DNA from: Dehalococcoidia bacterium | GTDB taxonomy: Bacteria > Chloroflexota > Dehalococcoidia > GIF9 > AB-539-J10 | DNA length: 64,000 nt | Reading direction: 5' to 3' | Assembly: GCA_003562475.1 (NCBI GenBank) | Contig: PWUU01000039.1 | Location: 89 to 64,088, forward strand | In this document: positions 1 through 64,000 of the stretch, one piece after another | Position numbering within the stretch: the first letter of the stretch is position 1 | Layout: each line of letters starts with the position of its first letter | Notes under the pieces: model-generated | What the model was told of the DNA's origin: nothing | Seen by the model: the letters and a program-made list of their open reading frames with translations, nothing else | Databases searched by the model: none | Position numbers and translations under genes: made by a program

Positions 1-65
1 GCTCACTTAGAGTTGATATGGGAAATGCGGGGTTGATACGTACAGAACTCCGCCCATTTGCAGGC

Positions 66-94
66 GTTGACGACTGGATGCGTCAGCTATAGCA
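66..94 (+). promoter_or_regulatory. putative sigma70-type promoter (TTGACG - 17 nt - TAGCAT)
   Basis: TTGACG at 66-71, a 17-nt spacer, then TAGCAT at 89-94. It lies about 245 nt upstream of the corrinoid protein gene. Hexamer match only. Confidence 0.3.
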
Positions 95-99
95 TAGAG

Positions 100-257
100 C
101 ACCCACGGCCAAGGAGGGCGTGTCTCCCTTCTGTGGGTTGATTTGGCAAATCCCGGGTACAATCCCGGTTGTCCGGAGGAGGTTGCCACCAGCAGAACAG
201 CAGAACACGAGGCAATGAAGGCCGCAGGACGCCGCCTTGGCCTTGCCCTTTTCTTAT
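100..257 (+). promoter_or_regulatory. candidate cobalamin-riboswitch-like leader ending in a terminator-like stem
   Basis: Ordered motifs: hairpin CCGGG-TACAAT-CCCGG (153-168), GCCACCAG (185-192), GAAGGC (217-222), CAGGACGCCGCC (225-236). A stem AAGGCC/GGCCTT (218-244) is followed by the T-rich GCCCTTTTCTTAT (245-257). These resemble the AATCC loop, GCCACTG, GGGAAGGC and B12-box elements of the cobalamin riboswitch in the right order. Not verified with a covariance model. Confidence 0.3.
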
Positions 258-339
258 CCTCAGGGTACGGTCCACCTCGATGAGAGACAAATGACAAGCT
301 GAAGAGCACCAATGAACAGCACGTTGAGACAGGAGGTTA

Positions 340-972
340 GTGGTGTCTTCAATTCTGAACGAAGCGATTGTTAGCGGAGACTGGGACTCCGCCGCGGAAC
401 TGACCAGACAGGCCGTCGAATCCGGTGCGGACCCAAGGAAGATCATCGATGAAGAGCTCCGACCTGCCATGGTGGTGGTGGGGGAGAGGTTCTCCAGCGG
501 ACAGTATTTCCTGCCGGACATGCTGATGGCCGCAAGGGCAATGAATAATGCGCTGGACGTCCTGCAGCCCTTGCTTGCGGGCGGCGAGAGCACCAGGATT
601 GGCAAAGTGGTCATAGGAACGGTGCGCGGAGATGTGCATGACATCGGGAAGAACATGGTATGCATGCTGCTCAAGGGAACGGGGTTCGATGTTGTGGACG
701 TCGGGACCGACGTCTCCGAAGAGAGATTCATTGAGGAAGTGCGCAAGCACAACCCTGACATCCTTGGTCTGTCTGCGCTGCTCACGACCACCATGCCCCT
801 TCTCGGAAGTACGATCAAGGCATTGAATGAAGCGGGCCTGCGGTCGGCCGTCAAAGTCGTGGTTGGCGGGGCACCTGTTTCGCAGCAGTTCGCCGACCTC
901 ATCGGCGCGGACGGATACGGCGATGATGCGGGAGGAGCTGTAAGCCTGTGCCGGCGATTGGTGGGCAGATAA
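340..972 (+). CDS. cobalamin-binding corrinoid protein (MtaC/MtbC-like)
   Basis: 210-aa ORF with RBS AGGAGG at 331-336 and a GTG start. It has the canonical B12-binding motifs D-x-H-x-x-G (GDVHDIGKN), S-x-L (SALLTTT) and G-G (VVGGAP), plus an N-terminal helical cap. Confidence 0.85.
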   Translation: MVSSILNEAIVSGDWDSAAELTRQAVESGADPRKIIDEELRPAMVVVGERFSSGQYFLPDMLMAARAMNNALDVLQPLLAGGESTRIGKVVIGTVRGDVHDIGKNMVCMLLKGTGFDVVDVGTDVSEERFIEEVRKHNPDILGLSALLTTTMPLLGSTIKALNEAGLRSAVKVVVGGAPVSQQFADLIGADGYGDDAGGAVSLCRRLVGR

Positions 973-1002
973 CACGTCGTGCGCGTTGCGCGTTAAGGAG
1001 AG

Positions 1003-2127
1003 ATGAGCATGAGTATGACCGGAAGAGAACGACTTCTAGCTGCGTGTCGGGGAGAACAGCTCGACAAGCTTCCGTACGGACCGCGCATAGACCTCTGGTA
1101 CAACTACCACAGGGCACACGGGACACTGCCGCCGAAGTATCAGGGGTGGAGCATGATGGATATCTGTCGTGACGTTGGGGTGGCCGCTCAGTATCGGCAC
1201 TACTCACTGGTGTTGGAGCAGGTCATAGACGTCGAGATAGTCGAGACCGAAGAGATGCCCTACAAGACCACAGAGTATCGCACTCCGCACGGCACGGTGT
1301 CCAATTCACTGATGTTCAACCCTCACGAGGGGGCAATAATCGGCTATGAGTCTGAACACCTGTTCAAGAGTGCCACCGACTACGCTGCGATCAAGTACAT
1401 CCTTGAACATACTAGACCCGTGCTGGATCCCGGCTACATCGAGGCATGCGAGGAGGTGGGCAACGATGGCCTGGTGATGAGTGGGATCAGACCTTGGTCG
1501 GCCCCGCAACGCGTGATGCGCGAAATCATGGGCTACGAGACCTTCTTCTACGAATTGGTGGACAATCCTGGGAAGGTAGAGGAGTTGATAGAGGCTGCGA
1601 AAGCTCTGGATCGCAAGAAGCTGGAACTCATAGTAGCCACGGATGTCGAGCTTGTTCACGTCGCCGGCAACTGGAGTGATGAGATTCACACGCCGGTCTT
1701 TGAGCGATTCTTCGTGCCATGGTTCCGGGAGGTCAATGAGTTACTGCATGCCCATGGTAAGCTGAGCGTGGCGCATGCTGATGGAGAGAACAAGAGGCTG
1801 CTTCCCCTCCTGCGAGACACGGACATCGACGTCTTTGAGGCTTTCACTCCGGCTCCGATGACCAAGGTGACCAATGCCGAGTTCCGACGGGCGGTGGGGA
1901 ACGATCGCACCGTATGGGGCGGAATACCGGCAACGCTGTTTTCTGAGTCGACCAGTGATGAGGTGTTCGACAACTACATCGTCAACAATCTGTTCAAGGA
2001 GATTGCCCCTGGGTATCGCTTCATAGTTGGAATGGGAGACAACCTGCCATTTGATGCCAGGATCGAACGAGTCATCAGGGTTGCAGAGCTTATCGAGGCA
2101 CATGGCAGACTGCCCATCAGCGGCTAG
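1003..2127 (+). CDS. uroporphyrinogen decarboxylase (URO-D) family methyltransferase, MtaA/CmuA-like
   Basis: 374-aa ORF starting 30 nt after the corrinoid protein gene, with RBS AAGGAGAG directly upstream. Length and sequence are typical of URO-D-fold partners of corrinoid proteins. Family call made by eye. Confidence 0.7.
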   Translation: MSMSMTGRERLLAACRGEQLDKLPYGPRIDLWYNYHRAHGTLPPKYQGWSMMDICRDVGVAAQYRHYSLVLEQVIDVEIVETEEMPYKTTEYRTPHGTVSNSLMFNPHEGAIIGYESEHLFKSATDYAAIKYILEHTRPVLDPGYIEACEEVGNDGLVMSGIRPWSAPQRVMREIMGYETFFYELVDNPGKVEELIEAAKALDRKKLELIVATDVELVHVAGNWSDEIHTPVFERFFVPWFREVNELLHAHGKLSVAHADGENKRLLPLLRDTDIDVFEAFTPAPMTKVTNAEFRRAVGNDRTVWGGIPATLFSESTSDEVFDNYIVNNLFKEIAPGYRFIVGMGDNLPFDARIERVIRVAELIEAHGRLPISG

Positions 2128-2422
2128 CTCCGATTGCCGACGTGAGATGCTGTCGTCCGAGTACAGGGGTTGGACATGATTCCTGCGTAACAGGCCATGT
2201 CTAGTGCGATTGGTATTGTTGTCGACTTGTGGTGCACTGCAGGCATACTACGTTGCAGCGAGCCACTGACATAGGCCATCGTATTCCTCTCCTAACCAAG
2301 TCATAGTGTCATTCTTCAACCTGTGCCTGATCTTGTAAATCACAGGGTACTCCGGCATATTGTGACCGTACTGGAACCTGAACTCATGAGCATGTTCCAG
2401 CAAAGAAAGGAGGATGTTGATA

Positions 2423-3541
2423 ATGCGCATCACCAAGGTCGAAGCCATCGAACTGAGGCTGCCGGAGGAGCAGATCGCAGACAAGGCCTCCGCAGGTCAG
2501 AACTCTCTGATTGTCAAGGTACATACGGACGAGGGCTTGGTGGGAGTCGGCGAGATCGACTCACACGCCCGAGTCGCCAAGGCCGCGGTGGAAGGTCCCT
2601 TTGTCCATTCGGTCTGCACTGGACTCGCGCGCGTAATGGTAGGGCTTGACCCTATGGACATCCGGGTCATCAATGAGAAGCTGTACCAGTCCACCTTCTA
2701 CTATGGACGCCGTGGAGTCGTGGTTCAGGCAATCGGCGGAATCGACATCGCGCTGTGGGATCTTAAAGGCAAAGCGCTGGGAATGCCGGTCTACGCGTTG
2801 CTCGGCGGCGCATTTCAGAAGAAGATCCGCGCGTATGCCAGTGACCTTTTCGGTCGCGATGGAAACGAAACCGCTGAGAAGGCGCGGATCTGGAAGGCCA
2901 AGGGATACACAGCCATCAAACTTGGCTGGGCACCGATGGGCCAAAGCGAGCGACTCGATCTGGAGCTGGTTGAAGGAGCACGAAGAGGCGCGGGTTCGGA
3001 CATGGATGTGTTGGTCGATGCCGGCTGCTGCTGGGATACGATCACAGCGATCAGGAGAGCGCGACAGTTCGAGGACTACAACATATACTGGCTTGAGGAA
3101 CCACTTCAGCAGGACAACCTGGATGGATACATGCAGATAAGCAGCGTGTCGAGAATACCAATTGCAGCTGGGGAGGGTGACTCGGGTCGGTTCGCCTGGC
3201 GTGACCTCATCGAGAGGGGTGGCATACACATTTGCCAGATCGATCTGGCTCGCAACGGCTTCACCGAGGCAATGCGAATCGCCGATCTTGCGGAAGACAG
3301 AGGCCGCAAGGTAGTGAATCACTTCTACACCTCCGGCATCAACCTGGCAGCCGGACTTCATTTCCTCGCGGTGAGGAGGTCGACATTCATCTACGAATAC
3401 TGCGTTGAAGAGACCCCGATACGTTGGGGCGTCACGAAGCAACGCATGGAGATTGATGACGAGGGTTTCGTCCACGTACCCGAAGGACCAGGGCTTGGAA
3501 TCGACCTCGACGAAGACACAATCGACAATCTGCGGGTCTAG
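2423..3541 (+). CDS. enolase-superfamily (mandelate racemase/muconate lactonizing enzyme family) acid-sugar dehydratase, paralog 1
   Basis: ATG at 2423 lies 9 nt after AAGGAGG. The N-terminal capping domain (KVEAIELRLP...GVGEIDS) and barrel motifs (ALWDLKGK, WLEEP, AAGE, QIDL) fit the family. About three-quarters of residues match the ORF at 24961-26082 over the stretches I aligned by eye. Confidence 0.85.
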   Translation: MRITKVEAIELRLPEEQIADKASAGQNSLIVKVHTDEGLVGVGEIDSHARVAKAAVEGPFVHSVCTGLARVMVGLDPMDIRVINEKLYQSTFYYGRRGVVVQAIGGIDIALWDLKGKALGMPVYALLGGAFQKKIRAYASDLFGRDGNETAEKARIWKAKGYTAIKLGWAPMGQSERLDLELVEGARRGAGSDMDVLVDAGCCWDTITAIRRARQFEDYNIYWLEEPLQQDNLDGYMQISSVSRIPIAAGEGDSGRFAWRDLIERGGIHICQIDLARNGFTEAMRIADLAEDRGRKVVNHFYTSGINLAAGLHFLAVRRSTFIYEYCVEETPIRWGVTKQRMEIDDEGFVHVPEGPGLGIDLDEDTIDNLRV

Positions 3542-3599
3542 ATGCGCTGCTATCGCCTGAGCGGTCCCGGACAGGCCACGACTCAGGGAGCGGGACTCC

Positions 3600-4477
3600 G
3601 GCGGCTGCCGCAATTCCGCCAGCCGCTGCGTTGACACGAGTCGTTCGCCATCTTCGGTCTTGAAGTAGTTGAACTGCAACGCACCGACATCAAGTCCCCG
3701 GAGCTGCAGGTACTTGGCCGCATTGATCACGTCTTTGGGGACCTGCTAAGCCACCAGCACTGTCTCTTCTGCTTTGAATTGAGCTCAACGGTATCCAGGT
3801 CCTTGTCGAATCTCGATCTGAAAGCTGTCTCGAAGTCGGTTCTTAACCTGGAGCTCACGTACTATTCAGCGAGTCCTCTAGGGGCGTCTGGCTGCACGGT
3901 TGACACATATGCCGCGTACTCGAGGGCTTGTGCAATGATGTCCCAAGACGTTCGGTCCTTCTTGAGTTCAATGATGAGTGTATCGCCGTTGCCATTGACT
4001 GCGAGGAGGTCCACGTACTTGCCCAGATCAGTCGGTACCTGGCGTCCGATGTACAGAACGGGTTCCCCATCCAACATTACGTGGGTATTCTTCTCCAGCC
4101 AGTCCTCAAGCACTTCCTCTACGTCTTCTTCGCCGAACCTGCGCGTGTGTGAGTGATAGCATAAGAGGCACCCGCCCATACAAGTGGCGTGATACTCGAA
4201 AAGTAACCCGCTCGGGGTGCTCCGAAATAGACCGGCTGGATGGGAGTTCAACAGAAGTACTTCCTCAGCTCTTTCCCGGACACATCGTGAGCTCAACCGT
4301 CACCTGGAATTGCGCCGGGTCCTTCTCTTCGTTGTACTCTACCCATGCTTGCAACGTCTGGCCTCTGGACTGCACTTCCCAACCTCCGTGGTCACTTAAA
4401 GCGATATTCCCCCGGCAGCAATTGTAAGCGTACGCGAACGCATCATGCGCCGATGCGGAGCTTCGAGACGTATCCAC
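3600..4477 (-). pseudogene. decayed PD-(D/E)xK (NucS/DUF91-like) nuclease gene
   Basis: ORF 3862-4296 carries the nuclease core GKYVDLLAVNGNGDTLIIELKK...IIAQALEYAAYV and ends at a TAG. Protein-like sequence continues downstream only across a frameshift and a second in-frame TAG (3746-3748): ...DKDLDTVELNSK / AEETVLVA*QVPKDVINAAKYLQLRGLDVGALQFNYFKTEDGERL. The N-terminal piece (4265-4477) is in yet another frame. The boundaries are approximate. Confidence 0.4.
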
Positions 4478-5058
4478 GAGGACTGTCTTCCAGCGTCAGA
4501 TGAACGTTGCACTCGGCGTCAGATGTGCCAAATAATGACGGGCCCCGGAGGAGGGCCAGGCATCGGGGCCCGTATGGAAGGGAGGAGAGAAGACAGTGAA
4601 GCCGTATACGGAGCGCTACCCACGATAAGAACAGGTCATGTGTGGCCAGCGGAGAATGTACACCGTCTCTCCTGCTTCTGCACTATCGACATCCTTAACG
4701 CGCTCGGTGTCTCTCCGGCAAGAGTGCCGGCGTCACACAACCACAGATCAAATCATCTCGTATGCGACAGTGACAGTATGCAAGATGTGATGCAGACCTG
4801 TCACCTTTGCATCAGTAGTTGCGCGAAACCCATCGACAATAGAGGATTCCTCCGGTTGATCGACGTTCAGCGTTTCGCGAAAGGTCTGTCCCATGCGATA
4901 TAACAGGGCGCCACGTGCTATCTCTCCAATGAATCATCGTATAGGATATGTATGTCGTGATCGAAGACTGTTTGCCTTCATATGATTCGGTGCGGATTCG
5001 AACGCGTGATACAATTGGCACGACACGTCTGGTGGCCTGGACTGCTGGAGGACTTTAC

Positions 5059-5619
5059 ATGGACTGTGATTCGAGTAGCACACATGATTTCAAGCTTGAC
5101 TCCATCAACAATGATGACGACTACAACCTCATCGCTCTCATAAACCAGACAGGTCATGCCTTTAGCCTCGCACGTACACGAGAGCTGAGCAAATATGGCC
5201 TCAGTATGATGCGGGCGGCTGTTCTACTCGTACTCCAAACGCGTGACAATAACGCGACCCCCACCGAGATATCGCAGTGGCTTCTGCGGGAACCTCACAC
5301 GATATCTGCGCTGCTGGACCGCATGGAAAAGGACGGGCTCATCCGCCGATACCGTGACTTACGCAAGAAGAACACGGTCCGGGTCGTGATGACTGATAAG
5401 GGCCGCGCTGCCTACCAGCAATCGCTGCAGCGCCAGACATTCCATAGCGTCATGTCCGTGCTATCCGACGACGAACGGGAGCAGCTTCGCAACATTATGA
5501 CAAAGCTGTGGCTGAGGACATTGCAGGAGGTCAAGCGCGAGGTTGCATGGGCCAGTACCGCCCCATCACACGTTGAGATGGCGAACCAGCAGCATAGTTC
5601 AGGGAAGCCTCCCCGCTAG
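5059..5619 (+). CDS. MarR family transcriptional regulator
   Basis: ATG at 5059 lies 8 nt after GGAGGA. The winged-helix region (LSMMRAAVLLVLQTRDNNATPTEISQWLLREPHTISALLDRMEKDGLIRR...VRVVMTDKG) is typical of MarR. Confidence 0.85.
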   Translation: MDCDSSSTHDFKLDSINNDDDYNLIALINQTGHAFSLARTRELSKYGLSMMRAAVLLVLQTRDNNATPTEISQWLLREPHTISALLDRMEKDGLIRRYRDLRKKNTVRVVMTDKGRAAYQQSLQRQTFHSVMSVLSDDEREQLRNIMTKLWLRTLQEVKREVAWASTAPSHVEMANQQHSSGKPPR

Positions 5620-5843
5620 TCCACCAGTTCCCCCCTGACTCCTGGGAGCAGAGCCTTGATTCACAGTCGCCTGTGTCCCCGGCTATTCGCTTACAGCTAC
5701 GGGGGAACCAAACGAGATGCAATCCTCTACACGTTCTCCGCACGAACTGGTGAACCGTCGTCACATCTCGATCAGATTACCGCTTGGCAGTCCCCAGACA
5801 CCTCTGCTAGCATCAGCGGCACGCAGGGAGGAGGGTGCTTCTC

Positions 5844-6422
5844 ATGAACGTTCGCGACCTGATCCTTAAGAATCGCAGCTACCGGCGATTTCGCCAGCAT
5901 GAGCCTGTTCCTATGGAGGTACTGCGCGAGCTTGTAGACCTGGCCCGTATTGCACAGTCGCCATGGAACCAGCAAGCCGCCAAGTTCCTGCTCTGCAATC
6001 GGCCCGAGAAGAATGCCGAGATCTTTGGACTCCTCTCGTGGGCGGCACGCATGCCTGATTGGCCTGGACCCGCAGAGGGTGAGCGTCCTTCGGCCTACAT
6101 CGTTATCGTCGGCGACAGGGACATCAGCAAAGTCTTCCCTTCTGACCATGTCGTGGCCGGCACGGCTATCCTGCTCGGTGCCGTGGAACTGGGCTTTGGG
6201 GGCTGCCTTGTCGGTGCATTTAGCAAGAAGAAAATGTCAAAGATCCTCGAATTGAGTGATAGATACGAACCACTCCTTGCCGTCGCGCTCGGCAGACCAA
6301 ACGAGACGATAGTGCTCGACCGTGTCGGACGTGATGGCAACACAGCCTACTGGCACGATGAGAAAGGCATACATCACGTGCCAAAGAGATCGCTCGAAGA
6401 CCTGATCCTTCGAGAACTCTGA
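5844..6422 (+). CDS. nitroreductase family protein
   Basis: ATG at 5844 lies 9 nt after GGAGGAGG. The N-terminal motif NRSYRRF...VPMEVLRELVDLAR and the C-terminal LAVALGRP are typical of FMN nitroreductases. Confidence 0.8.
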   Translation: MNVRDLILKNRSYRRFRQHEPVPMEVLRELVDLARIAQSPWNQQAAKFLLCNRPEKNAEIFGLLSWAARMPDWPGPAEGERPSAYIVIVGDRDISKVFPSDHVVAGTAILLGAVELGFGGCLVGAFSKKKMSKILELSDRYEPLLAVALGRPNETIVLDRVGRDGNTAYWHDEKGIHHVPKRSLEDLILREL

Positions 6423-6695
6423 CAACCGATGTAGTACACCGGCCGCGGCATCACGGCGTCGCCAGGTACTGCACACGTCATTCCGGGCTCACGTCCGACT
6501 CGAATCGCCCTGAGATCCATTGTGCCAATTCTGTCTCCAGCCTCTGTACCTGGCTTTCCTCTCCAGTTTGCACTCTCACTCCGCGATCCGGGATCGTGAA
6601 GCTCCTTCGATCGATGCATTTCAGGTCGCCACCACAAGATCAAGATGCGCAGTGCGGCGAGCGTACGCACAGCAACCTGAGCAGGAGCGCAGGAT

Positions 6696-6724
6696 TTGAC
6701 AGATTCTGGAGACGCAGCTAGGCT
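6696..6724 (+). promoter_or_regulatory. putative sigma70-type promoter (TTGACA - 17 nt - TAGGCT)
   Basis: Hexamers at 6696-6701 and 6719-6724, about 30 nt upstream of the small ORF at 6755. Confidence 0.3.
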
Positions 6725-6754
6725 GGAAGCGAGGGCGAACAGAGGAGGGTTCAA

Positions 6755-6976
6755 ATGGAAGGTATTACAAGAGAAGAGGCGGTCGCTCTCTGCTCCAAAG
6801 TCCAGGAGCAGAATCGCGCGGCTCTGTCCTCGCCGGCGAGGATGCAGTGCTGGCAGTGCCAGCGCGACTCAGGAGGCGAGGTGGACAGGACCTACATGGC
6901 CGCAATGCCCGGATTCCTTGGATGCGACCTCGTAAACAAGCTGCGGACGCGCATGGAGCGCGCCCACGGTCGCTAG
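6755..6976 (+). CDS. hypothetical small protein with a CxxC motif (73 aa)
   Basis: ATG preceded by GGAGGG at a 6-nt spacing and by the putative promoter. The sequence contains CWQC. I recognise no family. Confidence 0.4.
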   Translation: MEGITREEAVALCSKVQEQNRAALSSPARMQCWQCQRDSGGEVDRTYMAAMPGFLGCDLVNKLRTRMERAHGR

Positions 6977-6997
6977 ACCTGTGAGAGCACGAGACGG

Positions 6998-7882
6998 CTA
7001 CGCCACCCTGTGGTTCGCCAGCTCCTCGAGAGCAAGAACCATAGCCGAGTGATCGTAGTCCAGACCATCGTGTGCCGCTACCGCATTGAACAACTCCTGC
7101 GCGAGCGCGGTGCCCGGAATGCTCATGTGGAGGCTTCGGGCGGATTGCAGCGCAAGGTTCAAATCCTTCTGATGTAGCCGGATTCTGAATCCCGGCTGGA
7201 AAGTTCTCTTGATCATACGTTCACCGTGCAGCTCCATGATGCGGCTGCTCGCGAGTCCACCCATGAGCGCCTCTCTCACCTTGGCAGGATCAGCGCCCGC
7301 CTTGGCGGCAAAAGTCAGCGCCTCCGCGGTAGCAGCAATCGTGAGCGCCACCGCAATCTGATTCGCCACTTTGCACGTCTGTCCGGCTCCATGCTCCCCG
7401 ATATGCACAATGTTCTTTCCCATCAACTCGAAGTATGGTTTGATGCGTTCGAACACTTCTGGCTTGCCACCAACCATGATGGACAGTATCGCCTTCTCTG
7501 CGCCAACCTGGCCGCCGGACACTGGAGCATCCAGCATTTCGACGTTTATCGCAGCAAGCCTTTCCGCGAAGTCTTTCGTGGCTATCGGGGATATTGAGCT
7601 CATGTCCACCACAGTGGAGCCTGGCCTGACCGTCTCCGCAACACCATCCTTGCCAAACAGCACGTCTTCCACATCGGGAGTGTCAGGCACCATCACGATG
7701 ATGATGTCTGAGAGCGATGCCACATGTTTGCTGCTGTCGCAAGCAACCGCCCCCTTGTCCGCCAACTCCTTTACCGACTCAGCAACTCGATCATAGACGT
7801 GCACGGTGTTGCCTGCCGCCAGCAAGTGGCCGGCCATGGGCTTGCCCATGATGCCAAGTCCTACGAATCCTAGCTGTGCCAT
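6998..7882 (-). CDS. 2-hydroxy-3-oxopropionate (tartronate semialdehyde) reductase / 3-hydroxyisobutyrate dehydrogenase family
   Basis: N-terminal Rossmann motif GFVGLGIMGKPMAGHL. ATG at 7882 lies 6 nt after GGAGG. The gene is adjacent to and co-directional with hyi. Confidence 0.85.
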   Translation of the reverse strand: MAQLGFVGLGIMGKPMAGHLLAAGNTVHVYDRVAESVKELADKGAVACDSSKHVASLSDIIIVMVPDTPDVEDVLFGKDGVAETVRPGSTVVDMSSISPIATKDFAERLAAINVEMLDAPVSGGQVGAEKAILSIMVGGKPEVFERIKPYFELMGKNIVHIGEHGAGQTCKVANQIAVALTIAATAEALTFAAKAGADPAKVREALMGGLASSRIMELHGERMIKRTFQPGFRIRLHQKDLNLALQSARSLHMSIPGTALAQELFNAVAAHDGLDYDHSAMVLALEELANHRVA

Positions 7883-7899
7883 CAACTACCTCCTTTGAC

Positions 7900-8676
7900 T
7901 CACAGGTACTTCTTCACCCAGCCTAGGCTCTCTTCAGTCGTACCCGTGGGATTGTATTCACAGCCTATCCATCCGTTGTATCCGGTCCCGTCAATAGCAC
8001 GAAACAGGTTTTCAAAGTTGATCTCCCCCGTGCCCGGCTCACGGCGCCCGGGGACATCCGCGAGTTGCATATGGCCGATGCTGTCCACATTCTGCGCTAT
8101 CGTCCTGGTTAAGTTACCCTCCATCATCTGCATGTGATAGATGTCATATTGCATATACACGTTGGGGTGATCGACTGCTTCCAACAGGTCACGCATGTGC
8201 CTGCTGCTACTCAGGCAGTAACCGGGCACATCATCAGAGTTGAGCGCTTCGACAAGCAGCATGATCCCTGACGTGTGCGCCTCTTCTGCAGCATAGCGGA
8301 CATTGGATACAAGCGATTCAAACCACGCCTCAGGAGACAGTCTCGCCGGAGGGATGCCGGCCAGGCAGTTCAGCCTGGGACACTGCAGCGTTGTCGCATA
8401 GTCGATAGCAAGACCAAGACCTTCCTTGAACTCGTCCACTCGATCGGGTAGACAGGCGAGCCCCCTCTCACCCGCACCCCATTTCCCTGCCGGCAGGTTA
8501 TGGAGCACAACCTCCAGTCCATGCCTCTCTAGCCGCTCGAGCAACTCTTCTTTCTTCCATTCGTACGGAAACAGGAATTCCACCGCCTTGAAACCAAACC
8601 GCGAGGCCTGTTCGAACCGGTCGAGGAAATCGACCTCCTTGAACAGCATGGAAAGATTTGCACTGAACCTGGGCAT
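7900..8676 (-). CDS. hyi: hydroxypyruvate isomerase
   Basis: 258 aa from the ATG at 8676 (RBS GGAGG upstream). The N-terminus MPRFSANLSMLF...FKAVEFLFPY and the TIM-barrel xylose-isomerase-like fold are typical of Hyi. Confidence 0.85.
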   Translation of the reverse strand: MPRFSANLSMLFKEVDFLDRFEQASRFGFKAVEFLFPYEWKKEELLERLERHGLEVVLHNLPAGKWGAGERGLACLPDRVDEFKEGLGLAIDYATTLQCPRLNCLAGIPPARLSPEAWFESLVSNVRYAAEEAHTSGIMLLVEALNSDDVPGYCLSSSRHMRDLLEAVDHPNVYMQYDIYHMQMMEGNLTRTIAQNVDSIGHMQLADVPGRREPGTGEINFENLFRAIDGTGYNGWIGCEYNPTGTTEESLGWVKKYL

Positions 8677-9069
8677 CCCTCTTTCCTCCTCAATAGCACA
8701 TGATGTCTCTCTGGCGCCGCGCCAGAGATCCGCTCCCCCGAGCCATACTGCCGCTCCTCTGCCGGCCAGAGGCACGCCTATTCTAACACTGCATTTGCGA
8801 AAACACCGACCATCAGTGTGAATCGCGCGACCGCAGAATCATGGAATGACAATGACTATGGAGCGCGCCTCGTGGCAAGCAGTCGTATACGGCACTATTC
8901 ACTGGAATGACACGAGGGACCAGGAAGTATGCTTGTTCTAACGATTGTGCCGGCGCAACTCTCCTGAGACTGAGTGCAGGCGTTGGCACGATGGTAGCGA
9001 TGATGACCGGGTAGTCGCTATAATCCAGATTCCGTAACCAGACAACGATATGCAAGCGGTGGAGTAGCC

Positions 9070-9462
9070 GTGTTCGAGATGTGCGACTACTCATACGGAA
9101 TAAGGGACCGGGCCACTGCGGTCGTCCGCCGAGACGGATTGTTGCTGCTGGTGCGCGATTGTGGGTTCTCCCACTTCTCGCTGCCTGGCGGGGGACTTCG
9201 TCCGGGAGAGTCACCAGAAGAGGCGGTCACCCGTGAACTGGCAGAGGAGACCGGCCTGCGCGCAGTGGCCATCGAAGCGCTTCCACTATGCCAGACCACC
9301 GATGCCTATAACACTTACCTTGTATTTGAGGTCCGGGCCGAGGGGTCCCTGCGCATTGACACAAAGGAGTTGAGCGACGCACGGTGGTGGGACGGGCACC
9401 AGAATGTACCATTGTTTGGCTATGTGAAGCACGTCCTTGACCACCTGCATTGGCCGAAGTAG
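9070..9462 (+). CDS. NUDIX hydrolase
   Basis: Nudix box GGGLRPGESPEEAVTRELAEETGL (G-x5-E-x7-R-E-x2-E-E-x-G). GTG start at 9070, with an alternative ATG at 9079. Confidence 0.85.
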   Translation: MFEMCDYSYGIRDRATAVVRRDGLLLLVRDCGFSHFSLPGGGLRPGESPEEAVTRELAEETGLRAVAIEALPLCQTTDAYNTYLVFEVRAEGSLRIDTKELSDARWWDGHQNVPLFGYVKHVLDHLHWPK

Positions 9463-9483
9463 CCGCATTCTGTCATACTGAAA

Positions 9484-10533
9484 ATGAATTCGGCGCAGGA
9501 GAACATCATGAGAAGCCGCCGACAGGTTGCCGGCAGATTCGCCGCCTTCGCCACGGCAATTGCTGTGGCACTGTTTGCTCTGCTTGTCGCCTGTACACCT
9601 GACGGCGAGCCTTTGGTCCCACCGATAGAGTTTCCACCTCCGGATCCCGAACCGGTTGCCGAGCCTCCACAATCGTATTACCTCCCCAGGAATGGGGTGT
9701 GGGATCTCCCAAAGGACATACCAACAGCAAGAACACCTTCCGAGCAGGGTACGATTACCATCGAAGATCTGGGCGAGTTCACGTTCAATCCCCTGGAGAT
9801 CGAGACACTGCGTCCCGACATCTTTCGACCGGGACACTTCTCGGTCTTTGATGTGGTGGCGCACCTGGCGGAGAGGGGCTGGTTCACGATGAGCTACCAC
9901 TACAATGCGTCCCTCAACACACATGTCATCGACGAGCTGGATGACCGCATGAACTGGTGGTATCGTGCGTACTATGCAGGCGGCTGGCCCGAAATCAATG
10001 CCTTCCGTATGGACATGTTCCCGTATAAGGACGATATGACCATTGTGCTGAGCACCCAATCTGAGCAGTACATGGGACGGCTGTATAACAGCTTTGGGGA
10101 GGAGGTTCAACGCAAGTCCATCAATGTCGGAAGAGTGGTGATCCCGGAGGTTCGCGTTGGCACAACGGTTCACAACAATGTCCCGGTAAGCGCGCACAAT
10201 GTGCGCCAGGATGTGCTTCAGCCCGGTACCATAACAGCGCTTGACGTGCTCCTGAGCCTCGCCGACCAGGGGAGGATCGACCGGATGAAACTCACCTGGT
10301 ATTCGAGCATCGAGGACGCCGACCCTGTGGACAGTTTCTGGGTAGAACAAATAGACGATGGCGGCGTCTACAGTGGCGAGGCGTCACCCGAGAGGGGGGG
10401 CTGGGTATACGAGACAGGGTCGCGTGAGTTCGCAGGGTTTCAGGGCAGCCATATTCACATACCTGCCGATGTCAGGGTCATCGTCTCTCCAGAGTACATG
10501 ACGTGGTACTGGCTGAACCCGCCTCTTTCATAA
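9484..10533 (+). CDS. hypothetical lipoprotein with an internal duplication
   Basis: Signal peptide plus lipobox (FALLVAC), followed by a Pro-rich linker. Two related segments are present (LRPDIFRPGHFSVFDVVAHLAERG / VRQDVLQPGTITALDVLLSLADQG). The gene starts 21 nt downstream of the NUDIX gene. Confidence 0.6.
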   Translation: MNSAQENIMRSRRQVAGRFAAFATAIAVALFALLVACTPDGEPLVPPIEFPPPDPEPVAEPPQSYYLPRNGVWDLPKDIPTARTPSEQGTITIEDLGEFTFNPLEIETLRPDIFRPGHFSVFDVVAHLAERGWFTMSYHYNASLNTHVIDELDDRMNWWYRAYYAGGWPEINAFRMDMFPYKDDMTIVLSTQSEQYMGRLYNSFGEEVQRKSINVGRVVIPEVRVGTTVHNNVPVSAHNVRQDVLQPGTITALDVLLSLADQGRIDRMKLTWYSSIEDADPVDSFWVEQIDDGGVYSGEASPERGGWVYETGSREFAGFQGSHIHIPADVRVIVSPEYMTWYWLNPPLS

Positions 10534-10596
10534 TCCTCTGACATCTTCTTCTGCCTTCAGGGACTGCGTCATCTTCCATCATATACACTTAATCCT

Positions 10597-11397
10597 GTGG
10601 CTTCCAACGACAGCTTCCCGGATTCCTCCACCATCGCACGTGATATTCTCAACCGGTACAGGCAGGTCTACCGGGCGTCACGCACCGCCGAACCTTTCTT
10701 GCGCTACGGCCGCCGCACCGTCGCGGTGAGCACCATTGCTCAGCAGTTCTATTGCGAGAAAGCCGTCGCCCTCTCGTTCGAGCGTCCTCTCGCTCCCACT
10801 CAAGACATGCGTGATGGCTCCACAGGTCACGAGGCCGTGGCCGCGCTTGGCGTGCCGATGACACAAGAGGAGGCGGTGACTGCAGCAGTAGCGGCAAGGG
10901 AACAGCCCCTCTGCCTGTGTGAATTCCGGATAGGCTGGCAACACCACACCGGTGTGACTGTGCTGGGCCATGTGGATGAGGCGTGGTTCAGGGAAGGACA
11001 CGTCGAGATTGTTGCCGAGCGTAAGTTCAGCAACAGTCGCGGCATCCACCTCCCGTACCACATCCAGGCAAGCCTCTATTGTCTCGGGCTTGGAGAGATG
11101 GGTTTCAATACCGGACATACTCTCTATCGCATAAGCGTCTTGACACGTAGCTGTCACGATTGCGGGTTACTAAGGTCGGGTGGCTGCCCGGCACTCTCAG
11201 AGGGTATCGCGCATTTCCAGTGCGACCACGGGGAGTGCACCGGCCAGGTATTCCCTTTCGAGCACGAGACAACTTCCAGACGTCTCGACTGGGCACTTCA
11301 GTTCTGGATCAACGAGCGCGAGGCACAGCCAACTGAGCATACCTCAAGATGTCGCCACTGCCGATACAGACGTGTGTGCGATGCCGGCAGCAGATAA
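10597..11397 (+). CDS. Cas4-like PD-(D/E)xK nuclease with Fe-S cluster cysteines (DUF83/RecB-type), orphan
   Basis: The sequence has Cys53 in QQFYCEK, D127, E141-x-K143 (VAERK) and Q157-x3-Y161. The C-terminal C252-x2-C255-x5-C261 completes the Cas4 four-Cys signature. An extra Cys/His-rich insertion spans residues 183-216. GTG start. Confidence 0.7.
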   Translation: MASNDSFPDSSTIARDILNRYRQVYRASRTAEPFLRYGRRTVAVSTIAQQFYCEKAVALSFERPLAPTQDMRDGSTGHEAVAALGVPMTQEEAVTAAVAAREQPLCLCEFRIGWQHHTGVTVLGHVDEAWFREGHVEIVAERKFSNSRGIHLPYHIQASLYCLGLGEMGFNTGHTLYRISVLTRSCHDCGLLRSGGCPALSEGIAHFQCDHGECTGQVFPFEHETTSRRLDWALQFWINEREAQPTEHTSRCRHCRYRRVCDAGSR

Positions 11398-11403
11398 ACC
11401 GGT

Positions 11404-12195
11404 TCAGCCCTGCTCTTCAGGAAGCTCCGGATAGTCGCCACGTAACGCCTGTGCTGCCACCGCCTTCGTATCCTCAGCGAAGTCGCTCTTCAGCATCCAG
11501 TCGAAGTACCCCGGGTCCATCTGCAACACAGACTTGATGGGCACACCCTTGTACTTGCCAAATCCTACAACTGCCACTCCGGAAGACCAGGCGAACTTGC
11601 CCTGAGAGTCGATCCAGCTCTCCTGCTCCTTGTTGCAGAGAGCATTGAGGCCCTCGACGCTGCGAGGCAAGTCGGGGTTCGACTTAACCATTCCCTCGAG
11701 CACTGCCATCGCTGCTTCGACATCACCTTCCGACGTGTGCGCACTCGTCAATTCGCTGCCACAGTACTTCTTGTACGCAGCCGCGAGGTCTCTTGGCTCC
11801 AGCATGTGAAACAGTATCTGTGCGTCCACAATGCGGCGCCTGCGTCTCGAAAACTCCACGCCGGCCCGCCGAAACTCTGCCTCCAGCAGTGGAATGTCGA
11901 GGCGGCTGACGCCAAAGCCACCGAGATCAGCACTTCCTATAAACGCCAGGAGTTCGGCTGCGTAGTAGGAAAACGGCGGCAATCCAGCCACATCTTCATT
12001 GGTAATGCCATGGACCTCCGTGGCGCTCTTCGGTATAGGTATTCCAGGATTCATCCTGCGGCTCCAGACCTCGCGACGGCCGTCCGGAGTCAGGCGAATT
12101 GCGGTCAGCTCCACGATGCGGTCGTGCACCGCACTGATGCCGGTGGTCTCAAGGTCAAGGAAAACCAGGGGACGGTCGAATTCAATCTGTTCCAT
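11404..12195 (-). CDS. DEDDh 3'-5' exonuclease (DnaQ/epsilon-like) with a C-terminal ExoX-C/DUF3820-like domain
   Basis: The Exo I motif FLDLETTG follows the ATG at 12195; H-x4-D (AHTSEGD) is also present. The C-terminal FGKYKGVPIKSVLQMDPGYFDWML motif fits the family. The gene is convergent with the Cas4-like gene, with a 6-nt gap. Confidence 0.8.
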   Translation of the reverse strand: MEQIEFDRPLVFLDLETTGISAVHDRIVELTAIRLTPDGRREVWSRRMNPGIPIPKSATEVHGITNEDVAGLPPFSYYAAELLAFIGSADLGGFGVSRLDIPLLEAEFRRAGVEFSRRRRRIVDAQILFHMLEPRDLAAAYKKYCGSELTSAHTSEGDVEAAMAVLEGMVKSNPDLPRSVEGLNALCNKEQESWIDSQGKFAWSSGVAVVGFGKYKGVPIKSVLQMDPGYFDWMLKSDFAEDTKAVAAQALRGDYPELPEEQG

Positions 12196-12405
12196 TGCTC
12201 TCCTATCAGGCGCCAGGAATCTGGCACTACGCACCAGCTCTCGTCCTGCCTATGCTAAGCCTGCAGGTGCGCGAAGTCAATGCCAGCCGGGTCGAGGAAC
12301 CGCTCCACTCGTGTGGTTTTCCTCTCGCAACCCGACTTCGGGGAGCTTTCCTCGACGCATCGCAGCGAACGCGACTTCCGGCAGCATGGCGACCGGTGAA
12401 GAAAC

Positions 12406-12648
12406 CTAGCGTCTCGCTTCCTCAATCATCCTGCGGATATCACTCTTGGATGGCACGTGTCCACTCCATACCACCTTGCCGTCGATGACCAGGCCGGGTG
12501 TCATCATGACCTTGTACTCCAGAATCCGGGCCATGTCTTTCACTTCCTCGACATTCGCCTCTATCCCGAGTTCGCTCAGAACCTGCTTCACTTCCTTCTC
12601 CACCGCCCTGCACTTGGCGCACCCGGTGCCCAGTACTTTTATGTCCAT
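12406..12648 (-). CDS. thioredoxin-fold redox-active disulfide protein (TM0983-like)
   Basis: 80 aa from the ATG at 12648 (RBS GGGAGG). The CxxC motif GTGCAKC sits near the N-terminus, and ...MMTPGLVIDGKVV is typical of this small family found next to ArsP-type permeases. Confidence 0.8.
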   Translation of the reverse strand: MDIKVLGTGCAKCRAVEKEVKQVLSELGIEANVEEVKDMARILEYKVMMTPGLVIDGKVVWSGHVPSKSDIRRMIEEARR

Positions 12649-12726
12649 ACTCACACCTCCCTGCACATATGTTCTTTGTTACTGGTTCGCGCGACGAACC
12701 GGTATCTCGTTCCGTTGCCAGGGGTT

Positions 12727-13767
12727 CTACAGAACGTAACCCGCAATCCAGCCCACCAGTGTTCCCAGTGCCACTATGGTAGGCACATACACCATAGCCT
12801 TCTTCCGCCCGAAGACCCTCGCTATGGCCAGCCAGTTCGGCAGGCTCAACCCCGGCCCCGTCAGCAGAAGGGCCAGGGCCGGTCCTTTGCCCATTCCAAG
12901 GCCCATCAATGTATCGACAAAAGGAGCCTCTGTCATGGTGGCGAAGTAGGTTACTGCTCCTATCATGGTCGCCAGAAACGACTGACGGATACCCTCGCCG
13001 CCAAGAGCAGCCTCTATCCACTCGGGCCGCAGCATCGTACCAATAATGCCCACAATAAAGACGCCTACCAGCAGCAGCGGGAATATCATTCGCACGAACC
13101 ACCATGTCTCGCGCATCCAAGCGACGATGCGCTCACGACTGTAGCTCTTGAGCACATAGCCGGTCACGACGACAAGTCCAACTGCCCACACAGACACCTT
13201 CTGCCAGTATGGCCCTTCAATGACAAGGTAATTCGGGGACAACAGCCACACCACCAGAAGAAGCAGCAGGACGAGGCTCTTCCTGTCGATGAGACGCCCT
13301 CCCCCCTGATTCAGCATCGACACCCGGTCGGTCTCCTCTCTTCGAAAGGCGTACGCCATGACGGAGCCGACGACCACGGACATGAGCAGGGCGCTGACGA
13401 GTCGCGCGGCCACCATGGTGCCTCCAAGTATCGAGCCAGTATACGTGAGCGCGAGAATGTTGGCCGCCGGCGCGACCCAGAGGATGATGAACGCGGCACC
13501 CACACCGGCCCCGCCATAGTAGATGCCGCTCGATACCGGGATCACAGTACACGAGCACGCGGCGACAAAAAAGCTGCCGCCAGCGGCGATACCGAATGAC
13601 TGGATTCGGCGCACGGCTGCGCCAAGGTAGCCGATGATAGCCTCACGGGAAACAAACGTGACGATACCGCCGGCCAGGAGAAAGGCGGGAACGAGACACG
13701 TCAGCACATGGAGTGCGACGTAGTCCTGCAGCGCGTATAATCCGCCGAGCAACACCTGTACCAGCAT
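12727..13767 (-). CDS. permease (ArsP/DUF318 family)
   Basis: 346-aa polytopic membrane protein with the conserved CSCTVIPV motif. It lies between the ArsR and thioredoxin-like genes. Confidence 0.8.
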   Translation of the reverse strand: MLVQVLLGGLYALQDYVALHVLTCLVPAFLLAGGIVTFVSREAIIGYLGAAVRRIQSFGIAAGGSFFVAACSCTVIPVSSGIYYGGAGVGAAFIILWVAPAANILALTYTGSILGGTMVAARLVSALLMSVVVGSVMAYAFRREETDRVSMLNQGGGRLIDRKSLVLLLLLVVWLLSPNYLVIEGPYWQKVSVWAVGLVVVTGYVLKSYSRERIVAWMRETWWFVRMIFPLLLVGVFIVGIIGTMLRPEWIEAALGGEGIRQSFLATMIGAVTYFATMTEAPFVDTLMGLGMGKGPALALLLTGPGLSLPNWLAIARVFGRKKAMVYVPTIVALGTLVGWIAGYVL

Positions 13768-13779
13768 CCGCTTCTCTTC

Positions 13780-14172
13780 TTAGGCTGCAGTGCGCACAAA
13801 TGACTGTCCCTGGTGCCCAATATCAGGGCTCCCGCGGGATTCCGATCGCCTCTTCGCGGAGGCGAGTCGACGTAGATCGTCGATCGCTACCGGATCGCTC
13901 GATGCGGTCTTTCGTACTGCCTCCAGCATGTCGCGCAGCTCTGGAGGGCAACCCTCCCGGTCGATCGAGTAGTGCTTCCAGCGGCCTTCCTTGCGCAGCT
14001 TCAGGAATCCGGCGTCCTTCAGCGCGTTGCAGCAGCGTGACGCATTGACCTGTGAAATGCCAAGTACGTCCATAACCTCGCATACGCAGCATTCCCGCTG
14101 CATCAGCAGGTGCAATACCCTCAGACGTGTAGGGTCACCGAGACTCTTGGAAGCCTTAATGAGTCGATCCAT
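13780..14172 (-). CDS. ArsR/SmtB family metalloregulator
   Basis: The motif LGDPTRLRVLHLL...ECCVCEV...LGISQVNASRCCNALKDAGFL shows a winged HTH with Cys pairs. ATG at 14172. Confidence 0.85.
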   Translation of the reverse strand: MDRLIKASKSLGDPTRLRVLHLLMQRECCVCEVMDVLGISQVNASRCCNALKDAGFLKLRKEGRWKHYSIDREGCPPELRDMLEAVRKTASSDPVAIDDLRRLASAKRRSESRGSPDIGHQGQSFVRTAA

Positions 14173-14280
14173 CACGTCATTCTCCCGTCGCTCACACTTT
14201 CATATATTCGCAACCATGTATATATTAACGACGGTGTCGTGCCGTGTCAATTGCAGCACACGGGCATGAGTCGAAGGCAA

Positions 14281-15483
14281 CTACGCAGGTTCGCTGAGGA
14301 GTCGCATTCCCTCCGCATAGATTGCGCGTTCCTCATCATTCGGTACGGCCAGGATACGTATGTGTGACTCTTCCAGATGCAGCGGCTCTATCCTGCCGGG
14401 ATCGGCCGACCGATTGCGCTCCTCATCGAGACGAATACCAAGATAGTCCATGCCCTCACACACAGCCGACCGTACCTCGGGAACACGCAAACCCACATCA
14501 TCGGTGAAAATGATGACGTCAATGCCATTGAGGACCGCCGCGTACGCGCCAATGTACTGCCTCACACGATACACGTAGAGGTCGAAAGCGAGTCTCGCGC
14601 GATGGTCTTCAGCCATTGCCACGCTCAGATCCCTGATATCGCTTGACATCCCACCACTGAGCCCCAGCAGGCCGCTCTCGCGATGCAGCAGCCGTGTGAG
14701 ATCGTCCGAGGAATAGCCCTGTCTCACCAGGTCGATGATGATGCCTGGATCTACATCTCCACAACGAGTGTTCATGACCAGGCCCTGGAGAGGTGAGTAG
14801 CCCATCGACGTGTCGATAGAACCACCGTCCCTGATAGCGCACGCGCTCGATCCTCCGGTACCAAGATGCAGCGCCACTGCCGTGAATCTGGTTTCCCCCA
14901 GGTACCATGACGCTTTCTCAAGGACATCAGAATAGGAGAGACCGTGAAACCCGTGCTTGCGATACGTGTGTGCCAGCGTGCGAGGCAACGCATAGGTCGT
15001 TGCGACGTCCGGCAGGTCGCAATGGAAAGCAGAATCGAACGCCACGAACTGCACAGTTCCCGGTAACCGTTCAGCCACGAGATCGATCATCTGGAGGGCG
15101 GCGACGTTGTGTAGAGGTGCGAGGACAGCACATCGATCCAACATGGATCTTGTACATGCGTCCACCACAACTCCTCTCTCGAAGTAACCTCCGCCGTCGG
15201 CGAAGCGATGCCCCACAATTTCAAAGGAGTACCGGTTGTCAGCAAGGTAGTCCAGTACATGTCGGGCTGCTGCCATATGATCCGGCAAGTCCAATTCCTG
15301 GCGCACTCGTGCCTCGCCATGGTGGAATTCCACGAAAGAGCTCGCGGTTCCCTTCACTCCCACCCTGTGGCACTTGCCCCCTACGAATTCGTAGGAATGG
15401 TGATAGAGCTTGAAGCTCAGCGATGAGCTCCCAACGTTCAGGACAAGTATCGCATGAGCTTTGTCGGTGAGTCCGCCCGGCAT
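14281..15483 (-). CDS. ackA: acetate (or propionate) kinase
   Basis: 400 aa from the ATG at 15483. Motifs ILVLNVGSSSLSFKLY, HRFADGG, GFHGLSY and TSMG are all present. Confidence 0.85.
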   Translation of the reverse strand: MPGGLTDKAHAILVLNVGSSSLSFKLYHHSYEFVGGKCHRVGVKGTASSFVEFHHGEARVRQELDLPDHMAAARHVLDYLADNRYSFEIVGHRFADGGGYFERGVVVDACTRSMLDRCAVLAPLHNVAALQMIDLVAERLPGTVQFVAFDSAFHCDLPDVATTYALPRTLAHTYRKHGFHGLSYSDVLEKASWYLGETRFTAVALHLGTGGSSACAIRDGGSIDTSMGYSPLQGLVMNTRCGDVDPGIIIDLVRQGYSSDDLTRLLHRESGLLGLSGGMSSDIRDLSVAMAEDHRARLAFDLYVYRVRQYIGAYAAVLNGIDVIIFTDDVGLRVPEVRSAVCEGMDYLGIRLDEERNRSADPGRIEPLHLEESHIRILAVPNDEERAIYAEGMRLLSEPA

Positions 15484-15914
15484 GGCTTCTTCCACAGATG
15501 TTGGAACAGTTGGCGCGCCATTATACCACCACGCGAAGCGACTTCCACCTGTCGAACCGTGGGTGCTCCGGAACAGGACGGGTAGGAGAAGATTACCCCG
15601 TGCTGGCACCTGTGAGGCTGTTACACCACTGCCGGCAGCGTGCTACGGACACGACGCGCACGCCCAACGAGAACACACACTCGGGAACCGAACCGGGCGT
15701 GTCCTTCTCGATAGTATCATTGGAGGAGGCATCGACACGGTGCTTCTCACTATCAGCCGCGCAACCGGCAGCGCGACTGGACGTGCCATGCGCAATCCCT
15801 ATCGCCGGCCACCACGCAGGAGAATACTGTTGCCAATTGACAACCAGCGACACTGGAAGTGCCCTCGTTAATCGCGTAAAACCTGGTCTTTACCGTCCGT
15901 GTCCCCTGTAGTAG

Positions 15915-15932
15915 GATAACGCCGGCGTTATC
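15915..15932. promoter_or_regulatory. perfect 18-bp palindrome GATAACGCC|GGCGTTATC (candidate operator)
   Basis: The palindrome lies in the 544-bp ackA/acyl-CoA-synthetase divergent intergenic region, about 95 bp upstream of the ATG at 16028. Confidence 0.3.
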
Positions 15933-16027
15933 TTCGCAGGAAGACACCGTTCTGGCGGAATCAGGCTTCAGTTGTTAGTCGCCAGCGAACCTATGAGGCG
16001 CTCTTCGCCTGCAGGAGCTACCATGAC

Positions 16028-17416
16028 ATGAGTGATCTTGCATGCCTGTTCGAACCACGTTCTGTCGCCGTCATTGGCGCGTCCGACGATCCCGGCAAGT
16101 ACGGAAACAGGGTGATGCGGAGTATCCTTGAGGCCGGGTTCAAAGGGCCTGTGTATCCCATCAATCCCAACGTCGCCGAGGTACAGGGGCGCAAATCCTA
16201 TCCCTCGATGCGGGATTTGCCCGAGCTTGTGGAATTGGCGTTCATCGTGATTCCGGCGAGAGCAGTGGTAGACGCCGTCAGGGATTGCGTTGCCTCAGCT
16301 GTCAAAGGCATCGTGATCATCAGCGCCGGATTCGGCGAGATCGGTGATGAAGGACTCCTTGCCGAGGCAGAGATTGCCCGACTCTGTAAGGAGGCGGATA
16401 TCCCGCTAGTCGGCCCCAACTGTATGGGAGTTGTCTGTTTCTCATCCCACATTATTGGCACCATGACCATGGATCGCATCAAGGGCGAGCCCGGCGACAC
16501 CTCGTTCATCTCCCAGAGTGGGACGTACGGCATCAGCACGCTGAACCAGGGCCTTACGACCGGTGTAGGGTTCAGCAAGTTCGTGAGCAGCGGCAACGAA
16601 GCCGTGACGAAGTTCTCAGACTACCTCGAATACTTTGGAGACGACCCCGCTACTCGCGTGATCCTCGGCTATATCGAGAGCCTCAAGGACGGCCAGCGTT
16701 TCGCGTCGGTCGCAAGAGAGGTCTCAAAGAAGAAACCGGTTGTGGTCATGAAGTTCGGTCGAACCGACGCCGGTACCAGGGCAGCAGCATCACACACCGG
16801 CGCCCTCGCCGGTTCGCACGACGTCTACAGTGCAGCCTTCAGGCAATGTGGCGTCATCGAAGTCATGCGCACACAAGACCTGCTCAACGTAGCCTCTGCC
16901 TTTCGCTCACAGCCGTTGCCCGGTGGTCGACGCGTTGCGGTCGCCGGCATCAGCGGCGGCTTCGCCGTGGCTGCAGCCGATTACCTGGCCGAGCTTGGAC
17001 TGGAACTACCCCTGCTCGACGAGGAGTTGCAGCAGCGCATGCGTAATGAGGTCAAGGTGCCGCCGTTCGCAATCGTGAAGAATCCTATTGACCTTACCGC
17101 AGAGGTTCGCCCCCGATTCCTGCTCGAATGCGTCGAGATGACCCTCCACGACCCGGGAATCGATGCACTCATCATGGGACTCTGGTCATGGCCACTTCCC
17201 CCTGCAGAGGAAAGCCTTCGCACTCTGGAGCGGGTGCAGCGTGAGAGTGGCAAGCCGCTGTTGCTCTGCTACTATGCCAGCCGTCGCGGAGCTGAGCTCA
17301 TACAAAGCATGACATCGCTGCCGGTGTACGGAACTCCCGAAGAGGTCTCGACGGTTATGGGGTGCTTGGCCCGGTACGCCGACTACCGCCGGCAGACAGG
17401 GACGTTTCCCTCCTGA
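16028..17416 (+). CDS. ADP-forming acetyl/acyl-CoA synthetase alpha subunit (CoA-binding + succinyl-CoA-synthetase-like flavodoxin domains)
   Basis: The N-terminus matches the family (PRSVAVIGASDDPGKYGNRV...YPINP). The protein is 462 aa and has no ATP-grasp (beta) domain. Confidence 0.8.
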   Translation: MSDLACLFEPRSVAVIGASDDPGKYGNRVMRSILEAGFKGPVYPINPNVAEVQGRKSYPSMRDLPELVELAFIVIPARAVVDAVRDCVASAVKGIVIISAGFGEIGDEGLLAEAEIARLCKEADIPLVGPNCMGVVCFSSHIIGTMTMDRIKGEPGDTSFISQSGTYGISTLNQGLTTGVGFSKFVSSGNEAVTKFSDYLEYFGDDPATRVILGYIESLKDGQRFASVAREVSKKKPVVVMKFGRTDAGTRAAASHTGALAGSHDVYSAAFRQCGVIEVMRTQDLLNVASAFRSQPLPGGRRVAVAGISGGFAVAAADYLAELGLELPLLDEELQQRMRNEVKVPPFAIVKNPIDLTAEVRPRFLLECVEMTLHDPGIDALIMGLWSWPLPPAEESLRTLERVQRESGKPLLLCYYASRRGAELIQSMTSLPVYGTPEEVSTVMGCLARYADYRRQTGTFPS

Positions 17417-17776
17417 CGATACCGCCCCTCTGTGCCTTCATCAACCGGGCGCGCGGGGGTGATCGTGCATGACGCCCACAGCGCTCTGTACCGCAGCCCG
17501 GAGGAGGTTGACAAGACGATCACCTCACTGCAACGCGCGATAGTACGTCCGACGGAGACGGTAGCTTCGCCCGCTGTTCCGTTCCTGGCGTATCACGCGT
17601 GTACGGCATCGAGGCATCACGTGGAAGAACCCTCTCCGAGATCAGTACGATCCAGCAGCAGGTGACGGACTGCCGTACCCATCGTGGGTCGCACACTACA
17701 ATCCGCACAACCCATTCAGTTCTCCCTCTCAAAAGCGTATAATTCTTCAGGCTCCCTTCCGTTTCCAGCATGTTAG

Positions 17777-19042
17777 ATGGGCACTGTAAGATTCGTTCAC
17801 TGCGCAGACCTCCACCTCGATACCCCCTTTCGGGGACTCTCTCATGTGGCGCCGGACATAGCGAAGACCCTCAACAACGCCACCTTTGCCTCCTTCGAGA
17901 CGATCATCGACCTCGCCATCACGAACCGCGTCGATTTCGTGATCGTCTCAGGGGATGTGTACGACAGTTCCGACAGGAGCCTCGCGGCGCAGTTCGGATT
18001 TAGGGATGGCCTCAGTCGACTCGCCCAACACGGCATCCCCTCCTTCGTTGCCTTCGGCAATCACGACCCGGTGAGCGGGTGGAGCAACTCCCTGGAATGG
18101 CCGGACCTCTCGTACAGGTTCGACGCCAGGGACGTTGAAGCTCGTCACATCACTCGCGACGGGACAATCATCGCCTCGGTACATGGCATCAGCTTCGCAA
18201 AGGAGGCTGTCACCGAAGACCTCTCGGCCCGCTTCCAGGCACACCGGAGTGGGGTGCCTGAGATCGCCGTGCTCCATGCGAACGTCGGCACCAACACCGG
18301 CCACGCTCCATACTCGCCCACAACTGTCGCAGCACTGGCGGAGAGGGGATTCGACTACTGGGCACTGGGCCATGTACACAGGCACCAGGTTCTCAGGACC
18401 GGCGCTCCGGCCATCGTCTACCCCGGCTGCTCTCAAAGCCGGCACCCAAACGAGACCGGACCAAAGGGCTGCTGCCTCGTTACGTTGAGCGACTCAGGTG
18501 AGCCGGACGTGCGTTTCGTGCCCACGGATGTGGTACGGTACCAACAGGAGCGCGTTGATGTGTCATCCTGTGCGACGATCGACGCCATCCAGCGTTCCGT
18601 CATGGAAGCGTGCGACTCCTTCTCGGAAGAGGCAGATGGGCGGCACCTCATACTGCGGCTCGCTCTTGCCGGCAGGACGCATCTTCAACGGGAGTTGCGG
18701 CACGGAGACACGCACCTGGTACTTGAGGAACGTCTCCGTGAAGACCTGCTGACGCGCACTCCCTGGGTATGGCTGGAACGGCTGATCCTGGACACGCGTG
18801 GGCCCTACGACATTCAGTCGCTGCGTGCACAGCAGGACTTCACCGGCGACATAGTGCGTGAGTACACGTCGATGCTCGAGGGCGACGCGGATGATGTGAC
18901 GCGTCTCAGGGAGGAGGTCGAGACCGATATGCGCACGTGGACAGCATACAGGCTGCTCACGCAGCCCTCGGTCGAAGAAGTGCGCCACCTCGCCGAAAGA
19001 GCGATGCACGAGACACTCGACTTGACAGTAGGCGAAGACTGA
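17777..19042 (+). CDS. metallophosphoesterase DNA-repair exonuclease, SbcD/Mre11-like (YhaO-type)
   Basis: Calcineurin-fold motifs are present: FVHCADLHLD, VIVSGDVYD, GNHD and GHVH. The gene ends 1 nt before the ATPase gene. Confidence 0.8.
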   Translation: MGTVRFVHCADLHLDTPFRGLSHVAPDIAKTLNNATFASFETIIDLAITNRVDFVIVSGDVYDSSDRSLAAQFGFRDGLSRLAQHGIPSFVAFGNHDPVSGWSNSLEWPDLSYRFDARDVEARHITRDGTIIASVHGISFAKEAVTEDLSARFQAHRSGVPEIAVLHANVGTNTGHAPYSPTTVAALAERGFDYWALGHVHRHQVLRTGAPAIVYPGCSQSRHPNETGPKGCCLVTLSDSGEPDVRFVPTDVVRYQQERVDVSSCATIDAIQRSVMEACDSFSEEADGRHLILRLALAGRTHLQRELRHGDTHLVLEERLREDLLTRTPWVWLERLILDTRGPYDIQSLRAQQDFTGDIVREYTSMLEGDADDVTRLREEVETDMRTWTAYRLLTQPSVEEVRHLAERAMHETLDLTVGED

Positions 19043-19043
19043 C

Positions 19044-21749
19044 ATGCAGTTAAGGGAGATTCAGATATGGGGTTTCGGGGCGCTCGCGAACGTTCGCATC
19101 CGAGGGCTCTCTACCGGACTCAACGTGCTCCACGGACCTAACGAGTATGGGAAGACCACGCTGCTCGAGTTCGTGCGACGCGTCCTGTTCGGCTTTCCAC
19201 CCAGGACTACAAAGGCGAATCCGTACCCTGCACTCTACTCAGACAGGTACGGCGGCCAACTGCTCTGCGAGATGGCGGACGGACGCCTCCTCACAGTCGT
19301 CCGGACCAGCGGCAAGGGCGGCGGCACGCTGGCCGTATCGACTCAGGACGGCGAGACGCTTGGAGAGGCTGAGTTCGCCGCATCGCTCGGATATGTGTCG
19401 TCAAGCCTGTACCAAAATGTGTTTTCAATCGGGCTTCAGGAGCTGTACGAGGTGGATGTCATGAACCTTGACGAGGTCAAGAGCCGCGTCTACGGGGCGG
19501 GGCTCGGTGGCATCTCGGTGTCGTCACTGCGCGAGCGCTTCGAAAAGCGTGCCGCTGAGCTCTACACGAAGGGCGGCCACAGGCAGCGCATGAAGCAGCT
19601 TGCAGCAGACATTGCAGCACTGAATCGAACCATCCAGGAGCGGCGCGATCAACTGTCCCGGTACGACGACATGAAGGTGCGCCGAGACCAACTCCGGCAG
19701 AAGATGGACACACTTGCTGCCAGCCTCCCCAGGATGCAGGCGGAACTGGGAGCGCTGCTGAGCCAACAGCGCCTCTTCCCAACCTACACCAGGATGCAGC
19801 AGGCAGAGAGACAGTCCCGGGAGATGGGTGAGGTCCCGGAGATTCCAGATGCTGCGCTCGTGGAGCTCAATGAGCGACTGGAGGCGATGAAGTCACTCTC
19901 CTCCCGCATGGAGGAGATGCGCGGGCAACTGCAGCTAAAACGCGCAGCATACGACCGCATCGTGTACGACCAGGCTATCATCGATTGTGCGAGCGACGTC
20001 AGGTGGCTGTCGCGCAACGTTTCCGGTTACCGGTCGACGCTCCAGGATCGGCCGCTGGTGGAGAGAGACCTGTTAGATGCGAGATCACTGACCGACAGAG
20101 AGCTGGCCTCCCTTGGCGAGGGTTGGACAGCAGATGAGGTGCGCGGTTTCTCGCTCACCACCGAGCAGGAGGACGCACTGGAGCGAGTTACCGCCCGGCT
20201 CGAAGAATGCACGGCGTCGCTCGCCACCTCACAACAGAAGCTTGAACTGCACAAGGACACCGTTCGTGCCTCGCGAAGCAGGCAGGGGTATCCCGGCAGC
20301 TACCGGATCGCCGGACTCGCCCTGGCCGCACTGGCCGGCGCCGCATGCGTCCTGGCAGCGCTCGACGGCAACGTGCCGGTCGCCATCATATCAGGCCTGA
20401 CCGGCATATTGATCGCGGCCGCGTCGCTGAGGCTCAGTACCGCCGCCTCCAGCACGCAGGATCCCGCTACTCAGGAACTACAGACAGAGGTGCAAACACG
20501 CGAGGAAGCGCTGAAGGCGGCGGACGACGAGTGGAGGGCGACCCTCGAATCCGTACATCTGCATCCCTCACTTTCGCCCACGGCGAAGGATGACATGCTC
20601 CGAAGGATCGAGAAGGTCGCCACTGACCTTCGGCGCATCGATACGCTCGAAGCGCAGTTCAACAAGCTAAGAGACGCGAAATCATCGGTGGACGAACGTT
20701 ACACGCGCGTGGCCGCAGTGCTGGGAGAGACATCAGCGGACGTCGACACCGCAGCGCAGATAGAGATCCTCTCCGATCGGCTCGACAAGGCCACGGCGGA
20801 GAAGGTCAGGAACGATACTCTGCAGGAAGAGATCCGTCAGCGCGCGGACGAGATCAGGCTCCTCGACGAACGGATGAAGGTTGAATCCTCCCGGCTCAAG
20901 GACTTCCTTGCAACCTGCCAGGTGGCGTCACCCGACGAACTGCGCGAGCTGCACGCACGCTGTGTGCAGAAGAGCGAACTGCAGAAGACCCGGGACGAGT
21001 GCCTCAGGCTGATCGAAGAAGAGGTGGGGGCCGGGGAGAGTCGCGACCAGTTTGTCCGTGCGCTCGCCTCTACGAGCATCGAAGAGATACGCCTTGCGCA
21101 CGCCGAGCGCGAGCAGAAGTTACAGCAGACGCAGGAGGAACTCACCAGCACGGCAAGCGAGATGGGCGCTCTGGGCAGGGAACTGGAGGCGCTGGTGTCG
21201 GCAGAGGACCTGGTCATGAACGAAACCGAACTTGAGACGCTGAAACAGCAGCTTCAAGACGCATACCGGGAATGGCTCACTGCGCGCATCGCGCTCCGGA
21301 GCATCGATGCCGCAGTCTCCCGTTACGAGGAAGAGCGCCAGCCGGATGTAATCCGCTTCGCGCAGACCGCATTCATCAACATGACAGATGGCCGCTACGA
21401 GAAGCTGCTCAAGCCTCTGGACAGCAACGAGCTGCACCTCCGCGCCGAGAATGGCACCCACAAGACGGTGGGCCAGCTCAGCCGCGGCACCCGCGAGCAA
21501 CTCTACCTTGCCATGCGCCTGGGCCTCATCGAGCAGTACGAGCAAAACGCCGAGCCGATGCCGGTCATCATGGACGATATCCTGGTCAACTTCGACGACG
21601 AACGCGGCCCGCTTGCAGTCCGGGCGCTGGCGCAGTTCGCGAATGACCGTCAGGTCATCGTCTTAACCTGCCACCGCAACCTGCTCGATCTCTACCTGCA
21701 GGGCGGCGCTACTGAACTGGTGCTGAGACACGACTGGGGTTCCGGCTAG
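19044..21749 (+). CDS. SbcC/Rad50-like AAA ATPase with a long coiled coil (YhaN-type)
   Basis: The N-terminal Walker A is GPNEYGKTT. The C-terminal signature and Walker B are LSRGTREQL...PVIMDDILVNFD. About 700 aa of heptad-like, Glu/Leu/Arg-rich sequence lies between them. Two hydrophobic helices fall at residues 421-463, and there is no CxxC zinc hook. Confidence 0.8.
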   Translation: MQLREIQIWGFGALANVRIRGLSTGLNVLHGPNEYGKTTLLEFVRRVLFGFPPRTTKANPYPALYSDRYGGQLLCEMADGRLLTVVRTSGKGGGTLAVSTQDGETLGEAEFAASLGYVSSSLYQNVFSIGLQELYEVDVMNLDEVKSRVYGAGLGGISVSSLRERFEKRAAELYTKGGHRQRMKQLAADIAALNRTIQERRDQLSRYDDMKVRRDQLRQKMDTLAASLPRMQAELGALLSQQRLFPTYTRMQQAERQSREMGEVPEIPDAALVELNERLEAMKSLSSRMEEMRGQLQLKRAAYDRIVYDQAIIDCASDVRWLSRNVSGYRSTLQDRPLVERDLLDARSLTDRELASLGEGWTADEVRGFSLTTEQEDALERVTARLEECTASLATSQQKLELHKDTVRASRSRQGYPGSYRIAGLALAALAGAACVLAALDGNVPVAIISGLTGILIAAASLRLSTAASSTQDPATQELQTEVQTREEALKAADDEWRATLESVHLHPSLSPTAKDDMLRRIEKVATDLRRIDTLEAQFNKLRDAKSSVDERYTRVAAVLGETSADVDTAAQIEILSDRLDKATAEKVRNDTLQEEIRQRADEIRLLDERMKVESSRLKDFLATCQVASPDELRELHARCVQKSELQKTRDECLRLIEEEVGAGESRDQFVRALASTSIEEIRLAHAEREQKLQQTQEELTSTASEMGALGRELEALVSAEDLVMNETELETLKQQLQDAYREWLTARIALRSIDAAVSRYEEERQPDVIRFAQTAFINMTDGRYEKLLKPLDSNELHLRAENGTHKTVGQLSRGTREQLYLAMRLGLIEQYEQNAEPMPVIMDDILVNFDDERGPLAVRALAQFANDRQVIVLTCHRNLLDLYLQGGATELVLRHDWGSG

Positions 21750-21788
21750 CGTCCCGCGTACCACATCTGCCCGCTTCCGAAATAGAAG

Positions 21789-21810
21789 AGGCCCGCCTTT
21801 CGGCGGGCCT
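21789..21810. terminator. bidirectional hairpin terminator
   Basis: AGGCCCGCC-TTTC-GGCGGGCCT, a perfect 9-bp GC-rich stem between convergent genes ending at 21749 and 21887. Confidence 0.6.
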
Positions 21811-21886
21811 CCCACTCCTATGTAGATTCCCGGCGTCTCTCTTCACAACCAGGAAAGGAGTGCCGTCTTGTGGGTATCCTGAAGCC

Positions 21887-22909
21887 TCAGTTCACCATCT
21901 CCTGACCCAGCATATCCCACTTCTCGTCCAGGAGTGCGCTCACCACCTCGCCGTTCTCGACGGTGATGTGCGCCTCGTGCGGAGTGATGACAGTCAGCAG
22001 AGGCTCTCCAGTACGGTCGCCGTATCCGAAGTGACGGCTGTCGAACCGGAACACAAACGTCCACGCATTCTCAACATCGAGCTGCTGCTCCTCCTCCAGC
22101 TCAAGTGTCTCCTCAATACCATCGAATACGAAAGTCGGGCTGTGGCGCACGAAGTCCTCCGCGACTTTGCGTGCTCCCTCCGCGCTGGCAATGAATTCCT
22201 GCTCCAGCATGTTCCACTTGCCGTCCATGATGGCCTCGACAACCTTCATCGCCTCGATGGTGATAGCTGCATGGTGCGGAGTGATCACCGGGAGCGTCAC
22301 CTCATCGGACGTGTCACCATATCCGTAATGGCGGCTGTCGAATTCGAATTCGACCGTCCAGCTGTACGGGCGCTCTCCCGTATCAGCCCCTACAAGCTCG
22401 AGTGTCTCACTGATGCCGCTGGACATGAAGGTTGGCGAGGACTTCACAAACTGCCTTGCGGCATCCACTGCGAGTTCTTCGGTCATTTCCTGCATGACCT
22501 TCTCTTCGGTCACCATGCCGCCAACTGCCCGTACCGATCCTTCCCAGTACCATCCATGCGTCGGACTCCTCAGGATGATGTGGTACGTGAGGTAATCAGG
22601 CTGCACAATGGCCCAGGATAGCAACGCTTCCCAGTTCTCGGAGCTGAAGCGTTTCTGCGCCGCACCCAAGAGCGGCTCGCCGTCACGTCCCAGCACCTCA
22701 ACATCCTCAATTGTCCACGAAATGTCGAGCCCTGGGGCTTTGTCCGGGTAATGCTGCTGCAACCAGGCTGCTGAGGTATCGAATGCCTCCTCAGGAGTCA
22801 ACACCTTCTCTTCGGGCCCGGCGCCTTCAATCGCAGCACACCCGCCACCAATGAGTCCCATCGTCACGAGAATCGACACAAGCACCTTAGCTCTGTTCCG
22901 TGTCACCAT
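21887..22909 (-). CDS. hypothetical lipoprotein with a tandem ~95-aa domain repeat
   Basis: ATG at 22909. Signal peptide plus lipobox (MGLIGGGC). Two tandem repeats share ...FV+.SPTF...ETLEL...W.F.F.FDSRH.GYGD......VITPH.A.IT.E...V..A..D.KW.ML.QE. Confidence 0.6.
   Translation of the reverse strand: MVTRNRAKVLVSILVTMGLIGGGCAAIEGAGPEEKVLTPEEAFDTSAAWLQQHYPDKAPGLDISWTIEDVEVLGRDGEPLLGAAQKRFSSENWEALLSWAIVQPDYLTYHIILRSPTHGWYWEGSVRAVGGMVTEEKVMQEMTEELAVDAARQFVKSSPTFMSSGISETLELVGADTGERPYSWTVEFEFDSRHYGYGDTSDEVTLPVITPHHAAITIEAMKVVEAIMDGKWNMLEQEFIASAEGARKVAEDFVRHSPTFVFDGIEETLELEEEQQLDVENAWTFVFRFDSRHFGYGDRTGEPLLTVITPHEAHITVENGEVVSALLDEKWDMLGQEMVN
21899..22483 (-). repeat. tandem in-frame coding repeat (2 x ~288 nt)
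   Basis: Protein residues 143-238 and 242-337 align end to end, with roughly half the residues identical by eye. Confidence 0.6.
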
Positions 22910-23160
22910 GGGCGCCTCCTCACAACACGCACGAACCTCCTTGTTCCCGTACATATACGACTTCAGGCCCAATGTGTCACAGTGTAGCGCGTAAGACACC
23001 GCACCTCCCAATTGATCCTGTTGCATCACATGCGGCAACCATATAGCAGGGGGCGAATCATGAGGCCGGTTTTGATATTCTGTCCGGGACCCACTTCCCG
23101 CCGGGGACCGTGCCGATTCATCGTCTTCGCATCCTCGGCGACACATAGCATAAAGGAGGG

Positions 23161-23751
23161 ATGATGAAGCTACCGGAGCCACGAAACAGGAGTGACGTAT
23201 CACTTGAGGAGGCAATCTTCACACGTCGCTCAATAAGGAGCTACAAGCCAGGGCCCCTGACACTCAACGAGGTTGGTCAACTTCTCTGGGCGGCACAGGG
23301 AATCACAGGCAGGGACGGCTTACGTGCCGCCCCTTCCGGCGGTGCCACATATCCACTCGAGACATACGTGGCAGCTGGAGATGTGGTTGGACTCGAACCC
23401 GGACTGTACCGCTACCAGCCTGCGTCTCACTCGTTGTCACTCGTCACGCAAGACGACCTGCGCGGCGAACTCTCGACAGCCTCTCTGGAGCAACGTTGCG
23501 TGCGCGACGCTGCGAGCGTTATCATCCTGTCTGCCATCTATGAGCGAACTACCCAACGTTACGGAGAACGCGGCAACATGTACGTCCATATGGATGTTGG
23601 ACATGCCGGGCAGAACGTACTCCTGCAGGCAACAGCGCTCGGCCTTGGTTCAGTGTCCATCGGCGCATTTCGGACCAGGACAGTCGCGCAGTTGCTGGGA
23701 CTGCCCGGAAATGAAGTGCCCCTGTACCTGCTTCCTATCGGGAGGTTATAG
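23161..23751 (+). CDS. SagB/ThcOx-type nitroreductase-family dehydrogenase
   Basis: RBS AAGGAGG upstream. Motifs RRSIRSY, LLWAAQGIT and APSGGATYPLE fit the family. Confidence 0.75.
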   Translation: MMKLPEPRNRSDVSLEEAIFTRRSIRSYKPGPLTLNEVGQLLWAAQGITGRDGLRAAPSGGATYPLETYVAAGDVVGLEPGLYRYQPASHSLSLVTQDDLRGELSTASLEQRCVRDAASVIILSAIYERTTQRYGERGNMYVHMDVGHAGQNVLLQATALGLGSVSIGAFRTRTVAQLLGLPGNEVPLYLLPIGRL

Positions 23752-24102
23752 ATGCAGCTACCTCAGGTTATCGTAGTCTTAGTCACCACCTCCGGCGAGG
23801 ACGAGTCGGAGCGCCTTGCACGCGTTCTCCTCGACCAGAAACTCATTGCCTGCGCCAACATCGTTCCCCGGGTGCATTCCCTGTTCCGGTGGGAGGGCAC
23901 GATTGAGGACTCCGACGAATCGCTCCTCATCCTGAAGTCGACTTCAGAGACGCTCCCGGCTATTAAAGAATACATTGGGCAACACCACAGCTATGAAGTG
24001 CCTGAAGTTCTTGCGCTGCCGGTGGCGGGAGGGAGCGAGGAGTACCTCACCTGGGTGACCTCAGAAGTGCACTCCCAGCCACCTCGCACAAGCGCAGGGT
24101 AG
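23752..24102 (+). CDS. cutA: divalent-cation tolerance protein CutA
   Basis: The gene starts immediately after the stop of the previous gene. The CutA1 signature is present: LIACANIVP...S.F.WEG.IE...E..L.LK....Y.VPE....P. Confidence 0.85.
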   Translation: MQLPQVIVVLVTTSGEDESERLARVLLDQKLIACANIVPRVHSLFRWEGTIEDSDESLLILKSTSETLPAIKEYIGQHHSYEVPEVLALPVAGGSEEYLTWVTSEVHSQPPRTSAG

Positions 24103-24109
24103 CTACTCA

Positions 24110-24138
24110 TTGACGTAACCAGTGTTCCCATCTAGACT
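24110..24138 (+). promoter_or_regulatory. putative sigma70-type promoter (TTGACG - 17 nt - TAGACT)
   Basis: Hexamers at 24110-24115 and 24133-24138, about 95 nt upstream of the RraA-like gene. Confidence 0.3.
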
Positions 24139-24233
24139 GTCTTCTGCCAGCGAGATTTCGGTGGCCTCTGTCTGTCGTTCTTCGTCGCAACCTCATTGCC
24201 GGATCTACTGAATAACGAAAGGGGTGATTCCAG

Positions 24234-24899
24234 GTGAAGCTCAATAACGATAAAGAACTGTTCGACGCCATGGAGCAGAAGCTCTACTCTTCTGTGATTT
24301 CGGACATCCTCGACCAGCTCGGCTACAGAAACCAGGCGATGCGCGCCGACATCAACCCGGTGTGGCCAGGCGCCGTGGTGGCCGGCAGGGCACACACCCT
24401 CTTGAGCGTCGACATCTACGAGGTAAAGGAGAATCCGTACGAGAACGAGATTGCCGCCGTGGACTCCCTCAAACCCAATGACGTGCTGGTCGCAGGAACA
24501 AACTGCTCTACCAGGACCGCGATGTGGGGTGAGTTGCTGTCCACCGCCTCGCGCGCACGCGGCGCTCGAGGGGCTATCATCGACGGCTACACCCGTGACG
24601 TCGCACTGATATCCAATATGGCCTTTCCAGTCTTTGCGACAGGTACCAGGCCACTCGATTCGAAGGGCAGAAGCATTGTAATGGAGTACGAACGCCCGGT
24701 GTTGTGTGGCGACGTGCTCGTACGTGAAGGCGACATCGTGCTGGCGGATATCGACGGTATCATTGTGATACCGAGGGATGTCGAGGACAGGGTAATCGAG
24801 CTGTCATTCGAAAAGGTGAGGGCCGAGGATACTGTACGCGACGAACTCCTGAAGGGTGCGCTCCTCGGAGACGTGTTCAAGAAGTACGGCGTTCTGTGA
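24234..24899 (+). CDS. RraA family protein (RraA / 4-hydroxy-4-methyl-2-oxoglutarate aldolase-like)
   Basis: The sequence shows VISDILDQLG...G.A.T, G.L....A...G..G.IIDG..RD and PVFA.G. GTG start. Confidence 0.75.
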   Translation: MKLNNDKELFDAMEQKLYSSVISDILDQLGYRNQAMRADINPVWPGAVVAGRAHTLLSVDIYEVKENPYENEIAAVDSLKPNDVLVAGTNCSTRTAMWGELLSTASRARGARGAIIDGYTRDVALISNMAFPVFATGTRPLDSKGRSIVMEYERPVLCGDVLVREGDIVLADIDGIIVIPRDVEDRVIELSFEKVRAEDTVRDELLKGALLGDVFKKYGVL

Positions 24900-24960
24900 C
24901 GAGTCGGGCGCCCGTCATTGGGCGACAGTCTACACGTAGGAGTTGGACAAGGAGGGATAA

Positions 24961-26082
24961 GTGAAGATTACAGAGGTGGAGGCAATCGAGTTACGCCTGC
25001 CCGAGGATCAGATAGAGGACAAGTGTTCGTCAGGGCAGGATGCTCTCATCGTGAAAATACACACCGATGAAGGGCTTACCGGTATTGGAGAGATAGACTC
25101 ATCCTCGCGAGTCGCTAAAGCGGCTATTGAGGCGCCTTTCAGCCACACCGTTACGTCAGGCCTCGCACGGTTGCTCATCGGCGAGAACCCGCTGGACATA
25201 CGGGTGCTGCAGGAGAAGATGTACCAGGCGACCTTCTACTATGGACGCCGTGGAGTGGTCATCCATGCGATGGGCGGTATCGACATGGCGTTGTGGGACC
25301 TTGCAGGGAAGCACTACAACAAACCGGTTCACCAGCTGCTTGGCGGCGCATTTCACAGGAAGATACGTGCCTACGCGAGCATACTCTTCGGCAGGGACGG
25401 CAATGAGACAGCCGAGATAGGCCGCAGATGGGTGAATGAGGGATATACGGCAGTCAAGTTCGGCTGGGCGCCGATGGGCGAAAGCGAGAAGGTCGACCTC
25501 GACCTCGTCGAGGGCGCTCGACGCGGAGTGGGACCCGACAACGACGTACTCATCGATGCCGGCTGCTGCTGGGACACGATTACTGCGATCAAGCGGGCGC
25601 GCCAGTTCGAAGAGTTCGGGATCATGTGGCTGGAGGAGCCACTCCAACAGGATAACCTCGAAGGTTACATGCAACTGAGCAACCTGTCGCGCATCCCCAT
25701 CGCAGCCGGAGAAGGCGACGCGGGCAGGTTTGCCTGGAAGGACCTCGTCGATAGAGGGGGCATCCACATCGCCCAGATCGATCTCGCCCGCAACGGGTTC
25801 ACGGACTCGATGCGTATCGCTGACTACGTGGAGGATAAGAGCCTGCGCGTCGTCAACCATTTCTACACCACGGGCATCAACCTGGCAGCTGGATTGCAGT
25901 TCCTGGCAGCACGAAAATCCACATTCATACTGGAGTATTGCGTCGAGGAGACACCGATGCGCTGGGACGTGACCAAACAGAAGATGAAGATCGACACCGA
26001 TGGATACGTCCACGTGCCTGAGGGGCCAGGGCTCGGCATCGACCTGGACGAAGATACTGTCGACCGATTCCGTGTTTCTTAG
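24961..26082 (+). CDS. enolase-superfamily acid-sugar dehydratase, paralog 2
   Basis: GTG start after AAGGAGGG. The protein is collinear with the 2423-3541 product along its whole length. Confidence 0.85.
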   Translation: MKITEVEAIELRLPEDQIEDKCSSGQDALIVKIHTDEGLTGIGEIDSSSRVAKAAIEAPFSHTVTSGLARLLIGENPLDIRVLQEKMYQATFYYGRRGVVIHAMGGIDMALWDLAGKHYNKPVHQLLGGAFHRKIRAYASILFGRDGNETAEIGRRWVNEGYTAVKFGWAPMGESEKVDLDLVEGARRGVGPDNDVLIDAGCCWDTITAIKRARQFEEFGIMWLEEPLQQDNLEGYMQLSNLSRIPIAAGEGDAGRFAWKDLVDRGGIHIAQIDLARNGFTDSMRIADYVEDKSLRVVNHFYTTGINLAAGLQFLAARKSTFILEYCVEETPMRWDVTKQKMKIDTDGYVHVPEGPGLGIDLDEDTVDRFRVS

Positions 26083-26103
26083 ACAAGAGAAAGGAGGACT
26101 CGT

Positions 26104-26397
26104 ATGGCGCTTGAGGCAATCATGTTCCACCCGGATGACAACACCGCGGTCGCCCTCACTGATCTACCGCAGGGAAAGGTTCTGAAGCTTACGGCGGACG
26201 GTCAGACGCGGGACGTCACCTTAATCGAACCCATCACGTACCAGCACAAGTTCAGTACAATGCCTGTCTGGAAGGGCGACAAGATACTGAAGTACGGCCA
26301 GGTCATTGGTGAAGCAACAGCCGACATCAAGGCGGGGGAGCACGTGCACATCCACAACATGGTTGGCTTGCGAATCAAGGCAGCGGGCAAGGCTTGA
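26104..26397 (+). CDS. UxaA/GarD-family dehydratase, N-terminal SAF-domain subunit
   Basis: 97 aa. DNTAVAL..L..G and G..I.KYG..IG.A...I..GEHVH.HN are typical of the altronate/galactarate dehydratase N-terminus. RBS AAAGGAGG upstream. Confidence 0.8.
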   Translation: MALEAIMFHPDDNTAVALTDLPQGKVLKLTADGQTRDVTLIEPITYQHKFSTMPVWKGDKILKYGQVIGEATADIKAGEHVHIHNMVGLRIKAAGKA

Positions 26398-26411
26398 AAG
26401 GAGTGTGGAAT

Positions 26412-27569
26412 ATGGAATTCTGGGGCTATCCTCGAGACAACGGTACCGCAGGCACAAGGAACTACATCGGTGTCATCGCCAGTGCCGCGTGTGCCAACGA
26501 TCCGGCGATGTGGATATCGAATGCCGTCGAGGACGCAAAGCTGTTCACACACAAGCAGGCTTGTGGCCTCATCTCTCCCGACAAAGAGGTCGTCGAGCGC
26601 ACACTTGTGAATCTCGGCAAGAATCCTAACCTCTACGGAGTTCTTATCGTCGGACCTGACTGCGCAGACTCAGATCCAGACGGGATTGCAGGCCGAATCG
26701 CTGAGGCAGGCAAGCCTGTCGACGTGTGCAAAGTGCACACTGAAGGTGGCGTCATGGTCGCTGTCCAACGTGGCATCGACACCGTACGAAAGATGACTGC
26801 CGACGCCACACGCATCCGCAGAGAGCCGATGCCCTTGTCCAAACTGCGCCATGGCGTGGAATGCGGTGGCTCGACTCCCCTCTCAGGCGCCGTCACAAAC
26901 GCCGCACAGGGACATGCACTCGACCTTGTCATCAGGCATGGTGGCAATGGCGGGTTCAGCGAGACAACAGAGATTATCGGTGCAGAGCATCTTCTCGCGG
27001 CCCGGGCCATCAATGACGAGGTTGGGCAGAAGATGCTCAAGGTCGTGCACGATTTTGAGGCATGGCTCATGAGAGCTGGTCTCGATTTTCTCCAGGCAAA
27101 TCCTGATAGACAGAACGTCGAGGACGGAATCAGTTCCATTGAAGAAAAAGCTCTCGGAGCCATGCACAAGGGCGGGACTACTCCTCTAACAGAGGTGGTA
27201 GATTACGCCGAGATACCCGAGGGCAAGGGCATGTGGTTCATGAACACGCCGGGCAACGACCTGATGTCGGTCACCGGCCTCGCAGCAGGGGGCTGCAATA
27301 TCATTACGTATTCCACGGAAGGAGCTGCGCCATACGGCTTCCCCTGGGTGCCCGTCATCAAGCTCACGGCTCGTAAGGACCACTTCAGGAAGTTCCCGGA
27401 CCTACTCGACTACCTGGTGGACATCGACCAGGCCATCCTCAACGTTGACGCCGTAGCTGAAGATCTCTTCAAGCTCATGCTGGAGGTCGCCAACGGGCGC
27501 AAGGTGCAGAGTGAGATTCTCGGCTACACCTGTGCGCAGGATATCTGGAGGGTCGTACCGGCTACGTAG
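26412..27569 (+). CDS. UxaA/GarD-family dehydratase, large (C-terminal) subunit
   Basis: ATG at 26412 lies 8 nt after AAAGGAG, which overlaps the upstream stop codon. The N-terminus is WGYPRDNGTAGTRNYIGVI. Confidence 0.8.
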   Translation: MEFWGYPRDNGTAGTRNYIGVIASAACANDPAMWISNAVEDAKLFTHKQACGLISPDKEVVERTLVNLGKNPNLYGVLIVGPDCADSDPDGIAGRIAEAGKPVDVCKVHTEGGVMVAVQRGIDTVRKMTADATRIRREPMPLSKLRHGVECGGSTPLSGAVTNAAQGHALDLVIRHGGNGGFSETTEIIGAEHLLAARAINDEVGQKMLKVVHDFEAWLMRAGLDFLQANPDRQNVEDGISSIEEKALGAMHKGGTTPLTEVVDYAEIPEGKGMWFMNTPGNDLMSVTGLAAGGCNIITYSTEGAAPYGFPWVPVIKLTARKDHFRKFPDLLDYLVDIDQAILNVDAVAEDLFKLMLEVANGRKVQSEILGYTCAQDIWRVVPAT

Positions 27570-27599
27570 ACCCACAGGCGGCGGTACCGCGAGTACAAT

Positions 27600-27629
27600 G
27601 CGAGGCGACCGCTCCAGAGGTCGCCTCGC
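27600..27629. terminator. bidirectional hairpin terminator
   Basis: GCGAGGCGACC-GCTCCAGA-GGTCGCCTCGC, an 11-bp stem between convergent genes. Confidence 0.55.
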
Positions 27630-27648
27630 ACACCAATTCGTCTCGCTC

Positions 27649-28050
27649 CTACACCAAACCCCAGTCACGATATCCTTCGCGTATTGCCGCCAGATATTGC
27701 TGCGAAGGAGGATTCTCCGGGTCTCTGTCCTTCTTGTAGTAGGTCACCGCCTCGACCGCTTCTCCCAGGTCGTTGAACACAATCACGTTCATACGGTCAT
27801 ATTCGGCCGGGTAGCCTTCGTAACGATCGAGTGCACGCAGGCAGGCTGCATCGATCTCGTACACCCCGCCAAGAACCTGCTCACCTTTCTGAAGCCGAAT
27901 GGTCGCGGTTCCACCACCCCGAGACCTCGACCCACCGGTGAAAATGAGTGTCCAGTTCGGCAGCCGCGCACTGAAAAGACGTCTCGCCTGCGGACACCGC
28001 TGCTTCATCTGCCGCAGGCTCAGATTGGATCCGTAAGCGAAGTACTTCAT
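27649..28050 (-). CDS. gamma-glutamylcyclotransferase (AIG2/GGCT-like) family protein
   Basis: The N-terminus YFAYGSNL...M..RCP and the motif YE...LD..EG.P..Y fit the family. Confidence 0.8.
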   Translation of the reverse strand: MKYFAYGSNLSLRQMKQRCPQARRLFSARLPNWTLIFTGGSRSRGGGTATIRLQKGEQVLGGVYEIDAACLRALDRYEGYPAEYDRMNVIVFNDLGEAVEAVTYYKKDRDPENPPSQQYLAAIREGYRDWGLV

Positions 28051-28119
28051 GACGCCGCATCTCTCGAACCAGTCGCAACAAAGCTCATCTTCTCCAACGG
28101 TTGTCTCATCGCAACCTCG

Positions 28120-28419
28120 TCAGCACTGCAGCTTGTCCGTGATCTTGGCGAATTCCTCCATGGGAATCACCGTCCACGTCTCCGTCTGAATAGCAGGGTC
28201 CAGGTATGAAATGGAAAGGGGCACACTCGCGGCCTTCTCTTCATTCGGAGCTTCATACACGAACGCCATGTCGTACGGCCCCAGGATGCCATACGCGCCC
28301 ATCAGCTTAATCCCAAGCCCTTCGATCCGCTTCGCGCTGTCCTGCCACTCCTTGCAGAAACTGGAGATGCCCCTCGCCTCCTGGTGCGTGAATTTCACCA
28401 TCGTCATGTACATCGCCAT
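28120..28419 (-). CDS. GYD domain-containing protein
   Basis: 99 aa. RBS GGAGG upstream. Contains ...G.YD......AP. Confidence 0.7.
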   Translation of the reverse strand: MAMYMTMVKFTHQEARGISSFCKEWQDSAKRIEGLGIKLMGAYGILGPYDMAFVYEAPNEEKAASVPLSISYLDPAIQTETWTVIPMEEFAKITDKLQC

Positions 28420-28545
28420 TGTCGAATCCTCCTCTCGCTCCTTCCCTTACCATCTCATGCCGAAACAGTCTGCCGCCTTAAGACGCAGTCGAAAACGACT
28501 GGCAGCCACCTCGCCGCCACATGGTACCTGAATGAGCCCGCTGCT

Positions 28546-28683
28546 CTATCTGGAAAGGATCGCTATCAGGCCAACGAGGATCAGGTAAATCCCCACGAGG
28601 TAGTTCAGAATCTTGGGGAATATCATCACTATGATGCCAAATACCAGACTCGCCACACCAAACAGTAGACTCGCTCCAGGCAT
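28546..28683 (-). CDS. small membrane protein (DUF3096-like, 45 aa)
   Basis: The ATG at 28683 is preceded by GGAGG. The sequence has two hydrophobic helices (VFGIIVMIFPKILNYLVGIYLILVGLIAI). It fills the gap before the ROK gene stop. Confidence 0.5.
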   Translation of the reverse strand: MPGASLLFGVASLVFGIIVMIFPKILNYLVGIYLILVGLIAILSR

Positions 28684-28756
28684 CTCTTCTACCTCCTCTT
28701 CAATTACTGCAGCTATTGTGCCAGAAGCCTCACCGCCAGACAACGAGAACGCCGCA

Positions 28757-29746
28757 TCACCAGGAATACAATATGTCGCCACGCGCCAGCGCCGCAGCAC
28801 CAAGCAATGGCGACTCGTCGCCCAAACGCGCCGTCATTATCTCGATGTCACAAGCAGAGGTGACGTATGCACGCTCCCGGGCGACTCTTTCCGCCGGTTC
28901 AAGTAACATGGGACCGATCTTCGTCAGGCCGCCACCGAGCACGACCACGGACGGATTGAAGATATTGATGAGGTTGCCAAGCCCTACCCCTATATAGAAT
29001 GCGGTGAGGTCGATCACTTCCTTCGCCAGGCTGTCTCCCTGCTGTGCCGCGATCGACACCAATTGGGCATCCACTTTGTCCATGTCGCCGCCGGCCAGAT
29101 CGCCAATGATGCTTGGTTCGCCGTCTTCAAGGCGGCTGACCGTACGCTCAGCGAGTGCCCTCCCGGAGCCCAGGGCTTCCCAGCAACCATTCCTGCCACA
29201 AGGGCACGGCGGGCCATTGACATCTATCGTCATGTGACCCACCTCGCCGCCTGCGCCACAGGCCCCCTCCAGAACCCGACCTCCTGCGATGATGCCGCCG
29301 CCTATCCCTGTGCTCACCGTCACATACACGAGATCCTGAACCGCTTTCCGCAGTCCGAACTGCCACTCTCCCAACGCGGCCAGTGTTGCGTCGTTTGCCA
29401 GTTTCACAGGTCGGCCGAAACGCTCAACCAGCATCTCTCTCAACGGCGTCCGCCGCAAAGCCGCCACGTTGGGCGAATGCACAACAACACCATCGCGGTT
29501 ATTGATGATGCCGGCACACGAGACGCCAACCGCTGCCATATCACGCAGCTGCGCCCCGAACGATGCCAGCGCCTGAAGGGCAATCCGATCTATTGCGTCG
29601 ACGAGAACAACCTCGTCACTCGAATCAGGACTGTCCCCGCGGGCTCTCGCAAGCACCTCGCCACCCCGGCCTATAACAGCCGCCGCAATCTTGGTGCCAC
29701 CAATATCGATAGTAAGAACTGGTGCCTCTTCTTCATACTTTGTCAT
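28757..29746 (-). CDS. ROK family sugar kinase (glucokinase-like)
   Basis: Contains LTIDIGGTKIAAAV. The ROK zinc motif GH...........C.CG..GC (EVGHMTIDVNGPPCPCGRNGCWE) is present. Confidence 0.8.
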   Translation of the reverse strand: MTKYEEEAPVLTIDIGGTKIAAAVIGRGGEVLARARGDSPDSSDEVVLVDAIDRIALQALASFGAQLRDMAAVGVSCAGIINNRDGVVVHSPNVAALRRTPLREMLVERFGRPVKLANDATLAALGEWQFGLRKAVQDLVYVTVSTGIGGGIIAGGRVLEGACGAGGEVGHMTIDVNGPPCPCGRNGCWEALGSGRALAERTVSRLEDGEPSIIGDLAGGDMDKVDAQLVSIAAQQGDSLAKEVIDLTAFYIGVGLGNLINIFNPSVVVLGGGLTKIGPMLLEPAERVARERAYVTSACDIEIMTARLGDESPLLGAAALARGDILYSW

Positions 29747-29816
29747 GGTTTCTGCATACTACGAGTGCATGTCGCCATTGTCAACGGTGTATGCGAGCAT
29801 CTACAATGAGAGTCCG

Positions 29817-31025
29817 ATGATCAGCTTCGACGAGATGCGCAAGCTGGCCCAGGTGACGCCATCCAAGATCGTCCTCGCCGTGATCGACGGAGTTGGAGGC
29901 CTTCCTCACCATGAGACCGGCAAGACCGAGCTGGAGACAGCTCACAGACCGAACCTGAACAGGGTGGCGAGCGAAGGCATCTGTGGCCTGGCTTATTCAG
30001 TGAGTCCGGGCATTACTCCCGGCAGCGCTCCCGGGCACATGTCACTGTTTGGCTACGATCCTCTCACGTACGGACTTGGCCGCGGCATTGTCGAGGCGCT
30101 CGGCCTTGAGGTTGAAGTGAATCCGGGTGACGTGGTTGCCCGCGGCAACTTCTGCACCATCGACGAGAACGGGCGCATCCTGGACAGGAGGGCAGGACGT
30201 CTCGCAACCGAGAAGACGCACGAGCTGTGTTCCCTTCTCAACGACAGGATCGACGTAGCTGGTGTCGAGATAGAGTGCTTCCCCGGCAAGGAGCATCGCT
30301 TCGTGGTCCGCTTACGCGGCGAGGGGCTATCCGAAAAGGTGGCGGATACCGATCCGCAACACGAGGGCATGGAGCCCCTTCGCGCGCGACCGCTCGATGA
30401 ATCCGCAGATATGACAGCCAGCCTGATAAACGATGCCATCACACAGGCAGGACGCCTGCTGGCAGACAAGCACCCCGCTAACATGCTGCTCTTGAGGGGT
30501 TTCTCACAGCACCCGGATTTCCCGTCGCTCCGTGACATCTTCCACCTTACACCAGCATGTATCGCCACCTATCCAATGTATCGCGGCGTTGCACGAGTTG
30601 TTGGAATGGACATACTGTCGGCAGGTGAGACGCTCCACGACCAGGTTGAAGTTCTCAGCAGGAACTGGGACAGCTATGACTACTTCTTCTTCCACTACAA
30701 GAAGACCGACGCGCGGGGAGAGGACGGTGATTTCGACGCGAAGGTACATGCAGTAGAAGAATTTGACGAGATAGTTCCGTCAATCCTTGCGCTGAATCCC
30801 GACGTGCTCATCGTGACCGCGGATCACTCTACACCGGCCGCGCTGGCGATGCACAGCTGGCACCCGGTGCCGGTAGCACTGTGGGCCAGGTACTGTCGCC
30901 GCGACGAAGTAAAGGAGTTCTCAGAGCCAGCCTGCTTGAGAGGAGGGCTCGGTCAGATTCCTGCGGCCGAACTCATGCCACTGGCGATGGCAAACGCGTT
31001 GAAACTGAACAAGTACGGAGCCTAG
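29817..31025 (+). CDS. apgM: 2,3-bisphosphoglycerate-independent phosphoglycerate mutase, archaeal-type
   Basis: 402 aa from the ATG at 29817. Contains VIDGVGG..., DTDPQ and ADHSTP. Confidence 0.8.
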   Translation: MISFDEMRKLAQVTPSKIVLAVIDGVGGLPHHETGKTELETAHRPNLNRVASEGICGLAYSVSPGITPGSAPGHMSLFGYDPLTYGLGRGIVEALGLEVEVNPGDVVARGNFCTIDENGRILDRRAGRLATEKTHELCSLLNDRIDVAGVEIECFPGKEHRFVVRLRGEGLSEKVADTDPQHEGMEPLRARPLDESADMTASLINDAITQAGRLLADKHPANMLLLRGFSQHPDFPSLRDIFHLTPACIATYPMYRGVARVVGMDILSAGETLHDQVEVLSRNWDSYDYFFFHYKKTDARGEDGDFDAKVHAVEEFDEIVPSILALNPDVLIVTADHSTPAALAMHSWHPVPVALWARYCRRDEVKEFSEPACLRGGLGQIPAAELMPLAMANALKLNKYGA

Positions 31026-33289
31026 CTCTCCGTCTCGGGTCGCTCTTCCTTTCGGTCCTCCTCTCCTTCCATGCCTTCCATCTCCAGCTGTTCCATTATA
31101 CGTGCGGCACGAGGGTAACCGATACGAAGTCGGCGCTGTAGAAAAGAAGCGGATATCTGTGAGTGCTCGCCAGCGAGCTTGCGTGCTTCATCCAGCATCG
31201 GGTCTCCGGACGCCATTCTCTGTCCTGCCCCGCCGAGCCTTTCAACCTCCTGGAGATCGACAATGGCCTTCTCCTGTCGCCGCTGGCCCGACCAGAACTG
31301 CACCAGTCCCTCCATTTCGAAGTCTGAGACAAACGTGCCCTGGAGTCGTTTCGGACGCCCGGCCTCACTTGGCAGATAGAGCATGTCTCCCCGTCCCAGC
31401 AGTTTCTCCGCCCCCACGGTGTCCAGGATAGTGCGAGAATCTACCTGAGAGGTCACCGCAAAGCTGATGCGCGTGGGAAAGTTCGCCTTAATCAGCCCTG
31501 TTACCACGTCGACCGACGGCCGCTGAGTCGCCACAATGAGATGTATGCCCGTTGCTCGTGCCAATTGCGCCAGCCGGCACAGCAAGTGCTCAACCTCATC
31601 GAACGCCGCCATCATCAGGTCGGCGAGTTCGTCCACCAGCAGCACCAGGTACGGCATCGCCTCTCCCGGCGAACGATCCCTGTTGTATGACTCGATGTTA
31701 CGGGCTTTGGCCTTGGCGAACTCACGGTAGCGCCGATCCATCTCCAGATTCAGCCAGCGCAGCACTTTCACCGCCTTGTCGGTCTCCACCACCACCGGAG
31801 CCGCTAAGTGGGGAATCTCGCTGAAAGCCACCAGCTCCACCCGCTTCGGATCCACAAGGAGAACCCGCAGGTCATCCGGGCTGTTGTGCATCAGCAGGCA
31901 GCAAAGAATCGAGTCAAGACAAACGGTCTTGCCGCTACCCGTCGATCCCGCGACGAGAAGGTGTGGCATCCTCGTGAGGTCGCCCACAACTGCCTCTCCC
32001 CCCGCTCCCTTGCCGAGCGCCAGTGCCAGTTTCGTCTTCGCCTGCATCTTCTGGAAAGAGGGACTCTCAATCACATTCCTCAGCGAGACTGACCCAAACA
32101 CAGAATTAGGCACCTCCACACCCACCATCGACTTCCCGGGAATCGGCGCCTCTATACGGATACTGGGAGCTGCCAGCGCAAGCGCAAGGTCATTTGCCAG
32201 AGCCGTTATGCGGTCTACCCGTATCCGGGTGCGCGACACCTCCTCCTGCCGTTCATCTCCCTTCTCATCAACCACCTTCCGGTACTTGCGCGCCCAGCCG
32301 GGTTCCACGCCAAACTGCGTCACCGTGGGACCAGTGTTGATCTGCACAACCTTGGCCTCTACTCCGTAGCTCTGGAGCGCCTCCTCAATCAGACGCGCAC
32401 GCTTATCCACTTCCTCGCGATTGAGTTCCAACTCCCTGGGCTTGTCCAGCACATCCACAGGCGGTATCTGCCAACCGCCCATGGTCACGACCGGCTCGCG
32501 AGACGGTTCGGTTACGGGAGTCGCGGGGAGCGAGGCGGCCTCTGGCTCCTTTCGACCAATTCCGAACGTCCGCTTCTTCTCAGGCAGGATATCGGGGATG
32601 GTATCCGGCGCCTTCATTGACTCGCCACGTTGCTCAGCACCCCGTCGATCTCCCTGCGGAGACGCTGCCTCGGGTAACACCGAGCGACTTGTCCGCCTGT
32701 ATGACTCGGGCCCGTATGCGAGCGCTGCACCCTCTTTCTCATTCCTCGGTCGCGGACGGAACATCCATCGTAGTGTCCTGACGAGAGGTTGTGGAACAAT
32801 GAGAATCACGCCCGCAAGGAGAAGGATGGTCACACGAACCGGTCCCCAGAGTTCCGATGTCCCGAGAATGGCCTGGCCCACCTGGCCACCTAACGTCACT
32901 GTCCAGAATATCGAGCCCGCAGGCCTCACGAGGGCAAGCAAACCCCAGATTCCCACCCCAAGCACGGTAGCCCCCAGAAACACATTCCAGTGCCTCCGCA
33001 ACGGGTCGAACCCCTTCCAGATCAGTCGAATGAGAACACCCAACGCGATTGCCAGCAGAATGATGCCGAGACCAAGTGATATGACGAGTTGTTCCCACAC
33101 TGCGGCGGCCTCCGACATGATGCGTGGGCCGAAGAGCACGGCTCCAACTCCGATGGCAATGACCACTACAAGCCGGAGCACCACTCGAAGCGCCGTACGA
33201 AGCGCAGTGCCGGCGCCCTGTCGTGGTTTCGGCTGGTGCTCGGCCCCTCGAGAGGTCTTCCCTGCTCTCTTACCACGTTTTCTCGCCAT
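31022..33289 (-). CDS. ftsK: DNA translocase FtsK/SpoIIIE
   Basis: Four to five N-terminal transmembrane helices are followed by a linker. The motor domain has the Walker A motif GSTGSGKTV and ...LLVDELADLMM. The C-terminal winged-helix gamma domain is present (FLQRRLRIGYPRAARIMEQLE). Confidence 0.9.
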   Translation of the reverse strand: MARKRGKRAGKTSRGAEHQPKPRQGAGTALRTALRVVLRLVVVIAIGVGAVLFGPRIMSEAAAVWEQLVISLGLGIILLAIALGVLIRLIWKGFDPLRRHWNVFLGATVLGVGIWGLLALVRPAGSIFWTVTLGGQVGQAILGTSELWGPVRVTILLLAGVILIVPQPLVRTLRWMFRPRPRNEKEGAALAYGPESYRRTSRSVLPEAASPQGDRRGAEQRGESMKAPDTIPDILPEKKRTFGIGRKEPEAASLPATPVTEPSREPVVTMGGWQIPPVDVLDKPRELELNREEVDKRARLIEEALQSYGVEAKVVQINTGPTVTQFGVEPGWARKYRKVVDEKGDERQEEVSRTRIRVDRITALANDLALALAAPSIRIEAPIPGKSMVGVEVPNSVFGSVSLRNVIESPSFQKMQAKTKLALALGKGAGGEAVVGDLTRMPHLLVAGSTGSGKTVCLDSILCCLLMHNSPDDLRVLLVDPKRVELVAFSEIPHLAAPVVVETDKAVKVLRWLNLEMDRRYREFAKAKARNIESYNRDRSPGEAMPYLVLLVDELADLMMAAFDEVEHLLCRLAQLARATGIHLIVATQRPSVDVVTGLIKANFPTRISFAVTSQVDSRTILDTVGAEKLLGRGDMLYLPSEAGRPKRLQGTFVSDFEMEGLVQFWSGQRRQEKAIVDLQEVERLGGAGQRMASGDPMLDEARKLAGEHSQISASFLQRRLRIGYPRAARIMEQLEMEGMEGEEDRKEERPETES

Positions 33290-33341
33290 CGATTACGCCC
33301 CGTACACTAAGACTGCGTCCGGCATTCAAAGAACCACGGCT

Positions 33342-35093
33342 TCACAGACCGACGATCACCGGAATAACCACGGGCCTCCTGTGTGTCCTGGAATAGAAGT
33401 ACTTGGAGAGTGCTTCCCTCGCCTGCGTTTCAACTCTGGCCCGATCCCCTGGCGCATGGCGCCCCTCGCCAATAGCAGCAAGAACCGCCTTCTGTGCTCC
33501 GCGAATCATCTCCCCGTTACTCCGCGTATCGACGAAGCCCTTGCTCACTATCAGCGGCTCGTCGATGAGCATACCGTCCTCTGCAGAGAAGACAACAGTG
33601 ACCACCACTACTCCATCACGTGAGAGCAATCTGCGGTCCCGAAGCATATTCAGATCGAGTGCCCCCGTCATCGGGCCACTGGCCACAATGCCTCCTGCGG
33701 CAACCTTGCCAACAACTTTGCCCTTCGTCTCTGTCAACTCCAGCACGTCTCCGTTACGAAGTACAAAGATGTTCTCAAGAGAGACACCCATCTCTGCCGC
33801 CAGCTTTGCATGTTTGGCCAAATGGCGATACTCACCATGAATCGGCACGAAGTACTTCGGCCTGACAAGGTTGAGAATCGTCTTCAGTTCCTCCTCACTT
33901 CCATGCCCATGCACGTGGACTCGAGACATGGAGCCGTACACCACGTTTGCCCCAAGCTGAAACAGGTTGTCGATGGTCCTGCTGACCAGCTCGTCGTTGC
34001 CAGGAATCGGCGTCGCGGACATAATCACCGTATCTCCAGGCACAATACGAACCTGCGGATGCTCTCTGTTCGCCATCCGCACCAGTGCCGACGTCGGTTC
34101 TCCCTGAGTGCCTGTTGTCAGGATAACGACCCTGTCATGCGGAAGGTTGTGTATCTTTTCAAACTTACCCAACGTCTTCGGTGGAATCCGGAGATAGCCG
34201 GCCTCAGAAGCCACTTTCACAATGGCTTCCATCGACCTGCCGGTAATCAGGACACTGCGTTTGCTCTTCGCCGCGATATCGAGAACCTGCTGTATTCTGC
34301 CCACGAGCGACGAGAAGGTCGCAACAATTACTCTGCCGGGCGCGTCAGAGATAATTCGTTCCAGGCTCTCAGCCACAGTGCGCTCGGATGGCGTGTATCC
34401 GGGCAGTTCGACATACGTCGAATCCGACATGAGCAACAATACCTGTCTTGTGCCCAGCAGTGCGAGACTGTGCAGGTCCGTTGGCTGCCCGATAACGGGA
34501 GTGTGATCGAGCTTGAAATCGCCCGTATGCACAACTGTTCCCAATGGCGTGTGGATAATGAGGCCCATGGCATCCGGGATGCTGTGGCACACGGCGAAGA
34601 ACTCGATTGACAGCGAACCCAGTGTGATTCGCTCTCCAGCTGTCACTTCCCGAACGTCCAGCTTGGCCTTTGCGCTCTTCTGCTTTACCTCAATAGCAAT
34701 GAGCCTCGCACTGAGTTTGGACGCATATACCGGGACGTCTAGCGACTGGAGCAGGTACGGCAGAGCACCGATATGGTCCTCGTGTCCGTGGGTAACCACG
34801 ACGCCGCGAACTCTATCGCGATTCTCAAACAGGAAGGTGAAGTCGGGAATGAGAAGATCGACGCCCAGCAGGTCTTCACCTGGAAACATCAGGCCGGCAT
34901 CAATAACGACGATATCATCGCCGGATTCAAGCGCCATCATGTTCTTGCCGATCTCACCCAACCCGCCGAGAGGTATCAGTCGCAGCCGGCGCGCAGCACT
35001 CTTCCTGCGCCCACCACGCCGGCGCGCAGAACTACGTGAAGTCTTCGTACTGCGGGGGAGGTTTGTCCGCGAATTACTATCGGGCATGGCCAT
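33342..35093 (-). CDS. rnj: ribonuclease J
   Basis: The sequence has PLGGLGEIGKNM, the beta-lactamase-fold motif HGHEDHIG and a beta-CASP domain. The N-terminus is Arg/Ser-rich. Confidence 0.9.
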   Translation of the reverse strand: MAMPDSNSRTNLPRSTKTSRSSARRRGGRRKSAARRLRLIPLGGLGEIGKNMMALESGDDIVVIDAGLMFPGEDLLGVDLLIPDFTFLFENRDRVRGVVVTHGHEDHIGALPYLLQSLDVPVYASKLSARLIAIEVKQKSAKAKLDVREVTAGERITLGSLSIEFFAVCHSIPDAMGLIIHTPLGTVVHTGDFKLDHTPVIGQPTDLHSLALLGTRQVLLLMSDSTYVELPGYTPSERTVAESLERIISDAPGRVIVATFSSLVGRIQQVLDIAAKSKRSVLITGRSMEAIVKVASEAGYLRIPPKTLGKFEKIHNLPHDRVVILTTGTQGEPTSALVRMANREHPQVRIVPGDTVIMSATPIPGNDELVSRTIDNLFQLGANVVYGSMSRVHVHGHGSEEELKTILNLVRPKYFVPIHGEYRHLAKHAKLAAEMGVSLENIFVLRNGDVLELTETKGKVVGKVAAGGIVASGPMTGALDLNMLRDRRLLSRDGVVVVTVVFSAEDGMLIDEPLIVSKGFVDTRSNGEMIRGAQKAVLAAIGEGRHAPGDRARVETQAREALSKYFYSRTHRRPVVIPVIVGL

Positions 35094-35095
35094 AT

Positions 35096-35701
35096 CTAGA
35101 AGAGCGTAAGCTGCTGGCCGCCATCATCCTGATGCCCCGACACACATGCACCCTCCAACTCCTTCAATACCTGGGGCAGACGCCGCATATCCGCCTCTAT
35201 CGTGCTCCTCAAGCTGCCCTGGTGAAGCGCCGCAGCCGGATGGTACATGGGGAAGCACACGATGTCGCCGACGTGCCGCGCTTTGCCATGAACCTTGCCG
35301 ATACTGTCGTTCGGCAGGAACCGGGAAAGTGAGACCCGACCCAGCGTAACGACCACTTTGGGATGGATCGCCTCAATCTGACGGTCAAGCCAGGGCTTAC
35401 AGGCACCTATCTCTCCAGGGAGAGGGTCTCGATTGCCTGGAGGACGACACTTGATGACATTGGTGATATAGACATCCTGGCGGGTTAACCCTATCGAGGA
35501 AAGCAGTTCGTCAAGAAAGGCGCCAGCAGCACCGACAAACGGCCGCCCCTCACGATCCTCATTGTACCCGGGAGCCTCGCCAATGAAGATAATGGCGGCA
35601 TCGTCCGCTCCCTCACCAGGCACGACGTGCATTCGATGTTGCGCCAGATCGCACGCGTGACAACTCACCATCTGGCGGCAGAGCTCAGTGAGAGCCGACA
35701 T
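35096..35701 (-). CDS. uracil-DNA glycosylase, family 4
   Basis: Contains C..C.L, GEAPG..ED..G.PFVG.AG and the C-terminal HPAA motif. The stop codon lies 2 nt before the rnj start. Confidence 0.85.
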   Translation of the reverse strand: MSALTELCRQMVSCHACDLAQHRMHVVPGEGADDAAIIFIGEAPGYNEDREGRPFVGAAGAFLDELLSSIGLTRQDVYITNVIKCRPPGNRDPLPGEIGACKPWLDRQIEAIHPKVVVTLGRVSLSRFLPNDSIGKVHGKARHVGDIVCFPMYHPAAALHQGSLRSTIEADMRRLPQVLKELEGACVSGHQDDGGQQLTLF

Positions 35702-35734
35702 TCAAGTTGATAGTATCATCAGGATTAGGAGTGG

Positions 35735-36592
35735 TCAATTGCGACCGAAGTCCTGCCCCTCTTCGTCATCATCGTCGCCTTCCTCCTCCTCCTCTCCCCC
35801 CTGGTCCTGCTCCCATATAGGCTCAGTGAACTGATCGATGTATGCAGCGGTCGCCTGCTTGGAGATGACATCCATCTCGAGTTCCGATTGTCGTGACAAC
35901 CCCTCGAGTTCCTCCGTATCAACCTCGATGCCGATCATCTCGGCAAGCACACTCAGCACGGCAAGCGCTGCCTTTGGATGGATCATTTGCGTCGCGAATC
36001 CAGGCACTTCACCCAACAGGCACAGACCATCAATCCCTCGTTCTTTCGCACGACCCAGAATCAGTCCATTCAGTCCAGCTATTCGAAGAGTGCCCCTGAG
36101 GACTACTTTGTACCTGCTGAACTCTTCGAGCAACTCCGTCCGTGTCGCCACACCCCACACCTTAGTCTCCTCAGAGTAGTGAATCTTTGTGACAGCCGCA
36201 GCACAGCTGAAAACCCGGCTTACACCGAGTTGCTCAGCAGCATCCAATACCGTCTCTACCATCTCGTAGCCCCTGGGCCGCGGCTGCTCTTCTCCAATGA
36301 ACAGCACAATCCCCAGGCTCTTATCCTCTTTCTCCCAGTAGTAGAACTTGCTCTCAGGAAAACGAGGTTCTTCGACCACGTTCTCCCTTACCATGACGCC
36401 CACCGGCTCGAAGAAGTGCACCGGATCTATCTCTCCTATCTCGCGGGCGCCAAGCTTCTCCTTGAGGTAGCGCGCCAGAATGAGCGAAACATTTCCGATG
36501 CCGGGCCACGACGCCAACATCACACAGGTGTCCACCTGTGGCGTCTCAGTCAGACTGATCAACACCCCCTTCTGCCCCTTGCGTTCTCTCAC
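35735..36592 (-). CDS. PAC2 (proteasome assembly chaperone 2-like) family protein with an acidic tail
   Basis: The GTG start overlaps the pmbA stop (GTGA). WPGIGNV and LFIGEEQP are typical of bacterial PAC2/DUF75 proteins. The C-terminal tail is EEEEEGDDDDEE. Family call made by eye. Confidence 0.65.
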   Translation of the reverse strand: MRERKGQKGVLISLTETPQVDTCVMLASWPGIGNVSLILARYLKEKLGAREIGEIDPVHFFEPVGVMVRENVVEEPRFPESKFYYWEKEDKSLGIVLFIGEEQPRPRGYEMVETVLDAAEQLGVSRVFSCAAAVTKIHYSEETKVWGVATRTELLEEFSRYKVVLRGTLRIAGLNGLILGRAKERGIDGLCLLGEVPGFATQMIHPKAALAVLSVLAEMIGIEVDTEELEGLSRQSELEMDVISKQATAAYIDQFTEPIWEQDQGGEEEEEGDDDDEEGQDFGRN

Positions 36593-37908
36593 GCTTCACC
36601 TCCCCTGGCGGACACCGATACCCCCTCACAGAGGAGCGACGGAGTCCAGAGATTCCCTCCCACCCAGCGAGGATCGTTGCCAACTACCACTGCCCTGCCA
36701 AGCACTTCCAACAGGTTGCCGGCGATCATCGTGTCCTTGACCCTGCCTACTATCTCTCCCTTCTCCACCTTGTAGCCAAGCAGTACGTTGCCACCGAACT
36801 CGCCGGCAAGCAGGTTGCCCTGTCCCGCACCAATGAGTTCATCCACAACGAGTCCCTCTTCAATGCTCGAGAGCATCTCCCCAAACTGTACCTGCCCCGC
36901 CTCGAGCACAAATGCGCTCATTCCCGGACGAACCTGGCTGCGTGCGTCGGCACGGCGACCACTACCGGTGCTCTCGGCACCCGCTTCCGCCGCTGTGTGT
37001 ACATCATACAGAAATCCAGCCACAATGCCTCTTTCGATGAGTGCAACAGCACGAGAAGGTGTTCCCTCTGCATCACACGGCGTACTGGAGGCACGTTCCT
37101 TGATCGTCGCATCGTCACGCAGAGTCAGGCAGGTGTCGAACAGGCACTCGCCTTCACGCCCGGCAAGCCGAGATGTCTTCTCCACGATGTTCTTTCCGTT
37201 GAACGCAACCGCCAAGGGCATCAATAGTGCGGACGCTACGCCGTGCGGTGTGAACAGCACTGGATAGGCACCTGTGCTGAGGACGGCATTGCCCGAAGCT
37301 CGTTCCATCTGGAGCAGCATTGTTCTCGCCACCTCGTCTGCATTGGTGAACAGGTGCGTCGAACTGACACTGTCGCCAACGAACAGCATATCCGTTCCAT
37401 TGATCCGAACACCCTCCATGAAAAGTCCCAGGTTCGTCTTACGGTACCACGTATCCAGGCCCGAACTGTTCAGGATGCGCACGAGCCCCTCGCCCACAGA
37501 GACTACTCCTTCACACTGCAGATTCCTGTCGAAGGCCGTCACCTGTTCGATAATGCCGCTGCCCAGGTCTATGAGTGTATCCGTCTCAATGGCAGCAACC
37601 CGTTCATCGTAGGTCGAAACCTGCGGCAACGTCACGCTTCCCGGGAAGATCCAGTCAGCACCGGTGCCAAACATAGCCGTGTCAACCGCCATTCGCACGA
37701 GACGCGCACGGTCAACAGCGCCTCCCGACGATGCAAATCCTATCCTGCCGTCACGTATCAGGCGGAGCGCCACGCTGCTGCTCTGACGACTCTCCACCTG
37801 CTTGAGCCGATTCGCCTCAAAGTGAACGAGCGTACTCTCGGAGTGCACCTCGTAAATCTCAGCCTGCTGCGACTCTCTGAGTGCGAGCTCGAGGAGTTGC
37901 TCCATCAT
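36589..37908 (-). CDS. pmbA: TldD/PmbA family metalloprotease subunit (PmbA/TldE-like)
   Basis: The ATG at 37908 overlaps the tldD stop (ATGA). The C-terminal region is rich in conserved Gly residues (GRR...G....L..G, GNV, G...G). Confidence 0.8.
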   Translation of the reverse strand: MMEQLLELALRESQQAEIYEVHSESTLVHFEANRLKQVESRQSSSVALRLIRDGRIGFASSGGAVDRARLVRMAVDTAMFGTGADWIFPGSVTLPQVSTYDERVAAIETDTLIDLGSGIIEQVTAFDRNLQCEGVVSVGEGLVRILNSSGLDTWYRKTNLGLFMEGVRINGTDMLFVGDSVSSTHLFTNADEVARTMLLQMERASGNAVLSTGAYPVLFTPHGVASALLMPLAVAFNGKNIVEKTSRLAGREGECLFDTCLTLRDDATIKERASSTPCDAEGTPSRAVALIERGIVAGFLYDVHTAAEAGAESTGSGRRADARSQVRPGMSAFVLEAGQVQFGEMLSSIEEGLVVDELIGAGQGNLLAGEFGGNVLLGYKVEKGEIVGRVKDTMIAGNLLEVLGRAVVVGNDPRWVGGNLWTPSLLCEGVSVSARGGEA

Positions 37909-39263
37909 CTGCCTCCCACGACGCACCGCGCGATACGGATGTGCGGGCTGCCGTTGGAGACCGGCAACGGAGACTGCCCACTCTTGCCACAACCGCCACC
38001 CTGATTCATATTCAAGTCATCGCCGATGGCATCAATCCTCTCCAGCGTCGTGAACACGTTCCCCGTCAGCACCACCGGTCTCAGCATATCAGCCAGGTCT
38101 CCGTTGCGAATCATGTATGCCTCTCCAGCGGAGAAGGTAAACATCTCCAGGCTCGTCTGCCCGCCATACCAGTCCTTGACGTACACGCCCTCCCCGACAT
38201 CGGCGAGCATATCGGACAGTGACACACCACCCGGTTCGATGTAGGTGTTGCTCATACGGACGATTGGGCTATGACGAAAACTGATCGCGCGTGCATTTCC
38301 GGAACCCTTCTCCCCCATTCGCGCCGCGGTCTCCCGGGAATGCAGTCGGCCCTCCAGAACGCCCTCGCGTATGAGATGCGTCTTCTGACCGGGCATCCCC
38401 TCATCATCGTAGGCGTAGCTTCCTCGTAGTGAAGGAAGCGTGGCATCATCGATGATATGGAGATGCCGGCCACCGAATCTCCGTCCCAGCACCATAAGTT
38501 CCCTCATGTGGGGGTTCCGATACACGAGGTCTGCTTCGGACAGGTGTCCGAATGCTTCGTGGGTGAATACACCGGCAAGCACCGGATCGAGCACCACCGT
38601 GTACTCACCACCCTTGAGACTGCCGGCGTCTAATAAGGCTGCCGCCCGCTCCGCCACACCACGAGCTTCTTCATGCAGCGCTGTGATGGAAGCAAAATCT
38701 CCCACAGAACCAACGCTCTCTCCAGCCTGTTGCACCTCGTCTTCTGCCCGAGCCACGGCGGAGAGTCGCAGCGACAGGTCCGGTATCATCTGCTCGATGT
38801 AGCTGCCATCCGATGCCGCATACCGTACCGTGCGTACGGAGTCGCTATAGAGAATATGGGAACTCTGGATGCGCGGACTGGACATAATAATGTCATTGTA
38901 CTCATCAAGGAGCTGTTTCTTCTCCTGTAGCGGCACATCGGCGACGCTGACAGCAGGAAGAGAGGACACGCTGGCCTCAATGGGATCTCGACCGGGCAAC
39001 ACCAGTTGCTCACCACTCGAGTAGCGAGCCTCAATCACCGCCCTGGCAGCGCTGTGTTCCAGGGCATCGATATCACTGAAGCTGGCGAAACCCCAACCCC
39101 CATCTACGAGAGCGCGCACACAGCCGCCGCTGTCGCTCAGAAGGCTGGCCTCCTCAAGCTTTGCGCCGCGATAGACGATGCGAGTGAGGGTCCGCTCTTC
39201 AAAGCGGATTTCGACATGGTCGGCACCATGATTGCGCAGAGCTTCAGATAGACGGTCTCTCAT
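37905..39263 (-). CDS. tldD: TldD family metalloprotease subunit
   Basis: 452 aa from the ATG at 39263. The HExxxH-type motif THEAFGHLSE is present. Also contains ...GNARA.S....P..RM.NT. Confidence 0.85.
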   Translation of the reverse strand: MRDRLSEALRNHGADHVEIRFEERTLTRIVYRGAKLEEASLLSDSGGCVRALVDGGWGFASFSDIDALEHSAARAVIEARYSSGEQLVLPGRDPIEASVSSLPAVSVADVPLQEKKQLLDEYNDIIMSSPRIQSSHILYSDSVRTVRYAASDGSYIEQMIPDLSLRLSAVARAEDEVQQAGESVGSVGDFASITALHEEARGVAERAAALLDAGSLKGGEYTVVLDPVLAGVFTHEAFGHLSEADLVYRNPHMRELMVLGRRFGGRHLHIIDDATLPSLRGSYAYDDEGMPGQKTHLIREGVLEGRLHSRETAARMGEKGSGNARAISFRHSPIVRMSNTYIEPGGVSLSDMLADVGEGVYVKDWYGGQTSLEMFTFSAGEAYMIRNGDLADMLRPVVLTGNVFTTLERIDAIGDDLNMNQGGGCGKSGQSPLPVSNGSPHIRIARCVVGGR

Positions 39264-39492
39264 GGGGATGACGCACCGGGAGTAGCCGCGAATTCGGGAT
39301 TGTACCCTACCGAAAGCACAAGGGGCAAAGAACCTCATCACTTGCAGCGGTCGTGACACCGCGGGACAGAGCTCTCGAGGGAAGCTCATTGCCCATGGAG
39401 CATACCTTTGTACCGTGCAGCCATGACCATCTGGTGATGGACAGGCGCGTGCAATAGAGCTAAAGTCAGTTGGCATAACGTGTAGTGAGGAA

Positions 39493-39711
39493 ATGACAAG
39501 ACAGCAGTTCGTTCATCAGAATACGCCAGAACTCCTGACCACAGCTCAGGCAGCCCAGTTGCTCAACGTCCACCCGAACACGGTACGCAACTGGGCTGAC
39601 GCCGCGCTGCTGCCCTCTTACCGGATCGGGCCGCGGCGCGATCGCAGGTTTCGACGGGATGATGTCGAGGCGCTCCTTACGGACGACAAGGGAATCCCGA
39701 AGAAACTATGA
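39493..39711 (+). CDS. excisionase-family (MerR-like) helix-turn-helix DNA-binding protein
   Basis: LLTTAQAAQLLNVHPNTVRNWADAALLPSYRIGPRRDRRFRRDDVEALL matches the HTH_17/excisionase pattern. Confidence 0.7.
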   Translation: MTRQQFVHQNTPELLTTAQAAQLLNVHPNTVRNWADAALLPSYRIGPRRDRRFRRDDVEALLTDDKGIPKKL

Positions 39712-39865
39712 GGTAAATCTCCTCTGCCCTCGCCTCACACGTGCAGGTCGCTGGGCTTGGGGCACCCGTTGGGGTATACTACCCGTGGGTGAGCGGATGA
39801 ATCGGGTCGGCATTTGCTGCACTTCCAGGCTATGTCCCAACGACACTGACAAGGAGGACGTGTGG

Positions 39866-40123
39866 ATGAGGTCAAGTCTGATCGGCAAGATTGAGAAAGC
39901 CAGACGATACGCGAAAGAACCAGGCCGTGTGACGTTGAGTAGTCTCACGGCCGATTTTCATGGGGAGAACGCCGACCACAAGGTGAGCTACGCGGACGGC
40001 CAGTGGACCTGCACCTGCAGTTTCTTCAGCCAGTGGGAGACGTGCAGCCACGTAATGGCACTACAGGAAATGTTTCGAGGCGAACTCCCGACGGAAGCCC
40101 TGGAGTCCTTTCCCGACGAGTAG
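39866..40123 (+). CDS. small SWIM-type zinc-finger protein (85 aa)
   Basis: ATG at 39866 lies 8 nt after AAGGAGGA. The C-x-C-x10-C-x-H motif is CTCSFFSQWETCSH. Confidence 0.55.
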   Translation: MRSSLIGKIEKARRYAKEPGRVTLSSLTADFHGENADHKVSYADGQWTCTCSFFSQWETCSHVMALQEMFRGELPTEALESFPDE

Positions 40124-40131
40124 CGACCGGA

Positions 40132-41574
40132 TTATCGGACCTTCTTGAGGGTCATGGCGTCTGGGCTGGAAGCCCAGCGTATCCCTGCTGTGGGATCGTT
40201 CTGCCACCACCTCAGTATCTCCGCGAGGAGATACAGCGAACCAGCCACACACACATTGCCGCCCTCTCCAGCGATACCGCGTGCACGCTGTAGTGCTGCC
40301 AGCGGTTCCCTCTCAGAGACCACCTCCAATCCAAGGTCGTTGATCCTTGCCGCGATTTCGTGCGGTTCCAGAGCCCGGGGTTGCTGCGACCGGGTCAGCA
40401 CAATCCTGACGCCAAGAGGAATCAGCTCCGTTACTGTCCCCCTGACATCCTTGTCGTTCGAGAAGCCGAGCACAAACACCGGTTGTCTGCTCACTCCGAG
40501 GACCACCAGGCTCTCTGCCAACCGTCGCATCGAGGCTGGATTATGTGCACCATCGAGCACGAGCAGTGGATTGCGGGCCAGCACCTGAAATCTGCCGGAC
40601 CACTGTGCAGTAGCCAGCCCTCGCGCAATACACTCGTCATCCAGCGCAACACCTCGACATCGCAGCGCGTCAAGCGCCGCCACCGCGGTCACCGCGTTCT
40701 CCGCCTGAAACGTGCCGCTCAGTGATATGCGAATCAGGCGTTCTCCACTCGCACCTCTGATGCTCAGCAATTGCCCATCCAGAGATCCCTCCCTTATGTT
40801 AAACGTGATCTCTCTTCCGACCCGCACAGGAGTCACACCGGAGGCGGCGCACCTGGCCTCAATGACCGCCATGACTCCAGCCGACTGCGGCGCACACACA
40901 ACTGCCGCACCAGGCTTGATGATGCCCGCTTTCTCGGTGGCAATCTCCTCAAGTGTTTCTCCCAACACTGCTGTGTGCTCCAGACTGATCGGTGCGATGA
41001 CACACACGTCCGGCCGGACGACATTTGTGGCGTCGAGCCTGCCTCCCAGTCCCACCTCCACCACCTGTGCCACTACGCCACAAGATCGGAAATGAAGGAC
41101 CGCGAGAACCGATATCAACTCGAAATAGGTGAACCGCCGCCAATGGCCTTCGGCAAGCATTGCGTCCACACACGGCTGCATCGTAGCCAGCGCGCTGTCG
41201 AGTTGCTCCGGCGAGACACACACTCCATCCACTCTGATTCGTTCACCAAGGTGAATCAGGTGTGGCGATGTGAAGAGGCCGGTCTTCAGTCCACACGCCG
41301 TCAGCGCATTTGCGATCAGCGCCGAGATACTACCTTTGCCCTTGCTGCCTGCCACATGGATGGTTTCGATGCCGAGGTGTGGATCACCGAGGCGGCGCAG
41401 CAATTCACGCACGTGGCCGAGATCGTAGTCATCCGCAGCGAAGCCAAAACCGGGAATCACTTCGTAGTTCACGAAGGAGTCGAGATACCGCTCGATATTC
41501 GAGAAGTCCACGATCAGCCTCAAGTGCCGGCCACGTTTCAGTGGCCCAATCCTTGCAGCATGGCCCCGCGACAC
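40132..41574 (-). CDS. folC: bifunctional folylpolyglutamate synthase / dihydrofolate synthase
   Basis: Mur-ligase motifs HVAGSKGKGS and GLFTSPHL are present, with a C-terminal Mur ligase domain. The GTG start is uncertain. Confidence 0.85.
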   Translation of the reverse strand: MSRGHAARIGPLKRGRHLRLIVDFSNIERYLDSFVNYEVIPGFGFAADDYDLGHVRELLRRLGDPHLGIETIHVAGSKGKGSISALIANALTACGLKTGLFTSPHLIHLGERIRVDGVCVSPEQLDSALATMQPCVDAMLAEGHWRRFTYFELISVLAVLHFRSCGVVAQVVEVGLGGRLDATNVVRPDVCVIAPISLEHTAVLGETLEEIATEKAGIIKPGAAVVCAPQSAGVMAVIEARCAASGVTPVRVGREITFNIREGSLDGQLLSIRGASGERLIRISLSGTFQAENAVTAVAALDALRCRGVALDDECIARGLATAQWSGRFQVLARNPLLVLDGAHNPASMRRLAESLVVLGVSRQPVFVLGFSNDKDVRGTVTELIPLGVRIVLTRSQQPRALEPHEIAARINDLGLEVVSEREPLAALQRARGIAGEGGNVCVAGSLYLLAEILRWWQNDPTAGIRWASSPDAMTLKKVR

Positions 41575-41609
41575 CTACAATACCACAGCACGTGGTCCGG
41601 AGGGATACT

Positions 41610-42050
41610 GTGAACCAGCAGCAGGTGTACTACGAAGACGTGGCCGAGGGACAGGAGATTCCCGCACTGCGGAAGCATCCTACCCGCCGCCAGCTCGTCA
41701 TGTGGGCCGGCGCATCCGAGGACTACTACGAGATTCACTACGACACTGAATTCGCCAGGAAGAACAGGCTCACCGATGTGGTGGTTCATGGCCGCCTGAA
41801 AGCAGCGTTCCTCGGGCAGATGCTCACGAAATGGATAGGACCGGAAGGCATGCTTAAGAGAATGAGTTGCCGCTATAAGGGTACCGATTCTGCGAACGAG
41901 GACATGCTGCTTCGTGCCAGGATTGCCGGGAAGCGGATCGACGGGGAAGACCACCTGGTAGACCTCGATATCTGGAGCGAACGGGCGGATGGAACCGTGA
42001 CGACACAGGGAACCGCAACCGTTGTCCTGCCGGCAAGAGCGTCGCGGTAG
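41610..42050 (+). CDS. MaoC-like (R)-hydratase hot-dog domain protein
   Basis: GTG at 41610 lies after GGAGGG. Contains YYEIHYD.EFA and VVHG. 146 aa. Confidence 0.7.
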   Translation: MNQQQVYYEDVAEGQEIPALRKHPTRRQLVMWAGASEDYYEIHYDTEFARKNRLTDVVVHGRLKAAFLGQMLTKWIGPEGMLKRMSCRYKGTDSANEDMLLRARIAGKRIDGEDHLVDLDIWSERADGTVTTQGTATVVLPARASR

Positions 42051-42089
42051 CGCCGTCGGCAAGAGCATTACCCGAAGGAGGACGGGGCA

Positions 42090-42575
42090 ATGAGCGAAAG
42101 GCCACTCACATTTGAGGAGATGCAGCAGTACGTGGGTACCGAGGCCAGGCCGCATGTGCTGCAGGTGGAGAAAGAGCTTGTGCGACGGTTCCTCGAAGCC
42201 GTGCAGGATTCCAATCCCCTGTGGTGTGATGACACGTTCGCCCGTGGCACACAGTACGGCGGCCCCATCGTGCCTCCGCACCTGTTTTGCGCCATGATGA
42301 CTATTGCGAGGTGTAGCCCTGAATCTGGCAAGGTTCCAATCCCTGTTCCCGAGACGCCCCTGCCCCGGGAAAATGTGCTCGAGGGGGAGGAGACCTGGGA
42401 GTTCTTCTCCCCTCTGCATATCGGTGACACCATCACTTCTCGTGTCCGCCTCTCGGATGTCAAGCTTCGCGAGGGCCGCCTGGGACAGATGTTCATTCTT
42501 ACGTACGAGGCAGAGACAGTGAACCAGCGGGAGGAGCTCATTGCCAGGAGCACGAATACCATCGTCAACTACTAG
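42090..42575 (+). CDS. MaoC-family dehydratase N-terminal-type hot-dog protein
   Basis: 161 aa. The E.ELVRRFLEAVQDSNPLW pattern is typical of MaoC_dehydrat_N / FAS1-DH-like domains. Family call made by eye. Confidence 0.7.
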   Translation: MSERPLTFEEMQQYVGTEARPHVLQVEKELVRRFLEAVQDSNPLWCDDTFARGTQYGGPIVPPHLFCAMMTIARCSPESGKVPIPVPETPLPRENVLEGEETWEFFSPLHIGDTITSRVRLSDVKLREGRLGQMFILTYEAETVNQREELIARSTNTIVNY

Positions 42576-42593
42576 GTGAGGACTTCTCAGAGC

Positions 42594-43394
42594 ATGGGAT
42601 TCATGCAGAAGCTACAAGAGGCGATTGCCGGCAATAACAGCCTGCTATGCATCGGTCTCGACCCCGATCCCGAACGCGTCCCCAGAGGGCTCTCCATCGC
42701 CCGGTTCAATCGAGCAATCGTTGAGGCTACCAGCGACCTTGTGTGCGCGTACAAGCCCAATCTTGCATTCTACGAGACACACGGGGTAGAGGGATTGCGT
42801 GCCCTCGAGGAGACAGTCGCGTCCATCCCCCCTGAAATTCCCATCATTGGCGATGCGAAACGCGGGGATATCGGGAGTACAGCGCGACACTATGCCAGGG
42901 CAATGTTCGTATCCTTCGGCTTCGATGCCACCACGTTAAGTCCCTATCTCGGCTTCGACTCTATCGAACCCTTCATCGCCTACGCGGACAGGGGAGTATT
43001 CCTGTTGTGCCGCACATCGAACCCAAGCGCGAAGGACTTCCAGGACCTGACGCTCGACGGGCACTGCCTTTACGAACACGTGGCCATGAAAGCGACCGAG
43101 TGGAACACCCACGGTAATATCGGCCTGGTTGTGGGCGCCACGTACCCCCGGGAGTTGGCCCATATCCGTCAGCTATGCCCCACGATGTGCCTGCTCGTGC
43201 CCGGAGTCGGCTCTCAAGGAGGTGATATCGAGGCCGCCGTACGATGCGGCACAGACGCATCGGGCGCGAACGCGATCATCAACGTTTCCCGAGCCGTCCT
43301 CTTTGCCTCGTCAGAGTCAGACTTCGCGCAGGCGGCTCGAATGAGTGCCCTGAACCTGCGCGACGAGATGAACCGTCACAGGGTTTCCCGGTGA
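42594..43394 (+). CDS. pyrF: orotidine 5'-phosphate decarboxylase (type 2)
   Basis: Contains [14 protein letters not shown] and [12 protein letters not shown]. An alternative GTG start lies at 42576. Confidence 0.85.
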
Positions 43395-43399
43395 ACAGG

Positions 43400-43615
43400 A
43401 TGTCGAACAGCCGCTCTCAGGGTGATACGGATATCGTTACCGGCGACGTCGTCATGCTACGAAAGCCGCATCCGTGTGGCAACTCAAGCTGGGAGGTAAC
43501 CCGTGCCGGGGCCGACGTCGGACTGAAATGCTGCGGCTGCGGTCGCGTTGTCCTGCTGCCCCGCCACGAGTTTCGCGCCAGGTTTCGTCGTCTCATTCAC
43601 ACTGCCGGGCAGTGA
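43400..43615 (+). CDS. DUF951 family protein
   Basis: 71 aa. [12 protein letters not shown]...[15 protein letters not shown]...L.R..F is the DUF951 pattern. Confidence 0.7.
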
Positions 43616-43678
43616 CACACCGCAACGCACTATCGGCGTTATGTTGCACAGAAGTATTGCTCTCCCTACAATCTCTCC

Positions 43679-44866
43679 ATGGCCCGCTGTATCTTCCATG
43701 TGGACCTTGATGCATTCTTCGTAGCCGTGGAGCAACTGCACAACCCGTCGCTGCGAGGAAAGCCGGTGGTCGTCGGAGGAAATCCGGGCTCGCGAGGAGT
43801 GGTATCGGCAGCATCTTATGAGGCTCGACGCTATGGTGTACACTCGGCGATGCCGCTCATGCAGGCACAACGACTCTGCCCCCAAGCCTTCTTCGTCCCG
43901 TTGCACTTCTCGCGTTACGCCGAGGCCTCACGACAGTTCATGTCGCTGCTGGAGAGCATGTCCCCACTCATTGAAACCCTCGGCCTTGATGAGGCGTTCC
44001 TTGACATGAGCACCATTCTCAGGGATTTCGAACAGGCACGTTCACACGCCATGATACTCAAGCACCGCGTGCGCCAGGAACTGGGACTGACCGTCTCGGT
44101 CGGAGTGGCCACATGCAAGACCGTCGCCAAGGTCGCCTCGGACCATGGTAAGCCCGATGGCCTCGTGCTCGTGCCACCGGGAGAAGAGAGGAGTTTCCTG
44201 GCGCCACTCGACGTCCGGAGGCTGCCAGGTGTGGGCAAGAAGACAGCTGAATGCCTGTATGAGTTGGGTGTCCGGACCATAGAAGATCTTTCCATTCTTT
44301 CCGAAGAAGTGCTCCGTCTGAAGATCGGCAAGTATGGCGATACCCTGCTGCGTCATGCGAGAGGCATCGACACCAGTCCAGTCGAGCCCCACGGGGAACC
44401 GAAGTCCATTAGCCGCGAGACAACTTTTCAGGCCGACCTCGTCGACTCTGCCTTCCTTCAGAGTTCGCTGCATGCGATGTGCCGGGAGGTAGCGCAGGAT
44501 CTCCGGGACCACCGCAGACGGGCGGGAGCTGTAGCGCTCAAGCTTCGTTACGAGGATTTCCAGACGGTCACGAGGCAGACCTCTCTACGAGAACACACGA
44601 GCGAAGCCGCAGTGATCTTCACTGCGGCCGGGGCGCTCCTCAGAACAGTCCTCTTGAGCGAGCGACGACGCGTCCGCCTCATTGGAGTCAAGGCACTCCG
44701 ATTGTCCGGGCCCGAACGCCAGCTTGATATGTTCTCGCGAGATGCAGAAAAGCTCCAGAATTTCGAACAGGCAGTTACGGAGCTCCGCAGCCGGTACGGA
44801 CCAGAATCCATCCGCACGCTCCGCAACCTTCAGGATAGAAGCGATCTTTTTCCGCGTAGCACTTGA
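43679..44866 (+). CDS. dinB: DNA polymerase IV
   Basis: Contains HVDLDAFFVAVE, PVVVGG and S.SYEAR..GV. The little-finger domain is present. Confidence 0.9.
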   Translation: MARCIFHVDLDAFFVAVEQLHNPSLRGKPVVVGGNPGSRGVVSAASYEARRYGVHSAMPLMQAQRLCPQAFFVPLHFSRYAEASRQFMSLLESMSPLIETLGLDEAFLDMSTILRDFEQARSHAMILKHRVRQELGLTVSVGVATCKTVAKVASDHGKPDGLVLVPPGEERSFLAPLDVRRLPGVGKKTAECLYELGVRTIEDLSILSEEVLRLKIGKYGDTLLRHARGIDTSPVEPHGEPKSISRETTFQADLVDSAFLQSSLHAMCREVAQDLRDHRRRAGAVALKLRYEDFQTVTRQTSLREHTSEAAVIFTAAGALLRTVLLSERRRVRLIGVKALRLSGPERQLDMFSRDAEKLQNFEQAVTELRSRYGPESIRTLRNLQDRSDLFPRST

Positions 44867-44892
44867 CAGACATCACAACAAGCCTCTATCAT
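44863..44892 (+). promoter_or_regulatory. putative sigma70-type promoter of the ilv-leu operon (TTGACA - 18 nt - TATCAT)
   Basis: The -35 hexamer at 44863-44868 overlaps the dinB TGA. The -10 hexamer is at 44887-44892. Confidence 0.4.
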
Positions 44893-44908
44893 TCTTGACC
44901 AACACGTC

Positions 44909-45004
44909 ATGGACACACCGGCAAGAATAACCTCCCTTGGCCTCATCCTTAGCATCACTATTATCGTGCGCACCATGCGTGCGCCTGGGAGGCTGGCCGG
45001 CTAG
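44909..45004 (+). CDS. ilv-leu operon leader peptide (31 aa, Ile/Leu/Val-rich)
   Basis: Translates to MDTPARITSLGLILSITIIVRTMRAPGRLAG. Nine of the 14 codons at positions 7-20 are I/L/V. It is followed by a hairpin and a terminator, and it is homologous to the leader at 52891-52992. No obvious SD sequence. Confidence 0.55.
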   Translation: MDTPARITSLGLILSITIIVRTMRAPGRLAG

Positions 45005-45029
45005 TCCACACTGTTAGATAACGACAAGC

Positions 45030-45067
45030 AAAGGGGCTCTCCCAGGCGGAGAGCCCCTTTCTTTTAT
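45030..45067 (+). terminator. intrinsic terminator (attenuator) upstream of ilvB
   Basis: AAAGGGGCTCTCC-CAGGC-GGAGAGCCCCTTT, a 13-bp stem followed by CTTTTAT. It ends about 40 nt before the ilvB ATG. Confidence 0.7.
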
Positions 45068-45108
45068 CCGCGCTGCTGACAGCGCAACACCGAGAGGAAA
45101 GGAGCAGC

Positions 45109-46803
45109 ATGAAGAGGACAGGTGCACAGATCATCTGCGAATCCCTGGTAAGGGAGGGGACGGATGTAATCTTCGGCATTTCCGGCGGCACTGTCATTCC
45201 ACTGTACGATGCCTTCTCGGAGTATCCCCAGATTCGCCGGGTGCTGGTACGCCACGAGCAGGCCGCCGCCCACGCCGCTGCGGGCTATGCCCGCTCGAGG
45301 CAGAAGGCAAGCGTGTGTGTTGCAACCTCTGGTCCTGGCGCCACAAACCTCGTGACGGGAATCGCGGACGCCTACATGGATTCGACTCCTATGGTGGTGA
45401 TAACGGGTCAGGTCTCAACCGGGCTGATCGGAAGAGACGCTTTCCAGGAATGCGATATCACCGGCATCACATTGCCCATCATAAAACACAATTACCTGGT
45501 ACACTATGTACGCGACCTCGCTCGCACCATCAAGGAGGCGTTCTACATCGCCCAGACTGGCAGACCCGGTCCGGTGCTGATCGATATCCCCAAGAACGTG
45601 CAACTGGCAACGGACGACTTCCACTACCCGGAGACCGTCGACCTGCCGGGCTATGCACCCGTGTCTGACCCCGACCCATCACAGGTGGCAAATGCAGCAC
45701 AGTTGCTCAACAAGGCCACTCGTCCCGTTATCATCGCAGGAAGGGGAGTGACCATCTCGCAGGCCTACGATGAGCTGAGAGAGCTTGCCGAATCCTTTCA
45801 GGCGCCCGTTGTGCACACACTCCTAGGCCTTGGCTCATTTCCTCCCCGGCACGACCTCAACCTGGGAATGCTGGGACACCACGGCATCGTGGCTGCCAAC
45901 AGGGCTGTGCAGGAGGCCGACCTCATTCTGGCCGTAGGCACACGCTTCGGTGACCGCACAACAATGAGAACACGGGATTTCGCCCGGAGGGCAGTCGTTG
46001 TCCACATCGATATCGACCCCGCCGAGATCGGCAAGAATGTAGCTCCTTTCGCAACAGTTATCGGCGATGCCAGGGCAGTCCTGCGCCAGCTCAACCCCCT
46101 GCTGAAAAGAGCCGAGAGGCCCGGGTGGCTCTTACAGGTGCGAACATGGCGAGATGCACACCCGCTGGTGGCAGCCAACCGGACTTCGAGCCTGTCAGCC
46201 CGCACTGTCATCCGCCAGATATGTCGCTCGGCCGACGAACACACCGTAATCGTCACAGGTGTAGGGCAGCATCAGATGTTCGCCGCGCAGGAGTACGCCT
46301 CACCGAGGGTGAATGGTCTCATTTCTTCCGGGGGACTGGGGACTATGGGCTTTGAATTGCCTGCTGCGATCGGAGTCCAGATGGCGTCACCGCAGGACTC
46401 AGTGTGGGTTGTCGCCGGTGATGGTGGATTCCAGATGACCATGCAGGAGCTCTCAACCGTCGTACAGGAAGGCCTGCCAATTAAGATTGCTGTGATCAGA
46501 AATGGTTACCTTGGCATGGTGAGGCAGTGGCAGGATCTCTTCCAGCAGCACAACTACGTCGATGTCGCGCTTCATGCGCCCGATTTCGTGAAGCTTGCCG
46601 ATGCCTACGGGATCGCGGCAGTTCGCGTCGAGAAGGAAGAGGACCTGGTACCTGCACTCGGCCGCGCGAGTGCTCACCCCGGGCCGTTCCTCATCGATTT
46701 CGCCGTGGACCCCGAGGAGAACGTGTATCCCATGGTCGCGCCGGGAGAGGGCCTGGACTGCATCATAGAAGCTCCCGGCAGGATCACCGCAGTAAAGACG
46801 TAG
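45109..46803 (+). CDS. ilvB: acetolactate synthase, large (catalytic) subunit
   Basis: ThDP enzyme. The N-terminus is G...I...L...G.D..FG..GG, and the ThDP motif is GGLGTMGF...VAGDGGFQM. Confidence 0.9.
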   Translation: MKRTGAQIICESLVREGTDVIFGISGGTVIPLYDAFSEYPQIRRVLVRHEQAAAHAAAGYARSRQKASVCVATSGPGATNLVTGIADAYMDSTPMVVITGQVSTGLIGRDAFQECDITGITLPIIKHNYLVHYVRDLARTIKEAFYIAQTGRPGPVLIDIPKNVQLATDDFHYPETVDLPGYAPVSDPDPSQVANAAQLLNKATRPVIIAGRGVTISQAYDELRELAESFQAPVVHTLLGLGSFPPRHDLNLGMLGHHGIVAANRAVQEADLILAVGTRFGDRTTMRTRDFARRAVVVHIDIDPAEIGKNVAPFATVIGDARAVLRQLNPLLKRAERPGWLLQVRTWRDAHPLVAANRTSSLSARTVIRQICRSADEHTVIVTGVGQHQMFAAQEYASPRVNGLISSGGLGTMGFELPAAIGVQMASPQDSVWVVAGDGGFQMTMQELSTVVQEGLPIKIAVIRNGYLGMVRQWQDLFQQHNYVDVALHAPDFVKLADAYGIAAVRVEKEEDLVPALGRASAHPGPFLIDFAVDPEENVYPMVAPGEGLDCIIEAPGRITAVKT

Positions 46804-46813
46804 GAGAACCTCC

Positions 46814-47314
46814 ATGGAAGACAGATTGCACACCCTCGTCTCGCTGGTACAGGATGAGCCCGGGGTCCTCACAAGGATCGCCGGACTCTTCCGCCGCCGT
46901 GGATTCAATATTGAGAGTCTCTCTGTCGGCCACTGCGAGCAACCGGGACTCTCACGCATGACTATAGTAGTCAAGGGGGGCGATGCTGAGGTCGAGCAGG
47001 TGACGAAGCAGCTCGACAAGCTCATCAACGTAGTAGCCGTGACTGACATTACGCGCCGCGACATGGTGGCAAGGGAACTGGCTCTCATCAAGGTGTCCGC
47101 CGAATCGGACGACCGTAGCGAGATAATGCAGATGGTCGACATATACCGTGCCAAGATCGTTGACGTGGCTTCGGACTCGTTGACGGTCGAGGTTACAGGC
47201 GGAGAAGACAAGATAGACTCGCTGCTTACACTGCTTCGACCCTTCGGAATCACGGAAATGGCTCGTACAGGACGGACCGCCCTCACAAGAGGCAGCCAGT
47301 CCAGCATCAAATAA
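46814..47314 (+). CDS. ilvN: acetolactate synthase, small (regulatory) subunit
   Basis: The ACT domain starts [27 protein letters not shown]. Confidence 0.9.
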
Positions 47315-47336
47315 GAAGGCTTTGGAGGATTTGAAC

Positions 47337-48329
47337 ATGGCCAGGATCTACTACGACAGCGACGCCAACCTTTCACATCTTAAAGGGAAGCTTACCGGCA
47401 TCATAGGCTACGGCAGCCAGGGGCATGCGCATGCGCAGAACCTGAGAGACAGCGGATGTGACGTGGTGGTTGCCAGCAAGCCCGGCGGTGTCGGCTGGAA
47501 GGCAGCCGAGGCCGACGGGTTCACGGTTATGACCGTGGCGGATGTTACAAAGAAGGCCGACGTACTCACTCTCCTGGCGCCCGATAACCAGCATGCCGCA
47601 ATATACTCGGAATCCATCGAGCCTCACCTGACTGCAGGTAAGACCCTCATGTTCGCTCATGGGTTCAACATTCACTACTCCCAGATCGTGCCACCCGGGG
47701 ACGTCGACGTCAGTATGGTGGCCCCAAAGTGTCCCGGACACATGCTGCGCACTATCTACACGGAGAACGCCGGGCCTCCGGCCATCATGGCCGTATACCA
47801 GGACGTCTCGGGCAACGCGAAGGAGGTGGCCCTGGCATACGCCAGGGGACTTGGGTGTACACGTGCAGGAGTCATCGAGACAACGTTTGCTGAGGAGACG
47901 GAAACGGACCTCTTTGGCGAACAGGCCGTGCTCTGTGGAGGAGTGACGGCTTTGATTAAGGCAGGCTTCGACACGCTTGTCGAGGCTGGTTACCAGCCCG
48001 AAATCGCCTACTTCGAGTGCCTCAATGAACTGAAACTGATCGTCGACCTTATCTACCAGGGTGGGCTGAAATACATGCGCTATTCGGTAAGCGACATTGC
48101 CGAGTTTGGCGACTACACCCGCGGGCCGCGGGTCATTGACGATTCCGTCCGCGAGGAGATGCGCAATATCCTCGGTGAGGTCAAGAATGGCATCTTTGCA
48201 CTCGAATGGGTCCTCGAGAACCAGGCTGGTCGACCACACTTCACCGCGATGAAACGAAACGAACAGCAGGAGCTCATCGAAGTTGTTGGTGAGCAACTGA
48301 GAGGAATGATGCCATGGACGAAGAAGTAG
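47337..48329 (+). CDS. ilvC: ketol-acid reductoisomerase
   Basis: ATG at 47337 after GGAGGA. Contains [17 protein letters not shown]. Confidence 0.9.
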
Positions 48330-49951
48330 ACATTACGAAGGACGACTACGCGTCGTCTGATGTGCATTCGACAGCAGCCGCAAGTGATACGGTACTGATC
48401 TTCGATACATCGCTGAGAGACGGCGAGCAGGCCGCAGGCACGAGTCTCACCTCGGGAGAAAAGCTCTCCATAGCCCGGCAACTCGACAGGCTTGGTATCG
48501 ACATCATCGAGGCCGGTTTCCCCGTCAGTTCGCCTGGTGACTTCGAAGCTGTGCAGCTTATCGCAAGGGAAGTCAGACGCCCCATCATATGCGGACTGGC
48601 CCATTGCAGACCTGCCGCGATCGACAGGGCGTGGGAGGCTCTCCAGGATGCGGCGCGCCCGCGCATCCACGTGTTTCTCTCCGCCTCCGACATCCAGCTC
48701 GCACACATGCTCAAGAAGAGCCGTCTCGAGGCCCTGGAGATGGCCCGCGAGATGGTCGCCAGGGCGAAGAGCTACACGCACGATGTTGAGTTCTCTCCAA
48801 TGGATGCCACGCGCGCCGAGCCCGACTTCCTGTATCTGTTGCTTGAGGCGGTTATTGACGCCGGAGCAGTCACCGTGAACATCGCCGATACCGTTGGCTA
48901 CAGCATGGTGCACGATTTCGGCAATCTCTTAGAGGGCATCCTGTCAGACGTGCCGAACATTCGCCAGGCATGCCTCAGCGTGCACTGCCACGACGACCTC
49001 GGACTCGCGGTTGCAAACAGCCTTGAGGCAGTGCGACGTGGCGCCCGCCAGGTGGAATGCACCATCAACGGCATTGGCGAACGCGCCGGGAACGCCGCGC
49101 TCGAAGAAGTCGTCATGGCGCTGCATACGCGTCGGGACGTGTTCGGGCTCAGGACCAACGTCGATACCACTCAGCTCTATAAGACGAGCAGGATAGTGAG
49201 CGACCTCACAGGATTCGTGGTACAGTCGAACAAGGCAATCGTGGGAGCGAACGCGTTCCGTCACCAATCGGGCATTCACCAGGATGGAATGGTCAAAGAG
49301 TCAACTACCTACGAGATCATGGATCCTCGCTCCGTTGGCATTCCGGCCAGCAGCCTCGTGCTCGGCAAGCTCAGCGGCAAACACGCCTTCCGGGAGCGCC
49401 TGGCCGAGCTGGGCTTCTCGCTGAGTGATGAAGCTTTGGCCCACGCGTTCCGTGCGTTCAAGGATCTCGCAGACAAGAAACGAGAGATTGCTGACCGCGA
49501 TCTTGTGTCGCTCGTCGGCGAGGAGCTGCGTCAGGAAACTCAGGTGTACAAACTGGATCATGTGGATGTATCCTGCGGCGACCATAGCCTCCATTCGGCA
49601 GCGGTTCGACTCATCGGCCCGGATGGGCAGGCCCTTGAGGACGCTGCACTGGGGACAGGACCGGTTGATGCGGTCTACCAGGTCATTAACCGCATCATAG
49701 GTATCCCTAATTCTCTGGTCGAATTCACGATCAACGCGAACACTGAGGGCTTCGACGCAATAGGAGAGGTGTTGATTCGAATTGAGAGTGAGGGCCGTCT
49801 CTACACCGGACGGGGCGCATCAACCGATATCGTCGTAGCCAGTGCAAAGGCTTATATGAACGCGCTCAACCGACTCATTATCTTCCACCGGGGTGCGGCA
49901 GAACAAGGCGCCCTCTACAACGCCACCCAGGGCATTCACGAGGCAGCGTGA
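48314..49951 (+). CDS. leuA: 2-isopropylmalate synthase
   Basis: Contains [11 protein letters not shown] and H.H.D.G...AN. The C-terminal LeuA dimerisation/regulatory domain is present. The gene overlaps the ilvC end by 16 nt. Confidence 0.9.
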
Positions 49952-51246
49952 TGTCGACCATCACAGAGAAGATTATTGCGGCACACTCCGGGCGAGACGC
50001 CATCTCCCCTGGAGAGTTTGCCAATGTCTCGGTCGACATGGTGCTCGCCAATGACATCACAGGACCGCTCGCCATCACGGAATTCCGTAAGCTGGGCGTC
50101 ACACACGTCTTCAACCCGGCACGAATCGTGATGGTCCCCGATCACTTCATACCTAACAAGGACATCGCCTCGGCCATTCAGGCCAGGGAACTACGCGACT
50201 TCGCCCGCGAACAGAGCGTGCTGTACTACGAGACAGGAAGAGGAGGTATCGAGCACGTCCTTCTGCCCGAAGAGGGCCTTGTTGGGCCTGGACAGGTCAT
50301 CATAGGAGCTGACTCTCACACCTGCACGTACGGCGCGCTGGGAGCTTTCGCCACAGGAATGGGGTCTACCGACATTGCAGCAGCAATGGCCACGGGCGAC
50401 ATCTGGATGAAGGTTCCTCCTACCATCAAGTTCGTTCTTCACGGACATCTCCAGCCCTGGGTCGGCGGCAAGGATCTCATTCTGCACATTATTGGCGACA
50501 TCGGTATCGACGGTGCCTTGTACACTGCCATGGAGTTCCATGGAGAGGCTATCAATAGCCTCGACATGGATGGACGCTTCACCATGACGAACATGGCAAT
50601 AGAGGCCGGTGCCAAGGCGGGCATCTGCCCCGTGGACGCAACCGTACAAGAATACATCGCCGCACATCCACCCCGCAGTGGCACCGCTCCTCACAAAGTA
50701 CATGCAACAGATTCCGATGCGGACTACTACCGAATCATCGAGTACGACGCGTCCAGCATCCAGCCTATCGTGGCCTTTCCACACCTGCCGTCAAACATTA
50801 AGCCGGCGAGCGAGGCAGGCGACGTGCCGATTGACCAGGTAGTGATCGGCAGTTGCACCAACGGACGATTGAGTGACCTCAGGGTCGCCGCCCAGGTCTT
50901 GAGGGGCCATCGTATACACCAATCACTGCGGTGCATTGTGATCCCGGGCACTCAACGCATCTATCGCCAGGCCATGGAGGAGGGGCTGGTGCACGTGTTT
51001 ATCGACGCAGGAGCTGTCGTCAGCACACCAACTTGCGGCCCGTGCCTTGGAGGCTACATGGGGATTCTCGCGCCCGGAGAACGCTGCCTCTCAACCACCA
51101 ACCGGAACTTCGTCGGCCGGATGGGCAGTCCACAATCCGAGGTATATCTTGCCGGGCCAGCCGTTGCCGCCGCTACTGCGATTACCGGACGCGTTACCAG
51201 TCCGGTCGAGGTGGCCGGTCGCCCAACAAAGGGGACGTCATGGTAG
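49951..51246 (+). CDS. leuC: 3-isopropylmalate dehydratase large subunit
   Basis: The ATG overlaps the leuA TGA by 1 nt. Aconitase-family Cys ligands are present (GADSHT...GSCTNGR...CG.C.G). Confidence 0.9.
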
Positions 51247-51737
51247 TGCTACGCGGCAGGGTACACCCTTACGGCGCGGATGTGGACACCGACGCCATCA
51301 TCCCTGCCAGATATCTCAATGTGTCAGAACCTGCGCTTCTGGCCGAGCACTGTATGGAGGATATTGACCCCGGCTTCCGGAGCCGCGTTTCGGCAGGAGA
51401 CATCATTGTGGCAACCGCCAACTTCGGCTGCGGTTCGTCCCGAGAGCATGCCCCCATCGCCCTCAAGGCATGCGGCATATCTTGCGTCATTGCTCATAGC
51501 TTCGCGCGAATCTTTTTCCGTAATTCCCTCAATATCGGCCTGCCGCTGCTCGAGTGTGCCGAAGCTGTCGATTCCTGTACACCCAACGATACACTGGAAG
51601 TGGACCTCATTGGCGGCAGGGTCACCAACATATCAAGAGACCTCACATTCACCGCTAAGCCGTACCCGGAATTCATGATGGGTATCATCAATTCGGGAGG
51701 GCTCATAGCGTATACCAGGCGCAGACTGGAGGAATAG
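51240..51737 (+). CDS. leuD: 3-isopropylmalate dehydratase small subunit
   Basis: ATG at 51240, a 7-nt overlap with leuC. Contains DVDTD.IIPA.YL and [12 protein letters not shown]. Confidence 0.9.
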
Positions 51738-51741
51738 ACTC

Positions 51742-52839
51742 ATGGGTTACAGGATAGCAGTACTTCGCGGCGATGGCATCGGCCCGGAGGTAACGGCTGA
51801 GGCACAGAAGGTCCTGGAGGCAGTTGCCGGCCGTTTTCAGCACGGTCTCCACTTCGAGGAAGCACCGGTTGGGGGGGCAGCACTCGACACGATGGGCACC
51901 CCTATGGCGGACGAGACTCTTACACTATGTCAGGGTTCCGACGCGATTCTGCTCGGTGCGGTCGGTGGCCCGAAGTGGGACGATGCCAGGACTGATCTGC
52001 GGCCGGAACAGGCACTGTTCCGGCTGCGCAAGGAACTCAACCTCTTCGCCAATATCAGGCCCGTCATGTCCTACCCGATGCTGGTCGACAAGAGTCCATT
52101 GCGGCCCGAGATTGTGACAGGCGCGGACATCATCTTCGTCCGAGAACTTACCGGCGGGCTGTACTTCGGTCAGCCCAAGAAACGCTGGGAGACCCCGCAG
52201 GGCAGGCGTGCGGTGGACTCGGAGGAGTACTCCGAGCACGAGATCGCGAGAGTGGTGCGCGTGGCGTGCGAACTGGCCAGGAATCGGCGCCGCATGGTTG
52301 TCTCGGTAGACAAGTTCAATGCGCTGATCTCTTCACGACTGTGGCGCCAGGTGGCAACCGAGGTAGCGGAGGAATACCCCGACGTCGACCTGTCCCACAT
52401 GCTGGCCGACACCTTTTCAATGCAACTCATTATGAATCCCACTCGGTTCGATGTTGTTGTCACAACCAACATGTTTGGAGATATCTTCACTGATGAGGCT
52501 GCGGTGCTCGCAGGTTCAATGGGCTTATTGCCTTCGGCCAGTCTGTCCGGACTCCCGACGGGAAGGACACTCGGACTGTATGAACCGATCCATGGCTCCG
52601 CTCCCGACATTGCCGGGGAGGGGATTGCCAATCCCCTTGCTGCCATACTCAGTGCAGCCTTGCTTCTGAGATACTCGCTTGACCTCGAATTCGAGGCGCA
52701 GGCTATCGAAGTCGCAGTCACTTCAGTCCTGGAGGATGGCTACAGAACAAGCGATATCTACTCCGAGGGCACGAAAAGGGTGACCACCCAGGAGATGGGG
52801 GACCTCATCGTCGCAAAGATTCGTGCGGCGAAGGGTTGA
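51742..52839 (+). CDS. leuB: 3-isopropylmalate dehydrogenase
   Basis: Contains I.VL.GDGIGPEV, NLFANIRP and NMFGDI.TDEA. Confidence 0.9.
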   Translation: MGYRIAVLRGDGIGPEVTAEAQKVLEAVAGRFQHGLHFEEAPVGGAALDTMGTPMADETLTLCQGSDAILLGAVGGPKWDDARTDLRPEQALFRLRKELNLFANIRPVMSYPMLVDKSPLRPEIVTGADIIFVRELTGGLYFGQPKKRWETPQGRRAVDSEEYSEHEIARVVRVACELARNRRRMVVSVDKFNALISSRLWRQVATEVAEEYPDVDLSHMLADTFSMQLIMNPTRFDVVVTTNMFGDIFTDEAAVLAGSMGLLPSASLSGLPTGRTLGLYEPIHGSAPDIAGEGIANPLAAILSAALLLRYSLDLEFEAQAIEVAVTSVLEDGYRTSDIYSEGTKRVTTQEMGDLIVAKIRAAKG

Positions 52840-52864
52840 CACTGTGTAGCGGTGTTTCTACAAT
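52836..52864 (+). promoter_or_regulatory. putative sigma70-type promoter (TTGACA - 17 nt - TACAAT)
   Basis: Near-consensus hexamers at 52836-52841 (overlapping the leuB TGA) and 52859-52864. Confidence 0.5.
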
Positions 52865-52890
52865 GTACTCCACACAAACGAGAGTTCGGG

Positions 52891-52992
52891 ATGAAGACTC
52901 CAGCCGTGCCTGCGACAACCCCGGTGGTAGCAGTGGTGCTTATCGTGCGCACCGAGAGTGCGCACGGGAGGATTCTTCGACCGGTAGAGTAG
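52891..52992 (+). CDS. ilvE leader peptide (33 aa, Val/Leu/Ile-rich)
   Basis: Translates to MKTPAVPATTPVVAVVLIVRTESAHGRILRPVE, with the run VVAVVLIV at positions 12-19. It is followed by a 9-bp hairpin, an antiterminator segment and a terminator. Confidence 0.6.
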   Translation: MKTPAVPATTPVVAVVLIVRTESAHGRILRPVE

Positions 52993-53020
52993 GCGGAGAT
53001 AGTAAGTCCACAGGAAAGAG

Positions 53021-53055
53021 AAGAAGCCTCCCGAAGGGGAGGCTTCTTCTTGTAT
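53021..53055 (+). terminator. intrinsic terminator (attenuator) upstream of ilvE
   Basis: AAGAAGCCTCCC-GAAG-GGGAGGCTTCTT, a 12-bp stem followed by CTTGTATT. Confidence 0.65.
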
Positions 53056-53186
53056 TCCCGGCTCGTAGCGAAAGGAGGACAACGAGAGTACACGACCATG
53101 GTGCAACTCACGTCTTCTGGCAGTTTGCAGCGCTACAGAAATAGAGAGAGCTTTCGCTCATAAGTACGGATAGGAGGAATGCAACA

Positions 53187-54110
53187 TTGGAACCACAGCC
53201 TTACGCATTTTTTCAAGGACAGTATATGCCCCTCAAGGATGCCAAGATCGGGATTCTCACCCAGGCGCTGCACTACGGCACGGCATGTTTCGGTGGGATT
53301 CGCGCTAACTGGGATGCCGAGAACGAGCAGTTCTGCCTGTTCCGGCTCAAGGACCACTATCGACGCCAGCTTGACGCCTGCAAGATCCTGAATATCTCCC
53401 TCCCCTATGACGAGCACAAGATGGCTGAGTTCACCGTGGAGACTCTGCGGCGGTCCGGATTCAGGGAGAACCTCTACTGCAGACCGCTTGCGTACAAGTC
53501 ATCCGAGGCCATCGGCGTGAAGCTGCACGACCTTGAGGACGATTTCTTCGTCATAGTCACTCCCCTCCCGCCATATCTCGGTACTGGCGGCATCAGGTGC
53601 TGTATGTCTTCGTGGCGGCGCGTGAGCGACAGCCAGATATCCCCACGAGGGAAGATCACGGGCATCTATGTGAACAGCGCCCTTGCGAAGACCGATGCCA
53701 ACCGGGCCGGTTTCGACGAGGCCATCATGCTTAACGAGAAAGGACATGTCTCCGAAGGCACCGGAGAAAACATCTTCGTCGTCATCAAGGGGAACCTCAT
53801 CACCCCGCCACCATACGACAGCATTCTCCTGGGTATCACGAGAGATACGGTGATGCAACTGGCTGAGAACGAGCTGGGCATTCCAACAGTGGAGCGAAGT
53901 ATCGACAGAAGTGAACTCTACGTGGCCGACGAGGCTTTCTTCACCGGCACGGCAACCAACGTGGCGCCCATCGTCTCCATCGATTACAGAACCATCGGCA
54001 ACGGTGAAACGGGTCCAATCACCGCCAGGCTTCAGGAGCTGTTCAACCAGGTTGCGTTCGGCAGAAACCCCAAGTACTCCGAGTGGTACACAATCGTCAG
54101 GTACGACTAG
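53187..54110 (+). CDS. ilvE: branched-chain amino acid aminotransferase
   Basis: TTG start 9 nt after AGGAGG. Class IV aminotransferase motifs are present (EG.GENIF.V, P....ILLGITRD, E.F.TGTA). Confidence 0.9.
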   Translation: MEPQPYAFFQGQYMPLKDAKIGILTQALHYGTACFGGIRANWDAENEQFCLFRLKDHYRRQLDACKILNISLPYDEHKMAEFTVETLRRSGFRENLYCRPLAYKSSEAIGVKLHDLEDDFFVIVTPLPPYLGTGGIRCCMSSWRRVSDSQISPRGKITGIYVNSALAKTDANRAGFDEAIMLNEKGHVSEGTGENIFVVIKGNLITPPPYDSILLGITRDTVMQLAENELGIPTVERSIDRSELYVADEAFFTGTATNVAPIVSIDYRTIGNGETGPITARLQELFNQVAFGRNPKYSEWYTIVRYD

Positions 54111-54259
54111 TGTCGCGAGCAATCAGCGCTTGCACCTTCGCCCCGATAGAATAGCCGGGACGAAGAGCATTATGTTGCTATGCGAGACCCCATTGCTATT
54201 TCAGCTGACCGGGTCATGCGTGAGCGCCAGAAGATCAACACAGCAATGATGATGCGCAG

Positions 54260-54538
54260 TTATTCCGATCGGCTCACGCCAATCACGTTCGCCCGCTTCA
54301 TGAGCCGGGACTTGAGCCGTGCTGTCTTGTTCTTGTGAAATAATCCCTTGGTGGCCGCGCGGTCCAGGGTGGACACAGCGCGGATGGTTGCCGCCTGCGA
54401 CTGCTCCGGGTCGCCAGACGCCATTGACTTCTTTGCCTGCTTAAGAATCGTGCGCGTTCGTCCCCTTAGGTAACGATTATGCTGCCGCCTTCTCTCTTGC
54501 ACCCTGGCAGCCTTACTTACTGACCTGCTCCCTGACAA
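54260..54538 (-). CDS. rpsT: 30S ribosomal protein S20
   Basis: A basic 92-aa protein. SKAARVQERRRQHNRYLRGRTRTILKQAKK...A...LD.A..KG..HKN.A.R.KSRL fits S20. The TTG start overlaps the relA 3' end. Confidence 0.85.
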   Translation of the reverse strand: MSGSRSVSKAARVQERRRQHNRYLRGRTRTILKQAKKSMASGDPEQSQAATIRAVSTLDRAATKGLFHKNKTARLKSRLMKRANVIGVSRSE

Positions 54539-56690
54539 ATGATTCTCCTTTTCTCACTACGCTGATTACACTCCACAGCGACTGTATTCTGGCCACAAGA
54601 TTGCTGAGCTGTGAGGTGCCGGTCACCTCGACGTCCACATGCAGCGAGGCCATGCCCCCCTCATCACGGGTAAAACCAACATCGGTGATGTTGACGCCCG
54701 CCTCAGCAATAACCGCGCTGATATCCCGGAGCAGCGCCGTTCGATCCCACGCGTCTATCTGAAGCTTGACAGGGTAGACCTGTGTGACGTCGCCCCAGTC
54801 CACGGCTACAAGCCGTTCCTTTTCTGATTCGTTAATGACATTGATACAGTCACGGCGATGGACGGTGACGCCACGACCCTGGGTAATATACCCGATAATC
54901 TCCTCGCCCGGCAAGGGATTGCAGCAGTTGGCTATCCTCGTATACAGGTCCCCAACGCCCAGCACCCGTATACTCCCCGGGCTCACTCGCTTCGGCGCCG
55001 ATACCTCTATGGTCTTCTCTCGAGGCTCGAGTTCAGCGCTTAGCTTGACCGCCACCTGAGATATTGTAATATTCCCCCTTCCAATGGCAAGATACAGGTC
55101 TTCTGGACTGCCATAGCCAAGTTTGCTCGCGAGCTTCTCAGCACCGGGCAGGGGAACGGCCAGGCGCTTCAATCCGCTCTCGAGCATCTGTCGGCCGGTC
55201 TCGATGCTCTGACTGCGCTCCTGCTTGTTGAACCACTGGCGGACTTTGCTCTGTGCGTATGAGGTGCGAACGTAGCCAAGTTCGGGGTTCAGCCAGTCGA
55301 GACTGGGCCCTCGCTCAGTCTTTGAAGCCACGATCTCGACCACATCACCATTGTTCAGCGGTTGGTTAAGCTGCACCAGCTTGCCGTTTACTTTCGCGCC
55401 AATACAACGATAGCCAAGGTCGGTGTGAATGCGAAACGCGAAATCCAGAGGCGTTGCTCCCTTCGGCAGATCTTTGATCTCTCCCATCGGTGTGTAGACG
55501 AACACCTGGCCGGTAAGAACATCAGCCTTGAGCGACTCAACGAACTGTTCTCCATCGAGCTCATCCCGACGTTCGGCAAGCTCCTGAAGCCACGCGATAC
55601 GTGGATCCATAGCGCGATCCTTTCTACTGCCCTCTTTGTAGTGCCAGTGAGCTGCAACTCCGAACGTGGCTACCTGGTTCATCTGGTGAGTCCTGATCTG
55701 TATCTCGATCGGCGTGGTTCCGTTGCATAGGACAGTAGTATGAAGCGACTGATAGCCATTGTCCTTGGGATTCGCAATGTAGTCGTTGAACTCTTCGATA
55801 ATCGGGTGCCAGAAGTTGTGTACGACACCCAGAGCCTTATAGCAATCTGCCACAGAGTCCACCAGAACACGCAGCGCGAACAGATCGTGAATATCACCCA
55901 CACTCTTACCCTGCTCCGCATATCGCTTCGCCTTCAGGTACGTGCTGTAGATATGCTTTGGACGTCCCAGCACCCGCGCCTCAACTCCCTGCCTGTGCAA
56001 CTCTTCCGACAGGGACCGAATTGCCTCACCCACAAAGCCCTCGCGTTCGGCCCGCTTGGTCGCAATCAAGCGTGAGATCCTCCGATACTGCTTCGGCTCA
56101 AGATACCGAAACGCGAGATCTTCGAGCTGCCATTTCGTACGCCGAAGACCTAGCCGATGCGCAAGCGGCGCATAGACATCCAGCGTCTGGCGCGCAATAG
56201 CACGACGCCGGCCTAGCGGCAAAGCGCCAAGCGTCCTCATGTTGTGAAGCCTGTCGGCGAGCTTGATGAGCACGACTCGCAGGTCCTCAGCCGTAGCCAT
56301 TAGCAGCTTGCGAAGGTTCTCAGCTTGAGCCTTGGAGTCGATTTCCTTCTCCTCGCTCCTGTTCGCCAGGCGTTTGAGCGTGGTCACGCCATCAACAAGG
56401 CTTGCCACTTCGGACCCGAAACACGCGGAGATTCTCTCCTGAGAGATATCACAGTCTTCAATGACGTCATGGAGCAGTGCAGCAGCAATGGATTCGGCAT
56501 CAAGCTGATACTCAACCAGTGTCAGGCTCACATTGAGCGGGTGCTCAAGATAAGGCTCCCCCGACGCGCGCAGCTGTCCCTCGTGTGCCTTCGCAGCGAA
56601 CTCATACGCCGAGCGGATGAACTCAAGCTTTTCAGGAGGCAAGTAAGCGCCGGCCTCCCTCAGCAGTGTCTCAACATCCATAGCTGGCAT
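54513..56690 (-). CDS. relA: bifunctional (p)ppGpp synthetase / guanosine-3',5'-bis(diphosphate) 3'-pyrophosphohydrolase
   Basis: The HD hydrolase domain (HPL.V...L......D...I.AALLHDV.ED) is followed by the RelA/SpoT synthetase domain (YQSLHT), then TGS and ACT domains. Confidence 0.9.
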   Translation of the reverse strand: MPAMDVETLLREAGAYLPPEKLEFIRSAYEFAAKAHEGQLRASGEPYLEHPLNVSLTLVEYQLDAESIAAALLHDVIEDCDISQERISACFGSEVASLVDGVTTLKRLANRSEEKEIDSKAQAENLRKLLMATAEDLRVVLIKLADRLHNMRTLGALPLGRRRAIARQTLDVYAPLAHRLGLRRTKWQLEDLAFRYLEPKQYRRISRLIATKRAEREGFVGEAIRSLSEELHRQGVEARVLGRPKHIYSTYLKAKRYAEQGKSVGDIHDLFALRVLVDSVADCYKALGVVHNFWHPIIEEFNDYIANPKDNGYQSLHTTVLCNGTTPIEIQIRTHQMNQVATFGVAAHWHYKEGSRKDRAMDPRIAWLQELAERRDELDGEQFVESLKADVLTGQVFVYTPMGEIKDLPKGATPLDFAFRIHTDLGYRCIGAKVNGKLVQLNQPLNNGDVVEIVASKTERGPSLDWLNPELGYVRTSYAQSKVRQWFNKQERSQSIETGRQMLESGLKRLAVPLPGAEKLASKLGYGSPEDLYLAIGRGNITISQVAVKLSAELEPREKTIEVSAPKRVSPGSIRVLGVGDLYTRIANCCNPLPGEEIIGYITQGRGVTVHRRDCINVINESEKERLVAVDWGDVTQVYPVKLQIDAWDRTALLRDISAVIAEAGVNITDVGFTRDEGGMASLHVDVEVTGTSQLSNLVARIQSLWSVISVVRKGESFVREQVSK

Positions 56691-56791
56691 AATAACTCAG
56701 CGCTGCTGGACAAGCAAACGGGGCTGTACGGACTACTCGCGCCAGGATGATATCATCCAGATCAGAGTCGACCTGTATCACCAGGTGCACT

Positions 56792-57514
56792 ATGCTGCAA
56801 CACCTTGTCGATGGACTCAGGGAACTCGGACGCGACATCAGCCCCGCACAGATCGAGATGTTCGAGCTCTATCGACTCGAGTTGTTGCGATGGAACCGGT
56901 ACACGAACCTTACCGCGATCACAGACCCTGCGCAGGTGGAGTTGCGACACTTCCTTGATTCGCTCACGGTCCTGCAGGCGCTTGATACGATATCTCCGTT
57001 AGAATCACAATTGAAGATGATTGACGTGGGCACAGGTGCCGGCTTTCCAGGAATACCGCTGAAGGTTATGTTGACCGATTGCCACCTCGTCCTCCTTGAA
57101 GCGACGGGGAAGAGGGTCGCTTTTCTCACGCACATCATCGACCTGCTCCGCCTGTCTGGCAGTGAAGTGGTACAGGGCAGAGCGGAGGACGTGGCTCACG
57201 ACCCCACACATCGAGAGTCCTATGGTCTCGTCGTGGCCCGTGCCGTTGCGCCACTTGCGACACTCGCCGAGCTTTGTCTCCCTTTCGCCTCTATGGGCTC
57301 GCTATTCGTCGCCCTGAAAAAGGGCGAATTAGGCGAGGAACTCTATGCCGCACAGAATGCTGTCAAGATGGCCGGGGGAGGAGATACACGAGTCATCACC
57401 GTGCGATTGCCTCAACTGGCCGATGACCGGCGCCTCGTCTGTATCAGGAAAGTCGCTGCCTCCCCGGACCGCCTCCCCCGACGCCCCGGAATCCCGTCGA
57501 AGCGCCCGCTTTGA
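56792..57514 (+). CDS. rsmG: 16S rRNA (guanine527-N7)-methyltransferase
   Basis: Contains W N..TNLTAI, HF.DSL and the SAM motif DVGTGAGFPGIPLK. Confidence 0.85.
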   Translation: MLQHLVDGLRELGRDISPAQIEMFELYRLELLRWNRYTNLTAITDPAQVELRHFLDSLTVLQALDTISPLESQLKMIDVGTGAGFPGIPLKVMLTDCHLVLLEATGKRVAFLTHIIDLLRLSGSEVVQGRAEDVAHDPTHRESYGLVVARAVAPLATLAELCLPFASMGSLFVALKKGELGEELYAAQNAVKMAGGGDTRVITVRLPQLADDRRLVCIRKVAASPDRLPRRPGIPSKRPL

Positions 57515-57625
57515 GGCTGCCCAGAAGAGCTTCGCCTCTTCGACGAAGGGGGCGCTGAGCGCCGGTGCCTCACAGCGAGAGGCAAATGTGTTACGATACG
57601 ACTGCACTAACAGAGGAGACAACGT

Positions 57626-58393
57626 ATGAGTTCGGGACTGTTCTCGCTCGATGGCAAGGTGGCTCTCGTCACCGGTGCGAGCAGGGGTATAGGCAAAGAG
57701 ACTGCTCTTGCCTTCGCGAGAGCGGGAGCAGATGTGATCCTGGGAGACATCACCGACGACCTTGAGGACATCGTCGGACAGGCGCGTTCTCTCGGACACA
57801 GGGTGAAAGGTGTACACGTAGACGTGACGGATAACGCACAGGTATACGATGCCGTTGCCACGACTCAACGGCAGTACGGAAGGATTGACATCCTCGTCAA
57901 CAATGCAGGGACCCACCTTGTCGAACGCTTCGCTGAAGGTTCCCCGGAGGCCTGGGACAGGTGCCTCCACGTCAACCTTCTCGGGCACATGGTCTTCTGT
58001 CATGCCGTGATCGGCGGCATGATCGAGCGCCAGTACGGCAAGATCGTGAATGTCGCCTCCGATGCAGGCAGGGTTGGCAGCCTCGGACAGGCCGTATACG
58101 GCGCAGCAAAGGGCGGTATCATCGCGTTCACCCGCAACCTGGCGGTGGAGTTAGCGCGCTACAGGATCAATGTCAATTGCGTCTCACCGGGACTCATCAA
58201 TACCGACATGTGGAACTCAACACGGCGGGACAAACCGAAGCTGGCGGACGCATACGAGAACACTGTCCTCTGGAAGCGACTCGGTGAACCAGGGGAAGTC
58301 GCCACGGCAATTCTGTTCCTCGTCTCGGATGAAGCAGAATACATCACCGGCCAGACGCTCAGTGTCAATGGCGGGGTGTTCATAGCATCGTAA
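57626..58393 (+). CDS. SDR family oxidoreductase (FabG-like)
   Basis: Contains TGASRGIG and NNAG. The catalytic motif Y-x3-K is present as YGAAKGG. Confidence 0.85.
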   Translation: MSSGLFSLDGKVALVTGASRGIGKETALAFARAGADVILGDITDDLEDIVGQARSLGHRVKGVHVDVTDNAQVYDAVATTQRQYGRIDILVNNAGTHLVERFAEGSPEAWDRCLHVNLLGHMVFCHAVIGGMIERQYGKIVNVASDAGRVGSLGQAVYGAAKGGIIAFTRNLAVELARYRINVNCVSPGLINTDMWNSTRRDKPKLADAYENTVLWKRLGEPGEVATAILFLVSDEAEYITGQTLSVNGGVFIAS

Positions 58394-58467
58394 GGTCTGC
58401 CCCACACACATCCGGAGGCAGTACGTAACCTTTGGCTCGAGACTAGAGGCAAGGAGGAACTCGTCGC

Positions 58468-59325
58468 ATGGAAATCAAGAGAGTCGGAGTAGTCGGCTGC
58501 GGCCTGATGGGGTCCGGTATCGCCGAGATATCTGCCCGCGCCGGCTATGATGTATTCGTAACCGAGGTAACTGAGGACTTGCTCAAGAAGGGGCTTGCCA
58601 GAATCGAGTCTTCGACACAGAAGGCAGTCGACCGGGGAAAGTCTACCTCGGAAGAACGTTCGGCAACACTCTCGCGGATCAAGGGGTCGACGAAGCTGGA
58701 GGACCTCAAGGATTGCCATCTCGTCATTGAGGCAGTCATCGAGCAGATGGACGAGAAGAAGAGGGTCTTCGGCATTCTCGACTCCAACTGCCCGCCGGAG
58801 ACCATCCTGGCAAGCAATACCTCGTCCCTCTCGATCACCGAGATCGCTGCCGCCACCACGCGACCCGACAGGGTGCTTGGGCTTCACTTCTTCAGCCCTG
58901 TGCCAGTGATGAGGCTCCTCGAGGTGGTGAAGACGATTATGGCGAGCGACGACGTCGTCGAGGCCGGAGTTGCCTACGGCCAGGCCGTCGGCAAAGAGAC
59001 GGTCGTATGCAAGGATGCACCAGGCTTCATCGTGAATCAGCTCTACCTGCCATATACCCTGGTGGCGCTTCGGCAGTGGGAGCGCGGCCTTGCCACAATC
59101 GAGGACATAGACAAGGCCATGACGCTCGGACTCAACTATCCGATGGGTCCGTTCACCCTCATGGACTTCGTGGGACTCGACATCCACTACAATGCCTGCA
59201 TGGCGATCTACGAGGAGACCAGGGACCCCGCGTACTTCCCCCCACCAGTGCTCAAGAAGATGATCCAGGCGGGCCATCTGGGTCGCAAGACAGCGAAGGG
59301 GTTCTACGACTACAGCAGCAAATAG
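58468..59325 (+). CDS. hbd: 3-hydroxybutyryl-CoA / 3-hydroxyacyl-CoA dehydrogenase
   Basis: Contains VGVVGCGLMGSGIA, NTSSLSI, HFF.P and PGF..N. Confidence 0.85.
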   Translation: MEIKRVGVVGCGLMGSGIAEISARAGYDVFVTEVTEDLLKKGLARIESSTQKAVDRGKSTSEERSATLSRIKGSTKLEDLKDCHLVIEAVIEQMDEKKRVFGILDSNCPPETILASNTSSLSITEIAAATTRPDRVLGLHFFSPVPVMRLLEVVKTIMASDDVVEAGVAYGQAVGKETVVCKDAPGFIVNQLYLPYTLVALRQWERGLATIEDIDKAMTLGLNYPMGPFTLMDFVGLDIHYNACMAIYEETRDPAYFPPPVLKKMIQAGHLGRKTAKGFYDYSSK

Positions 59326-59367
59326 AGTTGGGCAGAAGGCTCTCTGCCTGGACGGAGGAAGGAGCAA

Positions 59368-60792
59368 GTGAATAGCGTGATAGGAATCGTATCGTACGCA
59401 GCATACTTGCCACTGTATCGCCTGAGTCGCGCCGAAATAGGACGGGCTTGGGGAACGGGAGGCAAAGGCGAGAAGGCAATAGCCAGCCACGATGAGGACA
59501 GCCTCACTATGGCTGTTGCCGCTGCCCAGCAGTGTCTTCTTGGAATAGACGTCAACTCCGTCGATGGCGTGTTTTTCGCGTCGACTACCGCACCCTATAA
59601 AGAAAAACAGTCGGCAGCCACCATCGCCGCAGTGCTCGCCATGGGGTCGGAGGTCTGCACAGCAGACTTTGGAGGGTCGCTGAGGTGCGGCACCAACGCG
59701 TTAAGGGCCGCCGTGGATGCGGTGAAGAGCGGTTCGCTCCAGAAAGTACTCGTGCTGGTCGCCGACTGTCGCCTCGGCCTTCCAAATGGCAGTAACGAAA
59801 TGGCCTTCGGCGACGGCGCCGGCGCACTGCTCATCGGATCCGATCGTCTGGTGGCGTCCATCGACTCCATGGATACCATGACGGACGAGATCATCGATGT
59901 CTTCAAGTCGGACAGGGATCGCTATGTTCGTACATGGGAAGCCAGGTTTGTACGTGAAGACGGACATGGACGCGTCGTCCCACAGGCAGTGAAGGCTGCG
60001 CTCGAGAGAAGCGGGCTCGCCGCTGCCGATCTCGCAAAGATTGTGATGTACTCGCCGGATCAACGGCAGCTTCAGGCAGTCTCGAAGGCGATGAAGCTCG
60101 ACCCCACAGTGGTTCAGGATACCTTCTACAACGAGTTCGGTGACACCGGGGCGGCACAGGTCTTCATCTCTCTTGCTGCCGCACTTGAACAGGCGAATGA
60201 GGGAGACAGGCTGCTGTTGGCTTCGTACGGAAACGGTTCAGATGTGTTCGCACTGACAACTCTCGCCGGCATCGCTTCGCCAACACGGGCCCGCGGCATT
60301 GAGTACTACCTCAACACCAAGCTCATGATCTCCACCTACGAGAAGTATCTTCGCTGGCGCCAGATAATCGAGCTTGAGCCTGCCGCGACCGCCCCCATGG
60401 AGCAGCCGTCGCCGGTAGCGCTATGGCGCGACAACAAGAGCGGCCTCAACCTGCATGGCGTGAAGTGCCGCAAGTGTGGAACAGCTCAGTACCCCGCGCA
60501 GCGCATCTGCATGGGCTGCGGCGCGAAGGATGACTTCGACGACTACGCGTTTGTGGACAAACCGGCAGTTCTTGCTACATTTAGTCATGACAGCCTCGGA
60601 GCCAGCGCAGATCCGCCGACCACGGTCGCGGCAGTGGACTTCGAGGGTGGTGGCAGGATTACCTGTGACATGACCGACAGAGACCCGGCCGAGATCAAGA
60701 TCGGGATGCCGATCGAGATGGTCTTCCGGGTGCTGAGGTACATCGGCGGCTTCTACACCTACTGGTGGAAAGCCCGGCCGAAGCGGGATTAG
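59368..60792 (+). CDS. thiolase-fold condensing enzyme (archaeal-type HMG-CoA-synthase-like) fused to a DUF35 zinc-ribbon/OB-fold domain
   Basis: GTG start after GGAGGAAGGAG. Residues 1-350 are HMGCS/KAS-III-like (IVSYAAYLPLYRL...E.G.AWG....GEKA....DED). Residues ~351-474 have CRKCG...CMGCG plus an OB fold (P.V.A.......G.R....M.D.....I.IGMP.EMVFR), typical of DUF35. Confidence 0.7.
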   Translation: MNSVIGIVSYAAYLPLYRLSRAEIGRAWGTGGKGEKAIASHDEDSLTMAVAAAQQCLLGIDVNSVDGVFFASTTAPYKEKQSAATIAAVLAMGSEVCTADFGGSLRCGTNALRAAVDAVKSGSLQKVLVLVADCRLGLPNGSNEMAFGDGAGALLIGSDRLVASIDSMDTMTDEIIDVFKSDRDRYVRTWEARFVREDGHGRVVPQAVKAALERSGLAAADLAKIVMYSPDQRQLQAVSKAMKLDPTVVQDTFYNEFGDTGAAQVFISLAAALEQANEGDRLLLASYGNGSDVFALTTLAGIASPTRARGIEYYLNTKLMISTYEKYLRWRQIIELEPAATAPMEQPSPVALWRDNKSGLNLHGVKCRKCGTAQYPAQRICMGCGAKDDFDDYAFVDKPAVLATFSHDSLGASADPPTTVAAVDFEGGGRITCDMTDRDPAEIKIGMPIEMVFRVLRYIGGFYTYWWKARPKRD

Positions 60793-60819
60793 AAACACTA
60801 TCTCTAGACGAGGTGCAAA

Positions 60820-62010
60820 ATGGACGGAATCAAAGATAAGGTTGCCATCATCGGGATGGGATGCTCCAAGTTCGGCGAGAACTGGGACAAGAGTGCCGAC
60901 GACATGATCATCGACGCCGTGTACGAGGCGTACGAGGACGCAGGAATTGAACCCAAGGATATCGGCGCAGCATGGCTCGGCACCTATGTCACCGAGTGGA
61001 CAGGCCAGATGCTCTCACGCGCACTCAAGCTCGATTACGTGCCGGTGACCAGAGTTGAGAATGCATGCGCCACCGGTTCCGATGCGTTGAGAAACGCTTG
61101 TTACGCAGTCGCCTCCGGCGCCTGCGACATCGCGCTCGCAGTCGGAGTCGAGAAGCTGAAAGACTCCGGCTACAGTGGGCTTCCGGACTTCGAGCTTCAC
61201 CGGCGACAGCTTAATACGTATCGGAGCCGGACATTCAGTCCTCCAGGCCACTTCGCCATGATGGCAACGAAGTACTTCGACCAGTACGGTTTGGGCGCCG
61301 ATGAAGGCAGGCGCATTATCGGCCAGATCGCGGTGAAGAACCACCACAACGGCGCGCTCGCTCCGAAAGCGCATTTCCAGGCCGAGACGACTCTTGAGAA
61401 GGTCCTCGCTGCACCGATGGTTGCCTGGCCCCTCGGCCTATTCGACTGCTGCGGCGTGAGCGATGGCGCCGCTGCGGCCATCGTCACCCGTGCTGATCTG
61501 GCGAAGAGCTTCCGCGCCGATCCGATCTTCGTGAAGGCGCTGCAGATCGCCGTCGGCCCCTACGAGGGCTACATGAGCCCGAAGTACGACTGGGTGCATG
61601 TCGAGGAGACGGTCCGTGCTGGCGACCGCGCCTACGCTGAGGCTGGAATCAAGAATCCCCGCGAGGAGATCAGCATGGCGGAGGTCCATGACTGCTTCAC
61701 CATCACAGAGTTGGTCATCATGGAGGACCTCAAGTTCAGCGAGCGGGGCAAGGCCTCAGAGGATGTGCAAAGCGGGTTCTTTGAGCTCGATGGAGGGCTT
61801 CCCGTTAACACCGATGGCGGGCTCAAGTGCTTCGGCCACCCGATCGGCGCCAGCGGCCTGCGCATGATGTACGAGGTCTATAAGCAGCTCCAGCAGAAGG
61901 CCGACAGGCGGCAGATTAAGAATCCGCGACTGGGCCTCACGCACAACCTCGGTGGTACTCCGGCGACATGCAGCGTCAGCGTCATCATCGCCGGGAACGA
62001 GAAGGGCTGA
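60820..62010 (+). CDS. thiolase (acetyl-CoA acetyltransferase, archaeal/SCP-x type)
   Basis: Contains VAIIGMGCSKFGE, NACATGS and the C-terminal GG...CFGHPIGASG. The protein is 396 aa. Confidence 0.85.
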   Translation: MDGIKDKVAIIGMGCSKFGENWDKSADDMIIDAVYEAYEDAGIEPKDIGAAWLGTYVTEWTGQMLSRALKLDYVPVTRVENACATGSDALRNACYAVASGACDIALAVGVEKLKDSGYSGLPDFELHRRQLNTYRSRTFSPPGHFAMMATKYFDQYGLGADEGRRIIGQIAVKNHHNGALAPKAHFQAETTLEKVLAAPMVAWPLGLFDCCGVSDGAAAAIVTRADLAKSFRADPIFVKALQIAVGPYEGYMSPKYDWVHVEETVRAGDRAYAEAGIKNPREEISMAEVHDCFTITELVIMEDLKFSERGKASEDVQSGFFELDGGLPVNTDGGLKCFGHPIGASGLRMMYEVYKQLQQKADRRQIKNPRLGLTHNLGGTPATCSVSVIIAGNEKG

Positions 62011-62029
62011 CCCTTCCCTCTCCCTTCGC

Positions 62030-62053
62030 GGTGACGAAGGGAGTACAACCAGA
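62030..62053 (+). terminator. hairpin downstream of the thiolase gene
   Basis: CTCCCTTCG-CGGTGA-CGAAGGGAG, a 9-bp stem with no clear T tract. Confidence 0.35.
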
Positions 62054-62168
62054 GACCTCTGGATAGGGTGAGGGACTGCAAGAACCGGCGGTCCCTCCTC
62101 TCCTGGAATTGTGCCCTCATTTCACGCATACCTTTGCGTCCTGACAGGACGTGGCCTATAATACCGCT

Positions 62169-63050
62169 ATGGAGAAGAGCACTTTCCGCACCAAGAGCGG
62201 CCTTGCCCAATCCCTCAAGGGTGGGGTCATCATGGATGTGGTAACCCCCGAACAGGCACGAATCGCCGAAGATGCCGGGGCCTGTGCCGTTATGGCACTT
62301 GAGCGAGTTCCTGCTGATATCCGGGCCGCCGGTGGGGTGGCACGAATGGCCGACCCAACAGTGATCAGGGCCATCATGGAGACCGTTAGCATACCGGTCA
62401 TGGCCAAGTGCCGAATCGGTCACTTCGTCGAAGCACAGGTCCTTCAGGCGCTTGGCGTCGATTTCGTCGACGAGTCCGAGGTGCTCACCCCGGCCGACGA
62501 GAATTTCCACGTGTGGAAACACGAATTCAAGGTCCCGTTTGTGTGCGGGTGTCGCGATCTCGGTGAAGCCCTTCGACGAATCGCAGAAGGCGCCGCCATG
62601 ATACGCACCAAGGGCGAGGCCGGCACCGGCAACATCGTTGAAGCCGTGCGTCACATGCGGGCCGTCCACGAAGGGATCCGAAGAGTCAAATTGCTTCCCA
62701 GAGAGGAGCTGGTGACAGAGGCCAAGCTGATTGGCGCGCCCCTGCAGGAGATTGTCGATGTACATGAGACGGGAGTGTTGCCTGTTGTCAATTTCGCCGC
62801 GGGCGGCGTCGCAAGCCCCGCCGATGCTGCTCTCATGATGCAACTCGGTGCAGATGGAGTGTTCGTCGGCTCAGGCATCTTCAAGTCGAGCAATCCTCCG
62901 GCAAGGGCAAAGGCCATCGTGGAAGCCGTGACTCACTATCGCAATCCTGAGGTACTCGCTCGAATTTCCACGGGACTCGGAGAGGCGATGCCCGGAATCG
63001 AGATTGCAGCCATTCCACCGCAGGACCTCCTCGCTTCGAGAGGCTGGTAG
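62169..63050 (+). CDS. pdxS: pyridoxal 5'-phosphate synthase, lyase subunit PdxS
   Basis: Contains [32 protein letters not shown] and MAK.RIGH. An alternative GTG start lies at 62151. Confidence 0.9.
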
Positions 63051-63058
63051 GAATACGT

Positions 63059-64000
63059 GTGCGACAGGTAGTAGCCGATAATCTGGACGCACTTCTCGAT
63101 GTGCTGCCACCTCATATACGTGAACCACTTCACGAACAGGGGCAGCTCAGCGAACTGCTCGAGGTAGTTCTCGACCTCGGATTTCCTCCTGAGGCCCGCT
63201 TCCCCCAAGCCGAGGTAATCATCAGTTGCAAGGAGATCGACCAGAACGACATTGCCTTCGTCGTCTCGCGGATAGGCGAGTTTACATCTGACAACAGGGC
63301 TGGCATCGAGCGCACCTTGCATCGCATTTCGGCGATGCGCAATCGGCGGGGCAGCATCGTCGGACTCACATGCCGGGTGGGACGTGCGGTATTCGGCATG
63401 GTCGACATGATTACCGACCTCATTGATTCCAGCCAGAATATCCTGCTGCTCGGAAGGCCGGGGGTGGGCAAGACCACCATGCTCCGTGAGGCTGCGCGCG
63501 TTCTGGCCGACAGTGCCAAGAAGCGTGTCATCGTCATCGACACCTCAAACGAGATTGCCGGTGACGGAGATATTCCTCATCCGGCGATAGGTCACGCAAG
63601 ACGGATGCAGGTTCCTTCTCCCGCCCAGCAACATGCCGTCATGATTGAGGCCGTCGAAAACCACATGCCCGAGGTCATCGTCATCGACGAGATCGGAACC
63701 GAGTTGGAGGCGCAGGCAGCGCGCACCATCGCTGAACGAGGTGTGCAGCTTATTGGAACCGCCCACGGCAACAACCTGGAGAACCTCATACTCAACCCCA
63801 CGCTCTCTGACCTCGTGGGAGGTACACAGTCGGTGACGCTCGGTGATGATGAGGCGCGTCGTCGACACACCCAGAAGTCCATCCTGGAGCGAAAGGCGCC
63901 TCCAACATTTGATGTGGTAGTAGAGATACTGGATTTCTATCGTGTCTCAGTACACACCGATGTGCAGGAGGCGGTTGACGGCATCCTCACACGTCGCCCC
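63059..64000 (+). CDS. AAA ATPase of the Ycf45 / SpoIIIAA-like, R3H-associated family (3' end outside the window)
   Basis: Not in the supplied ORF track because it has no stop codon. My own translation from the GTG at 63059 is open to 64000 (314 codons). It reads ...[15 protein letters not shown]...[34 protein letters not shown]...[16 protein letters not shown]...[28 protein letters not shown]...VIVIDEIGT...GTAHGN. The start codon is uncertain. Confidence 0.7.

Follow-up and report, generated by a model that had tools for sequence, protein, structure and literature searches.

How transcription into the 7.7-kb ilvBNC-leuACDB operon of this Dehalococcoidia bacterium might be controlled is a question raised by the 242-nt gap between dinB and ilvB in the 64,000-nt stretch of DNA that was analysed here (the window). 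The operon occupies positions 45109-52839 of the plus strand, on which all features described below are given, and NCBIfam models identified its genes as ilvB (45109-46803), ilvN (46814-47314), ilvC (47322-48329), leuA (48314-49951), leuC (49948-51246), leuD (51243-51737) and leuB (51742-52839); the identity of dinB was likewise confirmed. Gene calls retrieved for nine related contigs contain no gene in the dinB-ilvB spacer. A sequence-only reading of the locus had placed a promoter, a short ORF, a hairpin and a terminator in this gap, each of which we recovered in place, and had proposed that they form a ribosome-mediated attenuator. Our in silico analysis supports this layout: a conserved short ORF with a run of cognate codons is followed by an intrinsic terminator with compensatory changes, and a covarying antiterminator excludes the latter. 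The operon is thus very probably controlled by a classical ribosome-mediated (leader-peptide) transcription attenuator.

For comparison, we collected 19 distinct orthologous spacers from relatives whose IlvB proteins are 84-68% identical, the closer relatives being reached through a protein database and contig look-ups. The gene order pyrF-(DUF951)-dinB-spacer-ilvBNC-leuA is maintained down to 68% IlvB identity. In relatives at 60% IlvB identity or less, an IlvB search of genome contigs found no such leader, and ilvD or a T-box lies upstream of ilvB; a pattern match in L101 was due to chance and was discarded. The predicted promoter begins at the very end of dinB, whose TGA stop codon (44864-66) is embedded in the -35 hexamer TTGACA (44863-44868). 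This hexamer is invariant in all 19 orthologous spacers and is followed, 18 nt further on, by the -10 hexamer TATCAT (44887-44892), which reads TAnnAT at equal spacing in the orthologues, so that the arrangement TTGACA-18-TAnnAT is kept throughout. The site scores as an 11/12 promoter match, and a scan of the 2-kb region returned three promoter-like sites where 0.6 are expected, none of them in the interval between the terminator and ilvB.

Downstream of this promoter lies the leader ORF (44909-45004), which comprises 31 codons and a UAG stop codon, encodes MDTPARITSLGLILSITIIVRTMRAPGRLAG, and starts and stops in frame in 19 of 19 spacers. Its stop codon (45002-04) is located 104 nt upstream of the ilvB ATG at 45109. 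The richness in Ile, Leu and Val codons noted earlier holds: they make up nine of the 14 codons at positions 7-20, a density reached by just 2 of the 332 small ATG ORFs of the window. We take codons 10-20 (L G L I L S I T I I V; 44936-44968) as the putative regulatory run, with four Ile, three Leu and one Val codon, all of them commonly used. A rare-codon leader was considered and ruled out, since the leader codons are not rare.

The leader ATG is found 14-17 nt past the -10 element in every orthologous spacer, which suggests a 5' UTR of 10 nt or less, and in none of the 19 is it preceded by a Shine-Dalgarno sequence. Initiation at the leader must therefore be independent of such a sequence, which raises the question of how its translation starts and sets it apart from the enterobacterial leaders, both in the start itself and in the very short 5' UTR. 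When four variants of the leader peptide were searched by hmmscan, no Pfam or NCBIfam model matched at an E value of 10 or less, including the Pfam families IlvGEDA_leader and IlvB_leader and the leader models of NCBIfam.

The peptide was expected to be conserved upstream of ilvB in related genomes, and this is what we found: every one of the 19 spacers retains the ORF, its run of Ile, Leu and Val codons and the core (G)LILSI(V)IIVRT. Loss of the run with retention of the stems, an outcome that would have spoken for a different mechanism, was not seen among them. Leader ORFs have 28, 29, 31 or 32 codons, and all four independent length changes are multiples of three (the L090 leader carries one additional in-frame Ile codon); the untranslated linker that follows the leader stop codon comes in all lengths between 25 and 31 nt. 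We did not find a codon-position signature of protein-level purifying selection in the leader ORF, as one would predict for a peptide without a function of its own, and its C-terminal half varies wherever RNA pairing permits. Codons 12-16 and 18 of the run are invariant even at their third positions in sequences that had been found without the help of a DNA pattern, which hints at an additional constraint at the RNA level or on particular isoacceptors.

Folding of the 181-nt leader is considerably more stable than that of shuffled sequences (z = -4.6). It contains an intrinsic terminator (45030-45067) with a 13-bp stem (45030-45060; AAAGGGGCUCUCC/GGAGAGCCCCUUU), the 5-nt loop CAGGC and the tract CUUUUAU, for which we calculated -25 kcal/mol. 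Equivalent GC-rich terminators of 12-15 bp with a U tract are present about 40 nt upstream of ilvB in all 19 spacers, at -26 to -37 kcal/mol. Across this set the stem is 99.1% paired, and the compensatory changes that had been sought occur at three of its pairs; none of 500 shuffles reaches the observed covariation. Read on the minus strand, the hairpin scores as a terminator as well. A terminator scan found no other terminator for dinB ahead of it. The small GC hairpin at 45070-85, between the terminator and the Shine-Dalgarno sequence of ilvB, has z-scores near 0 and is not conserved among the 19 sequences.

Two further elements precede the terminator. The hairpin P1 (44968-44984; GCGCAC-loop-GUGCGC), whose region contains the 8-nt palindrome GUGCGCAC, has an invariant stem and a variable loop; it is present together with the sequence GGGAGG (44987-92) in 19 of 19 spacers, and is conserved but almost without covariation. 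Its 3' arm overlaps the 5' strand of the antiterminator, and P1 may serve as a pause or sequestering hairpin. The second element, region 1 (CCUCCC; 44931-44936), pairs with GGGAGG in the minimum free energy fold; the pairing can form in 94.5% over the 19 sequences and likewise shows almost no covariation. We dropped the outer helix of the same fold, CCGGC (44918-22) with GCCGG (44996-45000), which is 48% paired and shifts its register.

Pairing of the leader with the 5' arm of the terminator had been proposed, and this part of the earlier proposal stands; the register suggested for it, in which GGGAGGCT pairs by way of G:U pairs and one mismatch, proved to be suboptimal. A better register free of mismatches joins region 2, CGCCUGGGAGG (44982-44992; codons 25-28 of the leader), to region 3, UCUCCCAGGCG (45038-45048), through ten Watson-Crick pairs and one G:U pair, at -19.4 kcal/mol. 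Region 3 spans the entire 5-nt terminator loop, flanked by the five adjoining nucleotides of the 5' arm and the first nucleotide of the 3' arm, so that the two helices are mutually exclusive. Where the length of the C run varies by a single base, MAFFT placed the terminator arm and loop out of register; the antiterminator was therefore assessed on a gap-free alignment with GGGRGG and the C-run end as anchors. In the 19 spacers this helix is 92.6% paired; sliding the partner lowers the value to 41-60%. Four pairs show double changes, one of them occurring as C-G, U-A, A-U and U-G, and the 15 double-change cells exceed the 3.7 of the shuffles, none of 500 being as high. Covariation also links the triplet that precedes GGGAGG to the first three bases of the terminator loop (permutation test on triplets, P ~0.001), and the amino acid at codon 26 varies freely (P, S, L, T, F). 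Nothing else would make the loop follow codon 26, and this covariation needs the alternative pairing. To judge from these comparisons, the arrangement of leader, terminator and antiterminator is not a product of chance.

Taken together, these features suggest the following course of events. Transcription would start a few bases past TATCAT, and the 31-codon leader would be translated as the RNA emerges. Were Ile-, Leu- or Val-tRNA scarce, the ribosome would stall within codons 10-20, where it would cover the 5' arm of P1, region 1 (if halted near the start of the run) or both. This would free region 2 to pair with region 3 once the latter has been made; the resulting helix would occupy the loop and the upper part of the terminator 5' arm, the terminator would thereby be blocked, and RNA polymerase would read into ilvB. 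With charged tRNAs at hand, the ribosome would reach the UAG and cover GGGAGG; the antiterminator would be blocked, the 13-bp terminator could fold, and transcription would stop near 45062-67. If the leader were not translated at all, P1 and the pairing of region 1 with region 2 would probably hold region 2, and termination would be favored. The site of transcription initiation, the translation of the leader, ribosome stalling and the kinetic order of folding are in this scheme what the sequence leads us to infer.

The modelled energetics fit such a switch. A comparison of the two conformers, as had been suggested, puts the terminator state ahead by 17 kcal/mol in the full-length leader; before the 3' arm of the terminator is made, the two states are about 3 kcal/mol apart (-49.6 vs -46.9). 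Equilibrium folding of the full leader under ribosome masks always gives the terminator and does not discriminate between the states, so that only the truncated, co-transcriptional view is informative. In the model, a ribosome positioned on the stop codon occludes GGGAGG, and 5 of the 11 antiterminator pairs are left. The truncated transcript at equilibrium favors the antiterminator even without a ribosome, and termination as the default thus depends on assumed folding kinetics.

The window holds a second, homologous leader. It precedes ilvE, after leuB, at 52836-53056, and carries the Val-rich run VVAVVLIV. Further homologous leaders precede stand-alone ilvB paralogues (L091, L092), with the Val/Leu run LVLSLVLVVV, from which Ile has been lost. 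These leaders share the hairpin, including the palindrome, and the GGGAGG switch, and differ in their codon runs: the run is retained and its amino-acid composition is changed. One may read them as a lineage-specific, modular attenuator (palindrome hairpin, GGGAGG switch and terminator behind an SD-less leader) that was duplicated at least three times in one Dehalococcoidia clade and re-tuned by codon swaps, a reading to which we give even chances. Were it true, the units ilvBNC-leu (Ile/Leu), ilvE (Val) and the second ilvB (Val/Leu) would answer to different branched-chain amino acids, and the module, found in the place of the T-box of sister Chloroflexota, would imply a tight coupling of transcription and translation in this uncultured clade. 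The three paralogous copies, with a constant RNA switch and differing codon runs, offer a natural experiment on how the specificity of attenuators evolves.

The switch could be real and yet be set by something other than a ribosome, namely by an RNA-binding protein, an uncharged tRNA or a small ligand acting at the core formed by the palindrome and GUGCG-GGGAGG, with the ORF being incidental. The invariance of this core and of several run codons at the nucleotide level exceeds what coding needs, the ORF lacks a preceding Shine-Dalgarno sequence, sister lineages possess a tRNA-sensing T-box at ilvB, and in an ilvB leader of Streptomyces coelicolor mutation of the candidate regulatory codons is reported to have left regulation unchanged (PMC1262725). 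We nevertheless regard such a trigger as unlikely. It does not account for start and stop codons that stay in frame in 19 of 19 spacers, nor for indels that come in multiples of three within the ORF next to an unconstrained linker, one of them being an added Ile codon; the paralogous copies keep the core and swap Ile for Val/Leu codons, which fits codon sensing; and the structure is small, lacks a complex conserved fold and matches neither the T-box nor any other Rfam family.

We rate still lower, as quite improbable, a leader that is translated but acts mainly on translation or mRNA stability (through reinitiation or Rho) and not on intrinsic termination. A role of leader ORFs in enhancing translation further downstream has been proposed (PMC4833913), and in several orthologues the U tract is able to pair with the Shine-Dalgarno region of ilvB (GGAAAGGAG, 45096-45104; AAAGGAG is conserved among the orthologues). 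However, 104 nt and a strong terminator separate the leader stop codon from the ilvB ATG, the segment past the terminator has no significant or conserved structure (z near 0), and the covarying antiterminator is directed at the terminator and not at the Shine-Dalgarno sequence. Least probable of all, and hardly credible, is a plain dinB terminator at 45030-45067 with an ORF that encodes a hydrophobic micro-protein or nothing and an ilvB served by leaky read-through or an unseen promoter: the hydrophobic, membrane-helix-like core of the peptide, the want of another dinB terminator before the hairpin and its score on the minus strand would suit it, but it leaves the covariation of codon 26 with the terminator loop unexplained and is at odds with the conserved strong promoter between dinB and the hairpin, with the roughly 40 nt before ilvB that have no room for a promoter, with the recurrence of the module before ilvE, after leuB, and with a peptide C-terminal half that varies wherever RNA pairing permits.

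The leader-peptide attenuator that we favor has well-known counterparts. In the ilvGMEDA attenuator of Escherichia coli and Salmonella, the leader peptide IlvL of about 32 codons contains a mixed Ile/Leu/Val run and mediates a multivalent response to branched-chain amino acids. The element described here resembles it in its leader run, its intrinsic terminator and an exclusive antiterminator that draws its 5' strand from the 3' part of the ORF; it differs in controlling ilvBNC-leuACDB in a Dehalococcoidia-like member of the Chloroflexota, and the two are unrelated in sequence. In the ilvBN attenuator of E. coli, the acetolactate synthase gene ilvB is preceded by the Val/Leu-rich leader IvbL. 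The Val/Leu-only leaders of the stand-alone ilvB paralogues parallel this split between Val/Leu and Ile/Leu/Val attenuators, whereas the ilvB leader of the window is Ile/Leu-rich and has no homology to IvbL.

Attenuation by stalling has also been the interpretation of the Corynebacterium ilvB-II motif, the ilvB-OMG motif and the Leptospira ilvB uORF motif (PMC10272879, PMC11109978) and of actinobacterial ilvB leaders (PMC1262725). These share with the window element a conserved Ile/Leu/Val-rich uORF, an intrinsic terminator and a complementary antiterminator segment, and are distinct from it in sequence and fold. In Corynebacterium ilvB-II the antiterminator resides in the P1 loop, whereas here the P1 3' arm and GGGAGG pair into the terminator loop; the palindrome was not found in the supplement of PMC10272879. 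In Staphylococcus aureus, a Leu-specific attenuator peptide works together with CodY at the ilv-leu operon (PMC5794164); this non-proteobacterial leader peptide likewise precedes a combined ilv-leu operon and has no sequence relation to the one studied here.

For the Chloroflexota, T-boxes are the documented RNA mechanism (PMC2494555, PMC3766115), and we found no literature report of leader-peptide attenuators in Chloroflexi, Chloroflexota or Dehalococcoidia, although the cross-phylum survey of Lopatovskaya et al. (2010) might mention them. Leader-peptide attenuation is a known kind of regulation; the Dehalococcoidia ilvB element appears to be newly found and is well supported in silico. It adds an unannotated regulatory gene and a predicted RNA switch to a 7.7-kb biosynthetic operon, and it would extend the control of branched-chain amino acid genes in Dehalococcoidia-type Chloroflexota beyond T-boxes and riboswitches. 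Since the ribosome must follow RNA polymerase closely for attenuation to work, the element would also provide indirect evidence for their coupling in a clade with few cultures. No curated cis-regulatory family of Rfam, such as the amino-acid leaders, the ppGpp/ykkC riboswitch or any ilvB-associated motifs that it may include, matches the spacer, which gave solely sub-threshold, terminator-like chance matches of 19 bits or less, and the T-box model RF00230 had no match in the spacer at an E value of 10 or less or anywhere in the 64-kb window. The same search detects T-boxes upstream of ilvB in five sister Chloroflexota (L007, L009, L013, L015, L017), at 98-114 bits. These T-boxes resemble the attenuator in their position ahead of ilvB and in an output that opposes a terminator to an antiterminator, and differ from it in that they bind uncharged tRNA directly and need no translation.

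The spacer between dinB (43679-44866; DNA polymerase IV by NCBIfam) and ilvB was re-read, and the promoter, open reading frame, and 13-bp stem with its T tract described by the sequence-only reading proved exact in their positions. A -35 element (TTGACA, 44863-44868) overlaps the dinB stop codon (TGA, 44864-44866) and is followed, 18 nt later, by a -10 element (TATCAT, 44887-44892). This pair matches the sigma-70 consensus at 11 of 12 positions; the surrounding 2 kb hold three promoter-like sites, compared with 0.6 expected. The leader ORF (44909-45004) encodes MDTPARITSLGLILSITIIVRTMRAPGRLAG, and the GC-rich terminator stem (45030-45060), with CUUUUAU next, lies upstream of the ilvB ATG (45109), which is preceded by GGAAAGGAG. 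The genes ilvB, ilvN, ilvC, leuA, leuC, leuD (51243-51737), and leuB form a single co-directional block by NCBIfam that ends at 52839. Of 332 small ORFs with an ATG start in the 64-kb window, only two possess at least nine Ile/Leu/Val codons per 14. The second of these (28546-28683, minus strand) encodes MPGASLLFGVASLVFGIIVMIFPKILNYLVGIYLILVGLIAILSR and resembles a small membrane protein with two helices rather than a leader. The 181-nt leader fold was 4.6 SD better than that of shuffled sequences. Rfam yielded no family for the spacer, even at E-values up to 10, and nothing above threshold for the whole window.

Among named relatives, IlvB has its best matches in Dehalococcoidia and Dehalococcoidales MAGs; its identity to species representatives in the genome collection is at most 60%, and in the closest of them ilvB directly follows ilvD. 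A closer clade (84-65% identical) was present in a large protein database, and we retrieved contigs for eight of its proteins. The order pyrF-(DUF951)-dinB-spacer-ilvB-ilvN-ilvC-leuA is retained in seven of these contigs (IlvB 84-68% identical), with dinB-ilvB spacers of 245-286 nt. A metagenome scan with a 21-base degenerate leader pattern provided 16 further true loci and one chance match. The comparison set comprised 19 distinct complete spacers, eight of which (window included) are independent of any DNA pattern.

All 19 spacers contain TTGACA, 18 nt, and TAnnAT, a leader ATG 14-17 nt past the -10 element, the leader core (G)LILSI(V/L/I)IIVRT, GCGCAC-loop-GUGCG, and a 12-15-bp terminator (-26 to -37 kcal/mol) that ends in a U-rich tail. 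GGGAGG is kept as well, with a GGGGGG variant in two. The predicted leader 5' UTR is very short and lacks a Shine-Dalgarno sequence, with no purine-rich motif of this kind before the leader ATG in any of the 19 spacers; that of ilvB (AAAGGAG) is always present. The leader ORF has 28, 29, 31, or 32 codons and ends in UAG or UAA in every spacer; its length changes (-9, -6, -6, and +3 nt, the last being one added Ile codon) are all in frame, while each length between 25 and 31 nt is represented in the linker from leader stop to terminator. Variation in codons 2-9 extends to all three positions, and the peptide matched no Pfam or NCBIfam family. Judged from these features, the constraint falls on the leader reading frame and not on the peptide sequence, as expected if the leader serves by being translated. 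Within the run of Ile/Leu/Val codons, codons 12-16 and 18 (CUC AUC CUU AGC AUC .. AUU; 44942-44962) show no difference at any of their three positions in nearly all seven of the 31-codon leaders found without a DNA pattern, even though the corresponding IlvB proteins share just 71-84% identity with that of the window. Substitutions are confined to one locus (L084), which has two, at first or second codon positions; third positions are invariant. These invariant synonymous sites could reflect either a tRNA isoacceptor requirement or an additional RNA contact.

Pairing in the terminator amounts to 99.1% across the sequences, with compensatory changes at three pairs and covariation exceeding that of all 500 shuffles. 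Pairing of an upstream segment with the terminator 5' arm, proposed in the sequence-only reading, can form, but a different register is stronger: CGCCUGGGAGG (44982-44992) and UCUCCCAGGCG (45038-45048) form 10 Watson-Crick pairs and one G:U pair (-19.4 kcal/mol). The 3' strand of this antiterminator takes up the entire terminator loop together with the five 5'-arm bases before it and the single 3'-arm base after it; therefore, the two structures exclude each other. In an alignment without gaps, for which GGGRGG and the end of the C run served as anchors, the antiterminator helix is 92.6% paired, compared with 41-60% when the partner is slid, and has 15 double-change cells versus 3.7 in shuffles (none of 500 as high). 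The triplet before GGGAGG reads CCU, UCU, UCC, CUU, ACC, ACU, or UUU in relatives, and the first three loop bases read AGG, AGA, GGA, AAG, GGU, AGU, or AAA; the two are fully complementary in eight of the 10 distinct combinations (permutation P ~0.001). One pair occurs as C-G, U-A, A-U, and U-G. Since the amino acid at the codon of the covarying pair varies (P, S, L, T, or F), the constraint acts on the RNA. Pairing of region 1 (CCUCCC, 44931-44936) with GGGAGG is possible in 94.5% of cells, and the GCGCAC/GUGCGC hairpin (44968-44984) is invariant; neither displayed real covariation across the alignment. The outer helix of the MFE fold is not conserved and was rejected.

As long as the terminator 3' arm has yet to be transcribed, the computed energies of the antiterminator (-49.6 kcal/mol) and of the hairpin plus region 1 paired with GGGAGG (-46.9 kcal/mol) are nearly equal; for the full-length transcript, the terminator state is favoured (-68.8 versus -51.6 kcal/mol). 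In the model, 44982-44992 stays free and the antiterminator forms while the ribosomal A site is within codons 11-19 of the run; a ribosome at the stop codon covers 44987-45016 and leaves only five of 11 antiterminator pairs. Stalling on hungry Ile/Leu/Val codons would permit read-through into ilvB, and smooth translation to the leader stop would cause termination about 42 nt before it. No promoter-like site lies between terminator and ilvB, so ilvB expression must pass through the terminator. We infer transcription start, leader translation, stalling, and folding kinetics, and termination as the default would rely on these kinetics. The predicted mode of action resembles that of the ilvGMEDA and ilvBN attenuators of enterobacteria and of the Corynebacterium ilvB-II uORF (PMC10272879, PMC11109978), with the modelled stalling and read-through following the same logic as in trp, his, leu, and ilv attenuators.

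The window contains two copies of the motif GTGCGCAC-N5-GTGCG-N3-GGGRGG (0.01 expected), the second of them between leuB and ilvE (53187-54110, NCBIfam). There, a second putative attenuator, homologous to the first (52836-53056, plus strand), begins with TTGACA (52836-52841) overlapping the leuB stop codon and TACAAT 17 nt after it. Its Val-rich leader ORF (52892-52993, plus strand) encodes MKTPAVPATTPVVAVVLIVRTESAHGRILRPVE; the GUGCGCAC..GUGCGC hairpin and GGGAGG (52945-52971) are the same as in the ilvB leader, and the 5' arm of the terminator (about 53018-53050) is complementary to GGGAGGAUUCUUC (52966-52978) at 12 of 13 bases. Three other loci (L102, L110, L105) have this arrangement before ilvE.

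Homologous modules also precede stand-alone ilvB paralogues in L091 (2290-2460, MNVIVRAVSNMLGLVLSLVLVVVRTERATGRLQA) and L092 (2304-2460, MNSLVLVGVLVLSLVLVAVRTERATGGLFS), which lack ilvN and have a different neighbourhood; L092 and L090 belong to one MAG (GCA_016930935.1). In the leaders of L091 and L092, Val or Leu codons stand in place of all Ile codons of the run. The RNA switch is constant while the codon run changes, which speaks for the codons as the sensing part, and is the opposite of a lost run with retained stems, the outcome named beforehand as counting against attenuation. Covariation and these re-tuned paralogous copies support the attenuation interpretation of the sequence-only reading, with its antiterminator corrected: a probable leader-peptide attenuator of the ribosome-stalling kind. 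Strong covariation, the re-tuned copies, and the contrast with T-boxes of sister lineages are what the comparison adds.

These T-boxes (RF00230; scores of 98-114 bits) immediately precede ilvB in MAGs of other Dehalococcoidia/Chloroflexota among the species representatives (L007, 1844-2113; L009, 2111-2413; L013, 430-664; L015, 2263-2471; L017, 2174-2416); within the class, ilvB therefore appears to be controlled by either T-box or leader peptide. T-boxes and riboswitches are documented in Chloroflexi (PMC2494555, PMC3766115); in the searchable literature, which did not include one cross-phylum survey, we found no report of leader-peptide attenuators from this phylum. Reports of leader peptides with terminators ahead of ilvB exist for Actinobacteria (PMC1262725) and S. 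aureus (PMC5794164), and a similar-looking ilvB leader of S. coelicolor does not behave as a classical attenuator (PMC1262725). Pfam, NCBIfam, and Rfam indicated no sequence membership in the enterobacterial, Corynebacterium, actinobacterial, or S. aureus leader families.

Unrelated short Ile/Leu/Val-rich ORFs were found upstream of ilvD-ilvB operons at other Chloroflexota and Acidobacteriota loci, namely in the Chloroflexota L004 (652-760), L005 (689-790), L008 (~215-400), L014 (~537-640), L018 (~470-640), and L036 (567-750), and in L039 (653-800). Because such leaders with terminators precede these operons, leader-peptide attenuation of ilv operons seems to be common in Chloroflexota, and widespread but unannotated in these groups. 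GC-rich terminators were detected after the short ORFs of L004, L005, L036, and L039, and terminator-like hairpins were seen by eye in L008 and L018; examples of the encoded peptides are MNSDLAILILVIDT, MKRNQIILVLVIYT, MSSTLSLTGVIILVLVELLVIEGLIPVGKRLR, and MISFFSLFILIAILVLVIVLENPLPVWAVRVSAGESRSR.

Follow-up and report, generated by a model that had tools for sequence, protein, structure and literature searches.

The ilvE gene in the window, the 64-kb stretch of DNA that was analysed as a whole, appears to be governed by a dedicated switch. We consider this switch to be a ribosome-mediated (leader-peptide) transcription attenuator, with a probability of about 0.78. A shortage of valine, isoleucine, or leucine would most likely turn ilvE up through a valine-rich leader and a set of competing hairpins. 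The attenuator is of the classical kind, and the family with this element is lineage-specific and previously undescribed.

The elements of the ilvE leader, their folding energies, and their conservation were observed directly, and the coordinates are collected in Table 1. An initial annotation of the region had listed a near-consensus promoter overlapping the leuB stop codon, a 33-codon ORF with a VVAVVLIV run, a perfect 9-bp hairpin, and a competitor segment that copies the 3′ arm of the downstream terminator. When these features were re-read from the sequence, all of them were found where it had placed them and far from chance expectation. The region 52871–53060 has a fold z-score of −4.7 against dinucleotide shuffles.

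Table 1. Coordinates of the ilvE leader, the ilvE gene, and the sister element upstream of ilvB (positions in the window).
Feature	Position	Strand	Details
Sigma-70-type promoter TTGACA-17-TACAAT	52836–52864	+	TTGACA 52836–52841, 17-nt spacer, TACAAT 52859–52864
Weak Shine-Dalgarno (SD)-like GAGAG	52880–52884	+	6 nt 5′ of the leader ATG; putative function
Leader ORF, 33 codons plus TAG (52990–52992)	52891–52992	+	ATG 52891; reads MKTPAVPATTPVVAVVLIVRTESAHGRILRPVE
Putative sensor codons 12–19, V V A V V L I V	52924–52947	+	directly upstream of and into the 5′ arm of the hairpin
Hairpin 1:2, CGUGCGCAC / loop CGAGA / GUGCGCACG	52944–52966	+	−15.5 kcal/mol
Segment 2b, CGGGAGGAUUCUUC	52965–52978	+	5′ strand of the antiterminator, copy of the 3′ arm of the terminator
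Segment 3, GAGAAGAAGCCUCCC	53018–53032	+	5′ arm of the terminator and partner of 2b
Segment 4, GGGAGGCUUCUUCUU	53037–53051	+	3′ arm of the terminator hairpin; loop GAAG 53033–53036
Post-hairpin tail, GUAUUCCCGG	53052–53061	+	U-poor; read from the sequence
ilvE Shine-Dalgarno AGGAGG	53171–53176	+	kept in all relatives
ilvE, branched-chain amino acid aminotransferase	53187–54110	+	TTG start; putative regulated gene
ilvB sister attenuator (predicted)	44863–45069	+	promoter TTGACA-18-TATCAT; leader ORF 44909–45004, MDTPARITSLGLILSITIIVRTMRAPGRLAG

The promoter matches the consensus at 11 of 12 positions, and it is the sole match of this quality on both strands of the 12 kb between 46000 and 58000. 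Its −35 hexamer contains the stop codon of leuB (TGA, 52837–52839), and transcription of the leader probably starts at approximately 52871–52873. Both hexamers are kept in 12 genomes and in the metagenome loci, while the length of the spacer is variable. The SD-like GAGAG of the leader is replaced by CAGGUUG in the relatives. The downstream gene was assigned to ilvE by NF005146 (352.8 bits; cut-off, 279) and TIGR01122 (325 bits; cut-off, 245.55), and the position of its start codon is common to the relatives.

The translation of the leader agrees with the annotated ORF, and valine, leucine, or isoleucine occupies seven of the eight consecutive codons 12–19. An in-frame leader ORF running from ATG to a stop codon is present in 28 of 28 ilvE-type sequences, and the gaps in the alignment of these ORFs are of 3 or 6 nt. 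The ten codons ending at the V of a VRT motif encode 36% V, 26% A, 18% I, 10% L, and 7% M in the ilvE-type leaders (n = 27). In the codons that form the stem (GTG CGC .. GCG .. GGG), the synonymous sites are invariant, whereas the unpaired codons vary, which points to a constraint at the RNA level. The stop codon lies 3–18 nt past GGGRGG in every family member.

Hairpin 1:2 is formed by CGTGCGCAC (52944–52952) and GTGCGCACG (52958–52966) with a 5-nt loop, and both arms and the energy were verified. All 28 ilvE-type and all 10 ilvB-type sequences have the same six central pairs. A weak extension of 1:2, in which CUUAUC (52939–52944) pairs with GGGAG, is the sole competitor of 2b:3. The competitor GGGAGGATTCTT (52966–52977) and the terminator arm GGGAGGCTTCTT (53037–53048) are identical at 11 of 12 positions, a resemblance beyond chance. 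With up to one mismatch, the competitor 12-mer has three sites on the two strands of the window (0.31 expected), a number reached in none of 100 shuffles, and these sites coincide exactly with segments 2, 3 (as the complement), and 4. The terminator hairpin (53018–53032 with 53037–53051) has 15 bp and an energy of −28.8 kcal/mol. Across the sequences, its helix is 88% paired, and changes on both sides were found at five pairs.

The antiterminator 2b:3 comprises 13 pairs and one mismatch. The initial annotation had allowed that the 2:3 pairing could prove energetically negligible; in our calculations, no fold has a lower energy than this pairing (−22.4 to −25.6 kcal/mol) when segment 1 is masked and segment 4 has not yet been made. 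The 2b:3 pairing, with 7–16 pairs, was found in 42 of 42 family members having both a leader ORF and a terminator-like stem; L101, which is also listed but lies outside the 42, has 3 pairs only and a 5-bp stem. In the 28 ilvE-type sequences, 86% of the 2b:3 cells are paired, compared with 46–64% in slid controls, and the overall pairing in the ilvE class is 86–91%, compared with 42–64%. At one position of segment 3, the partners in 2b and segment 4 both co-change in L005 and L006. Because the core hardly varies inside the ilvE class, covariation there is weak, and the shuffle tests are not decisive. The informative covariation was therefore drawn from the ilvB class and from the comparison between classes.

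A sister attenuator is predicted upstream of ilvB, which heads the run ilvB, ilvN, ilvC, leuA, leuC, leuD, and leuB. Its leader contains the same GUGCGCAC-N5-GUGCGC-NN-GGGAGG module as the ilvE leader, and its terminator (45030–45060) is followed by CUUUUAUCC. The antiterminator of the ilvB class is 100% paired and includes two compensatory pairs, a result reached in 1 of 500 shuffles. These pairs are independent of 3:4 because their 3′ partners sit in the loop of the terminator. The compensatory covariation in the antiterminator of this paralogous leader supports, by homology, the attenuator design upstream of ilvE. The ilvB-type leader codons encode 41% I, 24% L, and 16% V. The hairpin and competitor module is also common to a Met-rich leader upstream of a second aminotransferase paralog and to a leader with a Phe-Ile-Phe (FIF) motif upstream of an acyl-CoA ligase. 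The putative sensor codons thus track the downstream gene between leader classes.

The complete unit, consisting of the promoter, an ORF of approximately 30 codons, the hairpin, the GGGAGG-CUUCUUC competitor, and the GAAGCCUCCC/GGGAGGCUUC hairpin, was found in 11 related Dehalococcoidia genomes (L001–L011) and approximately 16 metagenome contigs, in each case upstream of ilvE. In these units, the spacers and the N-terminal codons are variable, while the hexamers, ORF, hairpin, 2b, and terminator core are kept. The conservation on which the initial annotation had made its reading depend thus extends to 28 non-identical sequences upstream of ilvE. In L012–L080, whose ilvE is at most 68% identical, no leader ORF or hairpin was found upstream of ilvE, and nhmmer profiles of both leader classes gave no credible match in distant relatives (best E = 0.017). 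As judged from these searches, the leader family is confined to a subclade. The host lineage is known from a metagenome-assembled genome (MAG) and is uncultured. No Rfam family reached its gathering score in the whole window, and a permissive Rfam search of 52700–53300 gave Phe_leader as its best match, at 26.7 bits against a cut-off of 55 and on the wrong strand. The leader peptides matched nothing in Pfam and NCBIfam at E ≤ 10. A T-box riboswitch was also considered and rejected, with no T-box match in the window and in seven related, more distant loci. Attenuation was reportedly surveyed across bacterial phyla by Lopatovskaya et al. in 2010; in the literature on leader peptides and attenuation in Chloroflexi and Dehalococcoidia, we found no earlier description of this family.

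The region had been called a textbook four-segment attenuator. The folds and the conservation bear out the attenuator, but the four-segment logic does not hold. Mutual exclusion of 1:2 and 2:3 had been deduced from their shared base, 52966; however, both helices are present in the minimum-energy fold in the window and in 34 of 40 relatives. In the ribosome-free nascent RNA, 1:2 and 2b:3 together reach −43.3 kcal/mol, compared with −35.9 kcal/mol without 2:3, and the median gain from the antiterminator is approximately −9 kcal/mol in the family members that were folded (n = 40). A role of 1:2 as an anti-antiterminator is therefore not convincing, given the one-nucleotide overlap with 2b:3 and the joint folding in 34 of the 40 members. 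The hairpin is more likely to act as an element for RNA polymerase pausing and synchronization. Because 1:2 and 2b:3 coexist, a ribosome-free transcript would read through, and antitermination is probably blocked by the ribosome on segment 2 together with the stop codon. In our modeling, a ribosome stalled at codons 12–19 masks the RNA up to approximately 52938–52959 and leaves 2b free. A ribosome at the stop codon of the ilvE class would cover only the last few nucleotides of 2b, because this codon lies 13 nt past 2b. A masking model that permitted pairing across the ribosome was discarded, since long-range pairs that are artefacts appeared when the stall was placed at codons 16–19; the masking energetics were taken from folds of the RNA downstream of the ribosome.

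From these elements we infer a working cycle that would involve a polymerase pause, coupling of translation to transcription, termination at the U-poor ilvE hairpin, and a response to amino acids. Some transcripts would start at the conserved promoter overlapping the stop codon of leuB; others probably reach the ilvE leader by reading through from the ilv-leu genes upstream. RNA polymerase would pause after the invariant GUGCGCAC hairpin. With an ample supply of charged Val-, Ile-, and Leu-tRNAs, the ribosome would move through the hairpin and trail the polymerase over 2b to the stop codon. During the synthesis of segments 3 and 4, 2b would thus be masked or inaccessible for steric reasons; the 3:4 hairpin would form, and transcription would end before ilvE. 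If the ribosome stalls on the Val, Leu, and Ile codons, 2b would be naked as segment 3 emerges. The antiterminator would then form first, with 2b paired to the 5′ arm of the strong hairpin (GAAGAAGCCUCCCG) and the hairpin thereby prevented, and the polymerase would proceed into ilvE.

The strength of termination is uncertain because the U-tract of the ilvE terminator is weak. The tail is U-rich (UUCUUGUAUU) only if the stem is restricted to its conserved 10-bp core, and the tails of some relatives are worse (e.g., GCUAUAUGGC), whereas the ilvB-type tails are U-rich. Moreover, neither the window nor the genome is enriched in canonical hairpin-plus-U terminators, and efficient intrinsic termination is therefore not assured. 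It is thus conceivable, though quite improbable, that the ORF and the alternative folds are real but have another output, with the 3:4 hairpin affecting mRNA stability or processing, Rho access, or the translation of ilvE through its structured 136-nt 5′ UTR. Besides the U-poor tails and the lack of enrichment of canonical terminators in the window, this explanation could draw on the spacer of approximately 136 nt between the hairpin and ilvE, which is unusually long and partly conserved and contains an SD-like GAAAGGAGG and, in single-sequence folds, a GC-rich stem-loop. A consensus fold of the spacer by RNAalifold gave essentially nothing (−0.01 and −0.15 kcal/mol), and a small ORF behind GAAAGGAGG was dismissed, as it has no conserved start codon. 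However, the sister ilvB element has the same architecture and ends in the canonical U-tract CUUUUAUCC, and UUCUUGUUU directly follows the 10-bp core stem in many ilvE-type relatives. Furthermore, approximately 120 nt separate the hairpin from the SD of ilvE, for which no conserved pairing partner was found. A simpler explanation would take the hairpin as an ordinary terminator at the end of the ilv-leu operon, followed by a constitutively expressed ilvE with its own promoter, and the short ORF and the 2b match as fortuitous. The hairpin does lie approximately 180 nt past the leuB stop codon, with no other terminator between leuB and ilvE. However, the promoter is upstream of the hairpin, and its own transcripts must therefore cross it; a paralogous unit stands at the 5′ end of the operon, where there is no upstream operon to terminate; and the ORF, its frame, the stretch rich in branched-chain amino acids, and the 11/12 copy of the arm are kept in 28 sequences, which is statistically unexpected. 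The comparative data effectively refute this explanation, and we regard it as highly improbable.

The invariance of the hairpin leads to a different proposal, namely that a trans-acting factor, in the manner of TRAP or PyrR, reads the palindromic repeat GUGCGCAC (N5) GUGCGC beside GGGAGG. Such a factor, a lineage-specific RNA- or DNA-binding protein, would choose between the antiterminator and the terminator, and the ORF would play a secondary or joint role. The six central pairs are fixed in 38 sequences of two classes whose spacers have diverged freely, while covariation would be expected of a hairpin with a purely structural role; one module serves at least four leader classes before different genes; and 1:2 has no evident anti-antiterminator role in the folds. 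Nevertheless, the hairpin is located within a conserved ORF in a constant frame and adjoins sensor codons that change with the gene, neither of which a pure protein switch would need. In the Met class, the hairpin is shortened and altered (UGCGC/GCGCA), although the rest of the module is kept, and the double constraint of coding and pairing, together with recent duplication, can account for the invariance. No candidate protein was identified. GTGCGCAC is not enriched (5 sites in the window; 2.2 expected), with three of the five sites in the two leaders; as a dispersed operator motif it was rejected, since there is no enrichment outside them. We therefore judge a trans-acting factor improbable. 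A related proposal concerns the module GUGCGCAC-N5-GUGCGC-NN-GGGAGG and its CCUCCC/GGGAGG terminator, which may constitute a portable, lineage-specific expression platform in which only the sensor codons are swapped and the invariance goes beyond base pairing; this appears unlikely to us. Read in this manner, the platform would have been duplicated before at least four different genes, with Ile/Leu, Val, and Met sensors and the FIF motif. Candidate causes of the invariance are a trans-acting factor, a sequence-specific polymerase pause, or SD/anti-SD mimicry, in which the 3′ end of the 16S rRNA of the ribosome would hold the GGGAGG of 2b off the anti-SD-like CCUCCC of segment 3. If true, either reading of the invariance would make the switch ON by default, with termination only when a ribosome is on 2b, unlike trp.

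The preferred reading, a leader-peptide attenuator, has well-known counterparts. In Escherichia coli and Salmonella, ilvGMEDA (leader ilvL) and ilvBN (leader ivbL) are controlled by classical attenuators, and ilvE is among the ilvL-controlled genes. The Dehalococcoidia element, known here from its sequence, shares with them a short leader ORF in which Val, Ile, and Leu codons are concentrated, an antiterminator opposed to a terminator hairpin, and, presumably, the charging of branched-chain tRNAs as its readout. It has no sequence relationship to ilvL and ivbL, as judged from the searches of Pfam, NCBIfam, and Rfam. In addition, unlike in those systems, ilvE is served by an attenuator and a promoter of its own at the end of the ilv-leu run, the leader ORF traverses segment 2 and stops beyond it, and 1:2 does not exclude 2:3. 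In the E. coli trp attenuator, 1:2 sequesters segment 2, so that untranslated transcripts terminate, and the stop codon precedes segment 2. As in trp, the hairpin here follows soon after the sensor codons and is placed for pausing, and 2:3 and 3:4 are mutually exclusive. In contrast to trp, the helices 1:2 and 2b:3 lie side by side and form simultaneously, so that an untranslated transcript is predicted to read through, and the stop codon is situated 13 nt after 2b.

Comparable leaders have been described in other phyla. The ilvBNC operon of Corynebacterium glutamicum has a three-hairpin attenuator (PMC11857589), and candidate ilvB leaders were reported in Mycobacterium and Streptomyces (PMC1262725). 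Mutation of the candidate regulatory codons in the ilvB leader-like ORF of Streptomyces coelicolor had no effect; therefore, such predictions can fail (PMC1262725). The actinobacterial leaders, which are also from outside the Proteobacteria, have Ile/Val/Leu runs and terminator hairpins and resemble the sister element at 44863–45069. However, they belong to another phylum, show no sequence similarity, and precede ilvB rather than ilvE. The ilv-leu operon of Staphylococcus aureus is reported to have a leucine-rich attenuator peptide that acts together with CodY (PMC5794164). It is likewise a case of leader-peptide control of branched-chain amino acid biosynthesis in a non-proteobacterium, but its peptide is Leu-rich rather than Val-rich, and no sequence similarity is apparent. 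Within the Chloroflexi, T-boxes are assigned to ileS and trp genes, and the leaders surveyed in cultured Dehalococcoides are T-boxes (PMC2494555). Similar to the T-boxes, the ilvE leader would respond to tRNA charging by forming either an antiterminator or a terminator; however, it contains a translatable ORF and has neither a specifier loop nor a T-box sequence.

Since the mechanism itself is well known, the advance is incremental. Nevertheless, it extends classical leader-peptide attenuation to an uncultured lineage of Dehalococcoidia (Chloroflexota), and an RNA or leader family model can be seeded directly with the members of this family. The occurrence of one platform with different sensor codons before ilvB, ilvE, a second aminotransferase, and an acyl-CoA ligase amounts to a natural experiment, and sensor codons of this type may aid the prediction of gene function in MAGs; the second aminotransferase, for instance, may have a role linked to methionine, as its Met-rich leader suggests. 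Located at the 3′ end of the ilv-leu run, the ilvE unit could act as a conditional internal terminator that couples ilvE to the upstream genes or uncouples it from them.

Sequence and comparative evidence support a leader-peptide attenuator with its own promoter upstream of ilvE. Judged from ORF order and lengths, the genes run ilvB (45109), ilvN, ilvC, leuA, leuC, leuD, leuB, and ilvE; ilvB, leuB, and ilvE score above curated NCBIfam cut-offs, and the names of the remaining ORFs are inferred. The closest ilvE relatives place the host in an uncultured Dehalococcoidia lineage. A 347-nt gap follows leuB, and the promoter, leader ORF, hairpin (1:2), and competitor segment (within 2b, 52965–52978) described there by the initial annotation were all located (see table). 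The promoter, whose −35 hexamer contains the leuB stop codon as claimed, matches at 11 of 12 positions and is the top promoter-like site on both strands of 46000–58000. The competitor is an 11/12 copy of the 3′ arm of the downstream hairpin (3:4). With at most one mismatch, this 12-mer occurs at three sites on both strands of the 64-kb window, namely segments 2, 3 (as the complement), and 4, against 0.31 expected; three sites were reached in 0 of 100 shuffles. The folding z-score of 52871–53060 is −4.7 relative to dinucleotide shuffles. An Rfam search of the window returned zero families at threshold.

Features of the leaders and neighbouring genes (window coordinates unless a locus is named)
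Feature	Position	Strand	Remarks
ilvB attenuator	44863–45069		
ilvB-leader promoter	44863–44892		TTGACA-18-TATCAT
ilvB leader ORF	44909–45004		Ile/Leu-rich; MDTPARITSLGLILSITIIVRTMRAPGRLAG
ilvB-leader hairpin			followed by CCUGGGAGGCU
ilvB-leader terminator	45030–45060		13 bp, then CUUUUAUCC
leuB	51742–52839		stop codon TGA 52837–52839
ilvE-leader promoter	52836–52841, 52859–52864		TTGACA, 17-nt spacer, TACAAT
ilvE leader ORF	52891–52992		MKTPAVPATTPVVAVVLIVRTESAHGRILRPVE
1:2 hairpin	52944–52952 / 52958–52966		9 bp; CGTGCGCAC / GTGCGCACG; −15.5 kcal/mol
Competitor	52966–52977		GGGAGGATTCTT
3′ arm copied by competitor	53037–53048		GGGAGGCTTCTT
3:4 hairpin	53018–53032 / 53037–53051		15 bp; −28.8 kcal/mol
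CCUCCC of segment 3	53027–53032		
GGAGG-like sequences	52966–52971, 53037–53042, 53074–53079, 53171–53176		2b, segment 4, spacer, ilvE SD
Terminator-to-SD spacer	53056–53170		within the 136-nt hairpin-to-ilvE spacer
Spacer block one	53071–53079		SD-like GAAAGGAGG
Spacer block two	~53111–53143		degenerate in the window
ilvE	53187–54110	+	TTG start
S20-like ORF	54260–54538	−	ribosomal protein S20-like; convergent with ilvE
Met-rich leaders	L112 2527–2665; L103 1172–1312	−	MAMELVRQMYMAAAMAMVHLMMRPNAHLGGCR
FIF-motif leaders	e.g. L090 ~5474–5620		...AKFIFTVRTGGAHGRF-stop; L082, L085, L086, L090, L107
c-di-GMP-II riboswitch (RF01786)	L013 3321–3404	−	55.4 bits, cut-off 53.5

An IlvE protein scan of one genome per species gave 80 loci (L001–L080). 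In the closest ones (L001–L011; IlvE 80–92% identical), a leader of ~30–33 codons with the motif ...VVVAAA(I/M)LIVRTxGAHGRL... precedes ilvE in 11 of 11 cases, together with the promoter hexamers, the hairpin, GGGAGGCUUCUUC, and the core GAAGCCUCCC-loop-GGGAGGCUUC; the promoter spacer, 5′ UTR, N-terminal codons, and linker from the stop codon to segment 3 are variable. The leader is absent from loci with IlvE ≤68% identical, and nhmmer profiles agree. Metagenome contigs were scanned with the exact pattern GTGCGCACN5GTGCGCNNGGGRGG, and most of the resulting 35 loci carry further ilvE-type or ilvB-type leaders. All parts of the proposed element, leader ORF and stems included, recur upstream of ilvE in the 11 closest loci and in an alignment of 28 ilvE-type leaders (A3), in which every gap within the ORF measures 3 or 6 nt and those past the stop codon are of any length, the pattern that a translated frame should give. 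In ilvE-type leaders, the stem codons (GTG CGC, GCG, GGG) are fixed even at synonymous positions, and variation is found in the unpaired codons (T-x-[G/S/R], [H/R/Q/L/P]); the 3′ half of the ORF is therefore constrained as RNA and not as peptide.

Counted over ten codons, the last of them the V of VRT, ilvE-type leaders contain V 36%, A 26%, I 18%, L 10%, and M 7%, and ilvB-type leaders I 41%, L 24%, and V 16%. The sensor codons change along with the regulated gene on a constant platform, which is strong circumstantial evidence that the leader ORFs are read by ribosomes as amino-acid sensors. The ilvE-type leaders conserve the nucleotide sequence of GCA GCA GC(T/A) (Ala) and CTT ATC (Leu-Ile) just ahead of the hairpin (52930–52943; A3 columns 44–60), and the window leader has a single Ala in its sensor stretch (V V A V V L I V). 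The Ala codons of this type may reflect sensing of Ala or, alternatively, constrained RNA pairing.

The pairings themselves were examined in the alignments. In A3, the 1:2 and 3:4 hairpins are paired in 91% of cells (42–63% with slid partners) and the 2b:3 antiterminator in 86% (46–64% in slid controls). Covariation statistics are weak in the ilvE class because the cores are almost invariant; one clear case is found in L005 and L006, where an A-to-G replacement in segment 3 is accompanied by U-to-C changes in both its partners, one in 2b and one in segment 4. More can be learned from the ilvB class, as part of its 2b pairing is with the terminator loop. Across 10 sequences, all 107 cells (100%) of its antiterminator are paired. 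Two pairs show compensatory change (C-G to U-A in 5/10; U-A to C-G in 1/10), and 1 of 500 shuffles matched the score. The 43 listed sequences were also folded as nascent RNA that ends before segment 4, with a mask over segment 1. In the 42 that possess both a leader ORF and a stem resembling a terminator, the minimum-energy fold joined the 2b region to the terminator 5′ arm by 7–16 pairs; the exception, L101, forms 3 pairs and has a 5-bp stem.

The energetics of the alternative folds bear on the switching logic. The 2:3 pairing is not negligible, contrary to a condition under which the proposal of the initial annotation would have been refuted. By folding, the shared base 52966 does not make 1:2 and 2:3 exclusive as claimed in that annotation: in ribosome-free nascent RNA to 53036, the 1:2 hairpin beside a 2b:3 helix gives −43.3 kcal/mol, compared with −35.9 kcal/mol with segment 3 single-stranded, and both helices coexist in 34 of 40 family members (ilvE-class median gain, ~−9 kcal/mol). 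The one part of 1:2 that competes with 2:3 is a weak extension (CUUAUC with GGGAG), whose nucleotides are conserved. Every member has its leader stop codon 3–18 nt past GGGRGG; therefore, a translating or terminating ribosome itself is likely to hold 2b unavailable. In the ilvE class, a modelled ribosome at the stop codon would reach only the 3′ end of 2b, and the rest would be blocked by steric hindrance or the weak extension. The invariant 1:2 hairpin is more probably a polymerase pause that would synchronise ribosome and polymerase; the 1:2 hairpin of trp likewise acts as a pause. The CCUCCC of segment 3 is similar to the 16S rRNA anti-Shine-Dalgarno sequence, GGAGG-like sequences recur along the region, and GGGAGG in the ilvB class lies 6 nt ahead of the last sense codon, a typical SD-to-start spacing. 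The 3′ end of the ribosome's own 16S rRNA could conceivably take part in pairing.

The strength of the terminator is doubtful. Good U-tracts come after the ilvB-type hairpins but not after the ilvE-type ones (tails GUAUUCCCGG in the window and GCUAUAUGGC in L005); for the latter, the tail is U-rich (UUCUUGUAUU) only with the conserved 10-bp core taken as the stem. Neither 1–20000 nor 46000–58000 shows an excess of terminator-like sites relative to shuffles, and canonical intrinsic terminators may be little used by the host. Therefore, termination in the ilvE leader may be partial or reliant on further features. No terminator was found between leuB and the leader, so the ilv-leu transcript may also end, conditionally, at this hairpin. 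A canonical hairpin-plus-U terminator was not found between ilvE and the S20-like ORF (54111–54259). The spacer upstream of the ilvE SD contains two blocks conserved in relatives: an SD-like sequence with no start codon after it, and a GC-rich block (CCCGYC..CCNGGGC..GCAGCGCC.CGG.AGGCGG) that forms a stem-loop in most relatives. RNAalifold gave no consensus fold for this spacer.

The attenuator upstream of ilvB, presumably the first one implied by the initial annotation, shares the block TTATCGTGCGCACC..G.GTGCGC..GGGAGG with the ilvE leader; therefore, the two are paralogues. Two more leader classes are built on this platform. A Met-rich leader precedes a second branched-chain aminotransferase paralogue directly after ilvE in L103 and L112; its hairpin is shortened (UGCGC/GCGCA), and the GGGAGGCU and GAAGCCUCCC module is retained. 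This leader hints at a methionine-linked role of the second aminotransferase. FIF-motif leaders share the hairpin module, with a terminator AUUACCUCCC/GGGAGGUAAU to which 2b is matched (GGGAGGU), and precede a 634-aa AMP-forming acyl-CoA ligase, FadD-like, which falls under NCBIfam cut-offs. An unrelated c-di-GMP-II riboswitch was detected in a distant Dehalococcoidia locus.

The ilvE element matches no curated family by sequence (Rfam; leader peptides against Pfam and NCBIfam), and the searchable literature yielded no description of a leader-peptide attenuator from Dehalococcoidia or Chloroflexi. In the S. coelicolor ilvB leader, codon mutations were without effect (PMC1262725); with this precedent as a caution, the function of the ilvE leader is still a prediction. 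An attenuator with its own promoter, as initially proposed, is backed by strong comparative evidence, but the textbook 1:2 versus 2:3 logic is not. The element would work like the enterobacterial ilvGMEDA/ilvBN and trp attenuators and like the actinobacterial and staphylococcal ilv leaders. As a new member of an already well-known kind of regulator, it belongs to a modular family that is itself new and specific to this lineage.
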